IMG/VR virus record: IMGVR_UViG_3300050821_009523 | Reading direction: 5' to 3' (one strand) | Length of the DNA stretch: 64,000 nucleotides | Source: a virus | Taxonomy: Duplodnaviria; Heunggongvirae; Uroviricota; Caudoviricetes | Shown here: positions 1 to 64,000 of the stretch, one piece after another | Layout: each line of letters starts with the position of its first letter | How positions within the stretch are numbered: the stretch's first letter is position 1 | The notes under the pieces: model-generated | Database searches by the model: none | What the model was told of the DNA's origin: nothing | Seen by the model: only the letters and a program-made list of their open reading frames with translations | Position numbers and translations under genes: made by a program

Positions 1-121
1 CGGCAGGCTCGCAGTTGTTAGGGCTGTAGCGGTAGCTTGCCTCGGTGCTGCACGCATCGCTGCAATAGCAGATGCGCCGCTGCGCCAGGATGGGCAGCTG
101 GCACCATCGGCAAAGCGTCAT
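1..121 (-). CDS. Partial CDS running off the left edge; Cys-rich N-terminus (MTLCRWCQLPILAQRRICYCSDACSTE...), possible zinc-finger protein
   Basis: Reverse-strand ATG at 119-121 with an open frame to position 1. CxxC/CxC spacing in my own translation. Weak RBS. Not in the ORF track because there is no stop codon. Confidence 0.2.
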   Translation of the reverse strand, partial: MTLCRWCQLPILAQRRICYCSDACSTEASYRYSPNNCEPA

Positions 122-245
122 GCCGAGCGCATCGTAGCCGCAATGGAGATCGCGCGAGGACAGCACGCGCTTGTACCTGCGCGGATCGGCCGCGGGCCAA
201 GGCCAAGGCGCCGGCAGCTGAGCCTGCGGCGTGCGCCACTCGCTC

Positions 246-932
246 CTAACGGCCATCGCGTTGCGGCGGCGCAGCGTCGAATTGCGCAAGTGCGTCTTGG
301 TATTCCTCGCGGCGCGCACATTCAGGATCGGCCGCACGCGCAGCGAGAAAAGCACGCCATTGCGCACGCCAGGGGTCTGTTGGCGATAGCCGGAGCGGGA
401 GGTGCGCGCCACTGACAAGCGCTTCGATACGCGGAGATAGAAAACGCAGGAGCCGCCTTCCGATTGGCGGTACTACTCCATAGCTCGCGTGATCCGCTAG
501 AATCTCGCGCGCGTCAACCGGAAACCTCTCTAGCACCGTGCCATCACGGCCGTATATCTTGACCAACTGCTGCGCTGGCGCCGTTTGCGGCGGGAGCATT
601 GCGAGCCAACGCTCGTGGGCTGCTATTTCTCTTAGCGTGGCTGCCGCGCAGGCGTTGGCGGCGTCGATGAGATCCTGCGCTTGCGTCTTCCCCCCTGTCC
701 ACAACAGCCGCTTGCTGGACACCGCGCCATACTGCTTAACCTTGGCGCGCAGCGCGCGCCCGCACCATTGGCATTGCTCGAAACCAAACTCTGCATGCGC
801 CGCCTCGACGGCCCACCGCGGCTCGTCGATTAGTTGCTGGAAGTCGCAGACGCAGTGTCCGCTGCGCTGTTCGTGCACGGCGTTTAGAGTGCGCTGAAAG
901 GCGCCTGCGGGCGAGTCTTGCAGTGCGATCAC
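246..932 (-). CDS. Hypothetical protein (228 aa)
   Basis: Long ORF co-oriented with neighbours. It shares an approximately 30-aa motif (LERFPVDAREIL...PP.G) with ORF 6607-7059. Confidence 0.45.
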   Translation of the reverse strand: MIALQDSPAGAFQRTLNAVHEQRSGHCVCDFQQLIDEPRWAVEAAHAEFGFEQCQWCGRALRAKVKQYGAVSSKRLLWTGGKTQAQDLIDAANACAAATLREIAAHERWLAMLPPQTAPAQQLVKIYGRDGTVLERFPVDAREILADHASYGVVPPIGRRLLRFLSPRIEALVSGAHLPLRLSPTDPWRAQWRAFLAARAADPECARREEYQDALAQFDAAPPQRDGR

Positions 933-1447
933 GGCTTAAAGTGCGCGCACGTCCAGTGCTCGAAAACGACAGTGCGGTCGTACTCGGACGACGGGCAGCT
1001 GCACGCGCCCCAATCTGCTCCGTGCGCTCCATCTAGGCGTATGTAGTACCGACAGCCACCGCACTGCAAGGTGTAGTCAGGGTGCTCGCCGTGGCGCGGC
1101 TTGCAGTTGACTAGGTTGCCGAATGTCTCCGGCCACGCAGGATCAGAATCGCTTGGTGGCACGTTGTCAGGCAGCCTTTCGCGGAGCTTTGCGATCCACC
1201 GCGCATGAACATCGTCAACAATGGCAACCGGGCCAAAAGGGAATGCGTGCTGCGCCAACGCCCACGCTAGGCGTATGCCGCCGCGCGGTATTGCTTGTAC
1301 CGCAGAGAACATTATGCCGCTATCGGCTACGATCTGCGCAAGTGCCGCGATGTCACTGTCCGAAAGCCAATCGCAATCGATTTTCCACCTGAGCGGCCTG
1401 CGCGAGGCGGACAGAAAATCGCCGTATTGGAATATATCGCCGCTCAT
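929..1447 (-). CDS. Hypothetical protein with C-terminal Cys/His-rich putative zinc-binding region
   Basis: 172-aa ORF. Its start overlaps the stop of the upstream gene by 4 nt (ATGA). C-terminal CxxC...CxC...C pattern. Confidence 0.45.
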   Translation of the reverse strand: MSGDIFQYGDFLSASRRPLRWKIDCDWLSDSDIAALAQIVADSGIMFSAVQAIPRGGIRLAWALAQHAFPFGPVAIVDDVHARWIAKLRERLPDNVPPSDSDPAWPETFGNLVNCKPRHGEHPDYTLQCGGCRYYIRLDGAHGADWGACSCPSSEYDRTVVFEHWTCAHFKP

Positions 1448-2001
1448 CGCTTGCTCTTTTCATACTTTGCGATGATCTCGTGCGCGGCAGCAAGCTCTGC
1501 TGCCGAAAGCGGGCGCTGCGGTGGCATTGGCGGCAGATCTGGTGCCTCAGGTTTGCCAGCCGCGATCCAGCCCTGCATAAAGGCGCCGAGATCTCCTGCC
1601 AGCACGCCATGCACGTCCTCTGTTTCTATGCCGGTGCGATGGTCCTTGGCGCGCTTGTACGGATCAAGCGTGTAGGTGCGGATGCCAGCCCTGTCGAGGG
1701 CCGCACGAATGTGCTGCGGCACAACGATCTCCACTTCCACAAACGACGTGTGCCGGCGCCGCTGCGGATCGTATGGGCTGATACGGCAGAGACTGTGGAC
1801 GCCCACCTCGCCTGTCAGCAGCTCGTGTGCTGTCTCGTCGCAGATCATCACAAACCAGGAGCCGTCTTCCTTAAAAATGCCCACCGGGCGCCCCCGTTTG
1901 GCGCCCCATCGTTCGTAGGCGGACGCCAGCATATATGCAAAGTCCTCCGTCTCTTTGCCGCCTGCTCCGGGTGTTACGGAAATGGTGATCTCTTCTTGCA
2001 T
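1444..2001 (-). CDS. Truncated class-I peptide chain release factor 2 (RF2/PrfB)-like protein: codon-recognition superdomain only, no GGQ domain
   Basis: Block-wise similarity to RF2 recalled from memory. [27 protein letters not shown] matches RF2 [51 protein letters not shown] matches [24 protein letters not shown], with the SPF tripeptide as SPY. [38 protein letters not shown] matches RF2 C-terminal [37 protein letters not shown]. The roughly 100-aa GGQ domain is replaced by about 8 residues, and N-terminal domain 1 is absent. Confidence 0.7.
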   Translation of the reverse strand: [185 protein letters not shown]

Positions 2002-2069
2002 GTTTCAATCCTCAGCAAGCATTTAACTTACGGCCAGCGGTTGACAAAGGGTTATTGGCATGCATTCGA

Positions 2070-3263
2070 TCACTGGTCTCCCGCCGGCCGCAGTTTTCTC
2101 CATTCTTGCCAGAGGTGCTTGAGCAGCATTTTCTCGGCATACCGTTTCGCGCGGTTGTGGCAGTGGCCTTGCGAACGGTAGGCGCTTTCCTTGCCCTTGG
2201 GGATCTCTAGCGCTGGCGCCACGATTAGCCCAGCGGCTTCCGCTTGCTGTACCCCGTACGCCTTGCGCGCAAGGTAGATCTCGCGGTATGGCCCCTGCGC
2301 CTTGATCATCGCGTCGCCGATTACCCACAGCACCGAGCGGCGGCGTGGCACGTAGCCTGTCGCTACGCCAGCGACGAGCCGTTGCCGGCCGCCGCCGATG
2401 GGATCAAGGCCAACGCCCATGCGGGTCCAGAGCTTTGCCGGATTGGCGTAGCGGTTTAGATCGCCGGCCTCCGCAATGATTTGCCCGAGGCCGAGTGCGC
2501 CGAAGCCCTTTATGTCACGCGCCCACGCGGCCCAGATTGGCAACTGCTCGGCTAACTTGCGCAGTTCCTTTTCTGGTGCCAGCCGCTCCTGTGCCAGCAT
2601 GTCGCGGGCGCGCAACAGTGGGGATAGGTGCCGGAGCGCAAGTTGTGCCTCGGCGATAGTCAACTCGCGCGTGTCGTTCACGATTGCGTTGTAAAGCTCG
2701 TTGGCGCGTGCCTTGTTTGTCTTTTTCGGATCGCCCACGAATGCGCGGCAGATCGCATGCACTTGCAGCGTCAGTTTGTTCGCCGCCTTAATGAAATCGT
2801 CACGGCGCCTGTGCGCCTCGATGATCTGTCCGATCAGGAGGGAAATTGCGGAGGGCGGATCGGCACACGCGGCCTGGGCACCAGCGGGCAATTGGCCTTT
2901 CCGCCCTCCGCGTACGGCTTGCTCGCTCGGCATGTCTGATATGGGTGCCAAAGGTGCCTTGGCCTTGCGAGGTGGGTTAGGGGCCGCGCTCGGCATGCCC
3001 TTAGTGGGCGCCATATCTAAGTTGGCCTTGCGTGGCTTGGAAACTCGCGGGTGCGGGGCGTTGGCATTCATTGCCCGGATATCATGAGCTTGCTGGCCTC
3101 CGCCCTGCGCCCGCGTTATTTTAGGTGCCGCGCCGGTTGACATGGCACCAATGGCTGTCAATTGAGGTATGGTCTTTCGGCGCGGCGAAGCATTAGGCGA
3201 CGCGGTTGGCAAGTGCGCGTCGGTTGCCGTGCGTTCCGTGGCCTCCCGCGCCGCCCTATTCAT
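2070..3263 (-). pseudogene. IS110-family transposase-like ORF with only the C-terminal Transposase_20-like region and a low-complexity Pro/Ala/Lys-rich N-terminus (fragment or co-opted domain)
   Basis: KGFGALGLGQIIAEAGDLNRYANPAKLWTRMGVGLDPIGGG resembles the IS110 C-terminal motif (GIGPITAA..AEIGD..RF.SAKQLAAYAGL.P). No DEDD N-terminal domain (no IGIDV.K-type start). The first ~150 aa is compositionally non-protein-like. Confidence 0.45.
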
Positions 3264-3828
3264 TTTTCACATCCTTGTTCATGCGCTCGATCTCGCGCTC
3301 CGGCAGCACCTCGCGGATCGTCTTCTTGTCCTCGCGGTCAACGTGCTTACGTAGGCGCTTGAGAAAGCGGGCCTCGCGCATGTTGCCGGCGGCCAACGCC
3401 TCGCGCGCCTCGATGGCTCTGGTGAGATCGCTATAGCGTGCTTCGCCGAGCTTTACGCCGCCGCCTAGCGTAAAATCGTTGTACCAGGAAAAGGCAGCCA
3501 CCGCACGGACGCGCTCTGTTGACTCGCGAGTGTAAGAACCGTTGCCGCTTTCTGTGCGTGCTTGTGTCCTCGTCTTATGGTTGGTGGTGTAGGCGCAGTT
3601 GGCGATGTAACCGCGCACCACCTCGCTCAAAAACTCTTCGCCTACCTGCCGCCACACATCGGGATCGCTAAGGCGATCGTATAGGTACTGCGCCGCCACC
3701 GTCCACCGCTCCTGCGGTGCGGCGCTGTCGGCCGCCTTGTTGGCCTCTTCGGTAAGCGATGCGAGCGTTAGCGGCTTGCGGCGCCTACGGCCCGGTGCAA
3801 CTGTAGGTGTTGTCGCGGTCTGTAGCAT
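3256..3828 (-). CDS. Hypothetical protein (start refined to the internal Met with a GGGAGG RBS)
   Basis: cat at 3826-3828 is preceded on the coding strand by agagacGGGAGGctttg. Protein-like composition. Lys/Glu-rich C-terminus. Confidence 0.45.
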   Translation of the reverse strand: MLQTATTPTVAPGRRRRKPLTLASLTEEANKAADSAAPQERWTVAAQYLYDRLSDPDVWRQVGEEFLSEVVRGYIANCAYTTNHKTRTQARTESGNGSYTRESTERVRAVAAFSWYNDFTLGGGVKLGEARYSDLTRAIEAREALAAGNMREARFLKRLRKHVDREDKKTIREVLPEREIERMNKDVKNE

Positions 3829-3851
3829 CAAAGCCTCCCGTCTCTGATGGA

Positions 3852-4091
3852 TTAGGCCATGCCTGTTGCTTCGAGTATCTGTGCCCACGGTATCTTGAGC
3901 GCCGCCGCCACCGGCCGCAAGACTGTGGCCTTTGGCGTTGTGGTGCAGGCCACCTCAATCCACCGCACCGCTTCCTCTGAGATCGTCTCGTCTGATAGTT
4001 GGCTCGCTGCGTCGGCCAGCCCTGCTCGCGTCAGTTTCGCCTCTAAGCGTTTCTCGCGGATCAGCCGGTGCAGTTTGTCCAAGGCTGTCAT
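3852..4091 (-). CDS. XRE/Cro-CI-type helix-turn-helix transcriptional regulator (79 aa)
   Basis: HTH-like LTRAGLADAASQLSDETISE. RBS GGGAGGG upstream. Sits at the boundary with the divergent + strand structural operon. Confidence 0.55.
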   Translation of the reverse strand: MTALDKLHRLIREKRLEAKLTRAGLADAASQLSDETISEEAVRWIEVACTTTPKATVLRPVAAALKIPWAQILEATGMA

Positions 4092-4303
4092 CCCTCCCTA
4101 TCTGCCGCAAGAGTGTAGCACAGCGGCGCTGCTACTTGCCGCGCCAAAATGACACCCCCAACATATAGGGCAATACCACTATGCCAACCCCTACGGCCGG
4201 AAGCCCGTAGGCCGCTGGCACCCCACCCCGGCGAGCAGCCTGGATAGGCCAGCACCGATGACGCCGCAGGCGGAAGCCTAAAGCGCTGAAAGGACACAAG
4301 ATA
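4092..4303. promoter_or_regulatory. Divergent intergenic regulatory region between the XRE regulator (-) and the head module (+), containing two short hairpins
   Basis: 212 bp noncoding. Inverted repeats gtagca-N9-tgctac and cctacgg-ccggaagc-ccgtagg. Reduced GC. Confidence 0.4.
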
Positions 4304-5077
4304 ATGCCTTGGAAAGTGGACGCAGAGGGAAAAGTAGCATCAGCCGACGGCAAGCCGGTCTTCGTGCACGCGGACGGCAAAGAGACGGGCTTTGACGGCG
4401 ATCAGGCGCTGGCCAAGATCAGCTCCCTGCAAGCCGAAAGCAAGATACACCGCGAGGCGAAGGAGGCTGCCGAGCTGGCGCTGGCACCCTACAAAGCGAT
4501 CGGCGATCCAGCCGAGGTGACGAGCCTTGTCGAGAAGGCCAAGAAGGTTGAGGCCAAGAAGCTGATCGACGCGGGCGATGTGGACAAGTACAACGCCGAG
4601 CGCGACAGGGGCTGGCAAGAGAAGGTGGACGCCGAGACGAAGCGCGCTACGGCGCTTGAGACGGCCCTGTTCGAGGAGAAGGTCGGCGCCAAGTTCGGCA
4701 CCAGCAAGTTTGTAAAAGACAAGCTCATCGTTGCGCCCCTCTCGGCGCGCCAGTTGTTTGGCAGCAACTTCAAGCTCGAAAACGGCGAGGCAATCGGTTA
4801 CCTCAACGGCACGAAGATCACCAGCAGAGAAAAGTTCGGCGAGCCGGCAGGCTTTGACGAGGCACTCGAAATCATCGTCCAGGCGCACCCCGAAAAGGAC
4901 AATCTGATGCGCAGCGCGGCCGGCAACGGCAGCGGCGCGCCGCCTTCGCCGCCGCCAGACCGCACAGCCACCAAGCAGCCAGACATGAGCAAGTTCAAGC
5001 CCGAGGAGCGTCTCACGGCGTTCTTCGCCGACAAGATGAAAGACCAACTGCCGCCGCCTGGACCAGGGGCGCGATAG
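4304..5077 (+). CDS. Putative head scaffolding protein (257 aa, Lys/Glu/Ala-rich, coiled-coil-like)
   Basis: Immediately upstream of the capsid-like gene. Highly charged helical composition. RBS aagga upstream of ATG 4304. Confidence 0.5.
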   Translation: MPWKVDAEGKVASADGKPVFVHADGKETGFDGDQALAKISSLQAESKIHREAKEAAELALAPYKAIGDPAEVTSLVEKAKKVEAKKLIDAGDVDKYNAERDRGWQEKVDAETKRATALETALFEEKVGAKFGTSKFVKDKLIVAPLSARQLFGSNFKLENGEAIGYLNGTKITSREKFGEPAGFDEALEIIVQAHPEKDNLMRSAAGNGSGAPPSPPPDRTATKQPDMSKFKPEERLTAFFADKMKDQLPPPGPGAR

Positions 5078-5125
5078 TCAACAGGCCGGCAGCAATCACG
5101 CTCTCCGGCGCGGAGGAAAATGTAA

Positions 5126-6055
5126 ATGGCTCTGACACTCATCGAGGCGTCCAAGCTGAATAGCGGCGACGTGCTCAAGAGCACTGTCATCGAGGCATTC
5201 GCACGGGAGAGCGACATCCTCAAGGTGCTGCCCTTTGAAGACATCCAGGGCGGCGGCGTTACGTACAACCGGGAGAGCACGCTGCCAGGCATTGCGTTCC
5301 GCGGCGTCAACGAGTCTTTTACGCCCAGCACCGGCGTCGTGAACCCCCTGACAGACGCACTGTCAATCATCGGCGGCGAAGTGGACGTGGACCGCTTCAT
5401 CATCAGGACGCGCGGCGTGGCGGTGCGCGCCAACCACGTCATGATGAAGGTGAAGGCGCTAGCCGCGCAGTTCACCACCAGCTTCATCAAAGGTGACAGC
5501 ACCGTCGATCAGCGGCAGTTCGACGGGTTGCAGGTGCGGTTGACCGGCAACCAGCTGATCAGCGCGGGCAGCGCGGCTGGTGGCGCTGCGCTTTCGCTCT
5601 CGGCCGTTGACCAAGCGATCGACCAGTGCTACAGCCCGACGCACATCATCCTGTCCAAGGCGCTGCGGCGCCGCTTCCAGCAGGCTGCACGCAACGTGAA
5701 CGTTGGCGGTTATATCACGTGGGAGCCGGACGAGTTTGGTCAGAAGGTGATCAACTACCAGGGGCTGCCGCTGCTCGTGGCGTACAGCGACAACGGGGGC
5801 GACGAGGTGCTGCCTTTCACCGAGGCGGCTGCCTCTGGTGCGGCAACCGCAACCTCTCTCTACGTTGTCAGCCTCGGCCCCGAGCGCCTCACTGGCATCC
5901 AGAACGGCACCATCGACGTGCGTGACCTCGGCGAGTTGCAGGCGAATGCCGTCACGTTCCGTACGCGCGTGGAATGGTACACCGGCGTTGCGTTCTACCA
6001 CCCGCGCGCCGCGGTGCGCGTCAACCAGATCGGCAACCTGGCCCTCGTGGCCTAA
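5126..6055 (+). CDS. Putative major capsid protein (309 aa)
   Basis: Position after the scaffold gene. Size and composition typical of HK97-fold capsid proteins. Strong RBS GGAGGaaaatgtaaATG. The assignment is positional and compositional; not verified by search. Confidence 0.55.
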   Translation: MALTLIEASKLNSGDVLKSTVIEAFARESDILKVLPFEDIQGGGVTYNRESTLPGIAFRGVNESFTPSTGVVNPLTDALSIIGGEVDVDRFIIRTRGVAVRANHVMMKVKALAAQFTTSFIKGDSTVDQRQFDGLQVRLTGNQLISAGSAAGGAALSLSAVDQAIDQCYSPTHIILSKALRRRFQQAARNVNVGGYITWEPDEFGQKVINYQGLPLLVAYSDNGGDEVLPFTEAAASGAATATSLYVVSLGPERLTGIQNGTIDVRDLGELQANAVTFRTRVEWYTGVAFYHPRAAVRVNQIGNLALVA

Positions 6056-6078
6056 ACAGGAGGCAACAGAAAAGGGCT

Positions 6079-6564
6079 ATGAGCCGGAACCGCACCTTTA
6101 CCTACGACTCTGGGCTGCTGCTCAGCGATGGCCTGACGGCACAGACGGCGAGCGGTAACGCGCTGGTCGGCGGCGCATCGCAGATCCTCAACCTTGGCGG
6201 CGGCCCGCCCAGCACCCTCGGCGGCCCGACCGAATACGGCATGTTCGAGGCGTATCTCGTCGTGGACATCACGGCGATCGAGATCAACACCTTGTCGCTC
6301 TACAAGCTCGGCTGGCAGTTGTCCGACAGCTCGACATTCGCCAGCGGCGTGGTGGAGAAGGCTACCTTCCTCGTCGGCAATACCACCGCACTGGACGCAG
6401 GCGCCAGCACCGGCGTGGGGCGCTATGTCTTCATGGTGGACAACAGCTATCCCGAGGGCACGCTTTACCAGTATGCCCGCATCTACCTGACGGCGAGCGG
6501 CACCATCACGACCGGCATCGCGTACCGTGCCTTCCTGGCACCGCTGATGGGTGCTGGCGGGTAA
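6079..6564 (+). CDS. Hypothetical head-associated protein (161 aa), possible decoration or minor capsid protein
   Basis: ATG at 6079 with AGGAGG at 6057-6062, 24 nt after the capsid stop. Gly/Thr/Ser-rich beta-like composition. Confidence 0.45.
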   Translation: MSRNRTFTYDSGLLLSDGLTAQTASGNALVGGASQILNLGGGPPSTLGGPTEYGMFEAYLVVDITAIEINTLSLYKLGWQLSDSSTFASGVVEKATFLVGNTTALDAGASTGVGRYVFMVDNSYPEGTLYQYARIYLTASGTITTGIAYRAFLAPLMGAGG

Positions 6565-6606
6565 ACCGCAGCAGGCCGAAACCAAAACGGGGGGAGGGGG
6601 TAACGC

Positions 6607-7059
6607 ATGCTGCCTAAGGTTACGCTGTATCACAAGGAAACCGGCGAGGCGATCGAGCGCTTTGGTGTGGATGCGCGCGAGATCCTGTCGTCCGGAGAGT
6701 GGGGGTTTGAGCCGCCGCCTGGCGTGGTGCCCGCGGCGGCCGCCGTGCAGCCTGTAAGCAGCGCTGGCGACGAGCCTGTCAAGTCACCGCTGCGCCTGAT
6801 GCCGGGGCTAACTGCTGCCGGCGAAAAGTTCCTCCACGGCTACGGCGTCGAGACGTTGGAAGAACTTGCCCAAACGCCGTTGCACAAGCTCCAAGTCCTC
6901 CCCGAGTGGAGAGCGCTGGAAATCGAGGACCAGGAGCCGATCGAGGAATACCTGCAAAACGCTGCCAGCAAGGCCGACACCAAGGCGGCCGTTGCGACCA
7001 GCAGCCGGCGCGGCGGCAAGGCAACGCCTGCGCCCGCTGCGCAGCAGCCGGCGGGTTAA
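6607..7059 (+). CDS. Hypothetical protein. The N-terminal motif is shared with ORF 246-932. Central segment is helix-hairpin-helix-like (LHGYGVETLEELAQTP)
   Basis: RBS GGGGGGAGGGGG upstream. IERFGVDAREIL...PPPGVV vs LERFPVDAREIL...PPIG. Confidence 0.45.
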   Translation: MLPKVTLYHKETGEAIERFGVDAREILSSGEWGFEPPPGVVPAAAAVQPVSSAGDEPVKSPLRLMPGLTAAGEKFLHGYGVETLEELAQTPLHKLQVLPEWRALEIEDQEPIEEYLQNAASKADTKAAVATSSRRGGKATPAPAAQQPAG

Positions 7060-7062
7060 CGC

Positions 7063-7581
7063 GTGGCGTTGACCCTAGAGGATGGGACCGGAATAGCGAA
7101 TGCCGACAGCTACGTCGCAAGCGCAACCATCGACACGTATGCAGCAGGCAGCCCCATCGGGCAGTGGTGGCTGGCGCTCGCCACGCAACTGCTCAAGGAC
7201 GACTGCGCACGCCAGGCGGCGCGCTACCTCGACAGCGTGTATGCCTCGCCCAACCGCCTCACGGGGCGCCGCCAATACCCCACGCAGGGGCTCGCGTGGC
7301 CACGCGCTTACTGTTTCGACCGTGACTCCGTACCGGTCAACCAAAACTACATCCCGCCGCCATGGGTCACGGCGCAGATCGAATTGGCTCTCCGCGCTGC
7401 GCAGTATGGCAGCACCCTCACGCCCGACCTCACGCGCATCGGCGGTTTCGCGCGGCGAGAGCAGGTTGGTTCCGTCTCGATCGAATTCATGCCGGGTGCG
7501 CCCGCGCAGCGCCAGTACCCATATGTCGAGCAAGTGCTGGCGCCGATCCTCCAGCCGGCAAGCGTACTGATGAGGGGATAA
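7063..7581 (+). CDS. Hypothetical protein; candidate head-tail connector or head completion protein
   Basis: GTG start directly after the upstream stop. Position between head and tail genes. Confidence 0.35.
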
Positions 7582-7586
7582 CGGAC

Positions 7587-7922
7587 ATGGCTGCCGTGAC
7601 ACCAGTTGTAGGGCCGCAGGTGTTGCAGGCCGCTGCGGTGGCGAATGGCAACGGCACGCAGTTGGATTGCGGCGGCTTGTCCAATATCGGCGTCCAAGTT
7701 ACGGGGATCACAACCGCAACGGTGAACTTCGAGGCCACAATCGACGGCAGCACTTGGTACCCGGTAAGCGCCCTTGCGCATGCCAGCGCCACACAAGTCA
7801 CCAGCACGGCAGCAGACGGCCTTTTCCGTGCCGACGTCCGCGGCTTTCTGTCGTTTCGCGCACGGATCAGCGGTTGGTCCGTTGGCGCCATCACGGTCAC
7901 GGCAGTAGGGGTCTACGAGTAG
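7587..7922 (+). CDS. Hypothetical small structural protein (111 aa)
   Basis: ATG 7587 with a GAGGGG RBS. Beta-rich composition. Located in the structural module. Confidence 0.4.
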
Positions 7923-7936
7923 GGCGCGGCGCCGCT

Positions 7937-9211
7937 ATGGCCATCAACACCACAACTCGGTTACTGACGCCTAGTCCTGTTGAGCCGTCGATCTCGATCA
8001 CGGATCTACAGCAGGCTTTCGGCGCGGCCGGGCTCCTCCCGCTCTCTGGCTATGGCGGCGGCGGTAGCAGCGCGGTGTGGTACACCGGCAGCGGTGTGCC
8101 GAGCAGCGGCACGGGCAACGTAGGCGATCTATATCTCAACACCGCAACCGGCAACGTGTATCAGAAAGGCGCCGGCGGTTGGGGTGCGCCGATCGAGAAC
8201 CTCGTCGGCCCTGCGGGCGCTACTGGCGCGGCTGGTGCAGCAGGCGCCACGGGGCCTGCTGGCCCTACCGGGCCAACGGGGGCTACCGGGGCCACGGGCG
8301 CAACTGGCGCCGCCGGGGCGACGGGGCCGCAAGGCCCGGCTGGCGCCACAGGTGCCACCGGCCCAACGGGGCCGCAAGGGCCTGCCGGGCTAGGCAATCC
8401 GCTCGGGGCAGGATCGCTCGGCGCGGCAGCGGCGCAGTTTGTTGCGGCTGGGGACGGTTTCTGGCAGCCCGCGGCGCATGTCGTCGGTGTCCAGGCCGAC
8501 TCATTCGATGTGGAGCGCTGGGAGGCGGCGGCCTCGGCGGTCAACTACCTGCGGGTGATCGCGCCGGCGACTGGCGGCAGCGTCCAACTGGCCGCGGCTG
8601 GCTCCGACGCGACGGTTGGCTTGACGCTCACGCCGAAGAACAACGGCAACGCGCTCTTCAACAGCACTGGCATCTTCCAGATCGGCGGTAGCGGCAACGC
8701 GAACCCCGGGCTCGCCACCTACATAGCGGGCTTCTACGGTAGCGGCCCAGGTAACGCTGTTCTCGGGCTCTTGCGGGCCGACGGCGCAGCCCTGTGCCAC
8801 CTGGCGATCGCCGGCCTTGAGTTGACCGACGCAGGAGGCCTCGGTGATACGAGCCACAACATTCTGGTCTTCGATATCGCGCGCCATCAGCAGGTCTACG
8901 TCAGCGACTGGACCGCCGGCTGGTACAGCGGTTCGCTGAACCCTGGAGCTGGCCACGCGCCGGACGTTTCGGTCGGCCGCGCGAGCGCAGGGGGCGTCCT
9001 CTCCGTCAATAGCAGCGCCAGCAACGATGGACTCGGCAAGATCGCCTTCGGCGGCGGCCGAGCCATCGGCCTCACCTCTACGGCCGCCGCCGCCACCACC
9101 ACTGAGTATCCAAACAGCGGCGATTGGGGTTTGCACAAGAACACCACGACCGGCGTAACGATGCTGGTCCGCAACGACGGCGGCACGATCAAGTCCGCCG
9201 CGCTGGCATAG
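7937..9211 (+). CDS. Collagen-like repeat (Gly-X-Y) fibre protein (425 aa)
   Basis: About 20 consecutive G-X-Y triplets ([34 protein letters not shown]...GPQGPAGLG). The C-terminal globular region is Gly/Ser/Asn-rich. Confidence 0.7.
8207..8396 (+). repeat. Collagen-like Gly-X-Y triplet tandem repeat inside the fibre gene
   Basis: Periodic ggc-NNN-NNN nucleotide pattern encoding GPA/GAT/GPT triplets. Confidence 0.7.
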
Positions 9212-9220
9212 GGAGACTCG

Positions 9221-9475
9221 ATGATCGTCAAGAATCAAGACGGAAGCGCCACTATCACCGACAAGGATGGAAACGTCGTCCGCTACGAGATCGGACTGGA
9301 TCCGAACGGTTCCGACCGCATGCAGCTGCTCTCGACCGGGAGCACGGGCAATCCTTCCCCGATTTTCGAGGGCGAAAACAGCGCCGGGCGCGCCAGCGGG
9401 CGATTCATCGATTGCGGTGGCTCGGCCGATGTGCTGACCGACCCCGAGACCGGCTTCGTTCGCTGGGCCGGTTAA
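9221..9475 (+). CDS. Hypothetical protein (84 aa)
   Basis: RBS AGGGAGAC, 4 nt spacer, ATG 9221. Co-oriented in the structural module. Confidence 0.45.
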   Translation: MIVKNQDGSATITDKDGNVVRYEIGLDPNGSDRMQLLSTGSTGNPSPIFEGENSAGRASGRFIDCGGSADVLTDPETGFVRWAG

Positions 9476-9478
9476 CCG

Positions 9479-9670
9479 ATGGCCTTTCTCGTCCAAGATG
9501 GCCCGATGGCCCTGATTTACGAGGCGCTCGCGACGCACCCCGTAGTGCGTGCTTGGCAGATCGTGAACAACCTGCAACCGGTTGCAATCCAGGCTGCACC
9601 AGCCGCGGCTGCGCCGCCGCCCGAGCAGCCCGAGCAGGCGCCACCAAAGCCCAAGCAGCACCGCAAGTAA
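9479..9670 (+). CDS. Hypothetical small protein with Pro/Ala/Gln-rich C-terminus (63 aa)
   Basis: ATG 4 nt after the upstream stop. Confidence 0.35.
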   Translation: MAFLVQDGPMALIYEALATHPVVRAWQIVNNLQPVAIQAAPAAAAPPPEQPEQAPPKPKQHRK

Positions 9671-9680
9671 GGACAGCCTC

Positions 9681-10346
9681 TTGACAATCACGCCGACAGC
9701 ACTAGATACCGACCTGCGCGCAATGGCGCAGTCGCTGATCGGTGCGCTTGGCCGCACCCTGCTGCTGCGTCGGCCAGTGCGGCAAGAGATCAAGGCGGGG
9801 GCCAACATCGGCACCGTTGCGGTATCGCCACTGTCCTCGGCAGCGCTGTCTGTGAACGGTAGCGCGCTTGCTGGCGCAACCGCCATCGGCCTGCGGCGGC
9901 CTATGGGCTTGTCGGGGCTGCTGGTGGCCAACGACTCGCTGCTGATCGGCGGCGCAAGCTACCGCGTCGTGGGCGGCCCATACCAACCCGACGGCGCGGG
10001 CGCGCTTGCTGCCGTTACATTCACGCCAGCGCTTGCCACACCTGCCAGCGACGGCGATCCGGTGGCTGTAACGTTTTCCGGCACGGAGTACACCATCAAG
10101 GGGGCGGTTTCGGGGTTCTCGCTGTTTCTCATCAACAGCAGCGATAGCCAGATCGAGTCCGGTGATTTTAAGGTCACGATTGCGCAAGCAGACCTTGATG
10201 CGTTTGGCATTCAGCCGACCACCAAGGATGAGCTTTACAACGGGCCGGACACAACCTACCCGCGGTGCGCGATCTTGAATGTCACGTCCATTGCGAGCGG
10301 CGAACAAGATGCAGCGGTTGAGCTACACGCGAGGGCTGCAAAGTAA
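9681..10346 (+). CDS. Hypothetical structural protein. TTG start at 9681 after an AAGGACAG RBS; the alternative ATG start is 9723
   Basis: Open frame begins right after the upstream stop at 9670. Beta-rich composition. Confidence 0.4.
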   Translation: MTITPTALDTDLRAMAQSLIGALGRTLLLRRPVRQEIKAGANIGTVAVSPLSSAALSVNGSALAGATAIGLRRPMGLSGLLVANDSLLIGGASYRVVGGPYQPDGAGALAAVTFTPALATPASDGDPVAVTFSGTEYTIKGAVSGFSLFLINSSDSQIESGDFKVTIAQADLDAFGIQPTTKDELYNGPDTTYPRCAILNVTSIASGEQDAAVELHARAAK

Positions 10347-10846
10347 TGGCCGCGTCCGCCACGTTGGCGCAGTTTAATGCGCAAATCGACAAGTGGATCG
10401 GCGTCACAATACCGGCCAAGGCCGTTGCCTTCCAGAAAAAGATCCACTTTATGGTGCTGGGCGCGGCTTTCCAGGACGCGCAAGGCAACATCCGCATGGT
10501 GTCGGGGCTGCTGCAAATGACACCCGTCGATACGGGCCGTGCGCGCGGCAACTGGCAGTCGTCGGCCGGTACGCCGGCGAGCGGCACGATCGAGGGTTTT
10601 CCGAAGAGCGCGCGCAAGCCGGGCGATACCGCCGCGACGGCTGATTTCATCGGTGCACCGCCCACACCCGCCGAGCAAGAGGCGGCCGCTGCGGGCCTCG
10701 GCGGCTTGGTCTTTGGGCAAACCAGCTACATCACGAACAATCTGCCGTACATCGCGATCCTGAATGACGGTGGCGTCAACCGTGTGGCGCATCACATGGT
10801 GGAGCGTGCCGTGGCAAACGTGCGTAGCGTGCTGGCGGCCGGATAG
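10346..10846 (+). CDS. Putative tail completion / head-tail joining protein (HK97 gp10-like)
   Basis: C-terminal NNLPYIAILNDGG...HHMVERAV resembles the HK97 gp10 family signature. Start overlaps the upstream stop (TAATG). Confidence 0.45.
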   Translation: MAASATLAQFNAQIDKWIGVTIPAKAVAFQKKIHFMVLGAAFQDAQGNIRMVSGLLQMTPVDTGRARGNWQSSAGTPASGTIEGFPKSARKPGDTAATADFIGAPPTPAEQEAAAAGLGGLVFGQTSYITNNLPYIAILNDGGVNRVAHHMVERAVANVRSVLAAG

Positions 10847-10859
10847 ACACATGGGCGTC

Positions 10860-11141
10860 AAGATCAACGCATGGGGCGGCACCGACAAGCGGGGAATCTA
10901 TGAGTTCCACTGCCCTGGCTGCGGCCTTGCGCACGCTGTCAGCACCCGCGGGGAGCATGCGTGGACGTGGAATGGCTCGGACGAGAGCCCCACGTTTACG
11001 CCGTCGATACTGTCATGTGGCAGCGACAGCGAGCGGCGTTGCCACAGCTTTGTCAAGGACGGCCGCATTCAGTTCCTCACGGACTGTTATCACAACCTTG
11101 CGGGCCAGACGGTCGATCTGCCCGATTGGAAAGATGTGTAA
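10860..11141 (+). CDS. Small Cys/His-rich putative zinc-ribbon protein (93 aa)
   Basis: FHCPGCGLAH...C...C..C pattern. ATG at 10860 downstream of the gp10-like stop. Confidence 0.4.
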   Translation, partial: KINAWGGTDKRGIYEFHCPGCGLAHAVSTRGEHAWTWNGSDESPTFTPSILSCGSDSERRCHSFVKDGRIQFLTDCYHNLAGQTVDLPDWKDV

Positions 11142-11612
11142 GTGGCAACCAATGTCCATGCGAATGCTGTGCAACTCCTCCGCGCGCGCCACGAGGCGAA
11201 ATTCGACGGCAGCGGTGGCCTACGGCCCGGCTTTGCGGTCAAGTACCCGAACTCACCCGATTTTGTGCAACCGGACAACGCGCCGTGGTCCGACTGGCGC
11301 CCCATGTGGGCGCACGCTACCCAACTCACAGCCAACGCTGCGGGCGGCGAGCGCCGGATCGGTACGCTCATCGAGGACATCAACGTACCGCGACTCAACG
11401 GCGAATTGTTGCCGGCGCAGATTGGTGATGACATCTGCGTCGTCTGGCGCCCCGACACGCCGGACTTGCCATATGTCATCCCGTCGGGCGCTGGCTACAG
11501 GTTCCGTTTCTTCCCGACAACCGTTACGGAAGTTGGGATTGCGCGAGACGACAATGCGTGGTTTCGCTGCACGGCAGTTACACCGCTCTGGTACGACTAC
11601 GTCCCGAGCTAG
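11142..11612 (+). CDS. Hypothetical protein (156 aa)
   Basis: GTG start adjacent to the upstream TAA. Structural module. Confidence 0.45.
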   Translation: MATNVHANAVQLLRARHEAKFDGSGGLRPGFAVKYPNSPDFVQPDNAPWSDWRPMWAHATQLTANAAGGERRIGTLIEDINVPRLNGELLPAQIGDDICVVWRPDTPDLPYVIPSGAGYRFRFFPTTVTEVGIARDDNAWFRCTAVTPLWYDYVPS

Positions 11613-11630
11613 GCGAGAGGAGAAAAGGCC

Positions 11631-12815
11631 ATGAGTGCGAGCAGCTCCGTACGGCATACGCGCCTAGCGACGCGCGAAACGACCTACGGCACGCCCATCA
11701 GCAGTGCGGGTAGGGTTATCCGCCGCACTGGCGGAAACTTCGCCGTCACGACAACGGCTGGCGCCAGCAAAGAGGTGCGGACTGATTTGCAGTCCACGCA
11801 GACGTACCGCACCAACCAGGCTAGCACCTACACGATCGAGGACGAGTGGGTATACGGCGTCCACAACTACGAGCTTGAGGACCACTTCCTCAATACCTGG
11901 AGCCCGCTGCTGAGCAGTAGCGTAACGACCAGCAGCGCCACAGCGATCAGCGCGGCCAGCAGCGACAACAGTTTCAACCGCGCCACCGGCGACTTTACGG
12001 TCGATGGCGTCGTGGTGGGGGCGCCAATCAAGACTGGCGGCTTCACCAACGCAGGGAATAACGGCGTCTTTCGGGTGGTGTCCGTAACGGCACTCAAGAT
12101 CATTGTGGCGGGCACGCTCATTACGGAGGCAGCCGGCACCAATAGCCTCGTGGTGGCGCGTTACCTGCGGCAAGGCACCACGGACATGTTTGTGACGTTC
12201 GAGGAGTATTACAGCGACCTCGCGACGCCGCAGTACATCGTCTATCCCGGCATGGTGAACGACATGTGGGAGTGGAAGTTCTCTCACCCCGGCGAGATCA
12301 CCACCAAGTTTGACTACAAGGGCCGGCCGCCGATTCCAGCTGCCACCACAGGCAGCAACAACGGCACCATCACGGCGTACGCGGCTAACCCCGTGATGAA
12401 CAGCAGCGACAGCTGGAAGGTGGCGATCGAGGGCGGCACGCCCATTACCGTGTGGGTGAAGGACTTCACGATCACTTGCAAGAACAACAAGCGCGAGATC
12501 GGCAGCGCCGGCACGCTGGGCGCCAAGCTGCAAGGCAAGTCCACCTTCGACGTGGCGGGCCAGGTAGTGCTGTACAACGACGCCAACGGCCTGCTGATCG
12601 CCAACAAGCACTTTGCCTTTACTGATTCCGCCTGGGAGTTTCAGTGCATCGATGCGCTGGGCAACACCCAGCACTTCTATATCCCGAAGCTCAACTACAC
12701 CGCTGGCGCGCCGCTTTCCGGGCCAAAGGACCAGGACGTCATGATTACGTTGCCGTTCACGGCGAAGCAGGATCCTGTGACCGGCACGATGATTCAGATC
12801 TCGGCGTTTTCGTGA
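11631..12815 (+). CDS. Putative major tail (tube) protein (394 aa)
   Basis: Position directly upstream of the G/GT chaperone pair and the tape measure gene. Ser/Thr-rich beta composition. Strong RBS GAGAGGAGAAAAGG. Confidence 0.5.
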   Translation: MSASSSVRHTRLATRETTYGTPISSAGRVIRRTGGNFAVTTTAGASKEVRTDLQSTQTYRTNQASTYTIEDEWVYGVHNYELEDHFLNTWSPLLSSSVTTSSATAISAASSDNSFNRATGDFTVDGVVVGAPIKTGGFTNAGNNGVFRVVSVTALKIIVAGTLITEAAGTNSLVVARYLRQGTTDMFVTFEEYYSDLATPQYIVYPGMVNDMWEWKFSHPGEITTKFDYKGRPPIPAATTGSNNGTITAYAANPVMNSSDSWKVAIEGGTPITVWVKDFTITCKNNKREIGSAGTLGAKLQGKSTFDVAGQVVLYNDANGLLIANKHFAFTDSAWEFQCIDALGNTQHFYIPKLNYTAGAPLSGPKDQDVMITLPFTAKQDPVTGTMIQISAFS

Positions 12816-12819
12816 CGCC

Positions 12820-12895
12820 GGGGGCTGGCGCTGCCGGGTGGCGTAAAGCCTAGGGCCGAAAGCCCGCCTCCCGGCCCGGCAGCGCCGGTTGTAGC
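12820..12895 (+). terminator. GC-rich hairpin(s) after the major tail protein gene; candidate partial terminator or attenuator
   Basis: Inverted repeat ctggcgctgccggg ... cccggcagcgccgg, with an inner gggc-cgaaa-gccc hairpin. No T-tract. Confidence 0.3.
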
Positions 12896-12962
12896 AATTG
12901 GTAGATATGGGTGCTACGCGCTGCACCAATACGGGGGGCAGAAACCGGGAGGTAACAACAAC

Positions 12963-13430
12963 ATGCCTTTAGATGTGCAAGGCTACAACGCAGACCCTCT
13001 GTTGGTGAAGTGCGGGCGCCCCGTCGATCTCGGCCGCAACAAAGACGGTACGATGCGCCGCATTTGGGTGCGCCCCTTTGGGCACGCCTACGATGCGCGG
13101 CTTTCGGCACTGCGCAAGAACGCTGGCGAGCGTGCGTGCCAAAAAGACCCAGAGCTCGACCGCGAATGCCAGATTGTGACGATGGCCGAGCTGATCCTTT
13201 GCCGGCGCGACCCGCAAGGCGCCGACATGGACGCATGGGAAAACTTCAAGGGCGCAGACGGGACAACGTACCCACCAACGCTCGAACATAAGAAGGACAT
13301 GTTGCGCGGCGGCCTCCAGGGAGAAGACCCCAACAGTTACACCCGGCAGTTCTTTCTCGACGTCGCAACTGTTGCGGGCGAGCAGGCGACATTCGTTGCG
13401 GAGGAGAAGGAGGCAGCAGCAAAAAACTGA
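12963..13430 (+). CDS. Tail assembly chaperone, G-like (155 aa)
   Basis: Located between the major tail protein and tape measure genes. It ends 3 nt after an AAAAAAC slippery heptamer. The downstream ORF is in the -1 frame. Confidence 0.55.
   Translation: MPLDVQGYNADPLLVKCGRPVDLGRNKDGTMRRIWVRPFGHAYDARLSALRKNAGERACQKDPELDRECQIVTMAELILCRRDPQGADMDAWENFKGADGTTYPPTLEHKKDMLRGGLQGEDPNSYTRQFFLDVATVAGEQATFVAEEKEAAAKN
13421..13427 (+). promoter_or_regulatory. Programmed -1 ribosomal frameshift slippery site A_AAA_AAC giving a G-T fusion chaperone (12963-13843)
   Basis: Zero-frame codons are gcA AAA AAC TGA. The -1 frame reads AAA AAA CTG ATG... and stays open to 13843. This matches the conserved phage G/GT arrangement. 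Confidence 0.55.
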
Positions 13431-13843
13431 TGGAGTGCCTCGCTTACGAGCTGAGGCACAGCGGCAGCCCAGAGATCAGCCAGTTCGAGCGTGACATTGC
13501 GGAGCGCGGCAACGAGGAAGCGCGGGCCAGGATTGAAAAGCGTGAGCGCAACAAACCAGAGCTCTGGGCTGCCAACCGCTTGGCGTGGCGCGTCTTCTGG
13601 CACACGACGCGCGGGCGCAGTAACGGCATGGGCATGGGGCTCATTGCGCCAAGCGAGGTGGCGACTTACCTGCACACTTGGCTGCCGGAGCTGCACCTCG
13701 ACGAGGAGGAGCGCGAGGATTTGCTGCTTGCCGTCGAGCGCCTCGACGAGCGGTACTACAACCACCACAACAAGAAAAAGGACACACGGCCGCCCATTGT
13801 TGGCCCCGATGGGCGGCCCGTAGTGCCGAGCGGCGATGGCTGA
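13430..13843 (+). CDS. Tail assembly chaperone T-like segment (137 aa); likely expressed mainly as a -1 frameshift fusion with 12963-13430
   Basis: -1 frame relative to G. Start overlaps the G stop (TGATG). End overlaps the tape measure start. Confidence 0.5.
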   Translation: MECLAYELRHSGSPEISQFERDIAERGNEEARARIEKRERNKPELWAANRLAWRVFWHTTRGRSNGMGMGLIAPSEVATYLHTWLPELHLDEEEREDLLLAVERLDERYYNHHNKKKDTRPPIVGPDGRPVVPSGDG

Positions 13844-16800
13844 TAGCGAGAGCTTGCTCATCAGCGTGGACCCCGGAGGAGTTGTATCCGGGGTCCGTGT
13901 CGCGGCTGCATCACTCGATCAGCTCAAGGCCAGTGCTGCATCTGCCCTAACGGGCGTTTCGGGCGTCACACAAGCGGCAGGCGCCTTTACGGGCGCGGCC
14001 AGCGGCATGGCGCAGGCCGCCGGGACCGTCACAGTCGCACTCCGTACGCAGTCCGGGGCCATAAGCCAGATAGCGGCCCAGCAAGCCGTCATGGCGCAAG
14101 CCACGCAGGCGCTCGCCACAAAGTATGCCGGCGCGACGGGCGACATGGCGGCTGCCACAACCGAATGGAAAGCAAAAGTGCAGGAGGTCTATACCTACCT
14201 GCTGACCGGCAAGGAGGCGTTCGGCAGTTGGGCCACTGCCGGCGTCACGTCGTACCGCGAGGTCATCGACGCGGTTGCGGAAGTGGAGACATCGCTTGGG
14301 CTGCTGATGCTGACGCAGGGCACCTACACCACAACTGCCGCCACCGCCACGAGCGCGACGATTACCGAAGCAGCCGCGATGGATGCCCTTGCGGCTGCGA
14401 TCGTCCAGGTACGGGAGGCGCAGGCCGCGACGGCCGGCACAGGCGCCGTAGCGGGCGCCACGCAGGCCACGACGGGCGTCGTAAACGTGACGGCGATCGA
14501 AGCAGAGGCAGCGGCGCGCGGTGCTGACACAACGGCGCTCAATGCCGAGGCCGCTGCCGCAGCACGCCTCGATGCCGTACTGACAGATCTCGCCGGCAAA
14601 ACGACAGCCGCCAGCTTGCGCGTGATGGTAGCGGGCGATGCCCCTGCGCTCGCGTTGGTGAATGCGGAGCTAGAACAGCGCGACGCGCTGATCGCTGCCG
14701 GCGCCGCGATGTACAGCAAGGAAGGCGAATTTATCATCCTGAACGAGGCTGGCGCTGCCGCTGTGCGTACGCAGGTCGTGGCGCTACAGGAACAGCAGGC
14801 TGCGCTTGCGGCTGTAAACGCCGAACAGGCCGAAACCGCCGGTGCCTTGGGCAACATCGAGGCGATCGGTGCCCGAATGGTGATCCGCATGGTGCTAATG
14901 GGCATCGTGCTGGCGCTCGGTGCAGTCGTCACGAAGAGCGTCGAGGCGGCCACAGCCTTCGAAAACAGCATGACGCGGTTGCAGACGCTCGTGGGTGTCT
15001 CTAAAACTGAAGCCGACAGCTATCGCGGCGCGATGGCTGATATCGCCGTCTCAACAGGCCAGACGGCAGACGAGAACGCCAAGGCGATGTTTGCCATTAC
15101 GTCCGAGGGCATGCGCGGGCAGAGTGCGCTCGACCTGCTTAAGGCGAGCGCCGAAGGCGCGGCCGTTGGGTTGGGCGATCAGACGGTCGTGGCGCGGACA
15201 GCCGCTGCCGCGATTGAGGCGTATGGTGCGCAAAACCTGTCCGCAAAGGAAGCGATCGGCGGCCTGATCCTTGCGGCGCGCGAGGGTAACACTACAGTCG
15301 AGTCTATTGCGTCAGCCTTCGGCCGCGTTTTGGGTGTTGCGGCGGCCGTCCATGTCGGCTTCGATGACGTCATCTCCTCGATCGCATCCTTCACACGGAT
15401 GGGGGTGAGCGCGCAAGAAGCCGCCACCGGCCTGCGTAGCACTATCCAAGCACTCGAACTACGGAACACGAAGGGCGCCAACGATGCGCTCAAGACAATC
15501 GGCATGTCGGTGGCATCGCTCCGCGAGGAGATCCAAAGCAAGGGCCTAGCAGCATCGCTCGTGGATATCGTGGCTAAATTCAACGCCGCAGGTAGTGGCG
15601 CCGAGGCGATGGCCAAAATCATCCCCAACATTCGCGGCTTGGCAGAGGTGCTTTCCAACGCCAACAGCCAAGCGACAGCGTATGTTGGCATCTCTGAGCG
15701 CGTACATGCAGAGATGGGCACAGCGCTCGACGACGCTAACAAGATAGCGGAACAAAACCCGGCCAATGTCTTCCGGCAGATGACGGCAGCGGTAGGCGTG
15801 GCAGCAATCGCGATCGCAAGCGGCCTGCTCCCGCAACTTGTAGGGGTGGCGAATGCGATCAAGGAGGCCGCCACCTCGGGCGACTTACAAAAGTGGGCAT
15901 CGGTAGCGGCTACCGCGTTCGGCGGCGTGGTGGAAATCGGCAAGGTGCTGGCCGCGATACTGGCTAACCTGCCGTTTCTGATCACAGCTTATGCCGGCTC
16001 GCTCGCCATAGCCGCCGCCGCAGAAACCAGCGTTGCCGATGCTGGGGCCTTTGTTGCACTCCGGCTTGAGGCGATCGGCGCTGCCATCGCGGCCAACCCG
16101 GTCGGCGCTGCCGCGGCGGCATTTGTGTTGCTCGCGCTGGCCATGAACCGCGTGGCTGTCGAATCGATAGCCGATTCAAACGCCTTTTTGGACGAAACTG
16201 CCCGCATGGCTGCACAGGAGCCGGTGCTCGCTCGCCTACGCCAGGGGTATGACGTATTGACAAAGTCGATCCGTGACCAGGGTGATGCACTGCGCGAAAA
16301 CCGCGACAAGGGCACCGTGACGGCTGTGCCGGCCAGCACGCCAAGCGGTTCTGTTACGCCAGGTTTTGGTGCCCAAGCGTCCACTAGCGCTAACTCATTC
16401 CTGGGGCAGATGGATGCAATCAACAAGGCGTACCAAGTACAGGTGCAGGCGGCCGGGCAGGATAAGACGGCCGTTGCGGCTGCCGATGCTGAGCGGACAC
16501 ACGAGATCACAAATCTACAGGTGAGCACGCAGGCGTTTCTTGACCACGCCCGCGCTGTGCTAACCGACCGCGATGCTGCGCTCAAGGATCAGATCGCCAA
16601 CCGCGATCTCGTGGCGGAGCAACTACGCCAAGCGCAACAGCGCCCGACGGTTAGAATCGGGGGCGCCGACCCCATCACGGTACGTAACCCGGCGATTGAC
16701 CAGAATGCGGCCGCGCTACAAAACCTCAATAACCAGATTAAGACCAACACGACGCAGCTTGCGAACGACAAGGCGGGTCTCGATGCACAGCAGGCGGCGC

Positions 16801-19800
16801 TCAACAAGAGCAAGGTAGCGGCACAGCAAACCGGCACAGCACACCAAGATCTTGCTAAGGGCGTTCAGTCGGCCATCACGGCGATCAAGGATCAGATCGC
16901 CCTACAGGCTGTGGAAGCGGCCGATGCAGCGAAGGTAGCCCAGGCCGAGCTTGGCGGCGCCGAAGCCGTGCGCCAAGCCAGCATTGCGGCCGCTGCTGAC
17001 AAGCAGATCCGCGAGGATGTCAACAAGCTGGTCAAGGCCGGCATGTCGGATAAGGCAGCCGAAACGCTTGTAGAAAAAACCTACGGCGACCAGATCAGAA
17101 AAAATGCTACCGATCTTTCCAACGCGGCGCAAGAAAAGGCGCGGGATGCAGCGATCTACCAGCAGGGCAAGACGCTTGCCGAAGCCGAGGCGGTAGCGCA
17201 AGCAAAGGTTGCGGATGCTGCCAACGGCAACACATTCGCGAGCCAGCAGTTGACGGCGCAGTACCGCACAGAGCAAGAGATCGAACGCCTTTTTCCCAAT
17301 ATCCACTCGGCTGATGCCGAGGCGTTCAGCGCGAAGCAAGCCGCTATCGAAAACGCGCGGGTAGCGGGGGAAAAAGACAGCGCCGCCATGAAGGTGCAGG
17401 TGGAGGATTCTACCAAGCTCCGCGAGGCGGAAGCGGCGCTCAAGGACGCGATCGGCAACACTACGGCCAACAGCAAGGAGTTGGCGATCCAGCTTGAAGC
17501 AGAAAAGCGCATCAAGGAGCAGGGGGCGGCGGGCGACGCCGTAAAGGTTGCGGCAATCACAGCCGAGGTGCGCAGCACGCGCGACAGTGTTGATGCAGAC
17601 AAAAACAAGATCGAAGTGCTGAAAGATCTCGCCAAATACACAGATGACGAGGTGAAAGCGGAAGCCAAGGTACAGGATCTAGCTACGCGGCTGGGCATCG
17701 AGCGGCAGATGTCGCCTGCACTCGCTGCGATCGTTGCGCAATACAAGGAGCTGCGCACCGCATCCGAGGCTGTCAAGACGGAGGAGTTGGTCCAGATCGA
17801 GATCGCTAAAAAGAAGATCGATCTTAACGCCACGGGCGCGGCAGCGGCTATTGCCCAGATCCGCGCCGAGGTGATCGAGCGCGAAAAGACTCTCGATACG
17901 CTCGGCAAACAAGAGGAGGCACTCAAGCAGCTTGCCGATACCGAAAAGAGCGCGTCCGCGACGTTTGGTAGTGATCTCAAGAAGAGCGGCGAGGATGCCG
18001 TAGTCGCATGGTTAACCGGCACGCAGGTCAGTTTCAAGAACCTGCTTGTCCAGATGGATAAGGATTTTGCCGATTGGTTGTTAAAGGCCGGCGAGCGGGC
18101 GCTACAGGAGAATCTCGCACAAAAGGCGCTCGGCAACCTCGATTCCACCTTTGGGGGCGGTGGCCTGCCGGGGCAGATCTCAGTAGCATTTTCAGGCTTG
18201 GATGCCGCAGCACAAAAAATAGCGCGGGCTGGCGACACGATGGCCGGAGCGGGGACCGTGCTTAGGGATTCCGCCGATATACATACGGCTGCCGCCGCTA
18301 CGCAAACCGGCGCCGCCGCTACCCAGACGACGGCGGCCGTTGCCCACGGCGCCGCCGCTACGACGCAGGGCGCAGCGGCTGCCACAAATGTGGGGGCGGC
18401 GGCCACCCATGTTGTAGCTGCCGGGACGCAAGTTGGTGCGGCAGGTACGCAGGTGGGGGCAGGCACAACGCAAGTAGGGGCGAGCAGCACGCAGACGGGC
18501 GCCGCCGCCACCCAGTCCGTCGCGGCCGACACACAAGTGGCGGCGGCAAATGAGAATGCGGCCAGCGGCGCAGGCAATGCGGCCGGTGGGGGCGGCGGGC
18601 TCTTCGGGAACATCGGCAGTTGGTTTAGCGGGCTCGGTGCCGGCGCCATCGTGGGGTTGATCGGGGCGGCTGTAGTAATAGGCGCAGCGCTGATCGATTC
18701 ACACCAGGTTGACGCTTGGCGCGCACGCCAATATTCCACGGAAGCCAACGTCAGCCTTACGTCTGGGCCGCAGTATAGCGCCACCGGCCACCTCCTCTCG
18801 GATTTCCCTGCCGGCGCTGTCAACCTTGGCATCGGCAACATGGATGCGACGGGGCAGAAGTTCTCCGAGGCACTGCAATCATTTTTCATGAAGTTTGAAC
18901 AAGCTACCGGCAGCATCTTGACGCAACTGCCCCATATCGAATTGCAGATCAAGGCCGACGGCAAGGATTATGCCGTCGTGGTCGCTGGCCAAGTCATTGG
19001 GTTCTTCCAGGACGTGGCGTCGGCCACAAATGCGGCTATCATTGCTGGCCTCAAGGCGGGTAATTGGAAAAACCTGCCGCAGATCATCCAAGATTACATA
19101 ACGAGCGCGACATCCCCCACGGGAAACCAGCCGGCAGGCGTTGACCCGAATGTCGTCCTGCAAAATGCCACGACACTGAAGACCATTATGGACAACTATG
19201 CGCTTGCCCTCCAGGGGGCTGGCGCGGCGGTGTCCACTACGATGCAGGGCTTCATCGATGAAGCCGACAAGATGCGCCAAGCCGTGCTGAGCATGCACCT
19301 GTCGGCACAAGACACCGCAACGATGCTTAGCCAGATCGACGCCACGTTGGCGATCAACATACAGGCCGAGCGCGATGCGCTTACAGGGCATAAAGAGTCG
19401 AATGCCCAGATGCAGGCGGAGGAGGCCGCGGCTTTCAACGCCAAGAAGGCTATCGCGGTGGCCCAGGTTCTAATCGATGAACAGACCATCCTCAATATGA
19501 TTGCCACGGCGGACGCAACGGCCGGCTTTGGGAATGCGATCGGCGGTGTAGGTGCTGGCATCGCCAGGACGGCCGAGGGGATGCTCAAGATCGTCGGAGT
19601 CGTTACGGGCGGCAGCCAAGCCTTGGTTGACGCTTACAACCAACTGGTGGCCGTAGAGCAGCAGCTCCAAAAGATACCCGACCTTAAGCCCGGCGATGTC
19701 AAGATCCCGGGCGGCAGCAGTTCCGGGGCCAGCAACGCGCAACAGCTTGCGGACATTTTTAAGCAATTTGATGAGCGCAATCTCGGGGCCTACGGCAAGT

Positions 19801-21611
19801 CCCTCGCCGCGATCAACAAGACTTGGGACGACGCCGAGAAGCTCGCAGGCAAGAACCATGCGGCGCTCGAAAAAATCAACAAGGACCGCGCCATAGAGAT
19901 CGCAGAGCTAAACGCACAGAGCCGTGCGGATATTTTTACTAAGGTGCGCGACTTCACGATGAACGGCAACGATAGCGTTGCGAAGCAAATGGACCAGGTT
20001 GGCGATAGCGCCAATACGCTGATCGCCTCGCTGCGCGAGCTGTGGAAGGCGGGTGTTATCACAACCCAAGAGCTACACCAAAATGCCAACGCTGTCCGCG
20101 CAGCCGCAAAGGCGCAGCAGGCGGCGCTCCTCGCGGCCTTTGAAAAAACCGTCAGCGATTTTATCAATGCGGGTAGCGGCAAAGCGTTCGCCGTTACGAG
20201 CGCTGTCGATGCCGTGGGGGACAGCGCTGACAAGCTGATCGCGAGCCTTACGGCGCTTGCACAGTCTGGCTACATCACGGCACAGCAGCTTGCGGACCAG
20301 TCCGCCGCCATCCGGCAAGCCGAGTTGCGGCAGCAGCAGGATATCGTCACGAATGCGGGTAACCAGTTGCTCCAAGAGCTTTACGGCTATCTGAAGGACG
20401 ATAAGGATGCCGCGAAACTCAAGTATGACCTCACGGTAGCGGATCTCCAAATGCGGCGCGCGGAACTGGAAATCGAGCTGACGACGCTCAATATGTCGAA
20501 GAGCATTTTGGCAGAGCTGGACCCGCTCATCGCAAAGGTGATCGCTGGCGGCCCAGCGCTCTTCGAAACAAATAGCAGCACCAACGCGGCAGCGGCGAGT
20601 AGCGCGACAGCCCTGTCAAACGCGCTCGATAGCGCCGTCACGTCGCTTAAGGAATTCCGCGACAGCTTGGGGCTCGACACCGCGCTGTCACCCTACACGC
20701 CGATGCAGCAATTCCAGATGGCGCAGGCCACCTATCAGCAGACTGCGCAGTTGGCGCTTACCGGAAATGCCCAAGCGATTCAGCAGCTCTCGACCGATGC
20801 GAAACAATATCTCACTGCCGCGCGCGCTTATCTGGGGAGCACCGAGGGTTATACAGAGATTTTCGACGCCGTGATGGCGTTGCTCAACAACATCCTGGCG
20901 GCGTTCCCCCCCGCTAGCACTACGGGCAACCAGCCGGCGGGACAGTTGACCGGGCCGGCCGGCCAGCCGCCGGATTACGTACTGGCATACGGCCCGAATG
21001 GTCAAACGGTACTCGTGCCGCCTGGCGCTGCCCTTGGCCCCGGGTGGAGTTTTGATCCGCAGCCACCCCCGCCGCCGGGCGGAGGCCCGAACATCGGCGG
21101 CGATCCGACGCACGGCCATGGCCCCGTGCCACCACCTAGTGGCGTGACGCCCCCCCCACCTGATCCGGCGGCGGCACTACAGACTCTGGCTGACAATGCA
21201 ACTACGGCCGCTGCGAATCTCGGGGCACTCGCCACCGGCTTCACTACGCTCGCGCAGGCACTTGCCGCAATGGCGGCGTCATTGCACGGACATGTGCCGG
21301 GCTTTGCGCTGGGAGGCGTTGTGTCGGGTGACCAGTTGGTGCGGGTAGGTGAGGGTGGGCCGGAGGCAATTATCCCGCTGGCGGGCGGCAGGGCCGTGCC
21401 TGTGCGGATTCAGGGCGGCGGCGCGCCAGCGGCCAGTAGTGACACCGGTGCGGTTGCAGCAGAAATCAGGGCGCTGCACGGCACGCTGATGACCGGTATC
21501 GTGCGGCTTGAGAAGGCGATTCTGAGCCAAGCTAGAGAGAACGCCACCACAAAGACTGCCGCGCAGCGCGCCAGCTCGCTTGTGCTTGTGGGGCGCCAAG
21601 TGAAGCAATGA
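13836..21611 (+). CDS. Tail tape measure protein (2591 aa)
   Basis: Giant Ala-rich helical ORF downstream of the G/GT chaperones. Hydrophobic segments around residues 340-780 typical of TMP cores. Coiled-coil repeats. C-terminal Pro/Gly-rich region. Confidence 0.85.
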   Translation: MADSESLLISVDPGGVVSGVRVAAASLDQLKASAASALTGVSGVTQAAGAFTGAASGMAQAAGTVTVALRTQSGAISQIAAQQAVMAQATQALATKYAGATGDMAAATTEWKAKVQEVYTYLLTGKEAFGSWATAGVTSYREVIDAVAEVETSLGLLMLTQGTYTTTAATATSATITEAAAMDALAAAIVQVREAQAATAGTGAVAGATQATTGVVNVTAIEAEAAARGADTTALNAEAAAAARLDAVLTDLAGKTTAASLRVMVAGDAPALALVNAELEQRDALIAAGAAMYSKEGEFIILNEAGAAAVRTQVVALQEQQAALAAVNAEQAETAGALGNIEAIGARMVIRMVLMGIVLALGAVVTKSVEAATAFENSMTRLQTLVGVSKTEADSYRGAMADIAVSTGQTADENAKAMFAITSEGMRGQSALDLLKASAEGAAVGLGDQTVVARTAAAAIEAYGAQNLSAKEAIGGLILAAREGNTTVESIASAFGRVLGVAAAVHVGFDDVISSIASFTRMGVSAQEAATGLRSTIQALELRNTKGANDALKTIGMSVASLREEIQSKGLAASLVDIVAKFNAAGSGAEAMAKIIPNIRGLAEVLSNANSQATAYVGISERVHAEMGTALDDANKIAEQNPANVFRQMTAAVGVAAIAIASGLLPQLVGVANAIKEAATSGDLQKWASVAATAFGGVVEIGKVLAAILANLPFLITAYAGSLAIAAAAETSVADAGAFVALRLEAIGAAIAANPVGAAAAAFVLLALAMNRVAVESIADSNAFLDETARMAAQEPVLARLRQGYDVLTKSIRDQGDALRENRDKGTVTAVPASTPSGSVTPGFGAQASTSANSFLGQMDAINKAYQVQVQAAGQDKTAVAAADAERTHEITNLQVSTQAFLDHARAVLTDRDAALKDQIANRDLVAEQLRQAQQRPTVRIGGADPITVRNPAIDQNAAALQNLNNQIKTNTTQLANDKAGLDAQQAALNKSKVAAQQTGTAHQDLAKGVQSAITAIKDQIALQAVEAADAAKVAQAELGGAEAVRQASIAAAADKQIREDVNKLVKAGMSDKAAETLVEKTYGDQIRKNATDLSNAAQEKARDAAIYQQGKTLAEAEAVAQAKVADAANGNTFASQQLTAQYRTEQEIERLFPNIHSADAEAFSAKQAAIENARVAGEKDSAAMKVQVEDSTKLREAEAALKDAIGNTTANSKELAIQLEAEKRIKEQGAAGDAVKVAAITAEVRSTRDSVDADKNKIEVLKDLAKYTDDEVKAEAKVQDLATRLGIERQMSPALAAIVAQYKELRTASEAVKTEELVQIEIAKKKIDLNATGAAAAIAQIRAEVIEREKTLDTLGKQEEALKQLADTEKSASATFGSDLKKSGEDAVVAWLTGTQVSFKNLLVQMDKDFADWLLKAGERALQENLAQKALGNLDSTFGGGGLPGQISVAFSGLDAAAQKIARAGDTMAGAGTVLRDSADIHTAAAATQTGAAATQTTAAVAHGAAATTQGAAAATNVGAAATHVVAAGTQVGAAGTQVGAGTTQVGASSTQTGAAATQSVAADTQVAAANENAASGAGNAAGGGGGLFGNIGSWFSGLGAGAIVGLIGAAVVIGAALIDSHQVDAWRARQYSTEANVSLTSGPQYSATGHLLSDFPAGAVNLGIGNMDATGQKFSEALQSFFMKFEQATGSILTQLPHIELQIKADGKDYAVVVAGQVIGFFQDVASATNAAIIAGLKAGNWKNLPQIIQDYITSATSPTGNQPAGVDPNVVLQNATTLKTIMDNYALALQGAGAAVSTTMQGFIDEADKMRQAVLSMHLSAQDTATMLSQIDATLAINIQAERDALTGHKESNAQMQAEEAAAFNAKKAIAVAQVLIDEQTILNMIATADATAGFGNAIGGVGAGIARTAEGMLKIVGVVTGGSQALVDAYNQLVAVEQQLQKIPDLKPGDVKIPGGSSSGASNAQQLADIFKQFDERNLGAYGKSLAAINKTWDDAEKLAGKNHAALEKINKDRAIEIAELNAQSRADIFTKVRDFTMNGNDSVAKQMDQVGDSANTLIASLRELWKAGVITTQELHQNANAVRAAAKAQQAALLAAFEKTVSDFINAGSGKAFAVTSAVDAVGDSADKLIASLTALAQSGYITAQQLADQSAAIRQAELRQQQDIVTNAGNQLLQELYGYLKDDKDAAKLKYDLTVADLQMRRAELEIELTTLNMSKSILAELDPLIAKVIAGGPALFETNSSTNAAAASSATALSNALDSAVTSLKEFRDSLGLDTALSPYTPMQQFQMAQATYQQTAQLALTGNAQAIQQLSTDAKQYLTAARAYLGSTEGYTEIFDAVMALLNNILAAFPPASTTGNQPAGQLTGPAGQPPDYVLAYGPNGQTVLVPPGAALGPGWSFDPQPPPPPGGGPNIGGDPTHGHGPVPPPSGVTPPPPDPAAALQTLADNATTAAANLGALATGFTTLAQALAAMAASLHGHVPGFALGGVVSGDQLVRVGEGGPEAIIPLAGGRAVPVRIQGGGAPAASSDTGAVAAEIRALHGTLMTGIVRLEKAILSQARENATTKTAAQRASSLVLVGRQVKQ
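18290..18560 (+). repeat. Internal tandem repeat in the tape measure gene encoding about 10 copies of an (A)AATQ(T/V)GAA-like motif
   Basis: Protein: TQTGAAATQTTAAVAHGAAATTQGAAAATNVGAAATHVVAAGTQVGAAGTQVGAGTTQVGASSTQTGAAATQSVAADTQVAAA. Confidence 0.5.
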
Positions 21612-24600
21612 GCGCCTATACGGACTTGCTGGCCGATGCGGACGCGCAGCTTGCGCTCCTTGTGGTGGTGTCGGGGCTCAACGCGCAATCCGGCCTCGTG
21701 GAGACGTACTACTTCTGCGACCAGGGGACGGCCAATACACCCGCGAGCGGCTTCATCACGGAGCCAACCGATACGCCGGCCAACCAGATCTTCGAACCGC
21801 GAATCATCTCGGCGCTATCGATCGACGCGTCTGTCGCGCAAAAGGACCAGTTTGGGGGCGAGAGCTTTCCCGCCTATGGCCCGTGGCAGTTTGACAACAC
21901 GGATGGCGGCAGCGCAACGCTCACGTCCCTCGTGGTTAGCGGCAATATCGCAACGGCTGCGTGTGCAAACCCGCACCCGTGGGGCAACGGCGCCCTAATC
22001 TCGATCCGCGGTGCGGCAAGCGCCGTCTACAACGTCACGCGGCAGCCCGTCACGGTGCCGGACGGCCCAGCGCCCACCACGTTTAGCTTTCCACTCGTGA
22101 CGGCCAACGCCACGGTCAGCGGGCCGCTTACCGCCACAAGCGGCCTCGACAATTGGCGGACGCTTTCGTTTGATGGGCAGTTGCTCATCGCGTACATCGT
22201 CGGCACGCGCTTTAACGGTACGGTTGTGGGTTGGGCGCAGGCAGGCGTCCCGTTTACCGGTACGGTGGCGGGTGACGCACTGGTGGACGAGCAGAAAGCC
22301 ACCCTGAATGCGCGTGACCTATCGGCGTATCTTTCGCGCGACGTGCAGACCCACCTCTACCGCGGCATGTCGAATTGCCTTGCGCTGGATGGCGCCACGC
22401 AGTATGCCGTCCTGACGAGTTTCGCAAGCAGCGCCGAAAAGACGTACGAGTGCTGGTTCCGCTGCAAGGGCAACAACGGCGCGGCCAACACCCAGACGGT
22501 TGCGTTTCAGGGGGTGCAGACCGGCGCGAATAACGAGGACTGGCACATTCAGATCGACACCGCGGGGCACGTTGGGTTTGTGGTATACAACGGGGGCGCC
22601 AGCAGCGTGGCCGTGACGGCAAGCACCGCAGACTACCGCGACGGAAAATGGCACCACGCGGCTTTGGCCATCACGACGGCTGGCGCGCTGATGTCAGCCT
22701 ATTTGGACGGCGTGCTGGTCGGCACCGCGACACCGGGTGCCTTCACGGTGCGTACCGGGAACCTCGTGGCGGGTGTCGGCACGGGTGGCAACTATTTCTA
22801 CGGCGAGATCGACGAGATCCGGTTCTGGTCCGTCGCGTTGGGGCAGCTTGAGATCCAGCAAAACATGGCACGCGAGCGCGTAGCGGACAGCCGCATGCGC
22901 GGCTATTGGCGTTGTAACGACAACATCAATAACTCGCTCTTTGACGCCAGCAACAACGGGCTCACCGGCAGGCTCACGGGCAACGTTGCGAACAATATGT
23001 GGACGTGGTCGGGCGAAGGTTACCCCGACATTGCGGGCCAGCAGAAGCCCTTTGCCGTAGGGCCAATTGCAGAATTTTCCCCTACGCTCGTGGACCCCGG
23101 CAGGCTTATCTACCAGGCCCATGACGGCGCCATCCTTGGTGTCCCGTGGGTTTGGGACAAGACGGGGCCGCTCACGCCGGCTGTGAGTTGGCAGATACTA
23201 GACGCGGCGCGCGGCTTTCTCCAATTGCTCGTCGCGCCGCAAGGTAAGATCTCATGCAGCGTCCAGCCGGCTACGAACATCTTTGGTAGTTGCCTGAGCT
23301 TTGACGGCGCTACGGGCTTTGCGAGTGCCACCTCGATGCCGTGCCCTGCCGGCAGCATGTCGCTCGAGGCACTCGTGCGCCTGCGGGCGATGAACGCGGC
23401 AAACGTAAAGATCGCTACCTTTTCGGCAAGTGGCGGCGTTGCGGCCGGGTTGCGGCAAGTGCAGTTTATGGCTGCTGGCCTAGCGCAGTTTAGCGTCCGG
23501 AACGACGCTGGCACTGCCTATAGCGCGACAGCTGCCGTGCCGGCAACACCAGGCTTGTGGTATTGGGTGGCGGGCGTGCTGGACGTACCGAACTTGCTGT
23601 TGACTCTCTATGTCAACGGCATTTCTGTCGCCACTGCCGCTGTGACAGGCACATTCAACACCGTGCTGTCCAACTTTTACATCGGGCGCCGCGATGATGC
23701 TGCGCAATACTTCCCTGGCGAGATCGACGAGGTACGCATCTGGAATGTTGTGCTCTCGGCCGCGACGATCAACGCCAACATGATGCGCGAATTGGCCGGC
23801 AACGAAACAGGCCTCGTGCACTATTGGGACTTTGACGACAACGCCGGCACCACAACGGCCGATGAGGTAGCGGGTGGCGCTACCGTGACGCTTGGCGGCC
23901 CAGCGGGTGTTGCGGCCTCAAGCACCGCCATCAGTGTGTCGAGCACGGACAACAGCTACAACCGTGCGGCGGGTAGTTTCGTGGCGGACGGCTTTACGGT
24001 GGGGCAACTGGTGCAGGCTTTTGGTTTCGCCAACGGCGCCAACAACGTGCAGTCCCGGATCGTGACGGTTGCGGCTGGCAAGATCACGGTCAACGTCTTG
24101 CTCACCACCGAGGCGGCTGCCACTGGCCAGACGCTTATCACAGCGGCCGGCTGCGCATGGGCGCCGTCGCGCTATTCGCGGGCAGACCTCGCGTACTGGC
24201 TCGTGACGGCCTCGCCCAATGCGCCGCTCAAGCCGGCGCAGATCGCCCTCGCGTCTTTCGTGCAGTTCAACATCGACGATAGCAGCGACAACGGCGAGTT
24301 GTGCGAGGCAAAGAAGGCGCGCACCTTCCTATCTGTCCTGGACGCGCTCATCAATTGGGACGGCTACTACGGCGGTACGCGCGCTGGCCTATTGCAGGTT
24401 GCATGCTTCAACCCGCCGACCGGCCTGACGTCAGCTGGCGACTTTGACGACAGCGCCATTACGGGCGATCTCGTACCAGTTGCACAGGCGCTCCCGGTCT
24501 ACGGCGTACAGGTCCAATATGCCCAAAATTGGGCAGTTTCTAGCCCGCAAGATATCATCGGGATCATTCAGTCGAACAGCGCGCGGTACAGCTTCGCCAC

Positions 24601-24919
24601 TAACCAATGGCGCACGGCGCCCAGCGGCCAGACGGTGCCGACCAGCACGTACCCAGATGGCGGCCTGCTGCTCGTCCCCACGACGCTACAGAGCCAAGCC
24701 GCGGCCCAAACGCTGTCGGACCGCCTTTACGGTATATACTCCGTACGGCATGACTACTACGAGGCGCCGCTAACGATCGTGCCGCTCTCCCTCGATACGG
24801 GTGCGGAGATCACCTTGCAGCGCAACCGGCTGGGCCTAGATGGCAAGCGGTGGTTCCGCCTCGTGGGGTACAAGACGGATGTCGATTTGCGGCAGATGAC
24901 CGCTAAAGTGTGGGCCTGA
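21608..24919 (+). CDS. Large tail protein (1103 aa) with two LamG/concanavalin-A-like lectin-type domains; candidate distal tail or baseplate protein
   Basis: Start overlaps the TMP stop. Two copies of a LamG_3-like signature (GEIDEIRFWSVALGQLEIQQNMARE and GEIDEVRIWNVVLSAATINANMMRE). Confidence 0.6.
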   Translation: MSAYTDLLADADAQLALLVVVSGLNAQSGLVETYYFCDQGTANTPASGFITEPTDTPANQIFEPRIISALSIDASVAQKDQFGGESFPAYGPWQFDNTDGGSATLTSLVVSGNIATAACANPHPWGNGALISIRGAASAVYNVTRQPVTVPDGPAPTTFSFPLVTANATVSGPLTATSGLDNWRTLSFDGQLLIAYIVGTRFNGTVVGWAQAGVPFTGTVAGDALVDEQKATLNARDLSAYLSRDVQTHLYRGMSNCLALDGATQYAVLTSFASSAEKTYECWFRCKGNNGAANTQTVAFQGVQTGANNEDWHIQIDTAGHVGFVVYNGGASSVAVTASTADYRDGKWHHAALAITTAGALMSAYLDGVLVGTATPGAFTVRTGNLVAGVGTGGNYFYGEIDEIRFWSVALGQLEIQQNMARERVADSRMRGYWRCNDNINNSLFDASNNGLTGRLTGNVANNMWTWSGEGYPDIAGQQKPFAVGPIAEFSPTLVDPGRLIYQAHDGAILGVPWVWDKTGPLTPAVSWQILDAARGFLQLLVAPQGKISCSVQPATNIFGSCLSFDGATGFASATSMPCPAGSMSLEALVRLRAMNAANVKIATFSASGGVAAGLRQVQFMAAGLAQFSVRNDAGTAYSATAAVPATPGLWYWVAGVLDVPNLLLTLYVNGISVATAAVTGTFNTVLSNFYIGRRDDAAQYFPGEIDEVRIWNVVLSAATINANMMRELAGNETGLVHYWDFDDNAGTTTADEVAGGATVTLGGPAGVAASSTAISVSSTDNSYNRAAGSFVADGFTVGQLVQAFGFANGANNVQSRIVTVAAGKITVNVLLTTEAAATGQTLITAAGCAWAPSRYSRADLAYWLVTASPNAPLKPAQIALASFVQFNIDDSSDNGELCEAKKARTFLSVLDALINWDGYYGGTRAGLLQVACFNPPTGLTSAGDFDDSAITGDLVPVAQALPVYGVQVQYAQNWAVSSPQDIIGIIQSNSARYSFATNQWRTAPSGQTVPTSTYPDGGLLLVPTTLQSQAAAQTLSDRLYGIYSVRHDYYEAPLTIVPLSLDTGAEITLQRNRLGLDGKRWFRLVGYKTDVDLRQMTAKVWA

Positions 24920-24920
24920 G

Positions 24921-26339
24921 ATGCCGGGTAGTGTTCTGCTCAACACGAACATCGCGTTGCTTGGGCTGCCCAACCTCGCCGACAGCGCCACTCTAACGAG
25001 CAGCCCCGTTGCAGTCAGTGCAAACGGGCAACCGCTCTCTGCGGCCAACCTACAAAACCCTGCGCTCCCGGTTGTCTGGCGCAGCGCCAGTAGGGCCAGT
25101 CCCTTTGCCACCTATATTGCGGGTAATATGGGCGGCTTTGCACGTACCGTGTCGGGCATTGCGTTCATCGGCCATTCTCTTAACGGCTATACGCAAGCGT
25201 ATAACTCGCCACCCGTTGCGACAGCGCAGTGGCGGTGGCGCAGTGCTGGTTGGGCAGGCAGCCAAATCTACCCTATTTTGTGCAAAACTACTCCGCTTGC
25301 GATCTTAACATCAACGAATCTCTCCGGTGCCGTTAGTGCAATTCAAGACCCCGATCCAGAGAATTGGGACGCGAATTGGCTCACTGCGACTAGCGGTGGT
25401 AGCAATACGTCCCTTCGGATATCGTTTGCAAATCCTACATATATGCAATTGGGTACGGCCGCAACAACCAATAACAACACCACAACTTTACCAATCGCAC
25501 AGATCTTTTACGTAACGGTGCGGCGCACCTCGGGCGGCGGCGGCACAGCCCCGACCGTTGCGTTTACGCTCTACGAAAATGGCGTGTCCAGGGGCACGAT
25601 TACTGGCGGTGGACCAGTGTCATCAACTACCGGCGTCACATATGTTATTTTTTGGTCTGGCGCGTCCCTGTCTAACCAGGGGGACGATGGGCGCGTGCAG
25701 TTACAGATCGACGGCGCAGCGGCCGGTGGCAATACGGTGGAGATCGGGGCCGCTGGTTGGGCTAAAGAAATAGTGGCGGGCAGCGGCTACACCTACAATG
25801 ATTCCGGCTGGATGCCGGTAGTGTTGCCGTTGTCGTACCCGTCCTATACCTCGCCGTTGACGGAGACGTACTTCCCCGGGGCTATCAACGTAGATAGCTT
25901 TTTCCTCGACTTTCAGGATTCAGGGAACGTCAATAACTATCTCCAAGCCGGCCGGCTAATTGTCTCAGTAGCGTATACCTTTGCGGTGGGCGTGGACTAT
26001 GGGTGGGGCATCTCCTACAATGACTATTCAGGTAAAGCGCGCACCAAAGGCGGCCAGCCGGTAAACAACCGCACGTATCGGGTGCGTGAATTTGTGGGCC
26101 AGCTGACAGCCCTGACGCAGACCGAGGCATATACAATTCTCGACAACTTGGACAGAATGAAGGGCACGACGGGAGATTTCCTCTGCATCGTGCACCCGGA
26201 CGATCCCAACTACCGCTATATGCGCACCATGTATTGTCAGCAGTTGCTACTCAATGGTGCGCAAAACCAAGACGCACTGATTTCGCAGTGGAACATCGAT
26301 CACTACCAACGCAAACTGCTCTTCGAGGAACGCCTGTAA
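24921..26339 (+). CDS. Tail fibre / receptor-binding protein candidate (472 aa)
   Basis: Follows the distal tail protein. Gly/Ser/Thr/Asn-rich. Contains a 270-bp low-GC patch (25265-25530). Confidence 0.5.
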   Translation: MPGSVLLNTNIALLGLPNLADSATLTSSPVAVSANGQPLSAANLQNPALPVVWRSASRASPFATYIAGNMGGFARTVSGIAFIGHSLNGYTQAYNSPPVATAQWRWRSAGWAGSQIYPILCKTTPLAILTSTNLSGAVSAIQDPDPENWDANWLTATSGGSNTSLRISFANPTYMQLGTAATTNNNTTTLPIAQIFYVTVRRTSGGGGTAPTVAFTLYENGVSRGTITGGGPVSSTTGVTYVIFWSGASLSNQGDDGRVQLQIDGAAAGGNTVEIGAAGWAKEIVAGSGYTYNDSGWMPVVLPLSYPSYTSPLTETYFPGAINVDSFFLDFQDSGNVNNYLQAGRLIVSVAYTFAVGVDYGWGISYNDYSGKARTKGGQPVNNRTYRVREFVGQLTALTQTEAYTILDNLDRMKGTTGDFLCIVHPDDPNYRYMRTMYCQQLLLNGAQNQDALISQWNIDHYQRKLLFEERL

Positions 26340-26341
26340 TG

Positions 26342-26755
26342 CTAGGGGCAACTCGCGGGCAACGAGAAGACGTCAACGATATAGGTCTGCCCGAACTCGT
26401 CGCGCAGCGCGTTGACGTGGCCGGCCACCCGGATACAGGTGCCCGCGCTCATCAGCCGGCAGTTGATCGGGCTGTCGGGCGGCACATAGACGCCACCCGG
26501 GAGGTGCAGGGCGCTGTTGATCTGCTGGGTAGTGACTTCAATGTACGGATCACCCACACTAGGGCCGTAGGTGTTGTCCACCAGCGCGCAGATCGTGCGT
26601 CCGTCGGGCGCCTGCATGAAGATGGAGGTTGCCTGTCCAAACTCGCGCGGGTCTGCCACGGTGCCCTTGACGGGGCCAAAATAGCCGACTATCTGCGCTG
26701 GTACCTGACTGGCGGTAAGGGCCAAACCGAGTGCGGCGATCAACAAACTGCGCAT
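26342..26755 (-). CDS. Secreted protein with N-terminal signal peptide (MRSLLIAALGLALTASQVPAQ...), 137 aa; moron-like
   Basis: Start at the internal Met with a GGAGGA RBS 5 nt upstream. Classic n-h-c signal peptide. Opposite strand, abutting the end of the tail module. Confidence 0.5.
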   Translation of the reverse strand: MRSLLIAALGLALTASQVPAQIVGYFGPVKGTVADPREFGQATSIFMQAPDGRTICALVDNTYGPSVGDPYIEVTTQQINSALHLPGGVYVPPDSPINCRLMSAGTCIRVAGHVNALRDEFGQTYIVDVFSLPASCP

Positions 26756-26770
26756 GGTGTCCTCCGACAA

Positions 26771-27263
26771 TACCCCGGCGGCAACGGCCTACGGCTTGCG
26801 CCTGGCAAGGTGGGCCGCCAGCGCGCTGCGCACCGGGGTAACGTTGGGCCAGTTGTGGGTAACTGCCAGGCGCCCCACCAAAGGCGAGCGTACCAGTTTG
26901 CGGCTGCGATGACAAGTGCAGCCGTTACCGTGTTAGGGTGTATAGCAGGAGAAGATTTAGTGGAGGGCGCCAAGCTTTTGAGGGCCTGGCGCCCGGCCAA
27001 CCGGACGGGTTGGTTGCAAGCCGAGGGGAATACTACCAGGATGCTACCCAGAGTGCAAGTCTCAAACTGCATCCAGGAGTTGCATGGGCCACGAGCGGCG
27101 GCGGCCCACGAGTGGAGCGACCAGGAAACCCGGGCTCCGGGCCGATAATAGATTCGGCGCGAAACCCCTACGTCCCGGTCACGGCACGGCCGAAAGGCCG
27201 CCATTGTACTAACTGGCTGCTCCGCCCGCCTCCCCTCAAATGCCAAGGGAAGGGGTGTAGGCC
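26771..27263. other. About 490 bp noncoding region with reduced GC and several GC-rich hairpins; candidate promoter/UTR or small RNA region
   Basis: The only ORF here (26234-27148 +) is an Arg-rich antisense artefact. Hairpins such as gggcc-N12-ggccc and cccgggctccgggcc. Confidence 0.3.
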
Positions 27264-27593
27264 ATGGGACAAGGAATCGCTGACCACTTGGCGCTGATTG
27301 CACTCGGCACGCTGGCAACACAGTTGGTGCTCGGGTTCATCGCGTTCTATGGCTTTTACGCCGTCGGTAGGCGCATTATATCGGTGGAGATACCGGGTGT
27401 CATCTCCAACGTCAACGAGCGCATGGAGAAGTTCGAGCGCGGGTTGGAAACGCTGCACAAAGATCTAGTGGAATTGCGCCGGGACTTCGCAGCGTTCCGC
27501 GAGACGGCGGCCGAGCGCCAAGGGCTGCTCCAAACGCTGAACGAAAGAATCAAATGGATGGAAGACGCAAAGCGGAGAACGCCGCGGAGTTAA
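27264..27593 (+). CDS. Small membrane protein: N-terminal TM helix plus coiled-coil (109 aa); holin/spanin-like or regulatory
   Basis: TM helix LALIALGTLATQLVLGFIAFYGFYAV followed by a heptad-like charged helix. RBS GGGAAGGGG. Confidence 0.45.
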   Translation: MGQGIADHLALIALGTLATQLVLGFIAFYGFYAVGRRIISVEIPGVISNVNERMEKFERGLETLHKDLVELRRDFAAFRETAAERQGLLQTLNERIKWMEDAKRRTPRS

Positions 27594-27596
27594 GGC

Positions 27597-27944
27597 ATGG
27601 AGCCGCAACCGCAGCCAGTGCACCTCGAAGCAAGGCTCGAGGTCAAGGGAATGGTGATGCCGGCGTGGTTTTGCATGGTTTTGATAGGTGCTTTTGTGCT
27701 AGCGGTAGCAACTATGTTGATCGGCGCCGCGACGATCAGCGCACAAACTAGGGAGATGCGCGTGCTTGAATTGCATGTCCAGGACATCGAAAGCGTTTTG
27801 ATACGGGCCGGTATCGCGCGGCGTAGCGATTTCGCCGCTTGGGTCAACGGTCAAGTAAAGGCGCGCGATGAGCAAGATAGCGATAGCGGCGCCGTTAGTA
27901 TTAAGCCGCATACACAGAGCAACGCAGGAGGCGGGAGGCGTTGA
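27597..27944 (+). CDS. Small membrane protein: TM helix plus coiled-coil (115 aa)
   Basis: TM helix MPAWFCMVLIGAFVLAVATMLIGAA. Start 4 nt after the upstream stop. Confidence 0.45.
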   Translation: MEPQPQPVHLEARLEVKGMVMPAWFCMVLIGAFVLAVATMLIGAATISAQTREMRVLELHVQDIESVLIRAGIARRSDFAAWVNGQVKARDEQDSDSGAVSIKPHTQSNAGGGRR

Positions 27945-27963
27945 CAATGTGGGGAGATGTAAA

Positions 27964-28338
27964 ATGTCTGGCGCACGTTGTAAAGAGATCATCGACAACC
28001 TCGCGACAATTGCCGCGGCAGCCATCTACTACCAGCACCAGCCGCAACAGTCCGGGCTACTGGAAAGCCACGAGCAGGTGGCTCCTGCCGATCTACAACT
28101 GATCTGCATGAAGTGCATGTGCCTTGGGCCTACGACCGCGCTAGTGGGCAGCAGCAGCGGTGCGTACGTAGTCCAACAGGATGACGTGGACAAGATCTCG
28201 GTGGCATGTGCAGGCGTGGTGGCGGCCTTCAAGACACGCGCACGCGCCACCATTCATGCGGCAGCCGTAGCGTTCGGCGCCGCTGTGGACCAACTGCTGA
28301 CGGAGTATGGCTACCCGCCGGCAGGCGCGGGCACCTGA
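27964..28338 (+). CDS. Hypothetical protein (124 aa), start refined to the ATG with a GGGGAGA RBS
   Basis: RBS GGGGAGAtgtaaaATG. Its stop overlaps the PAS gene start. Confidence 0.35.
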   Translation: MSGARCKEIIDNLATIAAAAIYYQHQPQQSGLLESHEQVAPADLQLICMKCMCLGPTTALVGSSSGAYVVQQDDVDKISVACAGVVAAFKTRARATIHAAAVAFGAAVDQLLTEYGYPPAGAGT

Positions 28339-28712
28339 TGGCCGTTCGCGCCCTCCCTGACCCGGAGCTGCTCGCCGAGATCGTCGAGTCGCTACCCGAC
28401 GCGGTAGTCATCGCCGACCGCAGCGGCACGATCGTCCTCGCCAACCGGCAACTTGAGCTGCTCTTCGGCCACCCCCGTGCCCACATGCTCGGTAAGCCGG
28501 TCGAGTCGCTTCTGCCGGAGGCCCTGCGCGAGCGCCACCAATCGCACTTTGCCGGCTTCGCGAAGGACCCGCGGGTGCGCCCAATGGGCGTCGGCCTTAC
28601 CCTGACAGCCGTCAACCGCAGCGGCGAGGAGTTTCCGGTCGAGATCAACCTGGCGCCACTGGTGGTGACCGAGGGAATCTACTTCTGTGCGGTGATCCGA
28701 AAGAAGGCGTAG
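28338..28712 (+). CDS. Standalone PAS sensor-domain protein (124 aa)
   Basis: PAS-like PDAVVIADRSGTIVLANRQLELLFGH...LGKPVESLLPE...EFPVEINLAPL...GIYFCAVIRK. ATGA overlap with the upstream gene. Confidence 0.6.
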   Translation: MAVRALPDPELLAEIVESLPDAVVIADRSGTIVLANRQLELLFGHPRAHMLGKPVESLLPEALRERHQSHFAGFAKDPRVRPMGVGLTLTAVNRSGEEFPVEINLAPLVVTEGIYFCAVIRKKA

Positions 28713-29074
28713 TGGCCGAAACATTCGAGCTGTCGGGCTGGGGCGAGTTGAAGGAGCGCATCAACCGCGACATCGGCCGGGTAGAGGCCGCTCAGGAGAG
28801 GATTGAAAGATCGGTGCAGGACGTGCGCGAACTCATCGGCTCCAAGATCGACGCCTTCCGTAAGGAAGAACTCGAAAAACTGCGCGGTGAACAGCAGCGA
28901 GAGGCCGAACGCGCCCGCAAGCTGGCGGAGGATCTCGAAGACAAGCTCTCCAAGCTTGCGACCCAGACCGCCGCGCAGATCTCGGCGCTCCAAGTCAAGG
29001 CAGGTGTCTGGGGCGCGCTCGCCGGCGGAATCCCGGTAGCGGTCATGGTCCTCTGGCAGGCACTCAAACACTAG
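28712..29074 (+). CDS. Coiled-coil protein with C-terminal TM helix (120 aa), tail-anchored membrane protein
   Basis: GTG start overlapping the PAS gene stop. Charged helical region, then GVWGALAGGIPVAVMVLWQAL. Confidence 0.45.
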   Translation: MAETFELSGWGELKERINRDIGRVEAAQERIERSVQDVRELIGSKIDAFRKEELEKLRGEQQREAERARKLAEDLEDKLSKLATQTAAQISALQVKAGVWGALAGGIPVAVMVLWQALKH

Positions 29075-29090
29075 GGAAAGGAGAAGGGCC

Positions 29091-29243
29091 ATGGGGGTTC
29101 TGCTCGTCGTTGTCCTGTTACTCCTGCTTTTTGGCGGCGGTTGGGGTGGTTACCGCCAGTGGGGGCCGCGTGGCGGCATCGGCATCGTCGGGATCGTCTT
29201 GTTGGTGTTGCTGTTGCTCTGGGCCTTCGGCGCCCTACGCTAA
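29091..29243 (+). CDS. Small hydrophobic membrane peptide (50 aa): MGVLLVVVLLLLLFGGGWGGYRQWGPRGGIGIVGIVLLVLLLLWAFGALR
   Basis: Strong RBS GGAAAGGAGAAGGGCC before ATG 29091. Two hydrophobic helices. Not in the ORF track because it is shorter than 60 aa. Confidence 0.4.
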   Translation: MGVLLVVVLLLLLFGGGWGGYRQWGPRGGIGIVGIVLLVLLLLWAFGALR

Positions 29244-29260
29244 AAGGGGGGGGGTACACA

Positions 29261-29452
29261 ATGAGACATACCACAGTCCCACCGCCGCACCGTCCGCATC
29301 ACAAACAGCCGCCGGTTGCGCCACCACTAGACCACGAGCGCGAGCGGGCCGAGGTACTGGCACGCGAGGCGGCCGAACGCGAGCAGGCACGTACCACCGC
29401 GCCGCAGTGCTGGTGGCGCCGGTTGTGGTGGTGGCTCACCAACGCATGGTAA
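29261..29452 (+). CDS. Small basic Pro-rich protein with Trp-rich C-terminus (63 aa)
   Basis: RBS AAGGGGGGGGG before ATG 29261. Confidence 0.3.
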   Translation: MRHTTVPPPHRPHHKQPPVAPPLDHERERAEVLAREAAEREQARTTAPQCWWRRLWWWLTNAW

Positions 29453-29471
29453 CGAAAGGGGGCAACACGCG

Positions 29472-29642
29472 ATGCATTACTTGAGCTGGTTTGCGTTTTT
29501 CGGCTTCTTGCTCACGGGTTGGTTCGGTGTCCAGCACGTCGGGACTTCGAATCCCCTCACGACGCGTGGCATCGTAGCGCTGGCGGTCTTCGTTGTGGCA
29601 GTGGTGCTGTACCTGCTGCTTGTCATCCACGGCGGCGCCTGA
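29472..29642 (+). CDS. Small two-TM membrane protein (56 aa): MHYLSWFAFFGFLLTGWFGV...LAVFVVAVVLYLLLVIHGGA
   Basis: RBS AAAGGGGG upstream. Own translation. Shorter than the ORF-track cutoff. Confidence 0.4.
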   Translation: MHYLSWFAFFGFLLTGWFGVQHVGTSNPLTTRGIVALAVFVVAVVLYLLLVIHGGA

Positions 29643-29685
29643 CGGCTATCAGCGGCAGCCTAAAGGCCACGGGAGGAACCAAGCG

Positions 29686-30153
29686 ATGCGTATAGGCAGC
29701 AGTACCACCACCATAGCGGCAGCTCTACTGCTCGCCCTGCTGGCCGCGCCAGCGGGCCTGTGGGCGCAGGCGGCCCCTAGTGGCCTGTCGGCCATAGGGG
29801 GCACAGTCTTCGCCAGCGGCAGGGGCAACCCACAAGCGGGAATCGGCTATCCGCTGGCCGAATGGGCCAGCATCTTCGGGCGCGGCCATGCAGGTTGGGG
29901 CCACGGCACCGTCGAGGGCATCGTCACGACCACGGACGTGGGGATCGGGCTCGGACACCGGTTTGAGGATTTTCTGTCCGGCCAGGGACAGCGCGTGTCG
30001 TTTACCATCGGGCCGGCCTATACGGTCCGCTGGAAAGCAACGCGTGCAGGGAGCGGCGGCCTACGCGGTGGCACCCTCGGGATCTTCGCCACGGTTGCGT
30101 TGCGGGCGCCAAACCCCGCGCTTGCGCCGGCCGCACCGCCGGCAGAAAAATAA
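29686..30153 (+). CDS. Secreted Gly-rich protein with signal peptide (155 aa); possible outer-membrane beta-barrel (Lom/Ail-like) moron
   Basis: GGGAGG RBS. Signal peptide MRIGSSTTTIAAALLLALLAAPAGLWAQA. Alternating hydrophobic beta-strand pattern. Confidence 0.45.
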   Translation: MRIGSSTTTIAAALLLALLAAPAGLWAQAAPSGLSAIGGTVFASGRGNPQAGIGYPLAEWASIFGRGHAGWGHGTVEGIVTTTDVGIGLGHRFEDFLSGQGQRVSFTIGPAYTVRWKATRAGSGGLRGGTLGIFATVALRAPNPALAPAAPPAEK

Positions 30154-30172
30154 GAGAGAGAGGGCATTCCCC

Positions 30173-31339
30173 ATGCCACAGGCGAAACAGGCGAAACTAG
30201 AACACATACGGCAAGCGGCGCTGGCGCCGCTCTGCCTCGGCCAACAGGATCCCCCCACGGTCGATGTCCCAGACGGGGAGCCGATCGCCATCAACCCGCC
30301 ACCGCCGGTTGTCTACAGTGGCCTGCAAGGGACAATCAACCAGTGGTTCCTGCGGCTGGTGGCCGCCATTGTGGTGGCGCGCCGCTGGCCGGCGCTTTTC
30401 TCCCGCGTTACGGCCGCCACTGAGTTGCTAGCCTTTCTCGCGTTGCAGCGCACGCTTGGGCACCAGTGCGTCAATGCGACAGCTTTTGACGGGCAAGAAC
30501 CGTGGCCGCCCGAGCCGCACAACCACCTGCACCTGAGCGCGGCGGCTGCCGCCCTCTACGAGGCCATGCGGCACGGGCCTGCGGAAGTGCTGTCGGCCAT
30601 CATCGATTGGTGGGCTGTCCACTTCCTTGGGATTTCGTACTACTGGACGCCGGGACATGGTTTCGCAACGCCATGCGGTAGGGCACTTTCTCTTCCCCCC
30701 CAATGGATATGGGACGCTAGGGCGTACGCCTTGGTGATGCTGGGCGAGGATGGAGACGCCGCCAAGGCGCGGTATGGCAACCCAGCGCCCCCCTCGCGGC
30801 CAGCATGGGAGCTGTTCCGCCAATGTTTTGCGCAGTTTCCTGCGATCCGGGAGCGGATGAAGTCCATAGAGCTAAAGCTAACGACTCCCGTGCGCCTGTG
30901 GAAATCGCCAAACGGCGACTTCGCCGCCATCCTGACGGAGGATTCACCCTCGATTTTCATGCCTTGCGCTGGTGTCGTGGTCCAGGGCGGTAAGATCGTA
31001 AAGAGCGAGCGCAAGGTGGGGGACTTCGTTATCCCGCCTGGGGAGCCTACGATCATCGGTGCCGGCGGTACGGCACTGCCCCCCCCGGCGCCGCCGCCGC
31101 AAGGGCCACCGCCTGCTGCTGACAACACAGCAGCCCTCAAGGCCATCTCGGCACAGATCGCCGCATGGCACCTGCCCGACAAGCAGAGCTTCGACCTATT
31201 GCGCGCCAAGCAAGCGGCGCTGGTGGCCGAACTAGCCGCCGGCACGCCGACGCGCCCGCTGGCCGCTATCGCGGCCGACGTAGCGTCCTTCGGCGCATGG
31301 GCGCACGAGCTAGCAGACAAGATCCGCGCGCTGGGTTAG
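30173..31339 (+). CDS. Hypothetical protein (388 aa) with Pro-rich linker (PPPAPPPQGPPPA)
   Basis: RBS AGAGAGAGAGGG before ATG 30173. The longer ORF upstream of this ATG is low-complexity. Confidence 0.45.
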   Translation: MPQAKQAKLEHIRQAALAPLCLGQQDPPTVDVPDGEPIAINPPPPVVYSGLQGTINQWFLRLVAAIVVARRWPALFSRVTAATELLAFLALQRTLGHQCVNATAFDGQEPWPPEPHNHLHLSAAAAALYEAMRHGPAEVLSAIIDWWAVHFLGISYYWTPGHGFATPCGRALSLPPQWIWDARAYALVMLGEDGDAAKARYGNPAPPSRPAWELFRQCFAQFPAIRERMKSIELKLTTPVRLWKSPNGDFAAILTEDSPSIFMPCAGVVVQGGKIVKSERKVGDFVIPPGEPTIIGAGGTALPPPAPPPQGPPPAADNTAALKAISAQIAAWHLPDKQSFDLLRAKQAALVAELAAGTPTRPLAAIAADVASFGAWAHELADKIRALG

Positions 31340-31356
31340 GGCCGGAAGGGTAGGGG

Positions 31357-31389
31357 GGCCGGCCCCGTGCAGGGAGCCGGCCTCTTTTT
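31357..31389 (+). terminator. Rho-independent terminator between convergent genes (stem ggccggc / gccggcc, loop cccgtgcaggga, then TCTTTTT)
   Basis: 7-bp GC stem followed by a T-tract, 18 nt after the stop at 31339. The convergent minus-strand gene ends at 31476. Confidence 0.5.
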
Positions 31390-31475
31390 GCTTGCGGTTA
31401 GGTGTTGCGGGTGTTGGAGCGTTGTGCGCAGCAGTTACCCGCTGGTGCTAGCAGCGGAGGCGGGGGGTACGACGC

Positions 31476-32504
31476 TTAGTGTATCACCTGCGCGCTGCCT
31501 GGCAGCGCGATCATCGGGACGGGCGATGCGCCGCCGCCAATGTAGAGCGGGTATTTCCCATCCCACTTTGACTGTAGGATCTCTAGCCGCTTCCATTCAA
31601 GCAAGGTGGGGGTGATGGACGAGGTAAGCGCGGCATTCGCCCTTGCTTCGCCCTCGGCAACCGCCACCCGCTTGTTGGCCTCGGCCTGCGACACTTTCAG
31701 CTCATTTACCGCCTGCTCTGCCTTCTGCACCGCCGCTACCTTGGCGTTGATCGCCTGCTGGATCTCGGGCGGATAATGCAGCTTCCCGATGATGCCCAGC
31801 TGTTCGATAGTCAAGCCGTATTGGGCAGTCATCTGGCTTAGTAGCGCGAGCACGGCATGTTCGTAGGCAGCGCGTTTCGTGCTATTGATCTCGTCGGCCG
31901 TGAAGTTACCCGAAAGGCGCCCAAACGCGATACGGGCCGTGTTGTGCAGGAACCCGTCAGTGAACGTTTTCAGATCATCGCTACGGAACTTGACATAGAA
32001 CGCCGGCACGTCCTTGTCCACGAGGTGGTAGGAAAGCGATACGTCGGCGCCCACCACCATGTTGTCACTGGTGTTGAATGTGATCTCCTCGTTGGGGTTT
32101 CCCTCGGCGGCATCCTTGGACCACACGACGGTTTGCACGTATGTCGGATATTGGAAGACCGTCGATCCGAACGGCATGTAGAAAACCCACCCGGTGGAGA
32201 GTGGCAGTTGGTTGACGCCGCGGTTGTCGCCTGCGTTCGATACCTTGATCCCCACATGGCCCGGGCCGATGCGCGTGCAGCCGGTAAGCAGCGGCACGAA
32301 AAGCGCCACCGCTACGAGGCGCAGCATCCACCGCCATGCGCTGGGAAAAACGGCGACACAGGCAGCGCACAGGCCGAGAATCAAAAAGATCCCCGCTGCA
32401 TTCTCCGCGTCGTCGCGCTGGTTGAGTAACGGCAGTATGAGAGTAAACAGATAGGCGCACACCACCGCGCCCAGGATCATGCATGCGATTTTCAGCGGCC
32501 TCAT
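31476..32504 (-). CDS. SPFH / band-7 (HflK/C, prohibitin, stomatin-like) domain membrane protein. An internal Met gives a lipoprotein signal (MLRLVAVALFVPLLTGC)
   Basis: SPFH-like region FRSDDLKTFTDGFLHNTARIAFGRLS...AEANKRVAVAEGEARANA. N-terminal TM segments and an LTGC lipobox. The alternative start is near 32327. Confidence 0.65.
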   Translation of the reverse strand: MRPLKIACMILGAVVCAYLFTLILPLLNQRDDAENAAGIFLILGLCAACVAVFPSAWRWMLRLVAVALFVPLLTGCTRIGPGHVGIKVSNAGDNRGVNQLPLSTGWVFYMPFGSTVFQYPTYVQTVVWSKDAAEGNPNEEITFNTSDNMVVGADVSLSYHLVDKDVPAFYVKFRSDDLKTFTDGFLHNTARIAFGRLSGNFTADEINSTKRAAYEHAVLALLSQMTAQYGLTIEQLGIIGKLHYPPEIQQAINAKVAAVQKAEQAVNELKVSQAEANKRVAVAEGEARANAALTSSITPTLLEWKRLEILQSKWDGKYPLYIGGGASPVPMIALPGSAQVIH

Positions 32505-32618
32505 TTCGTCTGCTCCTCCCGTCTACATTTGCGGCCGGACTTGGCAACCGGCCCCGTGGTTTACGGCGGCCGAAGCCGCCGGCCTCGCCTCAAGCGTTCC
32601 TCTCCATCGGCCCCGAGC

Positions 32619-32861
32619 CTAAACGCACCTGGCGGTATCGCAATTTTTCAGCGAGCAGCCGTTCGTGCAGTCCGTGATGCAGGTTAGCCCCTGCGTGCAC
32701 TGACAACTGATCGTGCAGCCGGCCCCCGTTCTGCAGTCTCCAGTCGCCGGGGGCTCCGACTGATCGCCGCAACCGCCACGGGCCACTCTCAGAAGCGCCG
32801 TCCGATCCAACGCCCGGATGGTTTCCTTGTTGAGGCTGAGCCGCCTTCGGTTCTTCTTCAT
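32619..32861 (-). CDS. Cys-rich peptide precursor with double-glycine-type leader (80 aa): leader MKKNRRRLSLNKETIRALDRTALLRVARGG, core with 10 Cys and many Thr/Ser
   Basis: Strong RBS AGAGGAGAAGGAC before the ATG. Non-hydrophobic leader ending GG. Core CGDQSEPPATGDCRTGAGCTISCQCTQGLTCITDCTNGCSLKNCDTARCV. High-GC3 codon usage consistent with the neighbouring genes. Confidence 0.5.
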   Translation of the reverse strand: MKKNRRRLSLNKETIRALDRTALLRVARGGCGDQSEPPATGDCRTGAGCTISCQCTQGLTCITDCTNGCSLKNCDTARCV

Positions 32862-33306
32862 GTCCTTCTCCTCTCTTGTCGATCGAGCATTTGAGCGCTC
32901 GCGGAGGCCGCCCGCAGGCGGCTACCGTCAGGGCTCAAGCCTTTTTCAGCGGCATGTGTGCACAGCAAGGCTCACGAGTGCCAACGTACAGCGCAACTCG
33001 TTGCCCTCAACGTACGGGACATAGACCAACTGCTCCGCATCAAGTTGCACCTCGTCAACGCCAACGTCGGGCCGCGCGCGATACACCAGCGCGCCGCATA
33101 GCCGGCAAGCAACTGGCGCATAGCCTGCGATCCGCGGCCGCGCTAACGGCATGCGCGCCCCGCGCCGCGGCGCACTGCGCGTTCCGTTCTGTTCTTGCGC
33201 CATGCGCGCCAATCGACAAGGTAAGGGCAGCTACAAAAGTTTCTGTCCACCGCGCGGCGCCGGAGCCCAGACCAGGGGCAGCGCTGGTGCCGGTTGTCAT
33301 GTCCGT

Positions 33307-33492
33307 TCACGTCGGCCTCCGCTTTGGGTCTTCCCACTTGTAGTGCGTCGCCTTGAAGGCGCGGACCCGTATTCGGTGGGGCCGCCGCGCGTCCCGTTGA
33401 TTTTCCGTCTGGCACAGTTTACCGGGCCGCGCGCCGCACTTGGGGCACGCTGTCTCGACTTCGCACTGCCACTGGTAGCGCGGTGTCATCAT
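33307..33492 (-). CDS. Small basic zinc-ribbon-like protein (61 aa)
   Basis: CPKCG...C motif. Start overlaps the PurA-like gene stop. Confidence 0.35.
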   Translation of the reverse strand: MMTPRYQWQCEVETACPKCGARPGKLCQTENQRDARRPHRIRVRAFKATHYKWEDPKRRPT

Positions 33493-34763
33493 GGTGTATC
33501 CTCCACAAACTGCATAACCTCGGTTTCGCGTGCTGTCGCGGCCGTAGGTCCATGCAGCGTAAGTGCTACCGGCACGTAGCAGCTGTCCTCGATAGCCGCA
33601 ATAAGGTCCTCTGCGTACGAATATTGCGGCGCGGCGTGCTCCATTACGTGGGTGCGTGAGTCTGCCTGTATATTCGAGAGCTTGACGCGGTCGGGCAGGC
33701 GCTTTAGTCCGGCATAAAGGTAGTTGTTGGCGTAGCGCGCCGTCGGCCTTCTGTCCATGTGCGTTATGGCGAGCACATCAGGCTTGGCGGAGGCGCAGGC
33801 GTAGCGCGCCGTCACCATGTCGAAGCACCCGACGCGGAATGGCCCCATCCAGTGGTGCAGGCTGTTGTGCTGCTCGGGCACTCGTTGTGCTAGCGCGGCG
33901 TATTCTGTAGGAAACGGCCCGGGGCCGTGGCGCGTAGCGTAGCTGCGCAGGACGCCGATATGTAGCCGGTCGGTGCAGCCAACCTCATTGAGCAGTGTGT
34001 CTGCATTGTGAAACGTAGCGTCTGTCCAACTGTTGTAAGGCGCAAAGCCGTGTACCGCATCGATGAGCAAGCCCTGTGCGCCCTCAAAGACGACGGCGTC
34101 CGCTTTGGCGAGCACGTTGTTTGTGGTGCGTAGCTCCATTTCCCCGAGCGCGTCCTGGTAATTAGCAACGATCTCGGCCGGTACGATCTTTTGCGCCTCG
34201 CGGTATTGTTGGTTTGCAGTGCCGAGCGGCCGTAATTGAGACAACGTCAGTGCGCGGATGAATGTCAGTAATGCTTCGCCCGCTGCCGCAGCGTCAGCGC
34301 GGCCCACAACGTCGCCCACACGCAGGGCCAGATCCTGCGATGCACTTACCAGCGCCTCGCCCACACCGAGCCCTACGCTGCCGTGCCGCGCGGCACCGCG
34401 CTCTATCTCGCGTGCCTGACACAGCAGCCGGTGCCAAGGCGTCACGATCACGCACCGCGGATCTATCGAGATGCGCGGGCGCAGCCCCTTGCAGGTGAGC
34501 ACTTGGCGCTCGACGTCGAGAGCCAGCGGATCGACGATCATAAAGCGCGATAGGTGGGTAGCGGCGCCAGCGAGCGTGCCGGCGCCGAATTGGCTAAAGC
34601 CGTGCGTGGTGCCGGTTTCGGCGTCCACGACGTGGTGCAACGCTTGCGGGCCGCCGTTGTAGCGCACCACAATGTCGGCCTTGTGCTTGCGCACCAGGAA
34701 GTCGGTCAGGCAACCTTTCCCCTCATCGCCGTATCCCAAGCCCGCAACGCAATAAGCTCTCAT
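33489..34763 (-). CDS. Adenylosuccinate synthetase family protein (PurA/PurZ-like), divergent
   Basis: GLGYGDEGKGCLTDFL matches PurA GTQWGDEGKGKIVDLL. VVRYNGGPQALHHV matches VVRYQGGHNAGHTL. VFEGAQGLLIDAVHG matches MFEGAQGTLLDIDHG. YATRHGPGPFPTE matches YSTRVGAGPFPTE. The aspartate-binding loop GATTGRRRRTGWLD is replaced by HHWMGPFRVGCFDMV. Start refined to Met 52 of the listed ORF. Confidence 0.7.
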   Translation of the reverse strand: MRAYCVAGLGYGDEGKGCLTDFLVRKHKADIVVRYNGGPQALHHVVDAETGTTHGFSQFGAGTLAGAATHLSRFMIVDPLALDVERQVLTCKGLRPRISIDPRCVIVTPWHRLLCQAREIERGAARHGSVGLGVGEALVSASQDLALRVGDVVGRADAAAAGEALLTFIRALTLSQLRPLGTANQQYREAQKIVPAEIVANYQDALGEMELRTTNNVLAKADAVVFEGAQGLLIDAVHGFAPYNSWTDATFHNADTLLNEVGCTDRLHIGVLRSYATRHGPGPFPTEYAALAQRVPEQHNSLHHWMGPFRVGCFDMVTARYACASAKPDVLAITHMDRRPTARYANNYLYAGLKRLPDRVKLSNIQADSRTHVMEHAAPQYSYAEDLIAAIEDSCYVPVALTLHGPTAATARETEVMQFVEDTP

Positions 34764-34970
34764 GAGCAGCGCTCCGCCGGCTTGTGCGTGGCGCGCCACT
34801 CTGCGATGGCCTGCTGCTGCGTGAGGCCGCGCGCCGCAGCGCAGAGGAGCCAAAGGCCAGGGATTTCGTACCGTGCGCCAGCGTGCGTGCTGACGCCAAC
34901 CTTGCCGTCGAAACAATTCAACTCGTAATCCATAGCCTTTGGCCCTCCCGGTGCCGTATGCCGATGTTCG

Positions 34971-35987
34971 TTACAGCCGCTCGACCTCGCTGGCGTCGCC
35001 CACCACAGCCGGCAGGCCGGCTGCAGAGTATTTGTCCAGCGCGCCGCCGCCGCCAGCCTTTGCGAGCGGCACGAGCGCCTTGGCCATCGCGTCCGTGATG
35101 ACGCCGTCCGTGAGCATGTCCTGGACGCCGACGTGCTCCTCGCACAGCGCCACGGCCGCCACGATCGTCTCGCAGATCTTGTTGGGCTCGTCCAGCTTGA
35201 GGACGTTTTGCTGGCCGAGGAGCGCCTGCCAGTAGCGGCGCAGCTCGTCGTCGTGGTAGTGCTGTGTCATGTTGGGGATGACGAAGAAAACGTGGTACCG
35301 CTGCTGCGCCTCCCGCACGATCTCTTCCAGCGGGATGTTGGCCTGGATCTTGTCGCCGATGATCGCCGCCACTTGCTCGCGCGACACCTGCGGGTAGGCG
35401 TGCTCGTCGCCGATGAGAAAGAGGTAGCCGCGTCGCCCCCTTTTCTCCCAATTGTCGTGCGCCGTCTTGCGGGCGTAGAAGTACAGGCCCAGCTCGTATG
35501 ACTCCTGGTAGGTGCCCCCGCCGTTAGCTGTCAACCAGATGTTTTCGAGGTCGTTGTCGATCTCAAGGCCGGACTCGAACTGGCCGACTTGTAGTGCGCC
35601 CTCGCCACGTATGCTACTCATCGCGTCGTAGTCATCCACCGCGCCGATGCAGATGGCTGGGTAGGCGTCGCCGATGTAGCGCTTGCCGCTGGCCTTGTCG
35701 TCGAGAAAGGCGCCCATCAGTTTGGTGAGCCGTTCTTCGATGATGCCCGGCACATCGCGCATGCTGCCGGTGGTGTCGAGCAAGAGCCCGATCGGGAGAG
35801 AGACGGGGTGCGCGTCGCTGTCGCGCGCCTCGCGCACCTTGACGCCCTTGGGGCTCAGGCTCGCATGGACGCCGTGCGCCTTGCCGCTGGCCACCGCTGC
35901 GGTGTGCTTGAACACCGGCGTGGCGGTCGCCAACCGGGCCGCTACGCGGGCACTGTAAGCCGTGCTGCTGTAAACGCTGCCTCCCAT
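34971..35987 (-). CDS. von Willebrand factor type A (vWA) domain protein (338 aa)
   Basis: MIDAS motif LLLDTTGSM (D-x-S/T-x-S), then downstream T and D residues. Start at the internal Met with RBS AAAAGGAGCAA. The upstream part of the listed ORF is low-complexity. Confidence 0.65.
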   Translation of the reverse strand: MGGSVYSSTAYSARVAARLATATPVFKHTAAVASGKAHGVHASLSPKGVKVREARDSDAHPVSLPIGLLLDTTGSMRDVPGIIEERLTKLMGAFLDDKASGKRYIGDAYPAICIGAVDDYDAMSSIRGEGALQVGQFESGLEIDNDLENIWLTANGGGTYQESYELGLYFYARKTAHDNWEKRGRRGYLFLIGDEHAYPQVSREQVAAIIGDKIQANIPLEEIVREAQQRYHVFFVIPNMTQHYHDDELRRYWQALLGQQNVLKLDEPNKICETIVAAVALCEEHVGVQDMLTDGVITDAMAKALVPLAKAGGGGALDKYSAAGLPAVVGDASEVERL

Positions 35988-36006
35988 GGTGTTGCTCCTT
36001 TTCCTG

Positions 36007-36990
36007 TCAATTGACTGGTATGTCCAGCCGGACGAACTGCGGTTTGCCGTATTCGGTGAGGGCCACTTCGCGCCAGCGGTCGTGGAGTTGAAACACGCTT
36101 TCTGGCCGCGCGGCCGGAGACTCTGCCGTGCACCACTCAAACAGGCCACGAAAGCGCTTGGGTATCGTATCGCCCTTGCCCGCCGCGCGGCTGGCGGCGT
36201 ACCACATCGCGGCAGCCGCCATGTAGATATCGGTGGCACAGTAAGCGTCTTTCTTGAACACCTCGGGCGGGTAGTGTGCCCGCCACTTCTTAGAAACCAA
36301 CGGTATGTGCCACTTGCTTGGAAAATCGACACTGCACACCCAATCCACCAGGACAAGTCCGTGGTCGTCCGGCCTGTAGAGAAGATGGTGCGGCAGCACA
36401 GCGCCGTGGATCAGGCCGTGGCTGTGGGCATAGCCGAGAATTTCTAGTAGCCGGTTCATCATCCACACCACATGCCGAAACGGCAAGCCACCAGGAAACG
36501 CCTGCCGGATGTGCGTCAGCGGCAAGCAGCCTTGCGCCAGAGACAGCACGTTAACCGCGCGGCCAGATGCCTCAAAAGCATCGTGCACTAGCGGCAGGTA
36601 ACGCTTGAAAGCGTCCGTTTTATTGTCTGCGTGCAGCGTCTTAAGAGCTGCGCGTTCTTGCGCGAGCAGCGCGTTGTCGCTAGCGGTGCGCACGATCTTG
36701 GCTACCGCCTCGGTGCCATCGAAAGCCACGAGGTAAAGATCGGAGATCGCGCCGCGCGCCAACGGCGCAGTGACGGTCCACTTACCCAGCTTGATGGCCG
36801 GCGCGTTGCCGTTGACAAGTGCATGCATCTCGCCTAGCCGCTTAAAGGCGCGCTCGGCCCTGTCGCGCTGGGCGGCCTCGATCCTGTCCGGGTGGCAGAG
36901 TGCGGCTAACTGCTTAAAGGTGGCCGCCGCAAAGATGTCCGCCGGCACCTTGGCGCACTCGATCAGGCGCAGCGCAGCTTCGGTTGTCAC
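36007..36990 (-). CDS. J-domain (DnaJ-like, HPD motif) fused to a protein-kinase-like domain lacking the catalytic HRD aspartate (probable pseudokinase)
   Basis: N-terminal FKQLAALCHPDR...RAFKRL (J domain). Kinase-like VAKIVR (beta3 Lys), LAQERAAL (alphaC Glu), HGLIHGAVLPHHLL in place of HRDLKPxN, and LVDW in place of DFG. Confidence 0.55.
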   Translation of the reverse strand: MTTEAALRLIECAKVPADIFAAATFKQLAALCHPDRIEAAQRDRAERAFKRLGEMHALVNGNAPAIKLGKWTVTAPLARGAISDLYLVAFDGTEAVAKIVRTASDNALLAQERAALKTLHADNKTDAFKRYLPLVHDAFEASGRAVNVLSLAQGCLPLTHIRQAFPGGLPFRHVVWMMNRLLEILGYAHSHGLIHGAVLPHHLLYRPDDHGLVLVDWVCSVDFPSKWHIPLVSKKWRAHYPPEVFKKDAYCATDIYMAAAAMWYAASRAAGKGDTIPKRFRGLFEWCTAESPAARPESVFQLHDRWREVALTEYGKPQFVRLDIPVN

Positions 36991-37298
36991 AGCGCTGGCC
37001 TCTCGGAAAGCTGGCGCCCGCGCGATGCGCGCACGTAAGCGCGGTGCCAGAAAGCCTCTGCCGGCGTGCGCCCGTCATCGTATTCACGGCGCCACGCGTC
37101 TGCCTTCCACTGGTCAGCTTCATGCTGCTTGACACCGCCTTTTGATACGGCATAGGCACGCAGCTCATCAAACCAAGGCGGGAATGCCGCGAGGCTCCTA
37201 CGGCGCAGCAGCAGCCACCCCGCAAGCGCACCGAACGCGCCGCATCCGAAGGAGTAAAGGCCAATCGAGACGGCCGGGAGCCACCATAAACCGTCCAT
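36987..37298 (-). CDS. Small single-TM membrane protein (103 aa)
   Basis: Start at the internal Met with RBS GGGGGGA. TM helix WWLPAVSIGLYSFGCGAFGALAGWLLL. TAATG overlap with the upstream gene. Confidence 0.4.
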   Translation of the reverse strand: MDGLWWLPAVSIGLYSFGCGAFGALAGWLLLRRRSLAAFPPWFDELRAYAVSKGGVKQHEADQWKADAWRREYDDGRTPAEAFWHRAYVRASRGRQLSERPAL

Positions 37299-37582
37299 TA
37301 GTCTCCCCCCGCACCTTGCGCGAGCGAATGGGGGCGCAGTAACTTCGTGTCGTGTGGCGCCTCCGGCCGGCCGGAGGCGCCCCACAACTCCCACCGCGTC
37401 TCGAAACGCACGCGCTCCATCCGCAATTGAATCAACTCGTCTTCCAGTTGCGCCGACGTTTGGTTCATCGCGGGTGCTGGCGATTCCTGGCAACGGTGGA
37501 TCGCTTCGATCACTGCCGCTTCGAGGTGGTCGAGCACTTCACGGTTTACCCCAACTACCGGTGCTATTTCCCCGTTGGACAT
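37298..37582 (-). CDS. Hypothetical protein (94 aa)
   Basis: Co-oriented. Overlaps the RuvC-like gene end and the downstream gene start. Confidence 0.35.
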   Translation of the reverse strand: MSNGEIAPVVGVNREVLDHLEAAVIEAIHRCQESPAPAMNQTSAQLEDELIQLRMERVRFETRWELWGASGRPEAPHDTKLLRPHSLAQGAGGD

Positions 37583-38097
37583 GGCGGCTCCTCGTATTGC
37601 AATTGGAGTGGTGGCAACGCAGGCGCACCGGCCCTAGTGGCGGCCTGATCGGCATAAGTGACAGCAACGGCGAGTGCGCTCCATAGGTGTCCAGAAACGT
37701 TATAGCACGGCCCTTGGTTCTTCTTCGTGCCTACGGGGCCGAGCTTGTCGATGAGAGCTTGACGGATGTTGGCGTCCTTCGCGCGCATGCTCATGCACAA
37801 ATGCATCTTGATGTCTTTGCGATAGAGCAGCGCCGGCTCTTGGCCCGTGATGGCATACCAGCGCTCGGTAAAGCGCCCAATCGCCAAGACTGTTTCAAAC
37901 ACCTCTTTCCCTACCGCCATGCCGTAACTGGCCACCATCTCAATCGCGCAGACCGCGTCATCTGCCCACTGGATCAATACGTCACGCTTTAGGCGCCAGT
38001 TTTCTATCTGCTCAGCCTTTACTACACGCCCCCCGGCCAGCACTACATAGCCGCTGGTTTCCGGCCCCGGATCAATCGCCAACACATGCGCCCTCAT
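37564..38097 (-). CDS. RuvC-like Holliday junction resolvase (177 aa)
   Basis: N-terminal VLAIDPGPETSGYVVL resembles RuvC ILGIDPG.R.TG.AV. Size consistent with the RuvC/YqgF fold. Confidence 0.55.
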   Translation of the reverse strand: MRAHVLAIDPGPETSGYVVLAGGRVVKAEQIENWRLKRDVLIQWADDAVCAIEMVASYGMAVGKEVFETVLAIGRFTERWYAITGQEPALLYRKDIKMHLCMSMRAKDANIRQALIDKLGPVGTKKNQGPCYNVSGHLWSALAVAVTYADQAATRAGAPALPPLQLQYEEPPCPTGK

Positions 38098-38351
38098 GAC
38101 ACTGCCCCGATGACCTCGACGTACAACGACTCAGCAAAGTGTCCCTTGCTCTCCCTGCCGTCGTGGTCGAAGCGCACATCGATCAGCGATTCGTACGGAT
38201 AACTGCCGAGCACCTTGCATGCCCTGCGCCCGTACCAGCGCAGCACGGTAGCGGGCTGCACCGTCATGGAAAGGGGTGTCGTGATGTCGTCGCGGAACAG
38301 CATACTGTCGAACACCATGACACGCGTGCCGGGGTAGTAAATCTCAGGCAT
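38094..38351 (-). CDS. Hypothetical protein (85 aa)
   Basis: 4-nt overlap with the upstream gene. Protein-like composition. Confidence 0.35.
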   Translation of the reverse strand: MPEIYYPGTRVMVFDSMLFRDDITTPLSMTVQPATVLRWYGRRACKVLGSYPYESLIDVRFDHDGRESKGHFAESLYVEVIGAVS

Positions 38352-38889
38352 GCGCCTCTCCCGGCGGCGGCCAGTGTGGCGCCACGAGCGTCGCGTAGTT
38401 GGAGAGGAATCGTCCCACAGTTGCGGCTCCCCCCGCGGTGTTCCACACCCGCTTATAGGTGGGCCATAGTGCCCCAGGATCGATTATCGTCGGCAACGGC
38501 TCTGGGTCGAGCCAGTACTTCATCCTGGCGATGGCGCAGGCATAGGCAAGATTCCAAATCAACTGATCTCCTGTCTCCACAGCCCCGACGATTGCGCCGC
38601 CAGTTGTCTCCGGCACCATGGTTTTACGGAGCACGAGCCAAGCCCTGCCGCTGATGCGACGCAGCGTATCTTGCTCGGTCGCCCGCTCCATCTGCCACAA
38701 CCCGTAAGCGCCAACGCCTTCGCGCACGCCTAGTTGCCGGAGATCACGGAATTGGCTTTCCTGCGCTGCCGTGGCAAGCAGCAGCGCCTCGGCGACGGCG
38801 CCGTCAATGCCGGGCACGGCTACCGCTAGGGCGGCAAGCGTAGGCCGTATCACGTACACGCCTAACTGCTGCACGTCCAATCCGCTCAT
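38344..38889 (-). CDS. Lytic transglycosylase (SLT domain) protein, 181 aa; endolysin or virion-associated muralytic candidate
   Basis: SLT signature ATAAQESQFRDLRQLGVREGVGAYGLWQM (catalytic E in QES; GLMQ-like motif). Start refined to the Met with a GGGAGGG RBS. Confidence 0.5.
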   Translation of the reverse strand: MSGLDVQQLGVYVIRPTLAALAVAVPGIDGAVAEALLLATAAQESQFRDLRQLGVREGVGAYGLWQMERATEQDTLRRISGRAWLVLRKTMVPETTGGAIVGAVETGDQLIWNLAYACAIARMKYWLDPEPLPTIIDPGALWPTYKRVWNTAGGAATVGRFLSNYATLVAPHWPPPGEAHA

Positions 38890-39092
38890 GCAACCCTCCC
38901 GTAAGCGATGCCCTCTACGTAAGTGCCGTAATGCGGCAGCGCTGGCCCGCGTTTGGTGCTGCACTCTGCGCACCTGTCGCGAACCTCCTCGGTACTGATA
39001 TCGCTCGCCGGCACGTTTACCCACGTCGCGCCTGACAGATCGGCCGGGAAGAACCTCCCGCAGGTATCGCACTTGCACGCCGGCTGTCTCAT
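38886..39092 (-). CDS. Small Cys-rich putative zinc-ribbon protein (68 aa)
   Basis: CKCDTCG...CAEC. RBS GGAGGGGG before the internal Met. Confidence 0.35.
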   Translation of the reverse strand: MRQPACKCDTCGRFFPADLSGATWVNVPASDISTEEVRDRCAECSTKRGPALPHYGTYVEGIAYGRVA

Positions 39093-39315
39093 GGCGCCCC
39101 CTCCGGCGCCTTGCGCCAGCACGCCTTGCAAGTGCCGTCATTCCGGCGCGGCTCTGGCCCACGCGTTTGGTTTCCTGCCCACCGCGGCACACCGATCGCC
39201 AACCACCTGCCGCAAAGCGAGCGGCCGTCGGCGCCGAAATAATGCGCTGCATTCGCGCCCGCTACGGTGCCCCACCCTTGGCTGCGGGCAGTCATTTGTT
39301 GTTCGCTTTGGCCGG

Positions 39316-39543
39316 TCATGGCGTCACCTCGCGCTCTACCCAGCGGCGAAAGTTGGCGATGAAGACCGTGTTGCCGCCCACCTCTTTGCCGTTTGGCGCA
39401 ATGCGGACGAAAGACAGCATGCTGCCGCGCTCGTCCTCTGGCGGCGCCGTCTGCGCCATCCGCGTCACCCGGCGCCGCATGCCGAGGAAGTTCTCGTACA
39501 GCTTGCCGACCTCGATCGTGCCTGTGTAGGGCTGGTGCGTCAT
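39316..39543 (-). CDS. Hypothetical protein (75 aa)
   Basis: Internal Met with a GGGAGG RBS. Confidence 0.3.
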   Translation of the reverse strand: MTHQPYTGTIEVGKLYENFLGMRRRVTRMAQTAPPEDERGSMLSFVRIAPNGKEVGGNTVFIANFRRWVEREVTP

Positions 39544-39779
39544 CGTGCCTCCCATTGCACTGCGCTGATGTCTTGCGGCAAGCGACCTTGTTCTTCGCAC
39601 CAGTCCTGATCGCAATGCGCCACCAGTGCCTTGCTACGCAGTAGGCCGCGCTCGAAAAGGATCGCCAGCACTTCTGACGCACCGAGCCTGTGCCCCTCGA
39701 CGACCAACCGGCCGCCGATGTACAGCCCGCTCCAATCGTCGGCATGCACCAGCACGATATCAGCCGTAGGCGCCGTCAC
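39540..39779 (-). CDS. Hypothetical protein (79 aa)
   Basis: Start-stop overlap with neighbours. Co-oriented. Confidence 0.3.
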   Translation of the reverse strand: MTAPTADIVLVHADDWSGLYIGGRLVVEGHRLGASEVLAILFERGLLRSKALVAHCDQDWCEEQGRLPQDISAVQWEAR

Positions 39780-40003
39780 GATATGTCGCCCCCCAACGGC
39801 AACGCCGCCGAATCGCTGGCGTCACAACCGGCATCGTAGCCCGCGTTGTAGGCAAGCTCCCATGCGCGGCGGACTGCTGCGTTGATTTCGCTGGCCGCCT
39901 TGGGATCGAGCGCGCCAACGCGGCGTGCGTCGTGTGCCCTACCGGCGGCAATCGCTTCCCAAACGGCAGCCTCGAAAACAGCCGATGGTGCAGGCGCGCT
40001 CAT
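39776..40003 (-). CDS. Hypothetical protein (75 aa)
   Basis: 4-nt overlaps on both sides. Confidence 0.3.
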   Translation of the reverse strand: MSAPAPSAVFEAAVWEAIAAGRAHDARRVGALDPKAASEINAAVRRAWELAYNAGYDAGCDASDSAALPLGGDIS

Positions 40004-40779
40004 TCCTGTTCCTCTGCGGCATCGTCTTCGTCGTCGGGCTCGTCCAGTTCGCCAAGATCCGCAACCCCCTGCGGCGCGGGCAGCGCCTCTCGCGCCCCTA
40101 GCAGCGCCTTGCGGTACGCGATCAACAGCGTCTCGTCCGCGCTGTACACCAGCGTGCCGTAGTCCGTTACGCCCTTGAATGTGCCGTCGCCGCCCTCCAC
40201 CAACGCGATGCCGGCCAGCTCTTCGGGCGCCTTCTTGGCGCTGCTGTACCGCAGCGCGACGGATTTGCCCTGCATGACGCGGCCTTCATAGTAGTAGATC
40301 GGCGGCTGCCCATCCGGGCCGGTTGGGGGCGTGGCCTCATCCACGATCGGCGGCAGTGCGTCGATTTGCTCGGCCCAGAGCGCCAGTTGCGCATCGTCTG
40401 CTTCGCGGCGGCTATCGTGGAGCTTGAGCTGTTTTTCGTTCTCGTCCAGCCGCATGCGCTGCACCGCCTCGTTGGTGTCGGTACGCACCAGATACTTGTA
40501 CTGCTTGTCGAAGTCGAAGTGCCAGACGCACTCCACGTCGCGGTCTTCGGTGCGGGACGTCACCTTGACGGCAAGCGCTTGTCGGTGGCCGCGCACAGCC
40601 TCGACGGCCTTCTTGAGCTGGTCCGTGGTCTGCTTTGTCTCGGCCTTGTGGGTGGCGAGCGCCAGCTCGGCGCCCGTTTCGGCCATCGAGACGCGCGCTA
40701 GCTCAAGTGCTGACGCCTCAACCTCGCTATCGTCGAGCGCAACTGGTAAAGCCCTCATTTCGGTGTCTGCCATGTTCAA
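40000..40779 (-). CDS. Hypothetical protein with highly acidic C-terminal tail (259 aa)
   Basis: Ends with DEPDDEDDAAEEQE. Protein-like composition. Early leftward operon. Confidence 0.4.
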   Translation of the reverse strand: MNMADTEMRALPVALDDSEVEASALELARVSMAETGAELALATHKAETKQTTDQLKKAVEAVRGHRQALAVKVTSRTEDRDVECVWHFDFDKQYKYLVRTDTNEAVQRMRLDENEKQLKLHDSRREADDAQLALWAEQIDALPPIVDEATPPTGPDGQPPIYYYEGRVMQGKSVALRYSSAKKAPEELAGIALVEGGDGTFKGVTDYGTLVYSADETLLIAYRKALLGAREALPAPQGVADLGELDEPDDEDDAAEEQE

Positions 40780-40829
40780 TCTCCTCCCGTTTCGTTAGGC
40801 CGCAACCCTTGCGGCGCGGTGCGCTTGTT

Positions 40830-41423
40830 TCAGTCGAAGTTGATGGCGAGCACGGGATGTAATTCGATAGCGTTGGGCGCCATCCCGTCTTGGCCGTGTG
40901 GTCTGTCAAACATGCCAACGCCTGTAACGCGTACGCGCCACTTGCTGATCAAGTGCACCAGTTTGCCCACCGTGCCGGCGTGAAAGCCTTGCGCTTCAAA
41001 GTCAGCCCGCGCCTGCCGGATCTGCGCAAGCCAGGGGCTGCCAGCCGCGCACATGGGGGCCGGTATTTCCGCGATCACCGTGTTGCCCGCGCCGTCCGTC
41101 AGAACAAGGTGGTAGTCGCAATCCTTTTCCAACTTGAAAGCCGTCAGATAGGCGACCACCATGTAGGCTGTGGTTTCGTGTGGTTTTGCTCGCCCAAGCC
41201 CCGCTTCGCTGTTAGGGCTAGGCACGGGCCATGCGCCCATCTCCGCGACGGTGGCAGCAACGGGGTTTGCTGTGTCAACGGCGCGCGCCGCATGGTCGGT
41301 GCCGCCCTTTACTGCGGCACGCTCCACCCCGCAGGTGCATGCCGGGTACGACTTGGCTGCTGCGGCCGGTGCCGCAAGGCACAACAGCAACACCGCAACA
41401 ACGGCCAGACTATTTCGTCGCAT
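40830..41423 (-). CDS. Secreted protein with signal peptide (MRRNSLAVVAVLLLCLAAPAAAA), 197 aa
   Basis: Start refined to the internal Met with RBS GAAGGGGTGA. Cleavable signal-like N-terminus. Confidence 0.4.
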   Translation of the reverse strand: MRRNSLAVVAVLLLCLAAPAAAAKSYPACTCGVERAAVKGGTDHAARAVDTANPVAATVAEMGAWPVPSPNSEAGLGRAKPHETTAYMVVAYLTAFKLEKDCDYHLVLTDGAGNTVIAEIPAPMCAAGSPWLAQIRQARADFEAQGFHAGTVGKLVHLISKWRVRVTGVGMFDRPHGQDGMAPNAIELHPVLAINFD

Positions 41424-41497
41424 GGTATTCACCCCTTCCAGTCGGTGCAATTCAACGGTAGCGCTCGCATTCGGCGCGGCACCAGCTGCCAACCCAA

Positions 41498-41781
41498 TCA
41501 GCGCGGCGCCCAAAGCGGCGGTGCCAACCGTAGCCGCTCTGTCTCAACAGCCCACGGCTCGCGCAACGCCAAGCAGCGGGTGAAGTAGTAGGGCGCCAGC
41601 ACGCGCCCATCTTGGCAGTCCTCTGCGGTGCATAGGTGCCACTGCCCGCGCCCGTCCCACGTACCGCCGTTGCTGCAGCACACCTCGCACATCACGGTGC
41701 CGGCGTCTGGGCGTTGGCCGCAGTGCACGCAGAGCGGGCCAACGGTGTCGTCACCGCATAGGGTACAAGGAAGGCCGCTCA
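41498..41781 (-). CDS. Cys-rich putative zinc-finger protein (about 94 aa; GTG start overlapping the upstream TGA)
   Basis: CTLCGDD...CVHCG...CEVCC...C..DC pattern. RBS GACGGGGG. The N-terminal 120 aa of the listed 214-aa ORF is Arg-rich, probably non-coding. Confidence 0.3.
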
Positions 41782-42009
41782 CCAATCGCCCCCGTCGTTG
41801 TCGATGCCCGGGATCGTGTCCACGATGTAATCGTGGTCCATGCTCCCCTCTTGGTCCATGGCGTGGCAGCCGCCGGCAGGCTTGCGCATCACGGTCAGCG
41901 TGCCGCTGGCGCTGAAGAGCCAGAGCGTGTCGGGCCAACGCTTTGCCACACGTTTGAGCGCCGCGATAGCCTGCGCCTCGGTGTAAGGCTTTGCCGGCGT
42001 GCGTCTCAC
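41779..42009 (-). CDS. Hypothetical protein (76 aa)
   Basis: Protein-like sequence (YTEAQAIAALKRVAKRWPD). Confidence 0.35.
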   Translation of the reverse strand: MRRTPAKPYTEAQAIAALKRVAKRWPDTLWLFSASGTLTVMRKPAGGCHAMDQEGSMDHDYIVDTIPGIDNDGGDW

Positions 42010-42263
42010 CAGCCCGTCCTTCCGGCCGCGTCGAGCGCACGCTTGACGGCCAGCGCCTCGCGCTTGGTGCGAAAGCCGTCATGCTCCGGCAACGGCTTGT
42101 CGTAGTGCGTGCCGATCCCTTGCCGGTAAGCCCATTGGACACACCAACCGGCGCCCTCGCGGAAGATCGGCGTCACGGCCCAATGCCCGTGCGTGCCGTG
42201 CTGTAGTCTGATGCGGCGCCGCTGGCCAGTCTCGATATCCTGCACGGTGATCTCGGTGATCAT
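42006..42263 (-). CDS. Hypothetical protein (about 85 aa, internal Met start)
   Basis: MITEITVQDIETGQRRRIRLQHGTHGHW... Upstream part of the listed ORF is Arg-rich. Confidence 0.35.
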   Translation of the reverse strand: MITEITVQDIETGQRRRIRLQHGTHGHWAVTPIFREGAGWCVQWAYRQGIGTHYDKPLPEHDGFRTKREALAVKRALDAAGRTGW

Positions 42264-42653
42264 GGCGCTGTCCAACCGTTCTTTGTCGCCAGCGTGCCGT
42301 CCGGTAGGCGTACCACCTCGCCCTCTTTCAGCCGCTGTTCTAGGCGCATGGTTGCACTGCGGCGCCCGAGCACAGAACCGACAAATGAGGCGAAAGCCCC
42401 GTAGACCGCCAACCCCAGCACGATCCAAACGGCGGTCATCTGCGCTCCATCTCGCGCACAAGGGCGTCCGCGTTATTGCGGGCAAGAAGCGCCACCATAT
42501 GCGACTCATGGTCTTGGTAAGCACCGCATGCTAGTAAGGCGGCTTGCGCCTGTCCCGCGAAGTGCCAGCGCCACCAGTCGCGGTCATCTGCAATGTGGTC
42601 CGCGCAACGGATTTTGTCGGTTTCAGCCGCGGCCGGCCTTGGATGCGGCACGC

Positions 42654-42923
42654 TCACCGGTACTCTCCGATGCCGGGGCGCAACGCCTCCCACTCCTCGC
42701 GCGTCTTCGGCACTCCCGGCCGGCTACGTGGGCGCCAAGCGCGCTCCAACCGGCGCGCTGCCGCTGTGCACTGCGCCGCCTGCTCGGCGTCGCCGCCCTC
42801 GCGGTACAGCGCGGCCGCCTTGTGTAGCAACTCCTGCGCCGCGCTGCGTGCGTCCGGCGCGTAGCGCAGCGCCAACAGCGCTATGGCACGGGCCAAGGAA
42901 AGCTTCGGGTTACGGGCTGGCAT
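42654..42923 (-). CDS. Hypothetical helical protein (89 aa)
   Basis: Co-oriented. Ala/Leu/Arg-rich helical composition. Confidence 0.3.
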   Translation of the reverse strand: MPARNPKLSLARAIALLALRYAPDARSAAQELLHKAAALYREGGDAEQAAQCTAAARRLERAWRPRSRPGVPKTREEWEALRPGIGEYR

Positions 42924-42937
42924 TCTGGCCTCCTATC

Positions 42938-43336
42938 TTAGGGGGTGCTGCTGCCGGTGGTGCCGTCGATCAGGGCCTGCGCCAGTCGCAGATACCTCGG
43001 CATCGCTCGCCGCACGTTACGGCGGATGTGGGCGCGGGCTGCCGGGCTGGCAAACCGCACAAGCGGCTGATCGCGACGGGAGGAGTTGCAACTGCGGCAC
43101 GCCGTCACGCAGTTCTGGCTCTCGTTGCCGCCGCCGTCCGCGCGTGCCTTCAAGTGGTCGAGCGTCACGTCCCGCGGGTCAGCGCTGTGGAGATCGCGGA
43201 GGCAGTAAACGCAGCAGAATGAGTCGCGTAGGTAGAGCGCTAGCCTGCGCTTGGGGGTGATCCAAGTGCCGGTCGGCTGGTGCGGCGAGCGCGCCAGCTT
43301 GGCTTCGCGGATACCGGTTGTGGTGTGGTTGGCCAT
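42938..43336 (-). CDS. HNH endonuclease (133 aa)
   Basis: VTLDHLKARADGGGNESQNCVTACRSCNSSR (H-N-H with CxxC). Start refined to the internal Met. First gene of the leftward operon. Confidence 0.6.
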   Translation of the reverse strand: MANHTTTGIREAKLARSPHQPTGTWITPKRRLALYLRDSFCCVYCLRDLHSADPRDVTLDHLKARADGGGNESQNCVTACRSCNSSRRDQPLVRFASPAARAHIRRNVRRAMPRYLRLAQALIDGTTGSSTP

Positions 43337-43360
43337 TGGCGCTGTCTCGATCCTGTTGGG

Positions 43361-43390
43361 AGCGTACCATGTCCCGAAAGCTGGTGTCAA
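43361..43390 (-). promoter_or_regulatory. Leftward sigma70-like promoter: -35 TTGACA (43385-43390), 18-nt spacer, -10 TACGCT (43361-43366)
   Basis: Read from the sequence. AT-richer island between divergent operons. Confidence 0.45.
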
Positions 43391-43403
43391 GCCCCCCTGT
43401 AGC

Positions 43404-43431
43404 TTGACATGATATCGGCATGGCCTATATA
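43404..43431 (+). promoter_or_regulatory. Rightward sigma70 consensus-like promoter: -35 TTGACA (43404-43409), 16-nt spacer, -10 TATATA (43426-43431)
   Basis: Read from the sequence. Followed by RBS GGGAAAGGAGGA and ATG 43470. Confidence 0.55.
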
Positions 43432-43469
43432 CTGCCGCGCCAGAGAGGGAAAGGAGGACTGGTAAGCAC

Positions 43470-43655
43470 ATGCCCAATATCTACATACGGCCCGAAACTG
43501 CGGAGGAGCTCGACCGGCTGGCGGCCGCAGTCAACCTGACGAAGGCCGAGACGCTGGCCGAGCTCGTAGAGGTCTATGGCAACGCATTCAGAGATCGCCG
43601 CGTCGTTGGCGAGGTGGCGCGGGCCGAGGCAATGGCCAAGGTGGTGGCGCCATGA
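43470..43655 (+). CDS. Small protein (61 aa), possible ribbon-helix-helix / regulatory
   Basis: First gene after the consensus promoter. Strong RBS. Confidence 0.4.
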   Translation: MPNIYIRPETAEELDRLAAAVNLTKAETLAELVEVYGNAFRDRRVVGEVARAEAMAKVVAP

Positions 43656-44023
43656 AACCCGATGCAGTAGGCCGGCGGCGGCTGCTCAAATTGGCCGCCG
43701 TGCTGGACGAGACGAATCCCGACCATTTCGACATGACCGTGTGGGGCTGCCGGACCGCTGCTTGCGCGCTGGGTACCGCTGCGCTCATCCCCAGCTTCCG
43801 CAAGCAGGGGTTGCGCCTGAAGCGCAGCGACCGCAGGCGCTGGTTGCCGGCGCCTGGCAAGGTTACCTTCCGGCGCCATCACGGGATACTGGCGGCGATG
43901 GAGTTCTTCCGCCTTGATTATCCGGCGGCGGCGGCCATCTTTCTCTTTGGGAGTGCACGCACGCGCCCGGACGAGGTTGCCAATCGCATCCGCGGATTGA
44001 TTCGCTTGGAGGCAACACCGTGA
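43652..44023 (+). CDS. Hypothetical protein (123 aa)
   Basis: ATGA overlap with the upstream gene. Confidence 0.35.
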   Translation: MKPDAVGRRRLLKLAAVLDETNPDHFDMTVWGCRTAACALGTAALIPSFRKQGLRLKRSDRRRWLPAPGKVTFRRHHGILAAMEFFRLDYPAAAAIFLFGSARTRPDEVANRIRGLIRLEATP

Positions 44024-44376
44024 GCACTGCGCCGAATCGCAACCCTCGCCCCGGCGACCTCCGCGTCTGGTGGGCGCCCCAGATCCCATGCGAACCGTAC
44101 GTCGTGCCGGTAACCAGCGTTGCCGAGGGCGCCAAGTTGCTGTCGGTGTTGGCGGCCTATGATCTATTCCAGTTGCGCATCCACGCAAAACCAGACTACA
44201 GCAACATGGGCGGCTTGCTGGTTTTCGAGGCCGACTGCGACGGCGATGGAAGACCAGGATGGAGCGAATGGACCGACGCGGACGGCTACACGGTTAACGA
44301 AAGCCCGCTGTGCTTTGTGCCGCAAGAAGATTTCTGGCTGCGACAGGGCTCCGGGCCGCTTCCGGAGGACGCATGA
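44020..44376 (+). CDS. Hypothetical protein (118 aa, GTG start)
   Basis: Overlapping start-stop. Protein-like composition. Confidence 0.35.
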   Translation: MSTAPNRNPRPGDLRVWWAPQIPCEPYVVPVTSVAEGAKLLSVLAAYDLFQLRIHAKPDYSNMGGLLVFEADCDGDGRPGWSEWTDADGYTVNESPLCFVPQEDFWLRQGSGPLPEDA

Positions 44377-45251
44377 ACGCCATGCTACAGCCGGACACGC
44401 ACCCCTATGTGGTGGACGCCCTAGAACTCGCAGGTATTCGGCTGGATGGCGGCACGCAACCGCGCGTGGCCTACGACGATAACACCGTCCTGTTTCTCTG
44501 CCACCAGATCCAGGCGAGTTACGACCGAGGAGGCGGCCTTCCGCCCATCGTGGTTTTCTTTGATGGCCGCGATCACTGGCTCGCCGACGGCTTCTACCGC
44601 GTCAAGGCAGCCATGCGCGCCAACCGCACCGCACTGCCGGCCAAGATCCACCCCGGCACGCAGCGCGATGCCATTCTGTATAGTTGCGCCGCCAACCTCC
44701 GGGGCGGCAAGCCGCGTGCCAATGCGGACAAAGCGCGCGCCGTGGACACGCTGCTGCACGACCCGGAATGGCGCAAGTGGAGCAACATGCGCATTGCGGA
44801 GCACTGCGGTGTATACCGTGGCTCTGTCGCCAAGCGTGCGGCCCTGCTTGGAATACCGCGCGCCATAGAACAGAGGCCCGCACCCCAACCGCCAAAGACC
44901 GGCAAGCGCAAGGCCGTCGAGATCGCTTTACGGCGCGACCCATTGGCTACCGGGCGTGCGATCGCTAGTGCGGCCGGTTGCAGCACGGAGCTTGTCCGCG
45001 ACGTCCGCCTAGCACTTGGCATTGCGCCGCCCCCCAACCGGCATGGCGCTAGCCCGAAGGCCCGCAGTGCACAGCTCGACAAGACAGTGCTCTCGATCGA
45101 GACCCATGCGGAGATGCTCGCCGCTTTGGATCTCGCGCCCATGGCCGGCGATCCGCGCTGTGCGCAATGGGTTAACCGCCTCAACAATACGATCGGCTTG
45201 GTGCGAAAGGTGCGCAACGCACTACAAGCCGCGAGCGGGAGGACGGCATGA
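44373..45251 (+). CDS. ParB/Sulfiredoxin-domain (ParB-like nuclease domain) protein (292 aa)
   Basis: GGLPPIVVFFDGRDHWLADGFYRVKAAMRAN resembles the ParB N-terminal box (PI.V...DG.Y.L..G.RR..AA). Confidence 0.55.
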   Translation: MNAMLQPDTHPYVVDALELAGIRLDGGTQPRVAYDDNTVLFLCHQIQASYDRGGGLPPIVVFFDGRDHWLADGFYRVKAAMRANRTALPAKIHPGTQRDAILYSCAANLRGGKPRANADKARAVDTLLHDPEWRKWSNMRIAEHCGVYRGSVAKRAALLGIPRAIEQRPAPQPPKTGKRKAVEIALRRDPLATGRAIASAAGCSTELVRDVRLALGIAPPPNRHGASPKARSAQLDKTVLSIETHAEMLAALDLAPMAGDPRCAQWVNRLNNTIGLVRKVRNALQAASGRTA

Positions 45252-46123
45252 CGGCAGCAGCAACACTCACCCACATCAAGCGGCCAGCGCCAGCGAAAAG
45301 GCCGGCGGCAGACGACACTACCGTATGGCTAAAGATCTGCGACCTGGAAATCGAGCCGCGCGCACAACGCCCCTACAGCGAAAAGCGCGCGCAGCGGTAC
45401 GCCAACGAGTTTGACCCTGACTATGTCGGTGTGCTGCAAATCTCCGAGCGCGAGGATGGCCGCCTGTACATCATCGACGGCCAGCACCGCGTAGGGGCGA
45501 TGCGCATCCTGGGTTGGGATGACCAACGGGCCGAATGCAAGGTGCACCGCGGGCTGACGCTCGCGGACGAGGCGCGGCTTTTCAACCATTACAACGACTT
45601 TGCACGCCCCACACGGTTCGATAACTTCATGGTGCGCATCACGGCGCGCGATCCGGACGCGGTGGCAATCGACGAGATCGTCCGCGGCATCGGCCTGTGC
45701 TGGCAGATGGGCGGCGAAATGGCCACAAAAGAGGGGCGCATCAGTTGCGTCGCGTCACTCGAAGGCGTCTATCGCGGCCTCAATTACAGCGCCAAGACGC
45801 GCCAGCCGATCGTGCTGCGCGATGTCTTGTTGCTCGCCAAGGGCGCTTGGGGCCTACAGCGCGACGCCTTTCGTGGTGAGATCGTCCAGGGGCTCGGCGC
45901 CTTCTTGCTGCGCTACGGCGCCAAGGTGGATAAGGAACACTTGCGCAAGCGGCTGGCAAGCGCGGACGGCGGCGCACTCGGGCTGATCGGCAAAGCCCGC
46001 ACGGTGCGCAGCCTAGAAGGAGGCGCCGTGGCATCAGGTTTCGCCAAGGTGCTGGTGTTGCTGTACAACAAGGGGCTCGGCCAAAACAAGCTGCCCGGCT
46101 GGCAGGGCGAGGAGTTGGGATGA
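45248..46123 (+). CDS. ParB/Srx-fold protein with a DGQHR motif (291 aa)
   Basis: LYIIDGQHRVGAMRILG. Confidence 0.55.
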   Translation: MTAAATLTHIKRPAPAKRPAADDTTVWLKICDLEIEPRAQRPYSEKRAQRYANEFDPDYVGVLQISEREDGRLYIIDGQHRVGAMRILGWDDQRAECKVHRGLTLADEARLFNHYNDFARPTRFDNFMVRITARDPDAVAIDEIVRGIGLCWQMGGEMATKEGRISCVASLEGVYRGLNYSAKTRQPIVLRDVLLLAKGAWGLQRDAFRGEIVQGLGAFLLRYGAKVDKEHLRKRLASADGGALGLIGKARTVRSLEGGAVASGFAKVLVLLYNKGLGQNKLPGWQGEELG

Positions 46124-48009
46124 AGGCAAGCGACGGTGCCAACACCAAGCGCAGCAAAACCTTCCGCGTCGAGGCTGTCGGCGGCGTGCGGTATGCCGAA
46201 GCGACCTTTGACGGCCCGGGCGTCTACGTGGTGCGCGGCCCGAATGGCGGCGGCAAGACGAGCTTTATCCGCGCGATCACCAAGACGCTCGGCGCCGATA
46301 CGCCGGTGGAAGTGCGGGACGGCGAGCCGGCCGGCCGGGTGGTGGGGCCGGGCGTTACGCTCAACATCCGGCAAGTGGCGCGGGCCAGCGGCAAGGCCGA
46401 GGTACAGTTGGCGGACTGCGGCCCGCTGGCGCGGTTGATCGACCCGCCCGTCAAGGGCGTAGAGCCGCGCGCCAGAGAGCGCATTGCGGCGCTATGCGCG
46501 CTTGTAGGGCTGCCGCTGACACAGGGGGCTGCCGAGACCCTATGCACGTATATTGAGGCGCCCACAGGGGCCGCTGGCGGCGGCGGCAAGCCCACCCGCA
46601 CGGTGGACGTTGCGCTGGTGCAATGGCTACTGGCCAGCAAGCCTGCCGACGTGCTGGCAGCGGCCGAGTTGCTGCGCGAGCAGTTGCAGGAGCGCGCGCG
46701 GCAGGCCGAGACAGACCGGGACCGGTGGGCTGGGCTACAACTGGCCGCAAGCGGGGAGATCGACCACGCAGAGGAAGAGATCCATGCGCTTGGCAGCGAC
46801 GGCCTACCGGAGCCGGACGTGGAGGCGGCCGAAGCCAAGGCACAGGTGGCGGCGCTCGCGTACGAGCGCGTTATGGCGAGCGCTGCCGTGCGGCAAGACG
46901 CCGAGTTTCGCATGCGCGCCATCCGCGAGGGGCGTGGCGAGCGGCCAGACATCGATGTCGCAAAGGCGGTGGCGGCCGAGGCAATGGCCGCATTGGAAGA
47001 CCAAGAAGCGCTAACGCAGGAGGCGCGAGACACGGCCGCGCGTCTGACCGGTAAAGCCGACGCGCTACGCACCAAGGCGGACGCCGGGTGGGATGCGCTC
47101 GCGCGCCCCGTGCAGGATTACGAGTGGCACGGTTTGCGCTTCGGCGAGGTCTGGGCCGGCCACCATTCGTCCGGAATGTTGGCCGATGCGGCCGGCAAGT
47201 TGCTCGAATCGGTCGAGCGCATCAAGCGCGCTGCTGGCGAGTGGGCGCTTGCCGAGGCTGCCGCGGTGGCGGCATACAGCGAGGCATCGGATGCTTCTAC
47301 GGCACGCGCGGCTGCGGAAACCAAACTGCTGGCAGCGCATGAGACTGCCGATGCGGCTAACCGTGCTGCGGAGAATGCGGCACAAGCCGCAGCCGTATGG
47401 GACCGCCAGACCGCCGAGATGGACAAACCGGTCAGCGGCGCCACCGAAGACGAGATGCGGGCCGCGAAAGGTGCGCTGGACGGCGCCAATTACGTCGTCA
47501 AGGTGCATGCCGCTAGTGCACGGCTACGGGCCGCGCAGAAAAAAGAGGACGAGACAGTACACTGGCGCGAGACGGCAACCGAGCGCGCGACAGCGCTCCG
47601 GCAAGCCGCGAAAGATGTGCACGTCCGTGTTGCGGAGTGCCTAGCGGCGCGGGGCGTGGATGAGCTGACCGTAACGCAGGGGCGGCTGCATTGGGTGGAC
47701 GCCGCCGGCAAGGGGCCAGATGGCACGGCCGAGACAGCACAGCCCGGCGCGCTGTGGGATTTCGAGACGCGGCTGTCGGATGGCCAGCGCGTGGCAATCG
47801 CCCTGCGCGTTGCGGCGCGTGCACTCGGCAGCGGGCCGGACAACTGGCCGCTACTTTCGTTGGAGCCGCGCTTCTGGCTGGCACTTGACCCGGAGGCGCA
47901 GGAGGAATTCAACCGGCAGGCCGTGACAGCAGGTTTGATCGTACTGACAGAGGAGCCGGCCGAGGGCCAGCCGGGCACGTTCTCCATTACGCGGATTGGA
48001 GGAGGCTAG
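46120..48009 (+). CDS. SMC / Rad50 / SbcC-like ABC ATPase with long coiled-coil (629 aa)
   Basis: Walker A GPNGGGKTS near the N-terminus. About 400 aa Ala/Glu/Arg-rich coiled-coil. C-terminal signature-like LSDGQRVAIAL and Walker B/D-loop LLSLEPRFWLALDPEA. Confidence 0.65.
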   Translation: MKASDGANTKRSKTFRVEAVGGVRYAEATFDGPGVYVVRGPNGGGKTSFIRAITKTLGADTPVEVRDGEPAGRVVGPGVTLNIRQVARASGKAEVQLADCGPLARLIDPPVKGVEPRARERIAALCALVGLPLTQGAAETLCTYIEAPTGAAGGGGKPTRTVDVALVQWLLASKPADVLAAAELLREQLQERARQAETDRDRWAGLQLAASGEIDHAEEEIHALGSDGLPEPDVEAAEAKAQVAALAYERVMASAAVRQDAEFRMRAIREGRGERPDIDVAKAVAAEAMAALEDQEALTQEARDTAARLTGKADALRTKADAGWDALARPVQDYEWHGLRFGEVWAGHHSSGMLADAAGKLLESVERIKRAAGEWALAEAAAVAAYSEASDASTARAAAETKLLAAHETADAANRAAENAAQAAAVWDRQTAEMDKPVSGATEDEMRAAKGALDGANYVVKVHAASARLRAAQKKEDETVHWRETATERATALRQAAKDVHVRVAECLAARGVDELTVTQGRLHWVDAAGKGPDGTAETAQPGALWDFETRLSDGQRVAIALRVAARALGSGPDNWPLLSLEPRFWLALDPEAQEEFNRQAVTAGLIVLTEEPAEGQPGTFSITRIGGG

Positions 48010-48012
48010 GAA

Positions 48013-48339
48013 ATGGACATGGGCATTACGATACGCGGCCACAGCGACGACATCGTATATGTCGAGGGTGACATCACGGAGGAGTTTTATCCCCGCATGC
48101 GGGACGACAAGCCGGCCTATCTAGCTTGTTCAGATGGGACGTTATTGCGTATTACTTATGGCGCCGACGGCAGCGGGTGCTGGCGTATCGTGCCGGTGCG
48201 ATATGGCACTTCGTACTACGCCAAGCGCGAGGCTACGGATGAGGACGAGGACTATTCCGATGTCGTGACGCTGATGGGCAGCATCGCATGGGTTGCGATG
48301 GCCGATCAGTACGCCGTGCCGGCGGGTGGTGCTGCATGA
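48013..48339 (+). CDS. Hypothetical protein (108 aa)
   Basis: RBS GGAGGctaggaaATG. Confidence 0.4.
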   Translation: MDMGITIRGHSDDIVYVEGDITEEFYPRMRDDKPAYLACSDGTLLRITYGADGSGCWRIVPVRYGTSYYAKREATDEDEDYSDVVTLMGSIAWVAMADQYAVPAGGAA

Positions 48340-48458
48340 CGCACGACACAACGGTGGGCCGCATGGGCACCCGCAACCGGCGTGACAACCTGATCCGTGC
48401 TGGCGCGCTTATCGTCGCGGAGATCGAGCGGCTGGACCGCGCCGGCATTTTGGAGTAA
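48336..48458 (+). CDS. Small protein (40 aa) MTHDTTVGRMGTRNRRDNLIRAGALIVAEIERLDRAGILE
   Basis: ATGA overlap with the upstream gene. Own translation. Confidence 0.3.
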   Translation: MTHDTTVGRMGTRNRRDNLIRAGALIVAEIERLDRAGILE

Positions 48459-48460
48459 CC

Positions 48461-48787
48461 ATGGCACTGCATCCAAAATACGACTTGACACTAGAGCAGG
48501 CCGCCAGACTGCTGGCGCGCGGCAGGTCGCTGTCACGCCTTGAGGCGGCGCAGATCGTCGGCGTCGTGGCCGAGCTAGCCAACATCCCCCTGCTGCGCAA
48601 CATCGTGTCGCCGCTCCTTGCGTTCGACAGCCCGTTGATCGATAGGTGCATGGAGGTGACGCTACAGCCCATCGCCACCAAGGCGTACGGCGTGGCATGC
48701 GACATATTCTCGGACAAAGATCAGGATAAATTCCTGGACATCATGGCCGACGTGGCCCACGCCCGCAACGGCGGCGTTGTGGAATGA
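48461..48787 (+). CDS. Hypothetical protein (108 aa)
   Basis: RBS GGAGTAACC. Confidence 0.4.
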   Translation: MALHPKYDLTLEQAARLLARGRSLSRLEAAQIVGVVAELANIPLLRNIVSPLLAFDSPLIDRCMEVTLQPIATKAYGVACDIFSDKDQDKFLDIMADVAHARNGGVVE

Positions 48788-49110
48788 GCGGCAGTGCGCC
48801 CATGACAGGCCCGCAGGTGCGCGCACTGCTGGCGCTGCAAACGGCTTGCGCTGCCAGCGCTAGCGGCCTTGTCTCTCCGCGAGAGATCGCCCATGCGCTG
48901 TGGCCCAACTCACCGGGCTGGGCCAAGCGCTCGTGGCGCAAGGGCAGCAATAACGGTGGTGCGCTGGGCGCCACCATGCCGATGAAGGCCGCCACGTTGC
49001 TGTGGCGGTTGTGGAAACGGCGTCTAGCTGCACCAGACCGACGCGGGCGCTGGCGCCTTACTGATTCTGGCGGCGCGCTAGCCCGGCAACTCATGGAGAA
49101 ACCGCGATGA
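48784..49110 (+). CDS. Hypothetical protein, possible winged-helix DNA-binding (108 aa)
   Basis: ATGA overlap. Basic, helical. Confidence 0.35.
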   Translation: MSGSAPMTGPQVRALLALQTACAASASGLVSPREIAHALWPNSPGWAKRSWRKGSNNGGALGATMPMKAATLLWRLWKRRLAAPDRRGRWRLTDSGGALARQLMEKPR

Positions 49111-49277
49111 CATATTTAAGGCACACACGAGAGGCGCAGCGGGAGTTGGACATAGAAATCGATCTGCTGGCCGCAAAGCTGATCCGCGAGCGGGGTTACG
49201 ACCAATCGGAGGCAATCCACGAGGCGCAGCGGCGCATCCGGGAGCGGCGCGAGCGGTGCGGCTACTGCGTAACTTGA
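49107..49277 (+). CDS. Small protein (56 aa) MTYLRHTREAQRELDIEIDLLAAKLIRERGYDQSEAIHEAQRRIRERRERCGYCVT
   Basis: ATGA overlap with the upstream gene. Own translation. Confidence 0.3.
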   Translation: MTYLRHTREAQRELDIEIDLLAAKLIRERGYDQSEAIHEAQRRIRERRERCGYCVT

Positions 49278-49347
49278 CTTGCGCCAGCCGCCTCGAACTG
49301 GTACACTCCGGCCGTAATAAACCAGACCAACCACGGGAGGAAAGCAG

Positions 49348-49656
49348 ATGGCCAAGAAAGCAACAAACGGAGAGGACGCGCCCAAGAGCGAGCCAGCAGC
49401 CAAGCGCAACAACAAGGCACTCGCCCTGCGGCGCAGGGGGTGGAGTTACACAGAAATTGCCGCGGAGCTCGGTCGCGCGGCCGACAGCACCAAGCCGGTG
49501 ACGCGCGATCGTGCTTGGCAAATGGTTGTGGATGGGCTGCGGGCCGAGGCGGCGGCAGCGGTCGAGCGCGGCGAGCCGGTGGCGGACGAAGCGGCGACGC
49601 TCAAGATCTTGAACGCAAAGGCCCGCAAGCGGGCCGCTGCGCAAGCGGGGGCGTGA
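49348..49656 (+). CDS. HTH DNA-binding protein, sigma-70 region-4 / LuxR-like (102 aa)
   Basis: LALRRRGWSYTEIAAELGRA motif. Preceded by an AT-richer 70-bp gap with a TTGACT hexamer and a GGGAGG RBS. Confidence 0.45.
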   Translation: MAKKATNGEDAPKSEPAAKRNNKALALRRRGWSYTEIAAELGRAADSTKPVTRDRAWQMVVDGLRAEAAAAVERGEPVADEAATLKILNAKARKRAAAQAGA

Positions 49657-49937
49657 TGGCCGCACCGGTAGCGGTGGCATACCCTGCTGGGGCGCCACGA
49701 AAGAAGATCGACCTGCTGCGCGGTTATATGTCAGCGGGCTCTTGGCATGCGGCATTGCACATGGCCGCGCGTTTCCCGCGCCTCGGCGGACACAAGGTCC
49801 GCATTACGCGCGCTTGGGACGCGCTCGCAAACCCACGAATCTACCGCGAGATGGGCCGAGACGTGGACGCGCTCGTAGCGGACGGCATCGCTGCGCTCAA
49901 GGAGCGCTACGGGGATTGCCGGAATGTTACCGTTTGA
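49656..49937 (+). CDS. Hypothetical protein (93 aa)
   Basis: ATGA overlap with the upstream gene. Confidence 0.35.
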   Translation: MAAPVAVAYPAGAPRKKIDLLRGYMSAGSWHAALHMAARFPRLGGHKVRITRAWDALANPRIYREMGRDVDALVADGIAALKERYGDCRNVTV

Positions 49938-50727
49938 AACAGTTACGGCGGCACCGGCGCCGTCCCTAACGCCTGTCGAAAAAATCGGCGACATATGGGT
50001 GAAACGCGACGACCTCTATACCTTTGGTGGCGTCTGCGGCGGAAAGGTGCGCACCTGTGTGGCACTTGCCAGCGGCGCAACAGGGGGCCTTGTGACGGCC
50101 GGGTCCCGCAGCAGTCCGCAGGTCAATATCGTGGCGCATGTGGCCGCCGCCATGGGTTTGCCCGCGTGCGTGCATACACCCGCGGGCAAACTATCGCCAG
50201 AGGTGGAGGCAGCGGTGGCGGCCGGCGCAGCGCTCGTACAGCATACGGCTGGCTACAATAACGTGATAATTGCGCGGGCGCGGGACTGCGCCAAGGTTAG
50301 GGGCTGGTGTCTTATTCCTTTTGGGATGGAGTGCGCGGCGGCAATCGAAAACACTGCTGCACAGGTAGCAAATGTGCCGGCTGGCGTCAAGCGCATCGTC
50401 GTGCCGGTTGGGAGCGGTATGTCGCTCATTGGCATACTCCACGGCTTGCGGAACGCCGGGCGGCTGGTACCGATACTTGGTGTCGTGGTTGGTGCCGATC
50501 CGGCGGCTCGCCTTACGCGGACAGCGGCGTGGTGGCAGTGTGGAGCGCCATTCGAGATCTTTAAGGCACCTGTTCCCTATTCTCGGTCCGTATCCAGGAG
50601 CCTCGGGGCAATAACCCTCGACCCGATTTACGAAGCGAAGTGCGTGGACTATTTGCGTGCAGGCGATCTATTCTGGATTGTCGGTATTAGGCAAACGGCA
50701 CTGGCGCAGGGTGTGGCGGCTGCATGA
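49924..50727 (+). CDS. PLP-dependent enzyme of the ACC deaminase / D-cysteine desulfhydrase family (fold type II), 267 aa
   Basis: IWVKRDDLYTFGGVCGGKVRTCVALASGATGGLVTAGSRSSPQVNIVAHVAAAMGLPACVH aligns with DcyD [64 protein letters not shown]. The PLP Lys is in the GGK context. Confidence 0.65.
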   Translation: MLPFETVTAAPAPSLTPVEKIGDIWVKRDDLYTFGGVCGGKVRTCVALASGATGGLVTAGSRSSPQVNIVAHVAAAMGLPACVHTPAGKLSPEVEAAVAAGAALVQHTAGYNNVIIARARDCAKVRGWCLIPFGMECAAAIENTAAQVANVPAGVKRIVVPVGSGMSLIGILHGLRNAGRLVPILGVVVGADPAARLTRTAAWWQCGAPFEIFKAPVPYSRSVSRSLGAITLDPIYEAKCVDYLRAGDLFWIVGIRQTALAQGVAAA

Positions 50728-52070
50728 CGTTGTTTCTTCCGGGGCTTGAACCCGGCAGCGCCCAGGAGATCGCCGATCGCAAACTCGCTACCCGCTTCGG
50801 AGTTCCGCCCTTCACCGTGCTGGACGCGCGGCAGGGCTATTGGCGGCAACGAAAAAACGCATGGCTGCAACTCGGCATCCAGAGCGAGATAGGACGTGGC
50901 TTCAATCTCCCGAGCCAATCCAGTGATGGTGATCCGGCCATGCGCACTTTTGATACTGAATACAAGGGTGGCGACGCATGGGCTGGCCGCGGCGCATTCT
51001 GGGGCGGCGCTATGGCGGACGGACGCGCGATCTTTCGCAGTGCCGTGGATGGCGCCAACAGAGAGCATCCCGCGACGCAGCGCAAGCGTGCTGGTGCATT
51101 CCACGATCCCGGATCGCGCGCGTCTAATTACACATCAGCATTCGACATTAACGGCCCCGACGGTAGAAGGCGATTGGATAGGGAGGAGATTGCCGCACAG
51201 GGCAGCAGCGGCCTCTCTGGCCTAACGTATGGCGCAGCGCCAGCAGCCGCTTTCGACTACTACCGCGTCAAAGAGGGCGCCAAAGAGAGCAGTACGGTGT
51301 CAGGCACCAGCGTCTTCGACCCTGTACTGTGCGAGCTTTTCTACAGTTGGTTTACGCCGCCCGGCAGCACGGTGCTGGACCCCTTTGCCGGCGGCAGCGT
51401 GCGCGGCATAGTGGCGTCGCGTCTAGGGCGCCGGTACGTTGGCATCGAGCTGCGCGAGGAGCAACTGGACGCAAACCAAGAGCAGGCGTGCGATATCTGC
51501 CGGACAGATGATCCGGTCCCGCGGTGGCTGCTGGGCGATGCGCGGGAGGTGGCGGCGCTCGCCGGCAGCATGGGGCCTTACGGAGCTGTCTTCGGATGCC
51601 CGCCTTATGGGAATCTCGAGCGCTACAGCGACGACGAGCGCGACCTATCTACGCTGGATTGGCCCGAGTTTGCAGCTGAGTACCGCAAGGTGATCGCCGC
51701 ATGTTGTGCACTGTTGGCGCCCAACCGTTTCGCGGCCTTCTGCGTGGGTGACTTTCGGGACAAGGCAGGCGCTTACCGCTGCTTCCCTGAATACACAGCG
51801 GCGTGCTTTGCCGCCGCAGGGCTCACGAAATACAACCATTTTATTCTCGTGACGCCGGCCGGTAGCTTGCCGCTGCGCGTGGGTGCACAGTTCTCTGCTG
51901 GCCGCAAGGCCGGCACCAGCCACCAGCATTTGCTCGTGTTCGTCAAAGGTGATGGCCGTGCGGCTGCCGATGCGTGCGGGCCGGTGGACGTGAATCTCGA
52001 TTGGGTGCGGCAGGAAACAGATGCCGGCGAGACGGAGCCGGAAACCGAGGACGCGCCGTGCACGACCTGA
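50724..52070 (+). CDS. DNA methyltransferase (amino-MTase; N6-adenine or N4-cytosine), 448 aa with an N-terminal extra domain
   Basis: Motif I-like VLDPFAGGSVRG, then motif IV-like FGCPPYGN. Start overlaps the PLP-enzyme stop. Confidence 0.55.
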   Translation: MTLFLPGLEPGSAQEIADRKLATRFGVPPFTVLDARQGYWRQRKNAWLQLGIQSEIGRGFNLPSQSSDGDPAMRTFDTEYKGGDAWAGRGAFWGGAMADGRAIFRSAVDGANREHPATQRKRAGAFHDPGSRASNYTSAFDINGPDGRRRLDREEIAAQGSSGLSGLTYGAAPAAAFDYYRVKEGAKESSTVSGTSVFDPVLCELFYSWFTPPGSTVLDPFAGGSVRGIVASRLGRRYVGIELREEQLDANQEQACDICRTDDPVPRWLLGDAREVAALAGSMGPYGAVFGCPPYGNLERYSDDERDLSTLDWPEFAAEYRKVIAACCALLAPNRFAAFCVGDFRDKAGAYRCFPEYTAACFAAAGLTKYNHFILVTPAGSLPLRVGAQFSAGRKAGTSHQHLLVFVKGDGRAAADACGPVDVNLDWVRQETDAGETEPETEDAPCTT

Positions 52071-52183
52071 CGCCTGTCGAAACCTATGGCGTTGGCGACG
52101 CCCGGTGGTGCGCCAAGCGCGAGGATCTGCCATGCCTGCGAAATGCACCGCAGAGATCAGGCGCATGCAGCACGAGGAGGCTT

Positions 52184-52393
52184 ATGACAACAGCTAGTTG
52201 GGGGCTTGATAGCCATAGCCATGTTGCGTCCTTTCGCGTCAAGGGCCGGCGCCGCGGCAGCTTGGTACCGCGCTGTATCTGCGGGCACACCTACGGCGAG
52301 CACATACCGCTGCCAGGCCATCCCGATGGCGTCGAAGAATGCCAAGCTGCCCGCTGCACATGCGGACAGTGGCGCCCGGAGGTACTGCGGTGA
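52184..52393 (+). CDS. Small Cys/His-rich putative zinc-binding protein (69 aa)
   Basis: RBS AGGAGG, 5 nt, ATG 52184. CICGHTYGEH...CQAARCTCGQW. Confidence 0.4.
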   Translation: MTTASWGLDSHSHVASFRVKGRRRGSLVPRCICGHTYGEHIPLPGHPDGVEECQAARCTCGQWRPEVLR

Positions 52394-53280
52394 GCTTTCC
52401 CCCCGTGCCGCCCCCATTGTGGAGGCCGGACAATCGCGAATATCACGCTGACACAAGCCGCTGGTCGGCCTCGATGCTGCGCACCTTTCGGGAGTCGCCC
52501 GCCATGGCGTACGGGCGCTACATTGCGAAAGACATACCGCCCGAGCCACCAACGCCCAGCCTGATCACTGGCTCGATCGCCAACATCCTACTGCTCGAAC
52601 CGCAGCGCGTGGACGAGCTGATCGCGATTGCGGACTGCAAGACGCGCGGTGCTGCCGCGTTCAAGGCGATCAAGGACGGCGACAGGCTGGCCGTCACGGC
52701 GCAGGAATACGAGGAGGCGCTGGGCATTGCTGCCGCTATCCGGGTGCCGCGCACCAAGGCGGCCGAGGTGGCGCAAGCCCTGCTGATGGGGCCGGGGCAC
52801 AGCGAATATGCACACCGCTGGGATGACGCCAGCGGACTAGCGTGCAAGTGCATGGTTGACAGGTTGGCGCCGCTGCCGTCCGGCGAGCCGGTGCTGGTGG
52901 AGCTAAAAACCACAACCGATCCGCGCGACGAGCCGTTTGCCGCTACCGTTACGCGTTACGGCTACGACGCGCAAGCAGCATTCAACCTGCGCGGCATCCA
53001 GCATGCGCTCGGCGGCTACATGCCGCGCTTCTTTTGGATCGCGGTACGAAACGAGCCGCCGTACGAGGTATATGTCTCGCAACTAAGCGCGGAGTTTTAT
53101 GCGTCTGGTGAGCAGCAAATTGAGCGCGACATCGCCGGCATTGTAAAGTGCCTGCGGGGCGACGCGCCGTGGTGCAGCGGGGAAGAAACTCTGCGCGACG
53201 GCATCAAACCGTTGATGCCGCCCGCATGGCGGCTGCGCGAGCTGTACCGCGACATGCGCCACACGGTTGACAACTTTTAG
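52391..53280 (+). CDS. PD-(D/E)XK exonuclease, YqaJ / lambda-Exo-like (about 296 aa)
   Basis: D...VELKTT catalytic-like block. Paired downstream with a candidate annealing protein. GTG start overlapping the upstream stop. Confidence 0.5.
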
Positions 53281-53302
53281 GACACCGGCACGGGAGGCCA
53301 AA

Positions 53303-54154
53303 ATGTCAAAGCCAAAGCTAGTAACCCAGAAGCCGCAACAAGTCGCGCAGGCGGATGATCCGGTGCAGACAGAAAGGCGCGTCATTACGCCAGCGCAAGC
53401 CCTTGAGTGGCTTTCTCAAAAGGCGCCCAACCGGACGCTATCCAAGCCGCTCGTGGGCCGAATGGCACGCGATATGTCCGCCGGCAGGTGGAAGATTACC
53501 CACCAAGGGATCGCCTTTGGTGGAGATGGGCGCCTCATCGACGGCCAGCACCGCCTCGCGGCGATCGTTGCAGCCGATGTGCCAGTGGAAATGCTTGTCA
53601 CGGTGGGCTTGAACGAGGGTACGCAAGTGCTGATCGATGACCACCGGCGCCGTGCCCTACACGATATCTTGAGAATGCAGATGGGCGAGGCGGTATCGAC
53701 GCTCGATACTGCGGTCCTGCGCTTAGTCCTGTCCGCCCCCGGCGCGCCTGACTACGTAAAGACAAAGGCAGAGTTGGTGCCGGAGTGGCCGCGTTATGTG
53801 GAGGCTGTGCAGTTCGCTACCCGCGCCCACACAGGCCCCGCCGCTGGCATTCGCGTCGCGCCAGTGCTAGCGCCTGTGGCGCGCGCCTACTTGACGCATG
53901 AACATGCGCGGCTGGCGTGCTTCCTGCGGGTGGTGATGACTGGCATACCAGAACAAGTCCCCGACGACACGGCTGCGCTAAAGCTCCACAACTGGCTGTT
54001 GAATAACCGCGCCGCCAAACGAAAGGCCTCTACTGAAAGCCTCTATTTCATGAGCCAGACCGCGCTGCGGCACTTCCTTGACCGCAGAGACATCCGGCAG
54101 TTGCGTGAAACGAGAGATGATCTCTTTCCTGTGCCGAAAGCTGTAAACTCATAA
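53303..54154 (+). CDS. Third ParB/Srx-fold protein with a DGQHR motif (283 aa)
   Basis: GGDGRLIDGQHRLAAIVAADVP. RBS GGGAGG before ATG 53303. Confidence 0.5.
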   Translation: MSKPKLVTQKPQQVAQADDPVQTERRVITPAQALEWLSQKAPNRTLSKPLVGRMARDMSAGRWKITHQGIAFGGDGRLIDGQHRLAAIVAADVPVEMLVTVGLNEGTQVLIDDHRRRALHDILRMQMGEAVSTLDTAVLRLVLSAPGAPDYVKTKAELVPEWPRYVEAVQFATRAHTGPAAGIRVAPVLAPVARAYLTHEHARLACFLRVVMTGIPEQVPDDTAALKLHNWLLNNRAAKRKASTESLYFMSQTALRHFLDRRDIRQLRETRDDLFPVPKAVNS

Positions 54155-54172
54155 GCAAAGAAGCAGACGAAG

Positions 54173-54859
54173 ATGATGCTGACTCGGCAGTGCCTCGATC
54201 GCACGATGGAGAAGCGCGGCGTATTGCAGCCAACTCTTGCTTGGCATTTTCTCCCGGCGACACGCAAACTAATGCATGTAACTGATGACCGCAAGCCCTT
54301 GCGCAGGGGGAGTGTGCTGCACCACAAATGGCCGCTCGTGGCATGCGAAGCCGGCCTACACGCATCTACCGACCCCTTGATTGCGCTCCAATACTCCCCC
54401 GGCTGCATCATCTGTCGCGTGTTGGTTTGGGGGCAGTATGTAGAGCGTTACGGCAAATTGTGTTGTGAGCACCGTAAACTGTTGGCGTGGGCCGACGCCA
54501 CTGCGGCCTTACGCCTATTCGCCGCCGATTGCGCAGCGCGCATGCTTCGCATCGAGGAAATGGACAACAAGGTAGACAAGCGCGCTTGGGGCGCTGTACG
54601 CGCAGCACGCGCTTTCGCTCGCGGCCGGATCTCTACTGTCCAGTTGGATGCAGCCCACAAAGCTGCCAGATACCCGCCGTTTATCATCGCGGGCATCTCC
54701 ATAGCCGGAAGCGCTGCCGCCGCACCACTAGCCAACCACGCAGCGGCCATATTGTCGGAAAGCCTCTCAGATTGGCACAGGAAACGCCTGCTGCGCTATA
54801 TCAAGGCGCTACTGCCGCCGGATGCGGCGCTGGTATCGCGCCGCCCGCAGAGACGGTGA
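54173..54859 (+). CDS. Hypothetical protein (228 aa)
   Basis: Co-oriented. Protein-like composition. Confidence 0.35.
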   Translation: MMLTRQCLDRTMEKRGVLQPTLAWHFLPATRKLMHVTDDRKPLRRGSVLHHKWPLVACEAGLHASTDPLIALQYSPGCIICRVLVWGQYVERYGKLCCEHRKLLAWADATAALRLFAADCAARMLRIEEMDNKVDKRAWGAVRAARAFARGRISTVQLDAAHKAARYPPFIIAGISIAGSAAAAPLANHAAAILSESLSDWHRKRLLRYIKALLPPDAALVSRRPQRR

Positions 54860-55410
54860 TGACTAGGTTTGCCCAAGCCGAAGCGTGGGAGATCCTTGAC
54901 GAACTCGACAGGAGAGGAAAGCGTATGCGCGACGTAACAGAACATTTGACACCAAGGGCGCCACAAGATGGCGCCGTAGCTGCGCTGGTCGATGCCGACT
55001 TGAAGCACAACGACGAGGCGTCCGTCACTGTAAAAACCGGCGAGCAATGGGAGCCTGTTGGCATGAAATTGATGCATTCTGCCGCCTCTGGCGTGTTAAC
55101 ATATTCGCTGCTCACCAAGCGTTTGCCGGTAGCGGGCGGCCATCTCTACTTCGTCAGCTCAACGTATTACGAAACCACGCCCATGGTCCACACGGTTGGG
55201 TTATGCTTCGTCCCGGACAACTCGCCCCATGCTGCGATTGCCCCTACCCCGGCCGGCGGTGCCTACGCGCCGATTACCGAGGAAGAGATCAAGAATCTCA
55301 TCGACAAGGATCTTGCCTTTGGCGCGAAGTGGGCACGACGCGCAGCGCTCATGGACGCGGCGAGCGCACGGCTCGGCAGGCCCGTCAGAAATCTTCTACC
55401 GATGGACTAA
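54859..55410 (+). CDS. Hypothetical protein (183 aa)
   Basis: ATGA overlap with the upstream gene. Confidence 0.35.
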   Translation: MTRFAQAEAWEILDELDRRGKRMRDVTEHLTPRAPQDGAVAALVDADLKHNDEASVTVKTGEQWEPVGMKLMHSAASGVLTYSLLTKRLPVAGGHLYFVSSTYYETTPMVHTVGLCFVPDNSPHAAIAPTPAGGAYAPITEEEIKNLIDKDLAFGAKWARRAALMDAASARLGRPVRNLLPMD

Positions 55411-55443
55411 AGACAAGCGGGCACGGGAGGCCCAACCAACACC

Positions 55444-56745
55444 ATGGCAGACAAAGGCAAGGACGACGGCACCACGCTGGAAGGCGAGATCATCGACGAG
55501 CAGACTGGCGTCGTGAGCCAGGCGCTTACTTTCGATCCCATCACGCGGGCTGAGATCGACATCCAAATCTCGACCGCCAAGCGCTACCCGCGCGACATCG
55601 CGAAGGTCAAAAAAGACATCATCGAGATGGCGACGCTGGACGAGGAGACGGCCCAAAGCTGCTACTACTCGCTCAAGCGCCGCGATGCTGACGGCAGCGA
55701 CAAGATCATCCAGGGGCCAAGCGTGCGCCTAGCGGAAATCGCGCTTTCCTGCTTCGGTAACATTCGGGCCGGAACACGGTCGCTTGGCGAGACAGAGGAC
55801 GGCCGGTTCGTGCGCGAGTTGGGGATGTGCCATGACGTGGAAAGGAACGTCATGCGTTCGGTAGAGGTAACGCGCCGGATCACAAACAAGCGTGGCCAGC
55901 GCTACGGCGACGACATGATCGGCGTGACGCGTGCAGCAGCTGGCGCCATCGCGTTCCGCAACGCCACTCTCACGGTGGTGCCGCGCGCCATCATCAAGCC
56001 TGCTTATGAGCGCGCCAAGGAAGTAGCTGTCGGCAAAACAAAATCGCTCACTGTCCAGCGCAACCTCGTGATCGAAAAGCTCAAAAAGCTTTCGCCCCTC
56101 ATCACAACCGAGCGTATCCTGGCGGCCCTTGGAAAACCGGACATCGAAGCGATCGGTTGGGCCGAAGTTGAGCATCTGATCGGGTTGGGCACCGCGATCA
56201 AGGAAGGGATGCAGCCCGTCGAGGAGGCATTCCCCGCGCCGCAGGCGGCCGGCACTGGCGTTGCCGAGGTGCTGGGCGATAAGCCGCAGGCGCCGGCAGC
56301 ACCACCCAAGGTTAGCGAGGGCGCACAGCAGGCCGTAGCGCCGCAGCAGGCGCCAACGGCACCCACCACGGCACCAGAGCCGCCCCCTGCCGCCACGGCC
56401 CCGCCAGCGGCCCCACAGCAGCCGCAGGCGCCAGCCCCGGTGCAGGCAGCCGTCCAGTTGCCAGATCAGCAGCCACAGCCTGCGCCAGCCGCCCCCGCGC
56501 TGGCACCTACGCCAGAGCCAGATGCGCCGCCCAAGGCCGCAAGCCCGGACTACCTGACGGGCGGCGAGATCACCACCATCCGGCGAATCGCGGAAAAGTC
56601 GCGCGTCAAGCTGGTGCGCCTCGCTGAAATCGTGGCGGAAGTGACGAGCAAAACGGCCAGCGAGACGGAGCCCAATACATGGCAGATCACGCCGCAGCAG
56701 GGACAAGAGATCGCACGGCGCGTGAAGGCCGAGGGGGCGAAATGA
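55444..56745 (+). CDS. Candidate single-strand annealing protein (RecT/Redbeta/ERF-like partner of the YqaJ-like exonuclease) with Pro/Ala/Gln-rich linker and C-terminal domain; assignment uncertain
   Basis: Position next to the exonuclease. 433 aa. No firm motif match by eye. Confidence 0.3.
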   Translation: MADKGKDDGTTLEGEIIDEQTGVVSQALTFDPITRAEIDIQISTAKRYPRDIAKVKKDIIEMATLDEETAQSCYYSLKRRDADGSDKIIQGPSVRLAEIALSCFGNIRAGTRSLGETEDGRFVRELGMCHDVERNVMRSVEVTRRITNKRGQRYGDDMIGVTRAAAGAIAFRNATLTVVPRAIIKPAYERAKEVAVGKTKSLTVQRNLVIEKLKKLSPLITTERILAALGKPDIEAIGWAEVEHLIGLGTAIKEGMQPVEEAFPAPQAAGTGVAEVLGDKPQAPAAPPKVSEGAQQAVAPQQAPTAPTTAPEPPPAATAPPAAPQQPQAPAPVQAAVQLPDQQPQPAPAAPALAPTPEPDAPPKAASPDYLTGGEITTIRRIAEKSRVKLVRLAEIVAEVTSKTASETEPNTWQITPQQGQEIARRVKAEGAK

Positions 56746-56912
56746 GCTCCTTTGTCTTCTACGTCTTTGCGATCGCTGCCGCTCTCCTGCTCGATATCGC
56801 ACTCGGTTGTACTACGCGCGCCGCCGCTGCCGGCGCCTGCTTGATCTCGCTGTGCGCCTTTGCCGACTTACAAGTAGACCGCATCGTGGTGGCCATAAGG
56901 GGGCGCGAATGA
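56742..56912 (+). CDS. Small membrane protein (56 aa)
   Basis: ATGA overlap. Hydrophobic FVFYVFAIAAALLLDIALG. Confidence 0.3.
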   Translation: MSSFVFYVFAIAAALLLDIALGCTTRAAAAGACLISLCAFADLQVDRIVVAIRGRE

Positions 56913-57178
56913 CAACCTCATCTGACCAGTGGGCAAACGACGTAAAGGCTGCTATCCGCGCGGGGTGGAGTTACGACATGGCCGCGGCACCGCTGCTTGA
57001 GATGGTATTAGTTGCCATCCAGCGAAAGGGGTACGCCGGCTATCCGCGCGTGGTGGCTGCCTACCGCGCTAGCGGTGGCGGTTGGCAGAAAGAAACCGTC
57101 GGTGCGCCACTCCGCGGGTTTACCTACGCCTGGCGCCCATTGCTACAGCCACCACCGCTGCCGGAGCCACAGCCATGA
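56909..57178 (+). CDS. Hypothetical protein (89 aa)
   Basis: ATGA overlap. Confidence 0.3.
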   Translation: MTTSSDQWANDVKAAIRAGWSYDMAAAPLLEMVLVAIQRKGYAGYPRVVAAYRASGGGWQKETVGAPLRGFTYAWRPLLQPPPLPEPQP

Positions 57179-57510
57179 AAAAACGCTACCGCCCAGTATT
57201 GGAGCCGTACGAAGGCCCGCGCATGCAGGAGGACCCCAACGGCGAATGGTGCCGCTACGGCGCTGATGGCTGGTGCTACGACCTTGGCCTAGCACCAACC
57301 TACAACGAAGCCAACCCGTTCATAATCACAGAGCTTGCCGTATGCGATGGAAATGCGCGCACTGCTGGCGAGCGCGATCATTCGCGCCGGATTGTGGACG
57401 CGCACCGGAGCCCCGCCAACGTGTGGCTGATGCCCGACTACAGCGCGGTTACCGGCCACATTTACGCCTGGAGGCACCCGCAGGAAGCGCCTCCGTTACC
57501 ATTAGAGTAG
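57175..57510 (+). CDS. Hypothetical protein (111 aa)
   Basis: ATGA overlap. Confidence 0.3.
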   Translation: MKKRYRPVLEPYEGPRMQEDPNGEWCRYGADGWCYDLGLAPTYNEANPFIITELAVCDGNARTAGERDHSRRIVDAHRSPANVWLMPDYSAVTGHIYAWRHPQEAPPLPLE

Positions 57511-57512
57511 AA

Positions 57513-57845
57513 ATGTTTATGACGATTCTGCTCGACACGCCGCGCGTCTATGCGGCTGCGGATGACAAGCGCGCCCCGCGCTGCTTTCGCGGCAAGCCCA
57601 GCTGCCACATGCAAAGCGACATACCGGGCGGCGCCGGCACGGCCGAGCTGCTGGCCTTTGCCAAGCGCATCAAACTGAAGGCCGAGTGGATACAGGACGC
57701 CGGCACCGCACGCGAGCATTTCGATCTCGTCGGCGCGCGCATCTCGGCCGCCGTGCTGGCCGGTGCCGTGGTGGACGACGCACGCTCGCAAGCGGCGTTT
57801 GCCGCCAAGGCGGCACTGGCGTCGGCGGCGCGTGGGCACCCCTAG
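57513..57845 (+). CDS. DUF4031-like phage protein (110 aa)
   Basis: MFMTILLDTPRVYAA...CHMQSD...ELLAFAKRIKLKAEWIQ...EHFDL resembles the DUF4031 pattern. Confidence 0.35.
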   Translation: MFMTILLDTPRVYAAADDKRAPRCFRGKPSCHMQSDIPGGAGTAELLAFAKRIKLKAEWIQDAGTAREHFDLVGARISAAVLAGAVVDDARSQAAFAAKAALASAARGHP

Positions 57846-58012
57846 TGTAGCAAACAGGCACAAAGCGCAAGGTATCGTGGACTTGGCAATTGAGAGAATG
57901 TATGATATCCTTTCAATCGAGCCTGACGACGGGAGGTATGCGACCTTCGGTCGCAGGATGCAAGCCATGCTGGAAGCCCTAGCCAATAGAGAAACGGAAC
58001 TGGCTGCCACCT

Positions 58013-58495
58013 ATGAATGACGGCGTAACTCAGAAGGAATCGGCGGCGCAGCTTCGCGAGGATCTTTATCCTTGGGTGCTCGGCGTATCCGGGCCAGTGA
58101 TTCTCTTTGCGTACGAACGGCTTTGCGTCCATTCGCTGGAGCCGAGTGCGATCACGCAGCTTCTTAGCGGTGCGCTTACGATTGAAGGCGTGATCGTTGG
58201 TTTTGTGGCAACAATCTTGGCGATCCTTTTCGCTCTCCCTGGGGGTGCAGCCACCGAAGCGATTAAGGCGACCAAGCACTTCGCGCGACTTGTCGGATTT
58301 GCGCAGCAGACAATATACGTCTCGCTGGTGGTGACGTGCTCTGCCCTGACGCTTCTAGTTGTGCAGTCGCCTCAGACGCCACAGTGGTTTCATTGGGCTC
58401 TTCTGGCGTGGGTCTATCTTCTGGCGGCGGCGCTGCTGACCTTTCAGCGTCTGGTAGCAATAATCGTCGTAATGCTGAAGGCTCCGCCCAAGTGA
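58013..58495 (+). CDS. Integral membrane protein with 4 predicted TM helices (160 aa), in a lower-GC patch; moron-like
   Basis: Hydrophobic segments ILFAY..., VIVGFVATILAILFALPG, TIYVSLVVTCSALTLLVV, WALLAWVYLLAAALLTF. GC is noticeably lower than the flanks. Confidence 0.45.
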   Translation: MNDGVTQKESAAQLREDLYPWVLGVSGPVILFAYERLCVHSLEPSAITQLLSGALTIEGVIVGFVATILAILFALPGGAATEAIKATKHFARLVGFAQQTIYVSLVVTCSALTLLVVQSPQTPQWFHWALLAWVYLLAAALLTFQRLVAIIVVMLKAPPK

Positions 58496-58498
58496 GGG

Positions 58499-58753
58499 GT
58501 GCTATCATTCCACATGCTTAAGCGTCCACGCAGATCCCGCGATCCCGTCCAGGCGGCGCACCAGGTCTACATGGAAATCATCGGGGAGGCGCCCCGGCAG
58601 GTGCCCCCGACCCCGGACGACAGCCCGGCCGCCGTCGCCAAGCGCAAGGGCGCGAGCCAGGGCGGGGCAAAGCGGGCGAAGGGGCTGACGCCCGAGCGGC
58701 GCCGAGAGATCGCCCGCAAGGCCGCTCAGAAGCGCTGGAACAAGCCGATCTGA
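58499..58753 (+). CDS. Small basic protein (84 aa) with C-terminal Lys/Arg-rich helix
   Basis: 4 nt after the upstream stop. Confidence 0.35.
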   Translation: MLSFHMLKRPRRSRDPVQAAHQVYMEIIGEAPRQVPPTPDDSPAAVAKRKGASQGGAKRAKGLTPERRREIARKAAQKRWNKPI

Positions 58754-58873
58754 TCCCGCCAAGGCGCGAGTTAGCCCAACAACGGCACATCTAGCGGCTT
58801 GACAACCAGCGCCGCCAAGCGCATGCTTTCCTGTACCTTTGGCTTGCGTACCTGCTTGGAGGTCACCAGTTAA

Positions 58874-59113
58874 ATGCCGATGCCCAGCCGTGCTGACGCG
58901 CGCCAGCGCCACCACCAGCAATACCTCAACAGCACAGAAGCAGCAGCCTATCTCGGTGTGTCGCCGTCATACCTCGCCCACATGCGCCTGCATGGCATTG
59001 GCCCGCGCTATTTCAAAGTGGGCCACCAAGCACGCTACGACCGGGGCGACCTAGAGGCGTGGATACGCGGCCAGCCGCAAGGAGGAACGCCACCAGCGGC
59101 GGACGAGAGATAG
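58874..59113 (+). CDS. Excisionase / AlpA-like HTH DNA-binding protein (79 aa)
   Basis: LNSTEAAAYLGVSPSYLAHMRLHGIGPRYFKVGHQARYDRGDLEAWI. RBS GGAGG. Confidence 0.5.
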   Translation: MPMPSRADARQRHHQQYLNSTEAAAYLGVSPSYLAHMRLHGIGPRYFKVGHQARYDRGDLEAWIRGQPQGGTPPAADER

Positions 59114-59121
59114 GCGCCGGC

Positions 59122-60186
59122 ATGAGCCGTTATCGCCGCGTGTCGTTACGCATGAACGCTGACGCCCGCTATCGCAGGCTTTCAGACCCCCAACCCTGCG
59201 GAAAGTTTTTGTGGCACCACCTTCTTTTTGGTCCGCATACCGGCATCATTCCAGGGCTCTCAGTGGCCGGCGAAGCTCAACTTGCCGAAGCGATCGGTTG
59301 GCCGCTGAAAGGCTTTCGGGAAGCCTTTCAGGAAGTCTTTCGGGAAGGCATGGCCGAAGCTGATTGGGGGGCGCGTGTAATCTGGCTTTCCAAGGCGATT
59401 GCGCACAACCCGCCAGCCTCGCCAAACGTCATAAAATCTTGGCGCGAAGCCTGGGAAGAGATACCTGAATGCGCATTGAAAGTTAAGGCGTATCAAACAC
59501 TTAAAGCCTTCACGGAAGGCATGGGGAAAGGCTTTGCGGAAGCTTTTGTGTATGCCTTCGGCAAAGACATCCCCGAATCAGGAGCAGGAACAGGAGCAGT
59601 AACAGAAGCAAGAGCAGGATCTACACAAGAACCCCCTTATAGCCCCCCTGTTGGCCCTGTAGCCGCGCCTGCGGCGCTTGTGTCAGACAGACAAGTGGCG
59701 GCACCACGTAGAAAGCGTGCGCCAGCGGCAGGGGGACACTTATCGGAGTTCGCGGAGTTTTGGGCCATATACCCACGGCACGAGTCGAAGGATAGGGCTG
59801 TTAAGGCTTGGTTGAAGACTGCCCCCCTTAGGCCGCCACTGGAAGACCTGCTCGCGATACTTGTGCAACAAAAACGGACCATTTGGCGCGATAAGGAACG
59901 CGACTTTATTCCACACGCATCCACTTGGCTAAACGGCCGCCGCTGGGAAGACGAAACCGGCACTGATAACGGTAGGGGCACCACAGCAGCCGCTTCGCCA
60001 ACAACCGAGTTTTCGCAGTTAGTCGGCACGATACGCGATGGCCTGTTCTGTAACGATGCACTGCCAGATGAAGAACGCGACGGGTTGGTAGACAAGCTTG
60101 ACGCGCTAGCACTTGGCGACACAGCAGGCGCCGAGGCGATCCGTGCGGCTGGCGCTGCACACACCGCAGGCGGCCCAACATGCTAA
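59122..60186 (+). CDS. Putative replication initiation / replisome organiser protein (355 aa)
   Basis: Directly upstream of DnaB with an overlapping stop-start. FAEFWAIYPRHESKDRAVKAWLK motif seen in phage replication initiator proteins. Confidence 0.4.
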   Translation: MSRYRRVSLRMNADARYRRLSDPQPCGKFLWHHLLFGPHTGIIPGLSVAGEAQLAEAIGWPLKGFREAFQEVFREGMAEADWGARVIWLSKAIAHNPPASPNVIKSWREAWEEIPECALKVKAYQTLKAFTEGMGKGFAEAFVYAFGKDIPESGAGTGAVTEARAGSTQEPPYSPPVGPVAAPAALVSDRQVAAPRRKRAPAAGGHLSEFAEFWAIYPRHESKDRAVKAWLKTAPLRPPLEDLLAILVQQKRTIWRDKERDFIPHASTWLNGRRWEDETGTDNGRGTTAAASPTTEFSQLVGTIRDGLFCNDALPDEERDGLVDKLDALALGDTAGAEAIRAAGAAHTAGGPTC

Positions 60187-61556
60187 GTGCGAGCGACGTA
60201 CCGCAAGTAAAAACGCTACCGCACAGCGAGGAGTCTGAGCGTGCTGTGCTGGGTGCCGTGCTGCTCGACAACGGTAGCCTCGCGGATGTACGTCTTAATT
60301 CAAACGATTTCTATTTCGAGCGCCACCGCATTCTGTATGAGTGCTTCTGTGAGCTTGCGGCAGACCGGCAGCCGATTGATACGCGCACTGTGCAGGCGCA
60401 CCTTGAACGCATCGGCGAATTTGATGCGGTTGGCGGTTTGGCCTACATCGCAGGGCTCGATATCGATCTGCCGGATATTGGGCGCATTGCAGCGTATGCC
60501 GAGATTGTCAAGCAGCGTGCTATTGCGCGCGAGTTGATTATTGCGGCTGGTGCCCTTGTCCGCAATTCACTAGATGGCGCGCAAGAACGCAGCACAGCCG
60601 CCGTAATCGAACAACATGCAGCAAAAATAGAAAGCATACGCCGGGAACTAGCCGGCGTGGAAAATGCAGCGGGCTTTCGTAAGTTGGCAGCATTCCTTGG
60701 CGACTCGGATGCAGATTACCTGATGGGGCGTGGCCACCCCAAGCCGCCAGACAATACGGTTGCTACCGGCCTTGCGAAAGTTGACCACATGACGGGCGGC
60801 CTGCGCCCTGGTGCGCTGTGGGTTGTGGCAGCACGCACCGGCGTGGGCAAGACGGCCTTAGCGCTACAGATCGCCGCACACCACGCCTGCCGCTGCGGAA
60901 AGGGCACGGGGTTTGTCTCGCTTGAGATGTTGGGTGTGGAGTTGCTAGAGCGCCTCGCGGCAGCGCGCGCTATGCTGAATTACTCTCTCGTCCGCAAGCG
61001 ACAGTTAACAACCGAAAACCGCGCACGGGTAGCGCGCTGCATGCGGGAAATCGAAAACGCACCGCTGCACATCGACGACTCAAGCGGCCTCTCGGCGCAG
61101 GAGATCGGCGCCCGCGTGCGGCGCCTACACCAACAGGCTGGTGCGCAATTCGTTGTGGTTGACTATCTTGGCCTTGTGCGGCTGGATGGCAACGACCGCG
61201 AAAAGCACTACCTGCGCCTCGGCGAGGTGAGCTTCGAGATGGCGCACCTCGCGAAGGCGTTGAAAATCGTAGTAATGCTTGTCGTGCAGTTGAGCCGCCG
61301 CAACGAACAGGAGCGCCGCAAGCCGCTGCCATCCGACCTCGCGGACTCTGCAAATATCGAGCGCGATGCCTACGGCCTCATGCTGCTACACCGCGAAAGC
61401 AAGCCGGACGTACGGGCCATCCTGGAGCCGCAGGGGTGCGTGATCATTGCGAAGCACCGCGGCGGCGAGACGGGCGAGGTGGGGATCTATTTCGACGGCC
61501 CTACGCAGACGTTCCGCGAGTTGACAGCAGATGATTTTGCAGGGGGTGGGCGATGA
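60180..61556 (+). CDS. dnaB: Replicative DNA helicase DnaB
   Basis: N-terminal PHSEESERAVLGAVLLD. Walker A AARTGVGKTALAL. Walker B VVVDYLG. Length 458 aa. Confidence 0.85.
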   Translation: MLSASDVPQVKTLPHSEESERAVLGAVLLDNGSLADVRLNSNDFYFERHRILYECFCELAADRQPIDTRTVQAHLERIGEFDAVGGLAYIAGLDIDLPDIGRIAAYAEIVKQRAIARELIIAAGALVRNSLDGAQERSTAAVIEQHAAKIESIRRELAGVENAAGFRKLAAFLGDSDADYLMGRGHPKPPDNTVATGLAKVDHMTGGLRPGALWVVAARTGVGKTALALQIAAHHACRCGKGTGFVSLEMLGVELLERLAAARAMLNYSLVRKRQLTTENRARVARCMREIENAPLHIDDSSGLSAQEIGARVRRLHQQAGAQFVVVDYLGLVRLDGNDREKHYLRLGEVSFEMAHLAKALKIVVMLVVQLSRRNEQERRKPLPSDLADSANIERDAYGLMLLHRESKPDVRAILEPQGCVIIAKHRGGETGEVGIYFDGPTQTFRELTADDFAGGGR

Positions 61557-61918
61557 ACGGTTTGATATATCTCGCGTCACCCTATTCGCATCCAGATCCG
61601 CAAGTGCGCACCATGCGTTTCGATATGGCGTGCCGGGCAGCGGCACACCTTATGGTGCGTGGAATGTTGGTGTTTTCTCCTATAGCGCACACCCACCCAA
61701 TTGCTATGGTTGGCGCGCTGCCACTAGGTTGGGATTACTGGCAGCTGTACGACAGCGTAATGCTTGGCTGTTGTGCCGAGTTGCTAATACTAACGCTGTC
61801 AGGGTGGCAAGAGTCTGCCGGCGTGATTGGTGAACTGGCAATCGCGCACAAAGACCTCGGGCTGCCAGTGCGCTACATGGCGCCGCATTCTTGGGAGATA
61901 ACCGAGGCACCGCAATGA
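61553..61918 (+). CDS. DUF1937-like protein (nucleoside deoxyribosyltransferase-like fold), 121 aa
   Basis: MNGLIYLASPYSHPDP...LVFSPIAHTHPI...WQESAGVIGELAIA. Confidence 0.4.
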   Translation: MNGLIYLASPYSHPDPQVRTMRFDMACRAAAHLMVRGMLVFSPIAHTHPIAMVGALPLGWDYWQLYDSVMLGCCAELLILTLSGWQESAGVIGELAIAHKDLGLPVRYMAPHSWEITEAPQ

Positions 61919-63324
61919 ATAATTACGAGCAGTTTATAGCGGCGCGCGCCACGGCGCGGCAGTTTGACGGCATTGACGGTGTAGAGATCGCGCCGCACCT
62001 CTCGGGCCAGTTTGCCTTTCAGGCGGATCTCGTGCGGTGGGCGCTACGCCGCGGGCGTGCAGCGATCTTTGCCGACACGGGCTTGGGTAAGACCGCGATG
62101 CAAATCGAATGGGCGCGCCACGTCGGACAGCGCGGCAACGTGCTGATCCTTGCGCCGCTGGCGGTAGCCGAGCAAACGGTGCGCGAGGCGGCGCGCTTTG
62201 GCGTACTGGTGCGGTACGAGCGCGGCGGCCGTGCGCGGCCCATCACGATCACGAATTACGAATTACTTCACAAATTCAGCCCGGGCGATTTTGCCGGCAT
62301 CGTGCTGGACGAGTCATCGATCCTGAAAGCCTACGATGGCGCCACACGCAATGCGATCATTTCAGCGTTTGCCGCGACGCCCTACCGGTTGGCATGCACC
62401 GCAACGCCAGCACCTAATGACTACACCGAGCTGGGCAACCATTCGGAATTCCTCGGTGTCAAAAGCCGTATGGAGATGCTCTCGGAATTCTTCATCCACG
62501 ACGGCGGCAGCACGCAGGATTGGCGCGTTAAGGGCCACGCGGAGATACCATTCTGGCGGTGGGTGTGCAGTTGGGGTGCTGTTGTGAAGCGTCCGTCCGA
62601 TCTTGGATACGATGATGGGGCATTCAGGTTGCCACCGTTAAAAATGTATGATGTGCTGGTGCGCCTCAACCACGCGGACTTTCACGCCGAGGGGTTGCTG
62701 TTTGCGCCAACCGTCACGACGCTAGCGGCACAACGCACCACGCGGCGCGCCACCATTGGGCAGCGGGTGGCCGAAGCCGTGCGGATCGCCAACAGCGGCA
62801 CCGGGCAATTACTCGTGTGGTGCGAGCTCAACCGCGAGGCCGATCTCGTAACGGCGGCGCTAGGGCCAGATGCCGTGCAGGTCCAGGGTGCTGATGACCC
62901 GGAGACGAAAACAGACCGGTTGCTTGGTTTTGCGGATGACCGCTATCGCATCTTGGTGTGCAAGCCATCTATCGCTGGCCACGGTTTGAATTGGCAGCGG
63001 TGTCACCGCATGGTGTTTCTCGGCGCAAGCCACAGTTACGAGGGCACCTACCAGGCGATTAGGCGCTGCTGGCGTTATGGCCAAACACAGCCGGTGGACG
63101 TGTATATCATCCGCGCTGAAAACGAAGATGCGATCGTGGCCAACTATCGCCGCAAGGAGGCCGATGCCGAGCGCCTTAGCGACGCGATGGTGGGGCACAT
63201 GCGCGACATAATGCGGGCCGAGATTAGCGCTGCGCAACGCGAATGGACGGACTACAACCCGCAGGTTGAGATGGCGATACCGCCATTCGTCGCGGCTGCC
63301 GCGCGGGAGGCGGCTACAGAATGA
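61915..63324 (+). CDS. Superfamily-2 helicase (SNF2/DEAD-like ATPase)
   Basis: Walker A ADTGLGKT. DExx LDESS. SAT-like CTAT. Helicase-C region. Typical partner of phage DNA methylases. Confidence 0.65.
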   Translation: MNNYEQFIAARATARQFDGIDGVEIAPHLSGQFAFQADLVRWALRRGRAAIFADTGLGKTAMQIEWARHVGQRGNVLILAPLAVAEQTVREAARFGVLVRYERGGRARPITITNYELLHKFSPGDFAGIVLDESSILKAYDGATRNAIISAFAATPYRLACTATPAPNDYTELGNHSEFLGVKSRMEMLSEFFIHDGGSTQDWRVKGHAEIPFWRWVCSWGAVVKRPSDLGYDDGAFRLPPLKMYDVLVRLNHADFHAEGLLFAPTVTTLAAQRTTRRATIGQRVAEAVRIANSGTGQLLVWCELNREADLVTAALGPDAVQVQGADDPETKTDRLLGFADDRYRILVCKPSIAGHGLNWQRCHRMVFLGASHSYEGTYQAIRRCWRYGQTQPVDVYIIRAENEDAIVANYRRKEADAERLSDAMVGHMRDIMRAEISAAQREWTDYNPQVEMAIPPFVAAAAREAATE

Positions 63325-64000
63325 AAGTGCTCGACCAAGTTATCCGCGAGGGGTACGCGCTCTATCGCGGCGACTGTATCGACATCTTGCGCGGCCTGCC
63401 AGATGCCAGTATCCACTACTCGATTTATTCACCACCGTTCGCATCGCTTTATGTCTACAGCGACTCACCGCGAGACATGGGCAACTGCACAACGCGCGAG
63501 GAGTTCGACCAGCACTTTCGGTTCTTGGCGCCCGAACTGTTGCGTGTCCTTAAACCCGGCAGGTTGATGTCTTTCCATTGCATGCTGCTGCCGACCAGCA
63601 AGGCGCGCGACGGGTACATCGGGCTGACTGACTTTCGCGGTGATTTGATCCGCGCGTTTACAGACTGTGGGTGGATACACCACAGTGAAGTCGTGATTTG
63701 GAAAGACCCCGTAACCGCCATGCAGCGCACCAAAGCGCTCGGCCTCCTACACAAGCAGATCAAGAAAGATTCATGCATGTCGCGGCAGGGCATTCCAGAC
63801 TACCTCGTCACGATGCGCAAGCCGGGAGACAACCCGGAGCGTGTGACACACACGGACGAGGATCTGCCCGTCCGCATCTGGCAGCGGTACGCCTCGCCCG
63901 TCTGGATGGACATCGACCCCAGCGACACCATGCAACACCGGAGCGCACGCGAGGAACGGGACGAGCGCCACATCTGCCCGCTGCAACTCGAAGTGATCCG
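63321..64000 (+). CDS. DNA methyltransferase (N6A/N4C amino-MTase, motif IV first), partial at the window end
   Basis: IYSPPFASLYVYS (S/DPPF motif IV). ATGA overlap with the helicase stop. Open frame continues past 64000. Confidence 0.6.
   Translation, partial: MKVLDQVIREGYALYRGDCIDILRGLPDASIHYSIYSPPFASLYVYSDSPRDMGNCTTREEFDQHFRFLAPELLRVLKPGRLMSFHCMLLPTSKARDGYIGLTDFRGDLIRAFTDCGWIHHSEVVIWKDPVTAMQRTKALGLLHKQIKKDSCMSRQGIPDYLVTMRKPGDNPERVTHTDEDLPVRIWQRYASPVWMDIDPSDTMQHRSAREERDERHICPLQLEVI

What the first reader, a model, noticed from the sequence alone, without database searches (positions are those of the whole stretch)
1444..2001. Phage-encoded RF2-like protein that keeps the stop-codon decoding domain (SPY tripeptide) but has the entire GGQ peptidyl-tRNA hydrolysis domain and N-terminal domain 1 deleted
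Three sequence blocks align convincingly with bacterial RF2.
- The PCRF region aligns (GAGG..DWA.ML.RMY.RWAE).
- The codon-recognition loop aligns ([18 protein letters not shown]), with SPF changed to SPY.
- The C-terminal helix aligns ([12 protein letters not shown].ET....VLDG.LD.F).
The roughly 100-aa segment carrying GGQ is replaced by about 8 residues. Such a protein could occupy stop codons in the ribosomal A site without releasing the peptide. That suggests a termination antagonist, a recoding or readthrough factor, a host-translation inhibitor, or a regulator. I am not aware of a described phage GGQ-less release-factor fragment. An organellar PrfB3-like precedent exists in plants.
Basis: partly seen in the sequence, partly recalled or inferred. 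Interest (0 to 1): 0.8.

Follow-up and report, generated by a model that had tools for sequence, protein, structure and literature searches.

The report
Phage release-factor-2 decoding module without catalytic domain
A phage gene encodes only the stop-codon-reading half of bacterial release factor 2, without the part that cuts the finished protein loose; it belongs to a previously undescribed family found in many uncultured phages, and it probably sits on stop codons and interferes with termination.

Summary

The gene is not a one-off. A full-library profile search found at least 73 clusters (50% identity) of 121-207-aa proteins with the same two-domain architecture. All ten inspected contexts of 6 kb or more (nine of them at least 13 kb) are phage-like, from 36-64% GC contigs, and they share no conserved partner gene. 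The family keeps nearly all RF2 codon-reading residues, relaxes the third tripeptide residue and the switch loop, and gains no new conserved site.

The best mechanistic reading is inferred, not shown: a stop-codon-specific (UGA/UAA) A-site occupant that cannot release the peptide, that is, a termination antagonist or modulator. I found no description of it in the literature. It is not an RF2, PrfB3, PrfH or ArfB by their defining features.

The parts
1444..2001 (-). Complete gene for the 185-aa RF2 domain-2/domain-4-only protein ('mini-RF2'), stop codon included
   Evidence: ORF list and sequence. PCRF E 6.1e-17. RF2 in PDB E 2.1e-21. Positive coding score in an in-house codon model.
2009..2013 (-). 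Shine-Dalgarno-like GAGGA, 7 nt upstream of the ATG
   Evidence: Read from the sequence. Homologues in other loci also have GGAG/GAGG upstream.
1717..1995 (-). RF2 domain 2 (PCRF) part, aa 3-95
   Evidence: Pfam aa 3-90. PDB alignment aa 7-96 = RF2 125-220. Model pLDDT above 90 over most of this part.
1951..1968 (-). GAGGKE, the tip of the helix that in RF2 reads the first stop-codon base (G15 and E17 conserved)
   Evidence: G15 in 60/65 and E17 in 57/65 (plus 7 D) family members. The role of the motif is taken from the RF2-ribosome literature, not tested here.
1771..1779 (-). Tripeptide 'anticodon' SPY (SPF in RF2), aa 75-77
   Evidence: Reverse complement of 1771-1779 is AGC CCA TAC. S in 62/65 and P in 63/65; the third residue is F 37, Y 10, H 9.
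1741..1758 (-). RRHTSF, the second codon-reading element, aa 82-87
   Evidence: Reverse complement reads CGC CGG CAC ACG TCG TTT. Family counts of 65: R 62, R 64, H 55, T 61, S 57, F 60.
1687..1716 (-). About 10-residue junction (aa 96-105) that replaces the ~96-aa GGQ domain 3 and most of the switch loop
   Evidence: Gap between the two PDB-aligned stretches. This is the lowest-confidence part of the core model (pLDDT 73-83). Variable in length and sequence across the family.
1564..1686 (-). RF2 domain 4 part, aa 106-146 ([18 protein letters not shown]...VLAGDL)
   Evidence: PDB alignment aa 106-146 = RF2 317-357. R108, Y110, P114, Y115 and G136 are conserved in the family.
1447..1563 (-). 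Lineage-specific C-terminal tail (aa 147-185): a Pro-rich linker and a terminal helix, not part of RF2 and not conserved in the family
   Evidence: No RF2 alignment beyond aa 146. Predicted helix 167-184 at pLDDT ~78. Most family members end soon after domain 4.
929..1447 (-). Downstream 172-aa gene, translationally coupled (ATGA overlap); unknown function; not conserved next to other family members
   Evidence: weak DUF3027, E 3e-4; no similarity to the neighbour in L001.
4160..4187 (-). Only sigma-70-like promoter match upstream of the leftward HTH...mini-RF2 gene cluster (weak evidence)
   Evidence: 1 site found against 0.9 expected by chance. Given as a position only, not as evidence.

Best explanation
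SHOWN:
- The gene encodes an intact, folded copy of the RF2 stop-codon-decoding superdomain (domains 2 and 4) and nothing else. Domain 1 (which by textbook knowledge contacts the L11 stalk and RF3) and domain 3 (the GGQ peptidyl-tRNA hydrolase) are absent.
- It is one member of a widespread, purifying-selected family carried by unrelated tailed phages.
- The family keeps almost every residue that RF2 uses to read UGA/UAA in the 30S decoding centre, and it has acquired no new conserved site.

INFERRED:
- The protein binds the ribosomal A site when a UAA or UGA codon (RF2-type specificity) is there. It cannot hydrolyse peptidyl-tRNA, so it competes with host RF2 (and with RF1 at UAA) and delays or blocks termination.
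- The peptide stays on the P-site tRNA, so RF3 would not evict it. Occupancy would be set by its own off-rate.
- The likely biological use is as an early or accessory host-manipulation factor: slowing host termination, stalling ribosomes at stop codons, starving the UGA-dependent prfB autoregulatory site, or tuning termination-reinitiation and readthrough at particular phage stops. Which of these applies is unknown.
For: Architecture:
- Two in-frame RF2 stretches with no GGQ domain.

Fold:
- AlphaFold model pLDDT 89.7, pTM 0.81.
- Foldseek top 50 hits are all RF2/RF1.

Family:
- A profile search of 1.84 billion representatives returned, among the best 150 hits, ~73 short single-stretch proteins. 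They have 0 residues in domain 1 and 0-12 of 87 in domain 3.

Conservation in 65 members (28% mean column identity):
- G15, E17, E65, G67, H69, R70, R73, S75, P76, D78, R82, R83, H84, T85, F87, R108, Y110, P114, Y115 and G136 are conserved.
- Of these, G15, E65, G67, H69, R70, R73, S75, P76, D78, R83, T85, F87, R108, Y110, P114, Y115 and G136 occupy columns that are at least 85% conserved in both the minis and 53 full-length RF2s.
- No column is conserved only in the short family.
- Relaxed columns are the ones tied to the missing parts: the switch-loop G/Q and the domain 2-3 hinge Pro.

Context:
- The mini-RF2 contigs inspected, ten contexts of 6 kb or more, are all phage-like, and no gene recurs next to the mini-RF2.
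- No GGQ-domain ORF occurs in the window or the eight loci (L001-L008) tested.

Literature:
- RF3 dissociates only catalytically active RF1 (PMC3988563 abstract).
Against: - No binding or activity data exist. Affinity of superdomain 2/4 alone for the ribosome is unknown, and the switch loop that stabilises RF2 on the decoding centre is mostly lost.
- The phages themselves depend on RF2-readable stops: window TGA 38, TAA 16, TAG 17 of 71 genes; other loci are mostly TAA/TGA; the mini-RF2 genes themselves end in TGA or TAA. A strong global block would therefore hurt the phage. This argues for a weak, timed or site-specific effect.
- No conserved recoding site or suppressor tRNA accompanies the gene.
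- The window protein deviates at two otherwise conserved positions: S70 where 61/65 have R, and A28 where 61/65 have M.
Confidence: 0.45

Rival explanations
1. The protein interferes with release-factor-dependent ribosome rescue rather than with stop codons. It would dock on ArfA/BrfA-type rescue factors, or on the rescue-factor-loaded A site, through superdomain 2/4 without releasing the peptide. That would block non-stop rescue, for example as a counter-defence against systems that need translation of stop-less mRNAs, such as DRT2/Neo.
For: - ArfA binds RF2 by adding a beta strand to superdomain II/IV, which is exactly the part retained here (PMC8012679).
- DRT2 immunity makes a stop-less neo mRNA, and ArfA-mediated rescue was proposed to release Neo (PMC11100668; cited in PMC12646239).
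- The genes lie among early or accessory genes, where anti-defence genes are common.
Against: - ArfA- and BrfA-dependent release needs GGQ but not SPF or the stop-codon-reading function (PMC8012679). Yet the codon-reading residues are the best conserved part of the family.
- By background knowledge, ArfA and BrfA are restricted to some proteobacteria and Bacillus. The family occurs on contigs from 36 to 64% GC, including ones with actinophage-like (WhiB) and alphaproteobacterial-phage-like (GcrA) genes.
- No PADLOC hit.
Confidence: 0.1
2. An off-ribosome RNA-binding regulator, like plant PrfB3. The RF2 scaffold would be reused to bind and stabilise or repress particular phage or host transcripts.
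For: PrfB3 shows that an RF2 homologue without GGQ can act as an mRNA 3'-end protector (PMC5897788).
Against: - PrfB3 lost SPF as well. Here the whole decoding constellation is under strong constraint, although it only makes sense inside the 16S decoding centre.
- There is no family-specific conserved surface.
- There is no conserved neighbouring gene or RNA target.
Confidence: 0.1
3. A decaying remnant (pseudogene) of a phage-borne full-length prfB, or an assembly artefact, with no function.
For: - Full-length RF1/RF2 genes do occur in some phages.
- The window protein has two unusual substitutions, S70 and A28.
Against: - The same clean two-domain architecture occurs in at least 73 divergent clusters, with intact ORFs, start codons and ribosome-binding sites.
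- Motif conservation is strong despite 28% mean column identity.
- The fold prediction is confident.
- The identical protein is present in two independent assemblies.
Confidence: 0.03
4. One half of a split release factor. It would read the stop codon and recruit a separately encoded GGQ protein (ArfB/ICT1-like, or the host's) to perform hydrolysis in trans.
For: Stand-alone GGQ proteins exist in bacteria (ArfB; PMC3950681 and PMC8012679, listed).
Against: - No GGQ-domain sequence in any frame of the window or the eight related loci.
- No recurrent neighbour.
- The switch loop and the domain 2-3 hinge that would position a GGQ domain are relaxed.
Confidence: 0.04

Closest known systems
Bacterial release factor 2 (PrfB, TIGR00020)
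   Different: There is no domain 1, no GGQ domain 3 and almost no switch loop. It scores 105 bits against the 370-bit family cut-off. It cannot catalyse peptide release. It is phage-encoded.
Catalytically dead RF mutants (GGQ to GAQ/GGA and similar) used to trap termination complexes
   Same: They read the stop codon but do not hydrolyse. They stay on the ribosome and act as competitors of wild-type RFs. RF3 does not remove inactive RF1 (PMC3988563).
   Different: They are laboratory point mutants that keep all four domains, including the domain-3 contact with the peptidyl-transferase centre. This is a natural, domain-deleted protein whose affinity is unknown.
Plant chloroplast PrfB3
   Same: An RF2-derived protein that has lost release activity and gained a regulatory role.
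   Different: PrfB3 lost both SPF and GGQ motifs and binds the petB 3' UTR (PMC5897788). The phage protein keeps the SPF-type decoding loop and lacks whole domains.
PrfH (RF-H), partner of RtcB2
   Different: PrfH keeps the GGQ domain and has a remodelled decoding domain that recognises damaged ribosomes. The phage protein is the opposite: the decoding domain is kept and GGQ is lost. No RtcB appears among the Pfam-annotated neighbours.
Full-length RF1/RF2 genes of stop-codon-recoded phages (Lak, Agate, Jade; phrog_19918)
   Same: Phage-borne class-I release-factor homologues.
   Different: Those are complete, presumably active factors that go with suppressor tRNAs and recoded genes (bioRxiv 10.1101/2021.08.26.457843). 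This phage uses the standard code, has no tRNA genes in the window, and its factor lacks the catalytic domain.
ArfB/YaeJ/ICT1
   Same: Truncated members of the class-I RF superfamily.
   Different: They are the mirror image: a GGQ domain plus a tail, with no codon-reading domain.

Membership tests
Release factor 2 (PrfB; TIGR00020 / Pfam PCRF + RF-1) | PCRF (domain 2) with an RF2-type decoding loop | tested here: met
   PCRF E 6.1e-17. prfB model 105 bits against 33-39 bits for the RF1 models. SPY and RRHTSF are present.
Release factor 2 (PrfB; TIGR00020 / Pfam PCRF + RF-1) | RF-1 domain (PF00472) with the GGQ motif | tested here: not met
   No PF00472 hit at E<=1. No GGQ in the protein. No domain-3 similarity in any frame of the window.
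Release factor 2 (PrfB; TIGR00020 / Pfam PCRF + RF-1) | N-terminal domain 1 and a whole-protein score above the curated cut-off | tested here: not met
   The protein starts at RF2 position ~119-125. It scores 105.5 bits against a 370-bit cut-off.
Release factor 2 (PrfB; TIGR00020 / Pfam PCRF + RF-1) | Stop-codon-dependent peptidyl-tRNA hydrolysis | not testable with these tools
   Needs an in vitro release assay. Hydrolysis is not expected without the GGQ domain.
PrfB3 (chloroplast RF2-like RNA stabiliser) | Loss of both SPF and GGQ motifs in an otherwise full-length RF2-like protein | tested here: not met
   The SPF-type loop is retained as SPY. Domains 1 and 3 are absent rather than mutated. 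The PrfB3 description is from PMC5897788.
PrfH (RF-H) | GGQ domain present, domain 1 absent, remodelled decoding domain, RtcB2 partner | tested here: not met
ArfB/ICT1 | Stand-alone GGQ domain with a basic C-terminal tail | tested here: not met
   No GGQ domain.
Unnamed phage 'mini-RF2' family (RF2 domains 2+4 only) | Single continuous match to a domain-2+4 profile, 120-210 aa, no residues in domains 1 and 3, conserved decoding residues | tested here: met
   The window protein is the top hit of the profile. About 73 further representatives share the architecture.
Unnamed phage 'mini-RF2' family (RF2 domains 2+4 only) | Encoded on phage genomes | tested here: met
   - The window has a scaffold protein, major capsid protein, portal and tail tube.
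- All the other contigs examined carry phage replication, recombination or structural genes.
- One member is in IMG/VR.
- A 164-aa 'PrfB' from an uncultured Caudovirales phage is in BFVD.
Known anti-phage defence proteins (PADLOC-DB) | Match to any defence-system model | tested here: not met
   No hit for the protein, five relatives and four neighbours.

The most novel reading that the evidence does not exclude
Tailed phages of many hosts carry a dedicated 'headless release factor'. This would be a stand-alone stop-codon reader that occupies UGA/UAA codons in the A site without releasing the chain. It would give the virus a codon-specific handle on host translation termination: competition with RF2 and RF1, stalling at stops, collapse of prfB autoregulation, or enhanced readthrough or reinitiation at chosen sites. 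That would be a new class of viral translation-termination antagonist, and a natural tool for trapping termination complexes.
Probability: 0.4. Interest if true: 0.85.

Novelty: new variant of a known kind. Interest (0 to 1): 0.74.

Why it matters
Phages are known to tamper with initiation and elongation, and in recoded phages with the meaning of stop codons through full-length release factors and suppressor tRNAs. A natural, widespread protein made only of the stop-codon-reading module would be the first viral factor aimed specifically at the termination step by competitive occupancy of the A site.

It would matter in four ways:
- It gives a testable answer to whether superdomain 2/4 alone can recognise stop codons on the ribosome.
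- It offers a natural reagent for trapping pre-hydrolysis termination complexes.
- It could reveal a new layer of host shut-off or gene-expression timing.
- One family member (P0074) is ~65% identical to E. coli RF2 in the retained domains, so the idea can be tested at once on E. coli ribosomes.

Tried and rejected
1. Hidden GGQ, frameshift or split gene. tblastn of RF2 domains 3 and 1 against the window and 8 loci found nothing. Rejected.
2. First structure prediction with only 3 sequences. pLDDT was 57, so it was unusable. It was replaced by a 65-sequence run.
3. Broad family profile (A2) in the search for homologous proteins. The result was swamped by full-length RF2, with only one new short member.
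4. IMG/VR pattern scans:
   - With A2: no usable conserved stretch.
   - With A1 and with the window protein: no relatives.
   - With P0074: one viral contig.
5. tblastn of three family members against 50,697 deposited phage genomes. Only full-length prfB was found (two pieces ~700 nt apart), much of it on short unannotated records that look like host DNA. No cultured phage with a mini-RF2 was found.
6. Conserved neighbour. None was found. The gene downstream of P0003 is unrelated to the one in the window, and Pfam lists of the loci share nothing.
7. Recoding hypothesis:
   - No tRNA genes in the window.
   - No suppressor tRNAs in the related loci.
   - TGA is the commonest stop.
   - Same-frame neighbouring ORFs occur at about the rate chance gives.
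8. A GC3-based gene caller failed on this genome. It was replaced by a codon-model caller.
9. Monophyly of the short family. A neighbour-joining tree on 140 columns gives 5 state changes and a largest pure clade of 36/65. This is too noisy to decide between one and several origins. P0074's 65% identity to enterobacterial RF2 hints at more than one origin.
10. The afdb50 fold library was unavailable. The Science version of the DRT2 paper is not held, so the preprint was used.
11. Nine literature searches found no description of such a protein.
Full report
1. THE OBSERVATION

Window 1444-2001 on the minus strand is an uninterrupted 185-codon ORF. It starts with ATG, has GAGGA 7 nt upstream, and its TGA stop overlaps the ATG of the next gene.

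Sequence matches:
- Pfam finds the C-terminal half of the PCRF domain (E 6.1e-17, aa 3-90 = profile positions 100-194 of 194). There is no RF-1/GGQ domain even at E<=1.
- NCBIfam ranks prfB (RF2) far above the RF1 models. The score is 105.5 bits against a 370-bit cut-off, because most of the model is unmatched.
- phmmer against all PDB sequences gives two stretches on RF2 (6szs_z, E 2.1e-21). Residues 7-96 match RF2 125-220, and residues 106-146 match RF2 317-357.
- The two stretches are in one frame, 33 nt apart. About 10 residues therefore stand where RF2 has the ~96-residue domain 3.

The gene upstream ends 68 nt before the start codon and is unrelated to RF2, so there is no room for a domain 1. 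tblastn with RF2 domains 3 and 1 against the whole window and eight related loci finds nothing. A frameshifted or split gene is excluded. The identical protein is present on two independent ~97 kb assemblies, one JGI and one ENA, so it is not an assembly artefact.

2. THE FOLD

A first prediction with three sequences was poor (pLDDT 57). With a 65-member family alignment the model is confident (pLDDT 89.7, pTM 0.81).
- RF1 and mitochondrial mtRF1 follow, with Z between 17 and 20.
- The top 50 Foldseek hits in the PDB are all class-I release factors.

The protein is thus an intact RF2 superdomain 2/4. It also carries a lineage-specific tail (aa 147-185), made of a Pro-rich linker and a helix, that other family members lack.

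3. THE SURROUNDINGS

The window is a tailed-phage genome.
- A scaffold-like protein (phrog_784/206) and a major capsid protein (phrog_212, E 7e-78) start at 4304. Tail genes follow, including a 2,591-codon ORF.
- A portal, a tail tube and HNH endonucleases lie on the same contig.
- The capsid protein is 47-53% identical to those of Microcystis, Mesorhizobium, Rhodobacter, Ruegeria and Caulobacter phages.

The mini-RF2 lies in a leftward gene cluster that diverges from the head module. In order, the cluster holds a small HTH protein, a 210-aa unknown, a 397-aa protein with only the C-terminal IS110-type domain, the mini-RF2, and two unknowns.

Other checks on the surroundings:
- Nothing matches a defence-system model.
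- The window has no tRNA gene.
- A codon-model gene call gives 71 genes ending in TGA 38, TAG 17 and TAA 16.

The phage therefore uses the standard code and itself relies on RF2-readable stops.

4. IT IS A FAMILY

The word-indexed search found two other GGQ-less relatives: P0003 (177 aa, also SPY) and P0034 (148 aa, SPF).

A profile of the three was scored against all 1.84 billion cluster representatives and gave 4,900 hits. Among the 150 best, about 73 are 121-207-aa proteins matched in one continuous stretch. Aligned to a full-length RF2, they have 0 residues in domain 1 and 0-12 of 87 in domain 3.

Nearly all of these clusters are metagenomic singletons. Where named at all, they are labelled 'protein subunit release factor B' by an automatic pipeline.

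I looked at every member I could place on a contig of 6 kb or more. All are phage-like:
- L001: Clp protease, RNA ligase and nine tRNA genes.
- L003: Prim-Pol/DnaB and endonuclease VII.
- L004: a GIY-YIG homing endonuclease.
- L005: a portal and a Cas4-type nuclease.
- L007: ERF and YqaJ recombination genes, with the mini-RF2 alone on its strand like a moron.
- L009: DnaB, primase, SSB and GcrA.
- L010: ThyX.
- L011: WhiB and a transglycosylase.
- L012: an IMG/VR viral contig.

BFVD also holds a 164-aa 'PrfB' from an uncultured Caudovirales phage. GC content of the contigs runs from 36 to 64%. No neighbouring gene recurs (for example). No member was found in 50,697 deposited phage genomes; only full-length prfB turned up, much of it apparently host DNA.

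5. WHAT SELECTION KEEPS AND WHAT IT LETS GO

The 65-member alignment has 28% mean column identity. The conserved positions are G15, E17 (57 E + 7 D), E65, G67, H69, R70, R73, S75, P76, D78, R82, R83, H84, T85, S86, F87, V90, R108, Y110, P114, Y115, V133 and G136.

These include the helix-tip G..E, the SP of the tripeptide and RRHTSF. By the published RF2-ribosome structures (background knowledge, not tested here), these elements read the three stop-codon bases in the decoding centre.

I compared the short family with 53 full-length RF2s:
- The positions conserved in both groups at 85% or more are G15, E65, G67, H69, R70, R73, S75, P76, D78, R83, T85, S86, F87, R108, Y110, P114, Y115, V133 and G136, plus L25, M28 and Y29.
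- No column is conserved in the short family alone.
- The relaxed columns are the third tripeptide residue, the switch-loop G and Q, and the Pro at the domain 2-3 hinge. The third tripeptide residue is F in 94% of RF2s, against F 37, Y 10, H 9 of 65 in the short family.

The protein's function therefore rests on the ancestral decoding surface. The parts that served to swing domain 3 into the peptidyl-transferase centre are no longer needed.

SPY as such is unremarkable. It is the second commonest variant in the family, and it occurs in full-length factors too. The window protein has two unusual substitutions: S70 where 61/65 have R, and A28 where 61/65 have M.

A rough tree does not settle whether the deletion happened once or several times. 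One member, P0074, is ~65% identical to E. coli RF2 across domains 2 and 4, with domain 3 excised almost seamlessly. This hints at repeated origin and offers an easy experimental model.

6. THE MECHANISM

What is shown:
- A folded stop-codon-reading module without a catalytic domain.
- It is under purifying selection in many phages.
- It has no partner.

What I infer:
- It binds the A site at UAA/UGA and cannot release the chain.
- It therefore competes with RF2, and with RF1 at UAA.
- Because the peptide stays on the P-site tRNA, RF3 should not evict it. RF3 removes only catalytically active RF1 (PMC3988563 abstract).

The main difficulty is that the phages carrying it also end most of their genes in TGA or TAA. 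A strong, constitutive block would be self-harming. The effect must be weak, timed, or directed at particular sites.

One curiosity fits this, although codon-usage bias in highly expressed genes explains it equally well. All nine called genes of the head module (4304-11612) avoid TGA.

I give this reading 0.45.

7. THE RIVALS

- Interference with ArfA/BrfA-RF2 rescue (confidence 0.10).
  - For: the rescue factor docks on superdomain II/IV (PMC8012679), and DRT2 immunity is proposed to need such rescue to release Neo from a stop-less mRNA (PMC11100668).
  - Against: that pathway does not need SPF, which is conserved here, and the host range looks too broad.
- A PrfB3-like RNA binder off the ribosome (0.10). 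PrfB3 lost SPF as well (PMC5897788).
- A split release factor with a trans-acting GGQ protein (0.04). No such gene is found nearby.
- A pseudogene or artefact (0.03). This is refuted by the family-level conservation.

8. COMPARISON WITH WHAT IS KNOWN, AND NOVELTY

By its defining features the protein is not an RF2, because it lacks the GGQ domain and domain 1 and scores below the cut-off. It is also not a PrfB3, a PrfH or an ArfB.

It differs from the full-length RF1/RF2 genes of stop-codon-recoded phages, which come with suppressor tRNAs and recoded genes (bioRxiv 10.1101/2021.08.26.457843).

Functionally it most resembles laboratory GGQ-dead release factors.

Nine full-text searches found no description of a domain-3-less release factor in phages or bacteria. 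The library is incomplete, so this is absence of evidence. I rate it a new variant of a known kind: a new architecture, and probably a new function, within the class-I release-factor superfamily.

9. VERDICT

Interest is 0.74. A specialist would be surprised that phages of many hosts carry a 'headless' release factor, and the hypothesis can be tested immediately with standard termination assays.

Noticed in passing
window 4304-11612 (+): All nine called genes of the head module (scaffold, major capsid protein and others) end in TAA or TAG and none in TGA, although TGA ends 38 of 71 genes overall. This could be ordinary avoidance of leaky UGA in highly expressed genes. It could also relate to an RF2-directed factor in the same phage.
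   Followed up: partly
window 2070-3263 (-): The 397-aa protein directly upstream of the mini-RF2 matches only the C-terminal part of IS110-family transposases (phrog_4285 E 1e-20; Pfam Transposase_20 E 0.0085). It has a ~150-aa low-complexity N-terminus and no hit to the DEDD catalytic domain.
   Followed up: partly
window 929-1447 (-): A 172-aa gene is translationally coupled to the mini-RF2 through an ATGA overlap. Its only hit is a weak Cys-rich DUF3027-like C-terminus (E 3e-4). It is not conserved next to other family members.
   Followed up: partly
window 34971-36356 / 33489-34916 (-); 11142-11612 / 11631-12815 (+); 6607-7059 / 7063-7581 (+); 53267-54154 / 54173-54859 (+): Several neighbouring genes are in the same reading frame and separated by a single stop codon (TAA or TAG) with no further stop in the spacer. 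The number is about what chance gives, so I did not treat these as readthrough candidates.
   Followed up: partly
window 13836-21611 (+): A very long ORF of 2,591 codons sits in the tail module and is followed by a 1,103-codon ORF. It is probably a tape-measure or tail-fibre-type protein; I did not examine it.
   Followed up: no
L002 19801-20558 (same contig, outside the window): A gene with a weak TROVE (Ro60-like) domain hit lies on the same phage contig.
   Followed up: no
L001 887-5451 and 20431-20503: The low-GC phage contig carrying the SPY homologue P0003 has nine tRNA genes (Leu x4, Ser x3, Val, Cys). It also has two Clp protease genes and an RNA ligase. None of the tRNAs is a suppressor.
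   Followed up: partly
L007 8986-9384: In this ERF/YqaJ-type (temperate-looking) phage contig the mini-RF2 is the only gene on its strand, between two oppositely oriented modules. This is a moron-like position that might mean expression from a prophage.
   Followed up: no
phage-collection records OR848728.1, OR845826.1, OR851006.1, AGRM01000002.1 and others: Many deposited 'phage' records that match RF2 are short unannotated contigs, and one is a 691 kb Salmonella record. They carry full-length prfB nearly identical to host genes, so they look like host DNA filed as phage.
   Followed up: no
P0074 / L012 4026-4559: This family member is ~65% identical to E. coli RF2 over domains 2 and 4, including the switch-loop DIGWGNQIRSY. 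Domain 3 is removed almost seamlessly, and it also has SPY. It looks like a recent derivative of a gammaproteobacterial prfB.
   Followed up: partly

What the first reader, a model, noticed from the sequence alone, without database searches (positions are those of the whole stretch)
33489..34763. Divergent adenylosuccinate-synthetase-family (PurA/PurZ-like) enzyme in a phage early operon, with the aspartate-binding loop replaced
The PurA P-loop GDEGKG is clearly present. The IMP-site glycine-rich loop, the FEGAQG motif and the GPGPFPTE motif are also present. The conserved GATTGRRRR aspartate-binding loop reads HHWMGPFRVGCF instead. Phage PurA homologs are best known as PurZ, which makes the diaminopurine (Z) precursor for Z-genomes. 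A changed substrate loop could instead mean a different nucleophile or nucleotide substrate. No DatZ (HD), MazZ or dedicated polymerase is visible in this window, so the pathway context is unclear. It is therefore worth testing as either a Z-base or another nucleotide-modification or anti-defence activity.
Basis: partly seen in the sequence, partly recalled or inferred. Interest (0 to 1): 0.8.

Follow-up and report, generated by a model that had tools for sequence, protein, structure and literature searches.

The report
PurA-like enzyme in vWA–kinase cassette
This phage gene resembles the purine-synthesis enzyme PurA and keeps its GTP-driven catalytic core, but it has lost the aspartate pocket and always sits next to a vWA protein (usually also a DnaJ-type kinase-like protein) in hundreds of phages and bacteria, so it belongs to an uncharacterised enzyme system rather than to Z-DNA or AMP synthesis.

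Summary
Window 33489-34763 (minus strand) encodes a 424-aa protein with a full PurA fold. The P-loop, Asp13, His41, Gln224 and the guanine-specific Asp333 are invariant across 56 relatives. Every aspartate-binding side chain is replaced or deleted: Thr300 becomes aromatic, Thr301 becomes Gln/Met, Arg303 is deleted and Arg305 becomes Phe.

The Z-base reading is not supported. The protein keeps Asp13, whereas PurZ has Ser there. It scores 36 bits against a cut-off of 300 on the PurZ model. Its fold is closer to long PurA than to PurZ. No DatZ, MazZ, DpoZ or PurB homologue was found in the 72 kb I could read.

The gene is the last member of a mobile cassette: J-domain kinase-like protein (usually without the catalytic Asp), then a MIDAS vWA protein, then the PurA-like gene. 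The vWA gene accompanies it in 74/74 viral loci and 65/68 bacterial loci examined, including about 200 cluster C1 mycobacteriophages. I found no literature on this cassette.

Most likely the enzyme uses GTP to activate a purine 6-oxo nucleotide and couples it to an amine other than aspartate, acting with or on the vWA partner. The chemistry and the biological role are inferred, not shown.

The parts
33489..34763 (-). PurA-like GTP-dependent enzyme, 424 aa. Third and last gene of the cassette.
   Evidence: Pfam PF00709, E 2.4e-48. AF2 model pLDDT 88.9; Foldseek TM about 0.8 to E. coli and mouse PurA. Below the NCBIfam cut-offs for both PurA and PurZ.
34713..34730 (-). P-loop GDEGKG (aa 12-17), containing catalytic Asp13 and Lys16.
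   Evidence: Both residues invariant in 56/56 family members.
33819..33869 (-). Replaced aspartate loop (aa 299-315, HNSLHHWMGPFRVGCFD).
   Evidence: Against E. coli: T300->W, T301->M, R303 deleted, R305->F. The family pattern is HN..H.W(Q/M)G.FR.G.(F/L)D.
34760..34933 (-). Small 57-aa ORF between the vWA and PurA-like genes. Uncertain and not conserved.
   Evidence: ORF list. No family hit. Sebata has a non-homologous 88-aa gene (gp262) at the same place. Related phage L001 has none.
34971..35987 (-). MIDAS-containing vWA protein, 338 aa (MGGSVYSS...EVERL). Second gene of the cassette.
36007..36810 (-). Kinase-fold domain of the first cassette gene. It lacks the HRD catalytic Asp (IHGAVLPHH).
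   Evidence: PHROG 3043 'kinase', E 2e-41. PADLOC PD-T4-6, E 1e-9. The family profile aligns HGA to HRD of StkP, E 1e-12.
36811..36990 (-). J-domain (DnaJ-like) at the N-terminus of the kinase-like protein. HPD motif at aa 33-35.
   Evidence: Profile A4 hits only J-domains in the PDB, best E 8.6e-8. An HPD motif is present in 46 of 64 cassette kinases.

Best explanation
The gene encodes a PurA-fold, GTP-dependent enzyme of a distinct and widespread subfamily. It is neither the AMP-pathway PurA nor the Z-base PurZ.

The phosphotransfer machinery is kept: P-loop, Asp13 base, His41 acid, Gln224 and the guanine-reading Asp333. I therefore expect it still uses GTP to phosphorylate the 6-oxo group of a bound purine nucleotide.

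The pocket that holds L-aspartate has been replaced by an aromatic/His/Gln pocket. The activated C6 would therefore be attacked by a different amine.

The enzyme does not work alone. It is the last gene of a mobile cassette: J-domain kinase-like protein, MIDAS vWA protein, PurA-like enzyme. I infer three roles:
- The vWA protein, with its near-invariant N-terminal Met-Gly, is the obligate partner, either as amine acceptor/substrate or as targeting/regulatory subunit.
- The kinase-fold protein, which usually lacks the catalytic Asp, is a nucleotide-binding scaffold that docks on the vWA C-terminal Arg-Leu tail.
- Its J-domain couples the complex to host DnaK.

What is shown: fold, retained and lost residues, gene linkage, the J-domain, the vWA fold, and the absence of Z-pathway genes.

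What is inferred: the purine substrate, the new nucleophile, the physical complex, DnaK recruitment, and the biological role (host takeover or an inter-genome conflict function).
For: Fold and family:
- PF00709, E 2.4e-48.
- AF2 pLDDT 88.9, and TM about 0.8 to ligand-bound E. coli PurA 1cg3 and mouse 1iwe.

Retained catalytic set in 55-56 of 56 members: D13, K16, H41, Q224, D333.

Lost Asp site: R303 deleted 56/56, T300->W/F/Y, T301->Q/M, R305->F 51/56. The role of R303 in binding aspartate and the IMP O2' is stated in PMC8342488.

New family-invariant residues around the nucleotide pocket: Q40 (for N38), H54, H127, E136, H279 (for V273), H299.

Linkage:
- Same gene order in mycobacteriophage Sebata gp260-263.
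- Same order in a related 97-kb phage.
- 65/68 bacterial loci have the vWA gene, 58/68 the kinase gene, and 54/68 have the order kinase->vWA->PurA-like.
- 74/74 viral loci have the vWA gene, 66 of them directly upstream on the same strand, and 59 have the kinase gene.
- No other gene is shared across loci.
- Rhizobium phage TM30 and Vibrio phage pv27 keep the vWA + PurA-like pair without a kinase.
- One possible vWA-PurA-like fusion ORF exists in L078.

vWA termini:
- 128/135 representatives start with MG.
- The [RK][LIVM] C-terminal tail is present in 90/120 loci with the kinase against 3/19 without it.

The J-domain and the HRD->HGA substitution rest.
Against: - There is no biochemical or genetic data for any family member, and literature searches found none.
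- The nucleotide pocket is itself changed. Of the four IMP 5'-phosphate ligands, N38 is Q, T129 is V/C, and R143 (supplied by the partner subunit in PurA) is not conserved. The substrate may therefore not be a simple NMP.
- Conserved catalytic residues do not prove turnover. The protein could be a nucleotide-sensing switch.
- The linkage counts come from the 80 best-matching loci per collection and from related genomes. The tail/kinase association is not corrected for phylogeny.
- The kinase HMM was built from few seeds, so 'kinase absent' may include misses.
- A few kinases keep HRD (for example L081), so not all are pseudokinases.
- No complex prediction could be run.
Confidence: 0.5

Rival explanations
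1. PurZ-type enzyme. It condenses dGMP with aspartate to start 2-aminoadenine (Z) synthesis, giving a Z-genome.
For: It is a phage-encoded PF00709 homologue. PHROG 1211, which it matches at E 7.7e-56, carries the PurZ-derived label '2-aminooxy adenylosuccinate synthetase'.
Against: - Asp13 is kept, whereas PurZ/PurZ0 have Ser in 147/147 phage sequences.
- The PurZ NCBIfam model gives 36 bits against a cut-off of 300.
- No PurZ chain is found by phmmer at E<=1e-3.
- Foldseek TM is about 0.6 with 15-18% identity to 7odx, 6fm1 and 7vf6.
- tblastn with PurZ gives E 0.011 at best.
- PurZ needs aspartate, and the Asp site is gone.
- D333, which specifies guanine as energy donor, is kept, whereas S-2L and phiVC8 PurZ have Q/N there.
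- No DatZ, MazZ, DpoZ or PurB in the window plus 7.9 kb.
Confidence: 0.02
2. Auxiliary metabolic PurA. An ordinary adenylosuccinate synthetase carried by the phage to boost AMP supply.
For: Closest solved structures and best HMMs are bacterial PurA. The GTP-site and catalytic residues are intact.
Against: - 128 bits against an equivalog cut-off of about 400.
- All aspartate-binding side chains are lost in the whole family.
- No PurB is carried.
- A metabolic enzyme would not need an obligate vWA partner and a J-domain kinase-like protein.
- The family also occurs in genome bins labelled Patescibacteria (Saccharibacteria, Kaiserbacteria, Moraniibacteria).
Confidence: 0.04
3. One-step aminase. 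The enzyme uses GTP and ammonia (or another small amine) to convert IMP/ITP-type nucleotides directly to adenine nucleotides. This could repair a purine pool damaged by host deaminase or depletion defences. The vWA and kinase proteins would act only as regulators.
For: - The catalytic core is kept while the Asp pocket is replaced by a smaller, uncharged aromatic/His pocket.
- The pocket around the ribose-phosphate is remodelled with His residues, which could accept a different phosphate state.
- In Rhizobium phage TM30 the pair sits beside NAD-salvage-type genes, and in pv27 beside ribonucleotide reductase.
Against: - Pure inference; no ammonia channel or glutaminase partner is evident.
- It does not explain the 100% linkage to a vWA protein with conserved termini, nor the presence of the full cassette in many bacterial chromosomes.
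Confidence: 0.12
4. Non-catalytic or slow GTP/IMP-sensing switch. The PurA fold has been recruited as a purine-status sensor within a signalling complex with a pseudokinase and a vWA adaptor.
For: - Its partners are a protein-interaction module (vWA) and a kinase fold that usually lacks its catalytic Asp.
- From my own knowledge of E. coli PurA: it undergoes large ligand-driven loop ordering and forms 6-phosphoryl-IMP without aspartate. Structures with that intermediate are among the best fold matches.
- Loss of the second substrate site fits a switch.
Against: Strict invariance of the base Asp13, acid His41, Lys16 and Gln224 over about 35-40% identity divergence is more typical of an active enzyme.
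Confidence: 0.15
5. Effector of a defence or abortive-infection (or superinfection-exclusion) system. On a trigger sensed by the kinase-like/vWA proteins, the enzyme depletes GTP or IMP, or makes a toxic or signalling purine nucleotide.
For: - Patchy distribution across many phyla and phages, and a self-contained mobile three-gene module.
- Some bacterial copies lie next to nSTAND-WD40 or integrase genes.
- The kinase resembles defence kinases PD-T4-6, PglW and MAD6 at low scores.
Against: - No PADLOC model matches the PurA-like or vWA proteins.
- The cassette matches about 200 Mycobacterium phage records (those fetched or listed are Bixzunavirus, lytic cluster C1 phages by my own knowledge) and many large phages. 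That suggests a function serving phage growth.
- Neighbourhood evidence for defence islands is anecdotal.
Confidence: 0.12

Closest known systems
Adenylosuccinate synthetase PurA (E. coli AdSS, PDB 1ade/1cg3; Pfam PF00709)
   Same: Full-length fold (TM about 0.8). P-loop GDEGKG. Asp13, Lys16, His41, Gln224. FEGAQG and GxGPFPTE motifs. Guanine-specific Asp333. Thr/Ser at position 239.
   Different: - 21-30% identity.
- Far below the NCBIfam equivalog cut-offs.
- Aspartate ligands T300, T301, R303 and R305 are all lost.
- N38->Q, T129->V/C, V273->His, K331->His/Asn/Cys.
- The inter-subunit Arg143 is not conserved.
- Always encoded with a vWA partner.
PurZ / PurZ0 (2-aminoadenine pathway; PDB 7odx, 6fm1, 7vf6)
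   Same: Phage-borne PF00709 homologues. The same PHROG label is applied to both.
   Different: PurZ differs as follows:
- Ser at position 13.
- A short, archaeal-type fold.
- Q/N at position 333 in S-2L and phiVC8, which use ATP/dATP.
- Aspartate is kept as substrate.
- Co-occurs with DatZ, MazZ and DpoZ, or with DutZ and DmtZ.

None of these features applies here.
'PurA-like adenylosuccinate synthetase' of cluster C1 mycobacteriophages (Bxz1, I3, Sebata gp263)
   Same: Same subfamily (36% identity; all family-specific residues shared) and the same cassette: Ser/Thr kinase gp260, hypothetical (vWA) gp261, small gp262, PurA gp263.
   Different: Only annotated by similarity. No function is reported in the papers found. 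The Sebata protein is slightly longer (442 aa).
P-loop NTPase + vWA pairs such as MoxR-vWA (NorQ/NorD, CbbQ/CbbO, BchI/BchD) and kinase-vWA 'TerY-P' triads (from my own knowledge of the Aravind-lab literature; MoxR-vWA conflict systems are cited in PMC13622651)
   Same: A MIDAS vWA adaptor encoded next to a nucleotide-hydrolysing partner, sometimes with a Ser/Thr kinase. NorD and BchD vWA domains are among the structural matches.
   Different: The NTPase here is a PurA-fold enzyme, not an AAA+ ATPase. There is no PP2C phosphatase. The kinase carries a J-domain and usually lacks the catalytic Asp.

Membership tests
PurA (adenylosuccinate synthetase, EC 6.3.4.4) | PF00709 fold with GTP P-loop and catalytic Asp13/His41/Gln224 | tested here: met
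   all are present, and invariant in 56/56 relatives.
PurA (adenylosuccinate synthetase, EC 6.3.4.4) | Aspartate-binding loop (E. coli T300, T301, R303, R305) | tested here: not met
   W, M, deletion and F in the query. The same pattern holds family-wide. The role of R303 is stated in PMC8342488.
PurA (adenylosuccinate synthetase, EC 6.3.4.4) | IMP 5'-phosphate ligands N38, T129, T239 and R143 from the partner subunit | tested here: inconclusive
   N38->Q (55/56), T129->V/C, T239 kept as T/S, R143 not conserved. Residue roles are from my own knowledge of the E. coli structures.
PurA (adenylosuccinate synthetase, EC 6.3.4.4) | Curated equivalog score (NCBIfam NF002223 / TIGR00184) | tested here: not met
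   128 and 126 bits against cut-offs of 402 and 396.
PurA (adenylosuccinate synthetase, EC 6.3.4.4) | Makes adenylosuccinate from IMP + Asp + GTP; complements purA | not testable with these tools
   Needs an enzyme assay or genetics.
PurZ / PurZ0 | Asp13 replaced by Ser (100% of 147 phage PurZ/PurZ0, PMC12884076) | tested here: not met
   the query and 56/56 relatives have Asp.
PurZ / PurZ0 | Curated PurZ model NF038379 | tested here: not met
   36 bits against a cut-off of 300.
PurZ / PurZ0 | Membership of the PurZ clade / short archaeal-type fold | tested here: not met
   - TM about 0.6 and 15-18% identity to PurZ/PurZ0, against about 0.8 to long PurA.
- no PurZ hit.
- a neighbour-joining tree (few outgroups) puts the 56 members in one clade that excludes both PurZs and E. 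coli PurA.
PurZ / PurZ0 | Genomic co-occurrence with datZ/mazZ/dpoZ (or dutZ/dmtZ) | tested here: not met
   no homologue of S-2L or phiVC8 DatZ, MazZ or DpoZ in the 64-kb window plus 7.9 kb. About 24 kb of the 97-kb contig was not readable. DutZ and DmtZ were not searched.
PurZ / PurZ0 | Z (2-aminoadenine) in virion DNA | not testable with these tools
   Needs LC-MS of nucleosides.
vWA-linked PurA-like subfamily (defined here; includes cluster C1 mycobacteriophage 'PurA-like') | Family signature: Q40, H54, H127, E136, H279, HN300, W/F-(Q/M)-G-x-F-R310, with D13/H43/Q230/D337 kept (query numbering) | tested here: met
vWA-linked PurA-like subfamily (defined here; includes cluster C1 mycobacteriophage 'PurA-like') | MIDAS vWA gene immediately upstream on the same strand | tested here: met
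   Window 34971-35987. Family-wide: 74/74 viral and 65/68 bacterial loci.
J-domain (DnaJ) family, for the neighbouring kinase-like protein | Helix II - HPD - helix III signature matching J-domain profiles | tested here: met
   only J-domains are hit in the PDB, best E 8.6e-8. HPD lies at aa 33-35 of the window protein.
Hanks-type Ser/Thr protein kinases, for the neighbouring kinase-like protein | Catalytic-loop HRD Asp and Asn (HRDxKxxN) | tested here: not met
   HGAVLPHH aligns to HRDLKPQN of StkP. The beta3 Lys, the alphaC Glu and the DFG-equivalent Asp (DW) are kept.

The most novel reading that the evidence does not exclude
The PurA-like enzyme transfers a GTP-activated purine nucleotide onto a protein amine, with the near-invariant N-terminal glycine of its vWA partner as the prime candidate. 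This would create a covalent protein-N6-purine nucleotide adduct, a kind of protein modification not described before. A DnaK-recruiting pseudokinase would control it.

A variant of the same idea: the cassette makes a new N6-substituted purine nucleotide that large phages and bacteria use as a signal or weapon.
Probability: 0.1. Interest if true: 0.9.

Novelty: new variant of a known kind. Interest (0 to 1): 0.7.

Why it matters
About a third of a thousand phage PF00709 homologues in GenBank are not PurZ, by subtraction from the counts in PMC12884076 (481 homologues, 147 PurZ; the paper does not break down the rest). They are currently labelled 'PurA-like' or, wrongly, as the PurZ activity.

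This work shows that a large share of them form one subfamily. That subfamily also has relatives in at least 578 bacterial species-representative genomes and 533 IMG/VR contigs. Its members cannot bind aspartate and always come with a vWA protein.

Three consequences follow:
- It corrects an annotation that would otherwise suggest Z-genomes.
- It defines a compact, mobile, uncharacterised three-gene system with testable parts: GTP-dependent enzyme, MIDAS adaptor, J-domain kinase-like protein.
- It offers tractable models, namely cluster C1 mycobacteriophages on M. smegmatis.

If the enzyme uses a new nucleophile, this would be new purine or protein-modification chemistry at the phage-host interface.

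Tried and rejected
- Z-pathway search. tblastn of S-2L PurZ/DatZ/MazZ, phiVC8 PurZ/DatZ/DpoZ and E. coli PurB against the window and the 7.9-kb extension found nothing.
- Defence-system membership. PADLOC has no model for the PurA-like or vWA proteins.
- DNA similarity to known phages. No megablast hit for window 30-40 kb.
- Literature. Nine searches on PurA-like, vWA, kinase, J-domain and pseudokinase in phages found no description of the cassette. Two papers that looked promising concern MoxR-vWA/Esx signalling and SrfA, and are unrelated.
- SPFH as a fourth component. An SPFH gene lies 1 kb downstream in the window, but it is not found in the other loci.
- Sequence-profile search of the vWA protein against the PDB found nothing. 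The fold was only recognised by structure.
- Walking to the rest of the contig. Two look-ups with window proteins near the right end failed. The window's right end turns out to lie about 650 bp from the contig end, and about 24 kb to the left stays unread.
- An early reading that Thr239 had become Asp was an alignment slip and was corrected.
Full report
**1. The observation**

The ORF lies on the minus strand at 33489-34763, with ATG at 34763. A longer TTG-initiated version (to 34916) is unlikely, because every homologue starts about ten residues before the P-loop.

The protein (424 aa) matches Pfam PF00709 at E 2.4e-48. HHWMGPFRVGCF stands where E. coli PurA has GATTGRRRRTGW.

**2. Neither PurA nor PurZ by curated or structural criteria**

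- NCBIfam PurA equivalogs give 126-128 bits against cut-offs near 400. The PurZ model gives 36 bits against a cut-off of 300.
- phmmer against the PDB finds bacterial PurA (best E 3e-27) and no PurZ at E<=1e-3.
- An AlphaFold model built on 55 homologues is confident (pLDDT 88.9, pTM 0.89).
- That model superposes on full-length PurA structures with TM about 0.8 (1cg3, 1iwe). It reaches only about 0.6, at 15-18% identity, on PurZ (7odx, 6fm1), PurZ0 (7vf6) and the short archaeal PurA.
- A recent survey defines phage PurZ/PurZ0 by replacement of catalytic Asp13 with Ser in 147/147 sequences (PMC12884076). This protein has Asp13.
- tblastn with S-2L and phiVC8 DatZ, MazZ, DpoZ and PurZ, and with E. 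coli PurB, finds nothing in the window or in a 7.9-kb extension of the contig.
- The other window genes I scanned (about 30 ORFs) are ordinary phage functions: two ParB-like genes, a ParB-methyltransferase, a RecE-like exonuclease, a replication initiator, DnaB, a helicase, HNH, and a Holliday-junction resolvase.

**3. What is kept and what is lost**

I aligned 56 family members (35-50% identical to the query) with E. coli PurA and two PurZs.

Invariant or nearly invariant, in E. coli numbering:
- Asp13, Lys16, His41, Gln224 and Arg306.
- Asp333, which reads guanine.
- Position 239 stays Thr/Ser.
- Ser414 is kept in 49/56 (Leu in the query).

Lost in the whole family:
- Thr300 -> Trp/Phe/Tyr.
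- Thr301 -> Gln/Met.
- Arg303 deleted in 56/56.
- Arg305 -> Phe in 51/56.

Arg303 is the residue that holds aspartate and the IMP O2' (PMC8342488).

The nucleotide pocket is also remodelled:
- Asn38 -> Gln (55/56).
- Thr129 -> Val/Cys.
- Val273 -> His (56/56).
- New conserved residues: His54, His127, Glu136 and His299.
- Arg143, which the partner subunit supplies in PurA, is not conserved.

The plain reading is that GTP-dependent phosphotransfer chemistry is retained, aspartate is not the second substrate, and the first substrate may differ from plain IMP.

**4.

Immediately upstream, on the same strand, lie two genes.

The first is a 338-aa protein at 34971-35987.
- It has a DTTGS MIDAS motif.

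The second is a 327-aa protein at 36007-36990.
- It matches phage and defence kinases.
- Its N-terminus is a J-domain. A profile of 15 such N-termini hits only DnaJ J-domains in the PDB, best E 8.6e-8, and the HPD motif is present.
- The kinase profile aligns to the Hanks kinase StkP at E 1e-12, with HGAVxPxH opposite HRDLKPQN.
- The catalytic Asp and Asn are therefore absent, while the beta3 Lys, the alphaC Glu and the DFG-equivalent Asp remain.
- A few members keep HRD (for example L081).

**5. The three genes form a conserved, mobile cassette**

- Mycobacteriophage Sebata (cluster C1) has the same order: Ser/Thr kinase gp260, gp261 (vWA homologue), small gp262, PurA gp263.
- About 200 Mycobacterium phage records match the gene at about 36% identity, and every record listed carries a 'PurA-like' annotation.
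They span Actinomycetota, Chloroflexota, Myxococcota, Planctomycetota, Acidobacteriota, Pseudomonadota, Abditibacteriota and Patescibacteria.
- Of the 68 fetched bacterial loci with enough upstream DNA, 65 have the vWA gene, 58 the kinase gene, and 54 the exact order kinase->vWA->PurA-like.
- In IMG/VR, 533 contigs encode a relative, many on phages of 100-500 kb.
- Of 74 usable viral loci, 74 have the vWA gene (66 directly upstream on the same strand) and 59 the kinase.
- Clustering all ORFs in these loci finds no fourth shared gene.
- Rhizobium phage TM30 and Vibrio phage pv27 carry a more distant vWA + PurA-like pair without a kinase.
- One Bdellovibrionales MAG has both domains in a single 978-codon open frame. 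This may be a fusion or an assembly error.
- A variant arrangement has the kinase and vWA genes divergent from a zinc-ribbon/coiled-coil protein plus the PurA-like gene.

**6. The vWA partner**

- Its family comprises about 1,370 clusters at 50% identity with E<=1e-10. No Pfam or NCBIfam model covers it.
- The termini are unusually conserved. 128/135 representatives begin Met-Gly, mostly as M-G-x-[GSN]-x-[YWF]. 59/135 end in Arg-Leu.
- The basic-hydrophobic C-terminal tail tracks the kinase. It is present in 90/120 loci with the kinase and 3/19 without (Fisher p about 1e-6, not corrected for shared ancestry). It is commoner when the kinase has the HPD motif: 75/90 against 15/30.
- The N-terminal motif is independent of the kinase.
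- I read this as follows. The N-terminus belongs to the core vWA/PurA-like function, and the tail belongs to the kinase/J-domain interaction. Both readings are inferences.

**7. Mechanism**

Shown:
- A PurA fold with an intact GTP site and catalytic residues.
- No aspartate site.
- Obligate genomic pairing with a MIDAS vWA protein.
- Frequent pairing with a J-domain kinase-like protein.

Inferred (confidence about 0.5 for the general scheme):
- The enzyme phosphorylates the 6-oxo group of a purine nucleotide with GTP.
- It couples C6 to a non-aspartate amine.
- It acts with or on the vWA protein.
- The J-domain brings in DnaK.

The identity of the amine is open. Rivals are listed with their weights: PurZ 0.02, ordinary PurA 0.04, ammonia-dependent one-step aminase 0.12, non-catalytic purine-sensing switch 0.15, defence or exclusion effector 0.12.

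The most novel reading not excluded is covalent transfer of the purine nucleotide to the vWA N-terminal glycine or another protein amine (about 0.1).

**8. Comparison with the known, and novelty**

- The protein works most like PurA in its first half-reaction. It fails the PurA membership test at the aspartate site and at the curated cut-offs. It fails every PurZ criterion tested.
- It is a member of the same subfamily as the unstudied 'PurA-like' genes of cluster C1 mycobacteriophages.
- NTPase-vWA pairs (MoxR-vWA) and kinase-vWA triads are known as a design principle. I could not find one with a PurA-fold enzyme or a J-domain kinase-like protein in nine literature searches.
- I rate it a new variant of a known kind, with interest 0.7. 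It is not a Z-genome lead, but it is a widespread and experimentally tractable unknown.

**9. Limits**

- Linkage statistics come from the 80 best loci per collection, and many of those loci are related to each other.
- The kinase HMM may miss divergent members.
- The neighbour-joining tree had few outgroups.
- About 24 kb of the 97-kb contig could not be read.
- No complex modelling or ligand docking was possible.
- The expression timing ('early operon') was not tested.

Noticed in passing
window 32619-32861 (-): 80-aa Cys-rich peptide (MKKNRRRLSLNKETIRAL...ARGG, then a core with 10 Cys). Its leader matches the NCBIfam class I lanthipeptide leader model at 21.7 bits against a cut-off of 22. 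This looks like a RiPP/bacteriocin-type precursor carried by a phage. No LanB/LanC-type gene was looked for.
   Followed up: partly
window 31476-32504 (-): SPFH/Band-7 lipoprotein-like gene (Pfam E 9e-31; PHROG 200), three small genes downstream of the PurA-like gene. The window SPFH profile hit nothing in the other loci searched. In L004, a 776-aa zinc-ribbon/coiled-coil protein next to the PurA-like gene might contain an SPFH-like stretch; this was not tested.
   Followed up: partly
window 1444-2001 (-): 185-aa protein matching only the PCRF/GGQ-containing middle part of peptide chain release factor 2 (TIGR00020, E 2.9e-30, far below cut-off). This is a phage-encoded release-factor fragment.
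   Followed up: no
L177 21063-21194 (about 8 kb left of the window start, same contig): A 482-aa gene with a weak TROVE (Ro60-like) Pfam hit. Vibrio phage pv27, which has the vWA + PurA-like pair, also has a 502-aa 'RNA-binding protein' nearby.
   Followed up: no
window 13836-21611 (+) and 21608-24919 (+): Two very large adjacent ORFs (2591 aa and 1103 aa) in the structural region. They were not characterised.
   Followed up: no
window 50724-52070 (+): A 448-aa protein combining an N-terminal ParB-like nuclease segment with a DNA methyltransferase (PHROGs 15396 and 12517/498). Two further ParB-like genes lie at 44310-46123.
   Followed up: no
L078 6372-9305 (+) (Bdellovibrionales MAG): The vWA and PurA-like domains lie in one uninterrupted 978-codon frame. 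This is either a natural fusion, which would support a physical complex, or a sequencing error that removed the stop codon.
   Followed up: partly
L004 2113-3591, L020 2255-3850, L057 6443-7885, L078: A subset of the vWA proteins carries an insert of about 150 aa with a conserved DLDLHV..P.G.HIY(Y/F)...CGG.LDVD.N motif. In the L004/L096 type of locus, this vWA variant occurs together with the divergent gene arrangement that includes a zinc-ribbon/coiled-coil protein.
   Followed up: no
L092 3237-3950 (Vibrio phage pv27) and L093 2747-3538 (Rhizobium phage TM30): In the two kinase-less phages, the gene in front of the vWA gene (separated by one small gene in TM30) encodes a homologous, strikingly Met/Gly-rich protein (runs such as MMMMQQMMGG) of unknown function.
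   Followed up: no
window 33307-33492 (-): A 61-aa phage zinc-finger protein (Pfam Phage_zn_bind_8, E 2.6e-7) whose start overlaps the stop of the PurA-like gene. It is not conserved next to the cassette elsewhere.
   Followed up: partly

Follow-up and report, generated by a model that had tools for sequence, protein, structure and literature searches.

A mobile phage and bacterial gene cassette combining a vWA protein, a divergent PurA-family enzyme and a J-domain pseudokinase

A vWA gene and a gene for a divergent PurA-family enzyme (PurA-like) form the core of a conserved mobile cassette, to which a protein combining a J domain with a kinase-like domain (J-kinase) is frequently joined as an accessory. 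We recognized this cassette in a 64,000-nucleotide stretch of DNA from a Caudoviricetes virus (IMG/VR record IMGVR_UViG_3300050821_009523), hereafter the window. The gene order J-kinase (where present), vWA, PurA-like recurs in approximately 80 phage and bacterial loci. No published description of the three-protein combination was found, in agreement with an initial annotation of this DNA, which had regarded it as not a described system.

Gene organization and distribution of the cassette

In the window, the cassette genes lie on the minus strand within a string of translationally coupled ORFs. At its upstream end, the stop codon of a 94-codon ORF (37298..37582) overlaps the start of a gene for a 103-aa protein (36987..37298), which in turn overlaps the GTG start of the 327-aa J-kinase gene (36007..36990). 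These are followed by the gene for the 338-aa vWA protein, beginning MGGSVY (34971..35987), a 57-codon ORF with its own RBS (34760..34933), and the gene for the 424-aa PurA-like protein (33489..34763), whose start overlaps the 57-codon ORF. Inspection of the sequence gave the junctions along the string as TAATG, GTGA, an aaggag RBS and ATGA, and no terminator-like or σ70-like site was found on the minus strand between 33000 and 38500. Co-transcription, as stated in the initial annotation, is therefore supported by an operon-like linkage, although it is not proven. The same annotation had placed the vWA, J-kinase and 103-aa genes directly upstream of the PurA-like gene; they are indeed coupled and on the same strand, but the 57-codon ORF intervenes.

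The 103-aa protein carries a hydrophobic segment at residues 4-31 followed by RRR, with a maximum Kyte-Doolittle 19-residue mean of 1.48, and is therefore probably a single transmembrane (TM) protein or carries a signal anchor. It matches phrog_519 weakly and has no homologue in 87 comparison loci, and close relatives of the cassette have other genes upstream. Thus, although encoded in the same operon here, it lies outside the conserved unit to which it had been assigned. The 57-codon ORF likewise has no homologue in the other comparison loci, different small ORFs occupying the vWA/PurA-like intergenic position in other phages, and the 94-codon ORF has no PHROG match and is not conserved in the comparison loci.

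All three genes are present in approximately 200 Cluster C mycobacteriophages, exemplified by Catera (gp249, kinase; gp250; gp251; gp252, PurA-like), whereas Vibrio phage Va1 and Rhizobium phage RHph_TM30 encode the vWA and PurA-like proteins only. Matches to the two core proteins in the phage database run in parallel, with 201, 10 and 6 for vWA and 202, 10 and 6 for PurA-like in Mycobacterium, Rhizobium and Vibrio phages, respectively. The PurA-like gene adjoins the vWA gene in 40 of 42 IMG/VR loci, and 36 of these 42 include the J-kinase. Another 36 loci came from genomes, mostly of Planctomycetota, with additional instances in Ilumatobacteraceae (Actinobacteria), Terriglobia and Clostridia; in most of them the PurA-like gene again adjoins the vWA gene, and further actinobacterial loci were found besides these. 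The cassette is spread across many unrelated phages as well as bacterial chromosomes; lytic-type large phages, with all Cluster C mycobacteriophages among them, have it far more often and in better conserved form.

The vWA, J-kinase and PurA-like proteins

The vWA protein has a Rossmann-like vWA fold, and its MIDAS pattern DxSxS...T...D is made up by D71-x-T73-x-S75, T153 and D194. Residues D71, T73, G74, S75, M76, T153, D194 and E195 are invariant among 38 homologues, which bears out the initial call of a MIDAS vWA protein; the DTTGSM motif at residues 71-76 is encoded at 35760..35777 and the second MIDAS strand, LIGDEHAY, at 35394-35417. Searches with Pfam VWA and TerY models gave no VWA-family match at E ≤ 1 for the window protein, and none of 120 homologues had a precomputed Pfam match. 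The protein falls in phrog_2971, a divergent, unannotated family that forms over 1,300 clusters at 50% sequence identity, and the vWA of NorD is among its structural matches. In one homologue, an intein is inserted exactly before FIIGDE.

The vWA protein has a conserved N-terminal extension of ~60 residues, which starts with MGG in the window; Met-Gly is universal in the family, and among the best 150 matches to the family profile nearly all align from its residue 1. The C-terminal tail is disordered and ends in ...VERL. Where the tail is present, the J-kinase is encoded in 40 loci and missing in 4, compared with 14 and 17 where the tail is absent (p = 2e-5, phylogeny not corrected for); for the HPD motif, the corresponding numbers are 32 with and 12 without, compared with 6 and 25 (p = 6e-6, likewise not corrected for phylogeny).

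In the J-kinase, the J domain spans approximately residues 1-60 and the kinase-like domain approximately residues 66-320. The HPD motif (residues 33-35; 36886..36894) is flanked by helices 25-32 and 39-60 in the predicted model; across 54 homologues H33 and D35 never vary, and P34 is kept in at least 90%. The initial annotation had read the J domain and kinase fold from the translation and had called for profile searches and structure prediction. Pfam DnaJ is matched by 31 (best E-value, 2e-26) and Pkinase by 38 of the 54 homologues, the window protein alone being marginal (DnaJ, E = 0.012, below the gathering score; Pkinase, E = 0.03); a Pfam match for the vWA protein was the part of those searches that failed to appear. 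Furthermore, a bilobal kinase fold is predicted with very high confidence.

The catalytic apparatus of the kinase-like domain is degenerate. Its catalytic loop, HGAVLPHH (residues 195-202; 36385..36408), aligns with HRDVKPHN of CK2 and replaces HRDxKPxN. The catalytic Asp, noted as absent in the initial annotation, is missing in all 54 homologues (Ala in the window), His mostly takes the place of the catalytic-loop Asn in the family, and only one Gly, accompanied by acidic residues, is left in the glycine-rich loop. By contrast, the β3 Lys (K98) and αC Glu (E112) are retained; E112 and H195 are invariant, and K98, G196 and A197 each reach at least 90% conservation. LVDW (residues 214-217; 36340..36351) does stand in place of DFG, as first noted, but since it aligns with LIDWG of CK2 it represents a DWG-type equivalent in which the Asp is kept, in the window as in most homologues, with Gly in a few. 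The loss of the HRD Asp and the loop Asn marks the J-kinase as a pseudokinase or an atypical enzyme. Recruitment of DnaK through its J domain is plausible; however, the J-kinase is missing from some loci and, although the kinase-like protein usually has an N-terminal J domain, some planctomycete versions do without it, and hence such recruitment would not be essential to the core.

The PurA-like protein strongly matches Pfam Adenylsucc_synt (PF00709; 2e-48), and the PHROG it matches is annotated as PurZ-type. We aligned it with E. coli PurA and phiVC8 PurZ and took a census of key residues across 72 members of its clade. The P-loop (GDEGKG; 34713-34730) and the TRxGxGP motif are conserved, as are the phosphotransfer residues D13 (70/72), H41 (72/72) and Q224 (70/72), all present in the window protein, and the guanine-specifying D333 (66/72). 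With the P-loop, Asp13, His41, Gln224 and Asp333 kept, an oxo group is probably still phosphorylated and then replaced by a nitrogen nucleophile. Other positions are remodelled: N38 is replaced by Gln in 71 members, at the 5′-phosphate site T129 is replaced by Cys in 66 and V273 by His in all 72, and at the aspartate site T300 is replaced by Trp in 61 and T301 by Gln in 67, R303 is deleted in 72 and R305 is hydrophobic in 69. The window protein has W, M, a gap and F at positions 300, 301, 303 and 305, within the loop HHWMGPFRVG (33828-33857). Moreover, the 5′-phosphate binders Thr129 and Arg143 are changed in the clade. From the lost aspartate pocket and the altered 5′-phosphate site, we infer that the substrates are not IMP and aspartate, although aspartate could still be a substrate, bound in a pocket of a different design. 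The initial annotation had missed both the remodelled acceptor pocket and the place of this enzyme as the core partner of the vWA protein.

Two known identities were considered and rejected. Ser replaces Asp13 in 100% of 147 phage PurZ sequences (PMC12884076), whereas Asp13 is kept in the window protein and in 70 of the 72 clade members; canonical PurA does not fit the loss of the aspartate-binding arginines in the clade. True PurZ phages do not appear among the tblastn matches, and none of DatZ, MazZ, DutZ, DmtZ and DpoZ is annotated beside the cassette in Catera, Va1 or RHph_TM30. On residue evidence, the PurA-like protein is thus assigned to a distinct PurA subfamily, neither PurA nor PurZ; it belongs to the many phage PurA homologues to which PMC12884076 gave no assignment.

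Genomic neighbourhoods and candidate functions

Bacterial copies of the cassette typically lie downstream in an operon whose first gene encodes an NrtR-like Nudix-wHTH regulator. An NrtR-like gene (NUDIX plus WHD_NrtR) occurs in 22 cassette loci, usually directly upstream and on the same strand. Regulators of the NrtR family sense ADP-ribose, and non-NAD pathways such as pentose use are also under their control (PMC2330246). Other neighbours include ADP-ribosylglycohydrolase (ARG; PF03747) in six cassette loci, all planctomycete, NADAR (PF08719) in eight, phage Va1 among them, and PncA in five, with PncB and Ham1 also present in one locus. In addition, a relative of 54% identity has an ORF with a RyR domain inside the cassette; RyR-domain proteins of this kind act as cADPR glycosidases and occur as insertions in operons that rebuild NAD (PMC13232231). 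The wide occurrence of the cassette in phages and bacteria and these NrtR, ARG, NADAR and PncAB neighbourhoods had escaped the initial annotation. The window itself has no NrtR, ARG, NADAR or PncA/B homologue, and across 28 phage loci the neighbours are heterogeneous, with NADAR, NUDIX, RtcB, RNA ligase and cREC found once each, so that the link to NAD/ADP-ribose comes mainly from the bacterial loci. Since those cassettes lie in NAD/ADP-ribose-sensing loci, the cassette probably belongs to an NAD-centred arms race between phages and hosts.

The reading that we favor, tentatively and as something short of probable, is that the cassette would be a ligase system of a new kind, acting in NAD/ADP-ribose conflict and recruiting DnaK by way of the J domain. 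The PurA-like protein would be the catalytic effector, using the retained GTP-dependent phosphoryl-transfer machinery of adenylosuccinate synthetase. The vWA protein would be its obligate partner, the MIDAS metal probably holding an acidic residue of a partner or target, and its likeliest contact with the enzyme would be the invariant N-terminal Met-Gly and the extension that follows. The J-pseudokinase would act as an adaptor: its kinase-like domain would attach to the complex, probably by way of the co-occurring tail ...G-x-x-R-L at the vWA C terminus, and its J domain would fire DnaK on the complex for assembly, remodelling or switching. Contacts of the three proteins with one another and with DnaK are proposed solely from co-occurrence. 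The phage cassette, carrying no regulator, would most likely act early, countering or exploiting host NAD+/ADP-ribose-based immunity; a nucleotide pool might be restored or diverted, or an ADP-ribose-derived product neutralized.

In its most specific form, which we consider possible but doubtful, the GTP-dependent ligase with its rebuilt pocket and the vWA protein would couple an activated oxygen derived from a nucleotide or ADP-ribose to a new nitrogen nucleophile, and the J-pseudokinase would pass the complex to host DnaK, giving phages, all Cluster C mycobacteriophages among them, a means of overcoming immunity that depletes NAD or signals through ADP-ribose. The nucleophile might be nicotinamide or ammonia, in which case one enzyme would rebuild NAD+ or adenylates, or the invariant N-terminal glycine of the vWA protein, in which case a protein-nucleotide adduct would form.

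The bacterial neighbourhoods are also compatible with an ADP-ribose-induced immune or abortive-infection system, of which phages captured copies for superinfection exclusion or as decoys. The upstream NrtR-like repressor and the adjacent ARG and NADAR genes resemble ARG-centric host systems, which are predicted to counter viral ADP-ribosylation and include a vWA 'chaperone' (PMC9503650), and several chromosomal copies look frameshifted or decayed, although these are long-read MAGs, for which sequencing error is an alternative. We nevertheless judge this origin unlikely, given that PADLOC matches neither the vWA nor the PurA-like protein, that housekeeping genes flank the planctomycete locus examined, and that the cassette is more frequent and better preserved in lytic-type large phages.

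An ordinary role in auxiliary purine metabolism is quite unlikely. The PurA-like enzyme would then make AMP, as PurA does, or 2-aminoadenine precursors, as PurZ does, for phage DNA or RNA, with the vWA protein and J-kinase only regulating or stabilizing it. The Pfam match, the PurZ-type PHROG and the retained Asp13, His41 and Gln224 agree with such a role, as does a fumarase gene upstream in one planctomycete locus; however, almost all of the 72 clade members have replaced or lost Thr300, Thr301, Arg303 and Arg305, Thr129 and Arg143 are changed, the features set out above exclude PurZ, and the bacterial cassettes sit in NrtR/ADP-ribose loci rather than pur operons.

We also give little likelihood to a chaperone or assembly module in which the vWA protein and, together with host DnaK, the J domain serve as co-chaperones that fold or assemble complexes of the phage or its host, on the model of MoxR-vWA systems, and the PurA-like protein is a GTP-driven switch without ligase activity. 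PurA does belong to the P-loop NTPases, and the co-occurrence of the vWA tail with the J domain fits such a module. Precedents exist in MoxR-vWA systems, whose vWA proteins are Mg-dependent peptide-binding co-chaperones, and in the sporadic J-domain proteins of jumbo phages (PMC7824862). Against it, the AAA+ MoxR partner is absent, the PurA-like protein keeps chemistry residues beyond those for NTP binding (the Asp13 base, the His41 acid and Gln224), and cassettes occur in chromosomes with no virion genes nearby.

The kinase-like protein might itself perform non-canonical chemistry, such as AMPylation or glutamylation as in SelO and SidJ or phosphorylation with another base, on the vWA protein, the PurA-like protein, DnaK or a host target. 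Unusual catalytic activity is conceivable with the retained Lys, Glu and DFG-type Asp, and the confidently predicted fold and extra conserved residues (H195, H210 and Y240 invariant; W217 at least 90%) are in keeping with it; the loss of the HRD Asp and catalytic-loop Asn, the single-Gly loop with acidic residues and the replacement of the DFG Asp by Gly in some homologues make it rather improbable. Finally, a TerY-P-like phospho-signalling triad with a vWA sensor, a Ser/Thr kinase and a membrane anchor, the resemblance drawn in the initial annotation from an operon holding a vWA protein, a kinase fold and a small hydrophobic protein, is very improbable, because the kinase is degenerate, no PP2C or FHA was found in the window operon or in the annotated and related loci examined, the vWA protein lies outside the TerY and Pfam VWA models, the TM protein is not conserved, and the constant partner of the vWA protein is a PurA-like enzyme rather than a phosphatase.

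Should our preferred reading of a ligase system in NAD/ADP-ribose conflict be true, a gene trio in hundreds of sequenced phages has been overlooked, about 200 of them genetically tractable Cluster C mycobacteriophages. The PurA-like clade would add a third branch to the PurA family, functionally distinct from PurA and PurZ, and its clearly rebuilt nucleophile pocket would make new nucleotide-ligation chemistry likely. The J-kinase would be a rare phage and bacterial J-domain adaptor on a pseudokinase, tying the Hsp70 system to a nucleotide enzyme, and the bacterial neighbourhoods would put the cassette in NAD+/ADP-ribose-centred immunity and counter-immunity, where newly solved operons (NARP1-3, RyDEP) each revealed new biochemistry.

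Comparison with known systems

The TerY-P triad, reportedly described by Anantharaman, Iyer and Aravind in 2012 as a TerY vWA protein, a PP2C phosphatase and a Ser/Thr kinase, resembles the cassette in that one conflict-associated operon encodes both a vWA protein and a Hanks-type kinase fold. The cassette differs in having no PP2C, a kinase domain without the catalytic base but with a J domain, and a vWA protein of a separate family whose constant partner is a PurA-family enzyme. Viral and eukaryotic parallels exist for the J-kinase: Rki of phage RB43 is a viral J-domain protein, and GAK/auxilin-2 is a eukaryotic protein joining a kinase and a J domain. Like these, the J-kinase has an HPD J domain of the type that steers host Hsp70, but its J domain is N-terminal, its kinase domain is degenerate, and its gene is held in fixed synteny with those for the vWA and PurA-like proteins. 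The MoxR AAA+/vWA pairs (RavA-ViaA, CbbQ-CbbO and NorQ-NorD) similarly combine a MIDAS vWA protein with a P-loop NTPase; in the cassette, the NTPase is of the PurA family instead of an AAA+ ring ATPase.

With PurA and with PurZ/PurZ0 of the Z-genome pathway, the PurA-like protein has in common the fold, PF00709, the P-loop, His41, Gln224 and TRxGxGP. Unlike PurZ, it keeps Asp13, and in Catera, Va1 and RHph_TM30 its gene has no DatZ, MazZ or DpoZ annotated beside the cassette; unlike both, it has Trp-Gln-Gly-x-Φ-Arg in place of the aspartate-binding Thr-Thr-Gly-Arg-x-Arg loop, Cys for Thr129 and His for Val273, and it is always paired with a vWA gene.

ARG-centric systems (Iyer, Burroughs, Anantharaman and Aravind 2022, PMC9503650) have a Nudix-HTH regulator, ARG and NADAR in common with the planctomycete and actinobacterial cassettes. 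That paper lists a vWA 'peptide-binding chaperone' among the variable components and says nothing of a PurA-like enzyme or of a J-domain/kinase protein (PMC9503650). The phage cassette, in contrast, has no ARG, phosphatase or regulator, a Nudix-HTH/WYL regulator being absent from the window, and vWA and PurA-like are here the conserved core rather than accessories.

None of the four cassette proteins matched the enzyme families of NARP1 (Adps and Namat), NARP2 (Nampt and Nmnat) or NARP3 (PnuC and NadR-like) in Pfam, PHROG or NCBIfam, and an NAD-rebuilding role for the cassette is speculation. Like the cassette, however, NARP1-3 are small mobile phage operons, and NARP1 can carry a RyR-domain (RyDEP) insertion, as does one cassette relative.

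Architecture and setting of the gene string

On the minus strand of the window, a string of ORFs runs without interruption from 37582 down to 33489. It comprises orf94 (37298..37582, 94 aa), the hydrophobic-N-terminus protein TM103 (36987..37298, 103 aa), the J-domain/kinase-like protein, hereafter J-kinase (36007..36990, 327 aa, GTG start), the vWA protein (34971..35987, 338 aa), orf57 (34760..34933, 57 aa) and the PurA-like protein (33489..34763, 424 aa). The orf94/TM103 junction is a TAATG overlap, TM103 and J-kinase meet at GTGA, and orf57 overlaps the PurA-like gene at ATGA; the vWA gene is preceded by a 19-nt spacer with an aaggag ribosome-binding site, and orf57 by a gggaggg site. As read from the sequence, these junctions are typical of translational coupling within one operon, and a consensus scan of the minus strand over 33000-38500 revealed no terminator-like or σ70-like site, in agreement with the co-transcription proposed in the initial annotation. 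That annotation had also placed its genes immediately upstream of the PurA-like gene; the coupled string corrects this, as orf57, which it did not list, separates the vWA gene from the PurA-like one.

The small ORFs orf94, TM103 and orf57 had no significant match or counterpart in any of 87 related loci and were thereby ruled out as members of the cassette. In close relatives, their positions are occupied by a 62-aa ORF, a metallophosphatase or three small ORFs including a RyR-domain protein, and the small ORFs that separate vWA from PurA-like genes vary from phage to phage.

The remainder of the window reads as phage DNA, encoding a minor tail protein, a DnaB-like helicase, a further helicase, a ParB-methyltransferase and a RuvC-like resolvase. 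Proteins identical to those of the window are present on an environmental contig of ~97 kb, while the phage reference collection contained no near-identical DNA. The minor tail protein gene is followed by very large ORFs at 13836..21611 (+; 2,591 aa) and 21608..24919 (+; 1,103 aa), the latter with PHROG matches only of unknown function. A DNA methyltransferase fused to a ParB-like N-terminus (phrog_12517/498/15396) and a transposase-like protein (phrog_4285) are encoded at 50724..52070 (+) and 2070..3263 (-). An SPFH/band-7-like membrane 'lipoprotein' (31476..32504 (-); phrog_200, 1e-61) is encoded on the same strand as the PurA-like gene, ~1 kb beyond its 3' end. An 80-aa ORF at 32619..32861 (-), without a PHROG match, combines an N-terminal half that is basic and leader-like with a C-terminal half rich in Cys, Thr and Gly (…CTISCQCTQGLTCITDCTNGCSLKNCDTARCV), and looks like a phage-encoded RiPP or lanthipeptide-type precursor.

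Conservation of the three-gene cassette

In Bxz1/Catera-type Cluster C mycobacteriophages, the counterparts of the J-kinase and vWA proteins are gp249 ('kinase') and gp250, each sharing ~34% identity with the window protein; the order in Catera is gp248 (small), gp249, gp250, gp251 (small) and the PurA-like gp252. In the phage database, the vWA and PurA-like proteins matched nearly the same set of Mycobacterium, Rhizobium and Vibrio phages (201, 10 and 6 versus 202, 10 and 6, respectively); in Vibrio phage Va1 and Rhizobium phage RHph_TM30, the PurA-like gene follows the vWA gene at once, without a kinase. Among 42 IMG/VR loci retrieved with a vWA profile, the PurA-like gene lies directly downstream of vWA in 40, and 36 carry a kinase-like gene, mostly directly upstream and in four cases downstream. 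A bacterial sample of contigs, with one genome per species, yielded the cassette arrangement in 36 loci, mostly from Planctomycetota, on contigs as long as 5 Mb, and otherwise from Ilumatobacteraceae (Actinobacteria), Terriglobia and Clostridia; housekeeping genes flank the cassette in one planctomycete locus. It also occurs in Spirillospora, Micromonospora and a Streptosporangiaceae MAG. The synteny in phages and bacteria therefore defines a core of vWA and PurA-like genes with the kinase-like protein as a frequent third member, and we consider it very probable that the cassette is a real functional unit.

No true gene fusion was found among the vWA and PurA-like homologues. Apparent vWA–PurA-like fusions in locus L035 and protein P0345 proved to be frame-shifted reads of adjacent genes; the two genes appear frameshifted or falsely fused in P0345 and in L035, L036, L038 and L039, which derive from MFD long-read MAGs, and this state of the chromosomal copies may reflect either indel errors of long-read sequencing or genuine decay. 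The vWA homologue P0248 (581 aa) was likewise rejected as a fusion, its excess length being accounted for by an intein whose insertion point immediately precedes the MIDAS strand FIIGDE. An insert of ~760 bp, annotated as an HNH endonuclease, interrupts the gp250 homologue of some Cluster C mycobacteriophages, such as Quasimodo and CharlieB (hits H71-H80, H114). Intein- and HNH-type insertions usually mark functionally critical sites.

Features of the cassette proteins

We aligned the PurA-like protein with E. coli PurA, whose numbering is used here, and phiVC8 PurZ, and took a census over 72 distinct cassette-linked sequences. Asp13, Lys16 and Gln224 are each kept in 70/72, His41 in 72/72, Thr239 in 68/72 and the guanine-specifying Asp333 in 66/72. 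Asn38 is replaced by Gln (71/72), Thr129 by Cys (66/72; Val in the window), Val273 by His (72/72), Thr300 by Trp (61/72), Thr301 by Gln (67/72) and Arg305 by a hydrophobic residue (69/72), and Arg303 is deleted in all 72. In PurA, L-aspartate is bound by Thr300, Thr301, Arg303 and Arg305, and the 5'-phosphate of IMP by Thr129 and Arg143. Taken with these roles, the census therefore indicates that the phosphoryl-transfer chemistry is kept and the canonical substrates are not; judged by alignment, the enzyme belongs to a separate PurA subfamily. The PHROG label '2-aminooxy adenylosuccinate synthetase' evokes PurZ and a Z-genome, a reading ruled out by Asp13, which is kept where phage PurZ always has Ser (PMC12884076). 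True PurZ phages are also missing from the phage-database matches, and the label is therefore misleading. Of 481 phage PurA homologues counted previously, only 147 are PurZ and very few canonical (PMC12884076); the cassette-linked clade belongs to the remainder left unaddressed by that survey.

The vWA protein matched no profile in Pfam, NCBIfam, PADLOC or PDB, and its fold was recognised by structure alone; it falls in phrog_2971, which carries no functional annotation. We found >853 homologues, the top 120 at 54-69% identity, and a search of 1.84 billion representatives at E<=1e-10 places 1,386 clusters (50% identity) in the family. The N-terminal extension of ~60 residues begins with Met-Gly in essentially every homologue, spanning actinophages, Vibrio phages and Planctomycetes. 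A RE(S/A)RDSxxHP motif is invariant, and most members finish with G-x-x-[RK]-[LIVFM] at the end of a disordered C-terminal tail.

The window J-kinase alone gave marginal Pfam matches (DnaJ, E 0.012; Pkinase, E 0.03) and belongs to phrog_3043, annotated 'kinase' (2e-41). We found 88 homologues; a Pfam scan returned Pkinase in 38/54 and DnaJ in 31/54 (best E-value 2e-26), and the family profile matched casein kinase 2 in PDB (E 5e-10). With the structural match of the vWA protein, all the folds named in the initial annotation were thus recovered. No variation is seen at H33 and D35 of the HPD motif, the αC Glu E112, H195, H210 or Y240, and conservation reaches at least 90% at P34, the β3 Lys K98, G196, A197 and W217. 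The casein kinase 2 alignment sets HGAVLPxH over HRDVKPHN and LVDW over LIDWG; by this alignment, neither the catalytic Asp nor the catalytic-loop Asn remains. The initial annotation was right about the HRD Asp, but LVDW does not represent loss of DFG, since the metal-binding Asp is retained in a CK2-like DWG form and replaced by Gly in a few members. Sequence comparison thus favors a J-domain adaptor on a Hanks-type pseudokinase, possibly an atypical enzyme. Six planctomycete loci (L009, L017, L018, L020, L027 and L028) encode a subgroup with a short conserved motif, SVLSWLxDGYWPT, in the place of the J domain.

Tail and J-kinase co-occur. Among 75 distinct full-length vWA homologues, a kinase-like gene was present in 40 and absent in 4 cases with the tail, versus 14 and 17 without it (Fisher p 2e-5); an HPD J domain was found in 32 and not in 12 with the tail, versus 6 and 25 without it (Fisher p 6e-6). 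Because these counts ignore shared ancestry, they are a lead and not proof; they suggest that the tail may be the handle by which the J-pseudokinase, or DnaK recruited by it, engages vWA.

Genomic context, proposed function and known systems

Spirillospora, Micromonospora and the Streptosporangiaceae MAG have a NUDIX + WHD_NrtR gene as the direct upstream neighbour of the kinase-like gene. NrtR-like homologues occur in 22 loci, among them 13 planctomycete loci and five large IMG/VR contigs, and mostly lie upstream in the same orientation. In locus L090, an NrtR-like gene follows the cassette, and PncA, PncB, an NAD-dependent ligase and Ham1 precede it. All-against-all clustering of locus ORFs, with Pfam confirmation, added two recurrent neighbours: NADAR in 8 loci, represented in Va1 by Va1_035, which lies ~1.1 kb upstream of the vWA gene, and ADP-ribosylglycohydrolase (ARG) in 6 planctomycete loci. 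PncA homologues occur in 5 loci. Regulators of the NrtR family respond to ADP-ribose and act mostly on genes for NAD synthesis and salvage, with nrtX-nrtY listed as regulated genes of unknown role (Table 1 of PMC2330246). In actinobacteria and planctomycetes, Iyer et al. (2022) reported Nudix-HTH-regulated systems centred on ARG whose variable parts include a vWA 'chaperone', with no mention of a PurA-like enzyme or a J/kinase protein (PMC9503650); our vWA component may have been glimpsed there.

On phage contig L045, whose kinase-like protein is 54% identical to that of the window, an 82-aa RyR-domain ORF (PF02026; 7181-7429, +) lies between the kinase-like and vWA genes; phage RyR-domain proteins (RyDEP) act as cADPR glycosidases, their genes occurring as insertions in NARP1 operons that rebuild NAD (PMC13232231). 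RHph_TM30 (L005:942-3269, gp010-gp013) encodes a HAD hydrolase, a ComF-like PRTase_3 and a NUDIX protein annotated 'cytidyltransferase' 3-5 kb upstream of its vWA/PurA-like pair; its HAD + PRTase pair is reminiscent of the Ter-linked module for a nucleoside-like metabolite (PMC7824862). In the window, tblastn returned no match to NrtR, ARG, NADAR, PncA/B, Ham1 or other NAD/ADP-ribose queries. The 150 flanking ORFs from 28 viral loci are heterogeneous and include no dominant family. Both results count against over-reading the context. We hold the NAD/ADP-ribose connection of the cassette to be evenly balanced.

We propose that the PurA-like protein would act as a GTP-dependent ligase on a new nucleotide substrate with a new nitrogen nucleophile, that vWA would be its obligate partner via the MIDAS and/or the invariant N-terminus, that the J-pseudokinase would be an adaptor passing the complex to DnaK, and that the phage copy would serve NAD+/ADP-ribose-centred counter-defence. 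This package as a whole is tentative, and somewhat less probable than the NAD/ADP-ribose link. Ordinary purine metabolism is a rival that fits the retained Asp13, His41 and Gln224 and has to contend with the missing aspartate site. A chaperone or assembly module would suit the co-occurrence of tail and J domain, and has to accommodate the retained chemistry residues of the PurA-like protein. A bacterial immune system copied by phages would suit the NrtR-like, ARG and NADAR neighbours; PADLOC had no match for the vWA or PurA-like proteins, so that the cassette is no catalogued defence system, and gave weak generic kinase matches for the kinase-like protein (PD-T4-6, MkoA, PglW, mad6). An atypically active kinase would draw on the retained metal-binding Asp, against the lost catalytic residues. 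The TerY-P-like triad of the initial annotation is essentially excluded, its TM member having no counterpart in related loci. Cluster C mycobacteriophages carry the cassette and can be engineered, which makes the proposal highly testable.

Compared with known systems, the cassette differs from TerY-P in having no PP2C and no active kinase, from PurA in lacking the aspartate site, from PurZ in keeping Asp13 and from MoxR-vWA in having no AAA+ partner. The phage cassette is without the ARG and the regulator of ARG-centric systems, and it has no enzymes in common with NARP1-3. The literature searched (PurA/vWA/J-pseudokinase, NrtR, jumbo-phage, NAD-ADPr, NARP1-3 and RyDEP topics) gave no description of this combination. 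Because the cassette does not fit the definitions of these systems and neither PADLOC nor this literature records it, we rate the cassette as categorically new as a system, though its folds are familiar.
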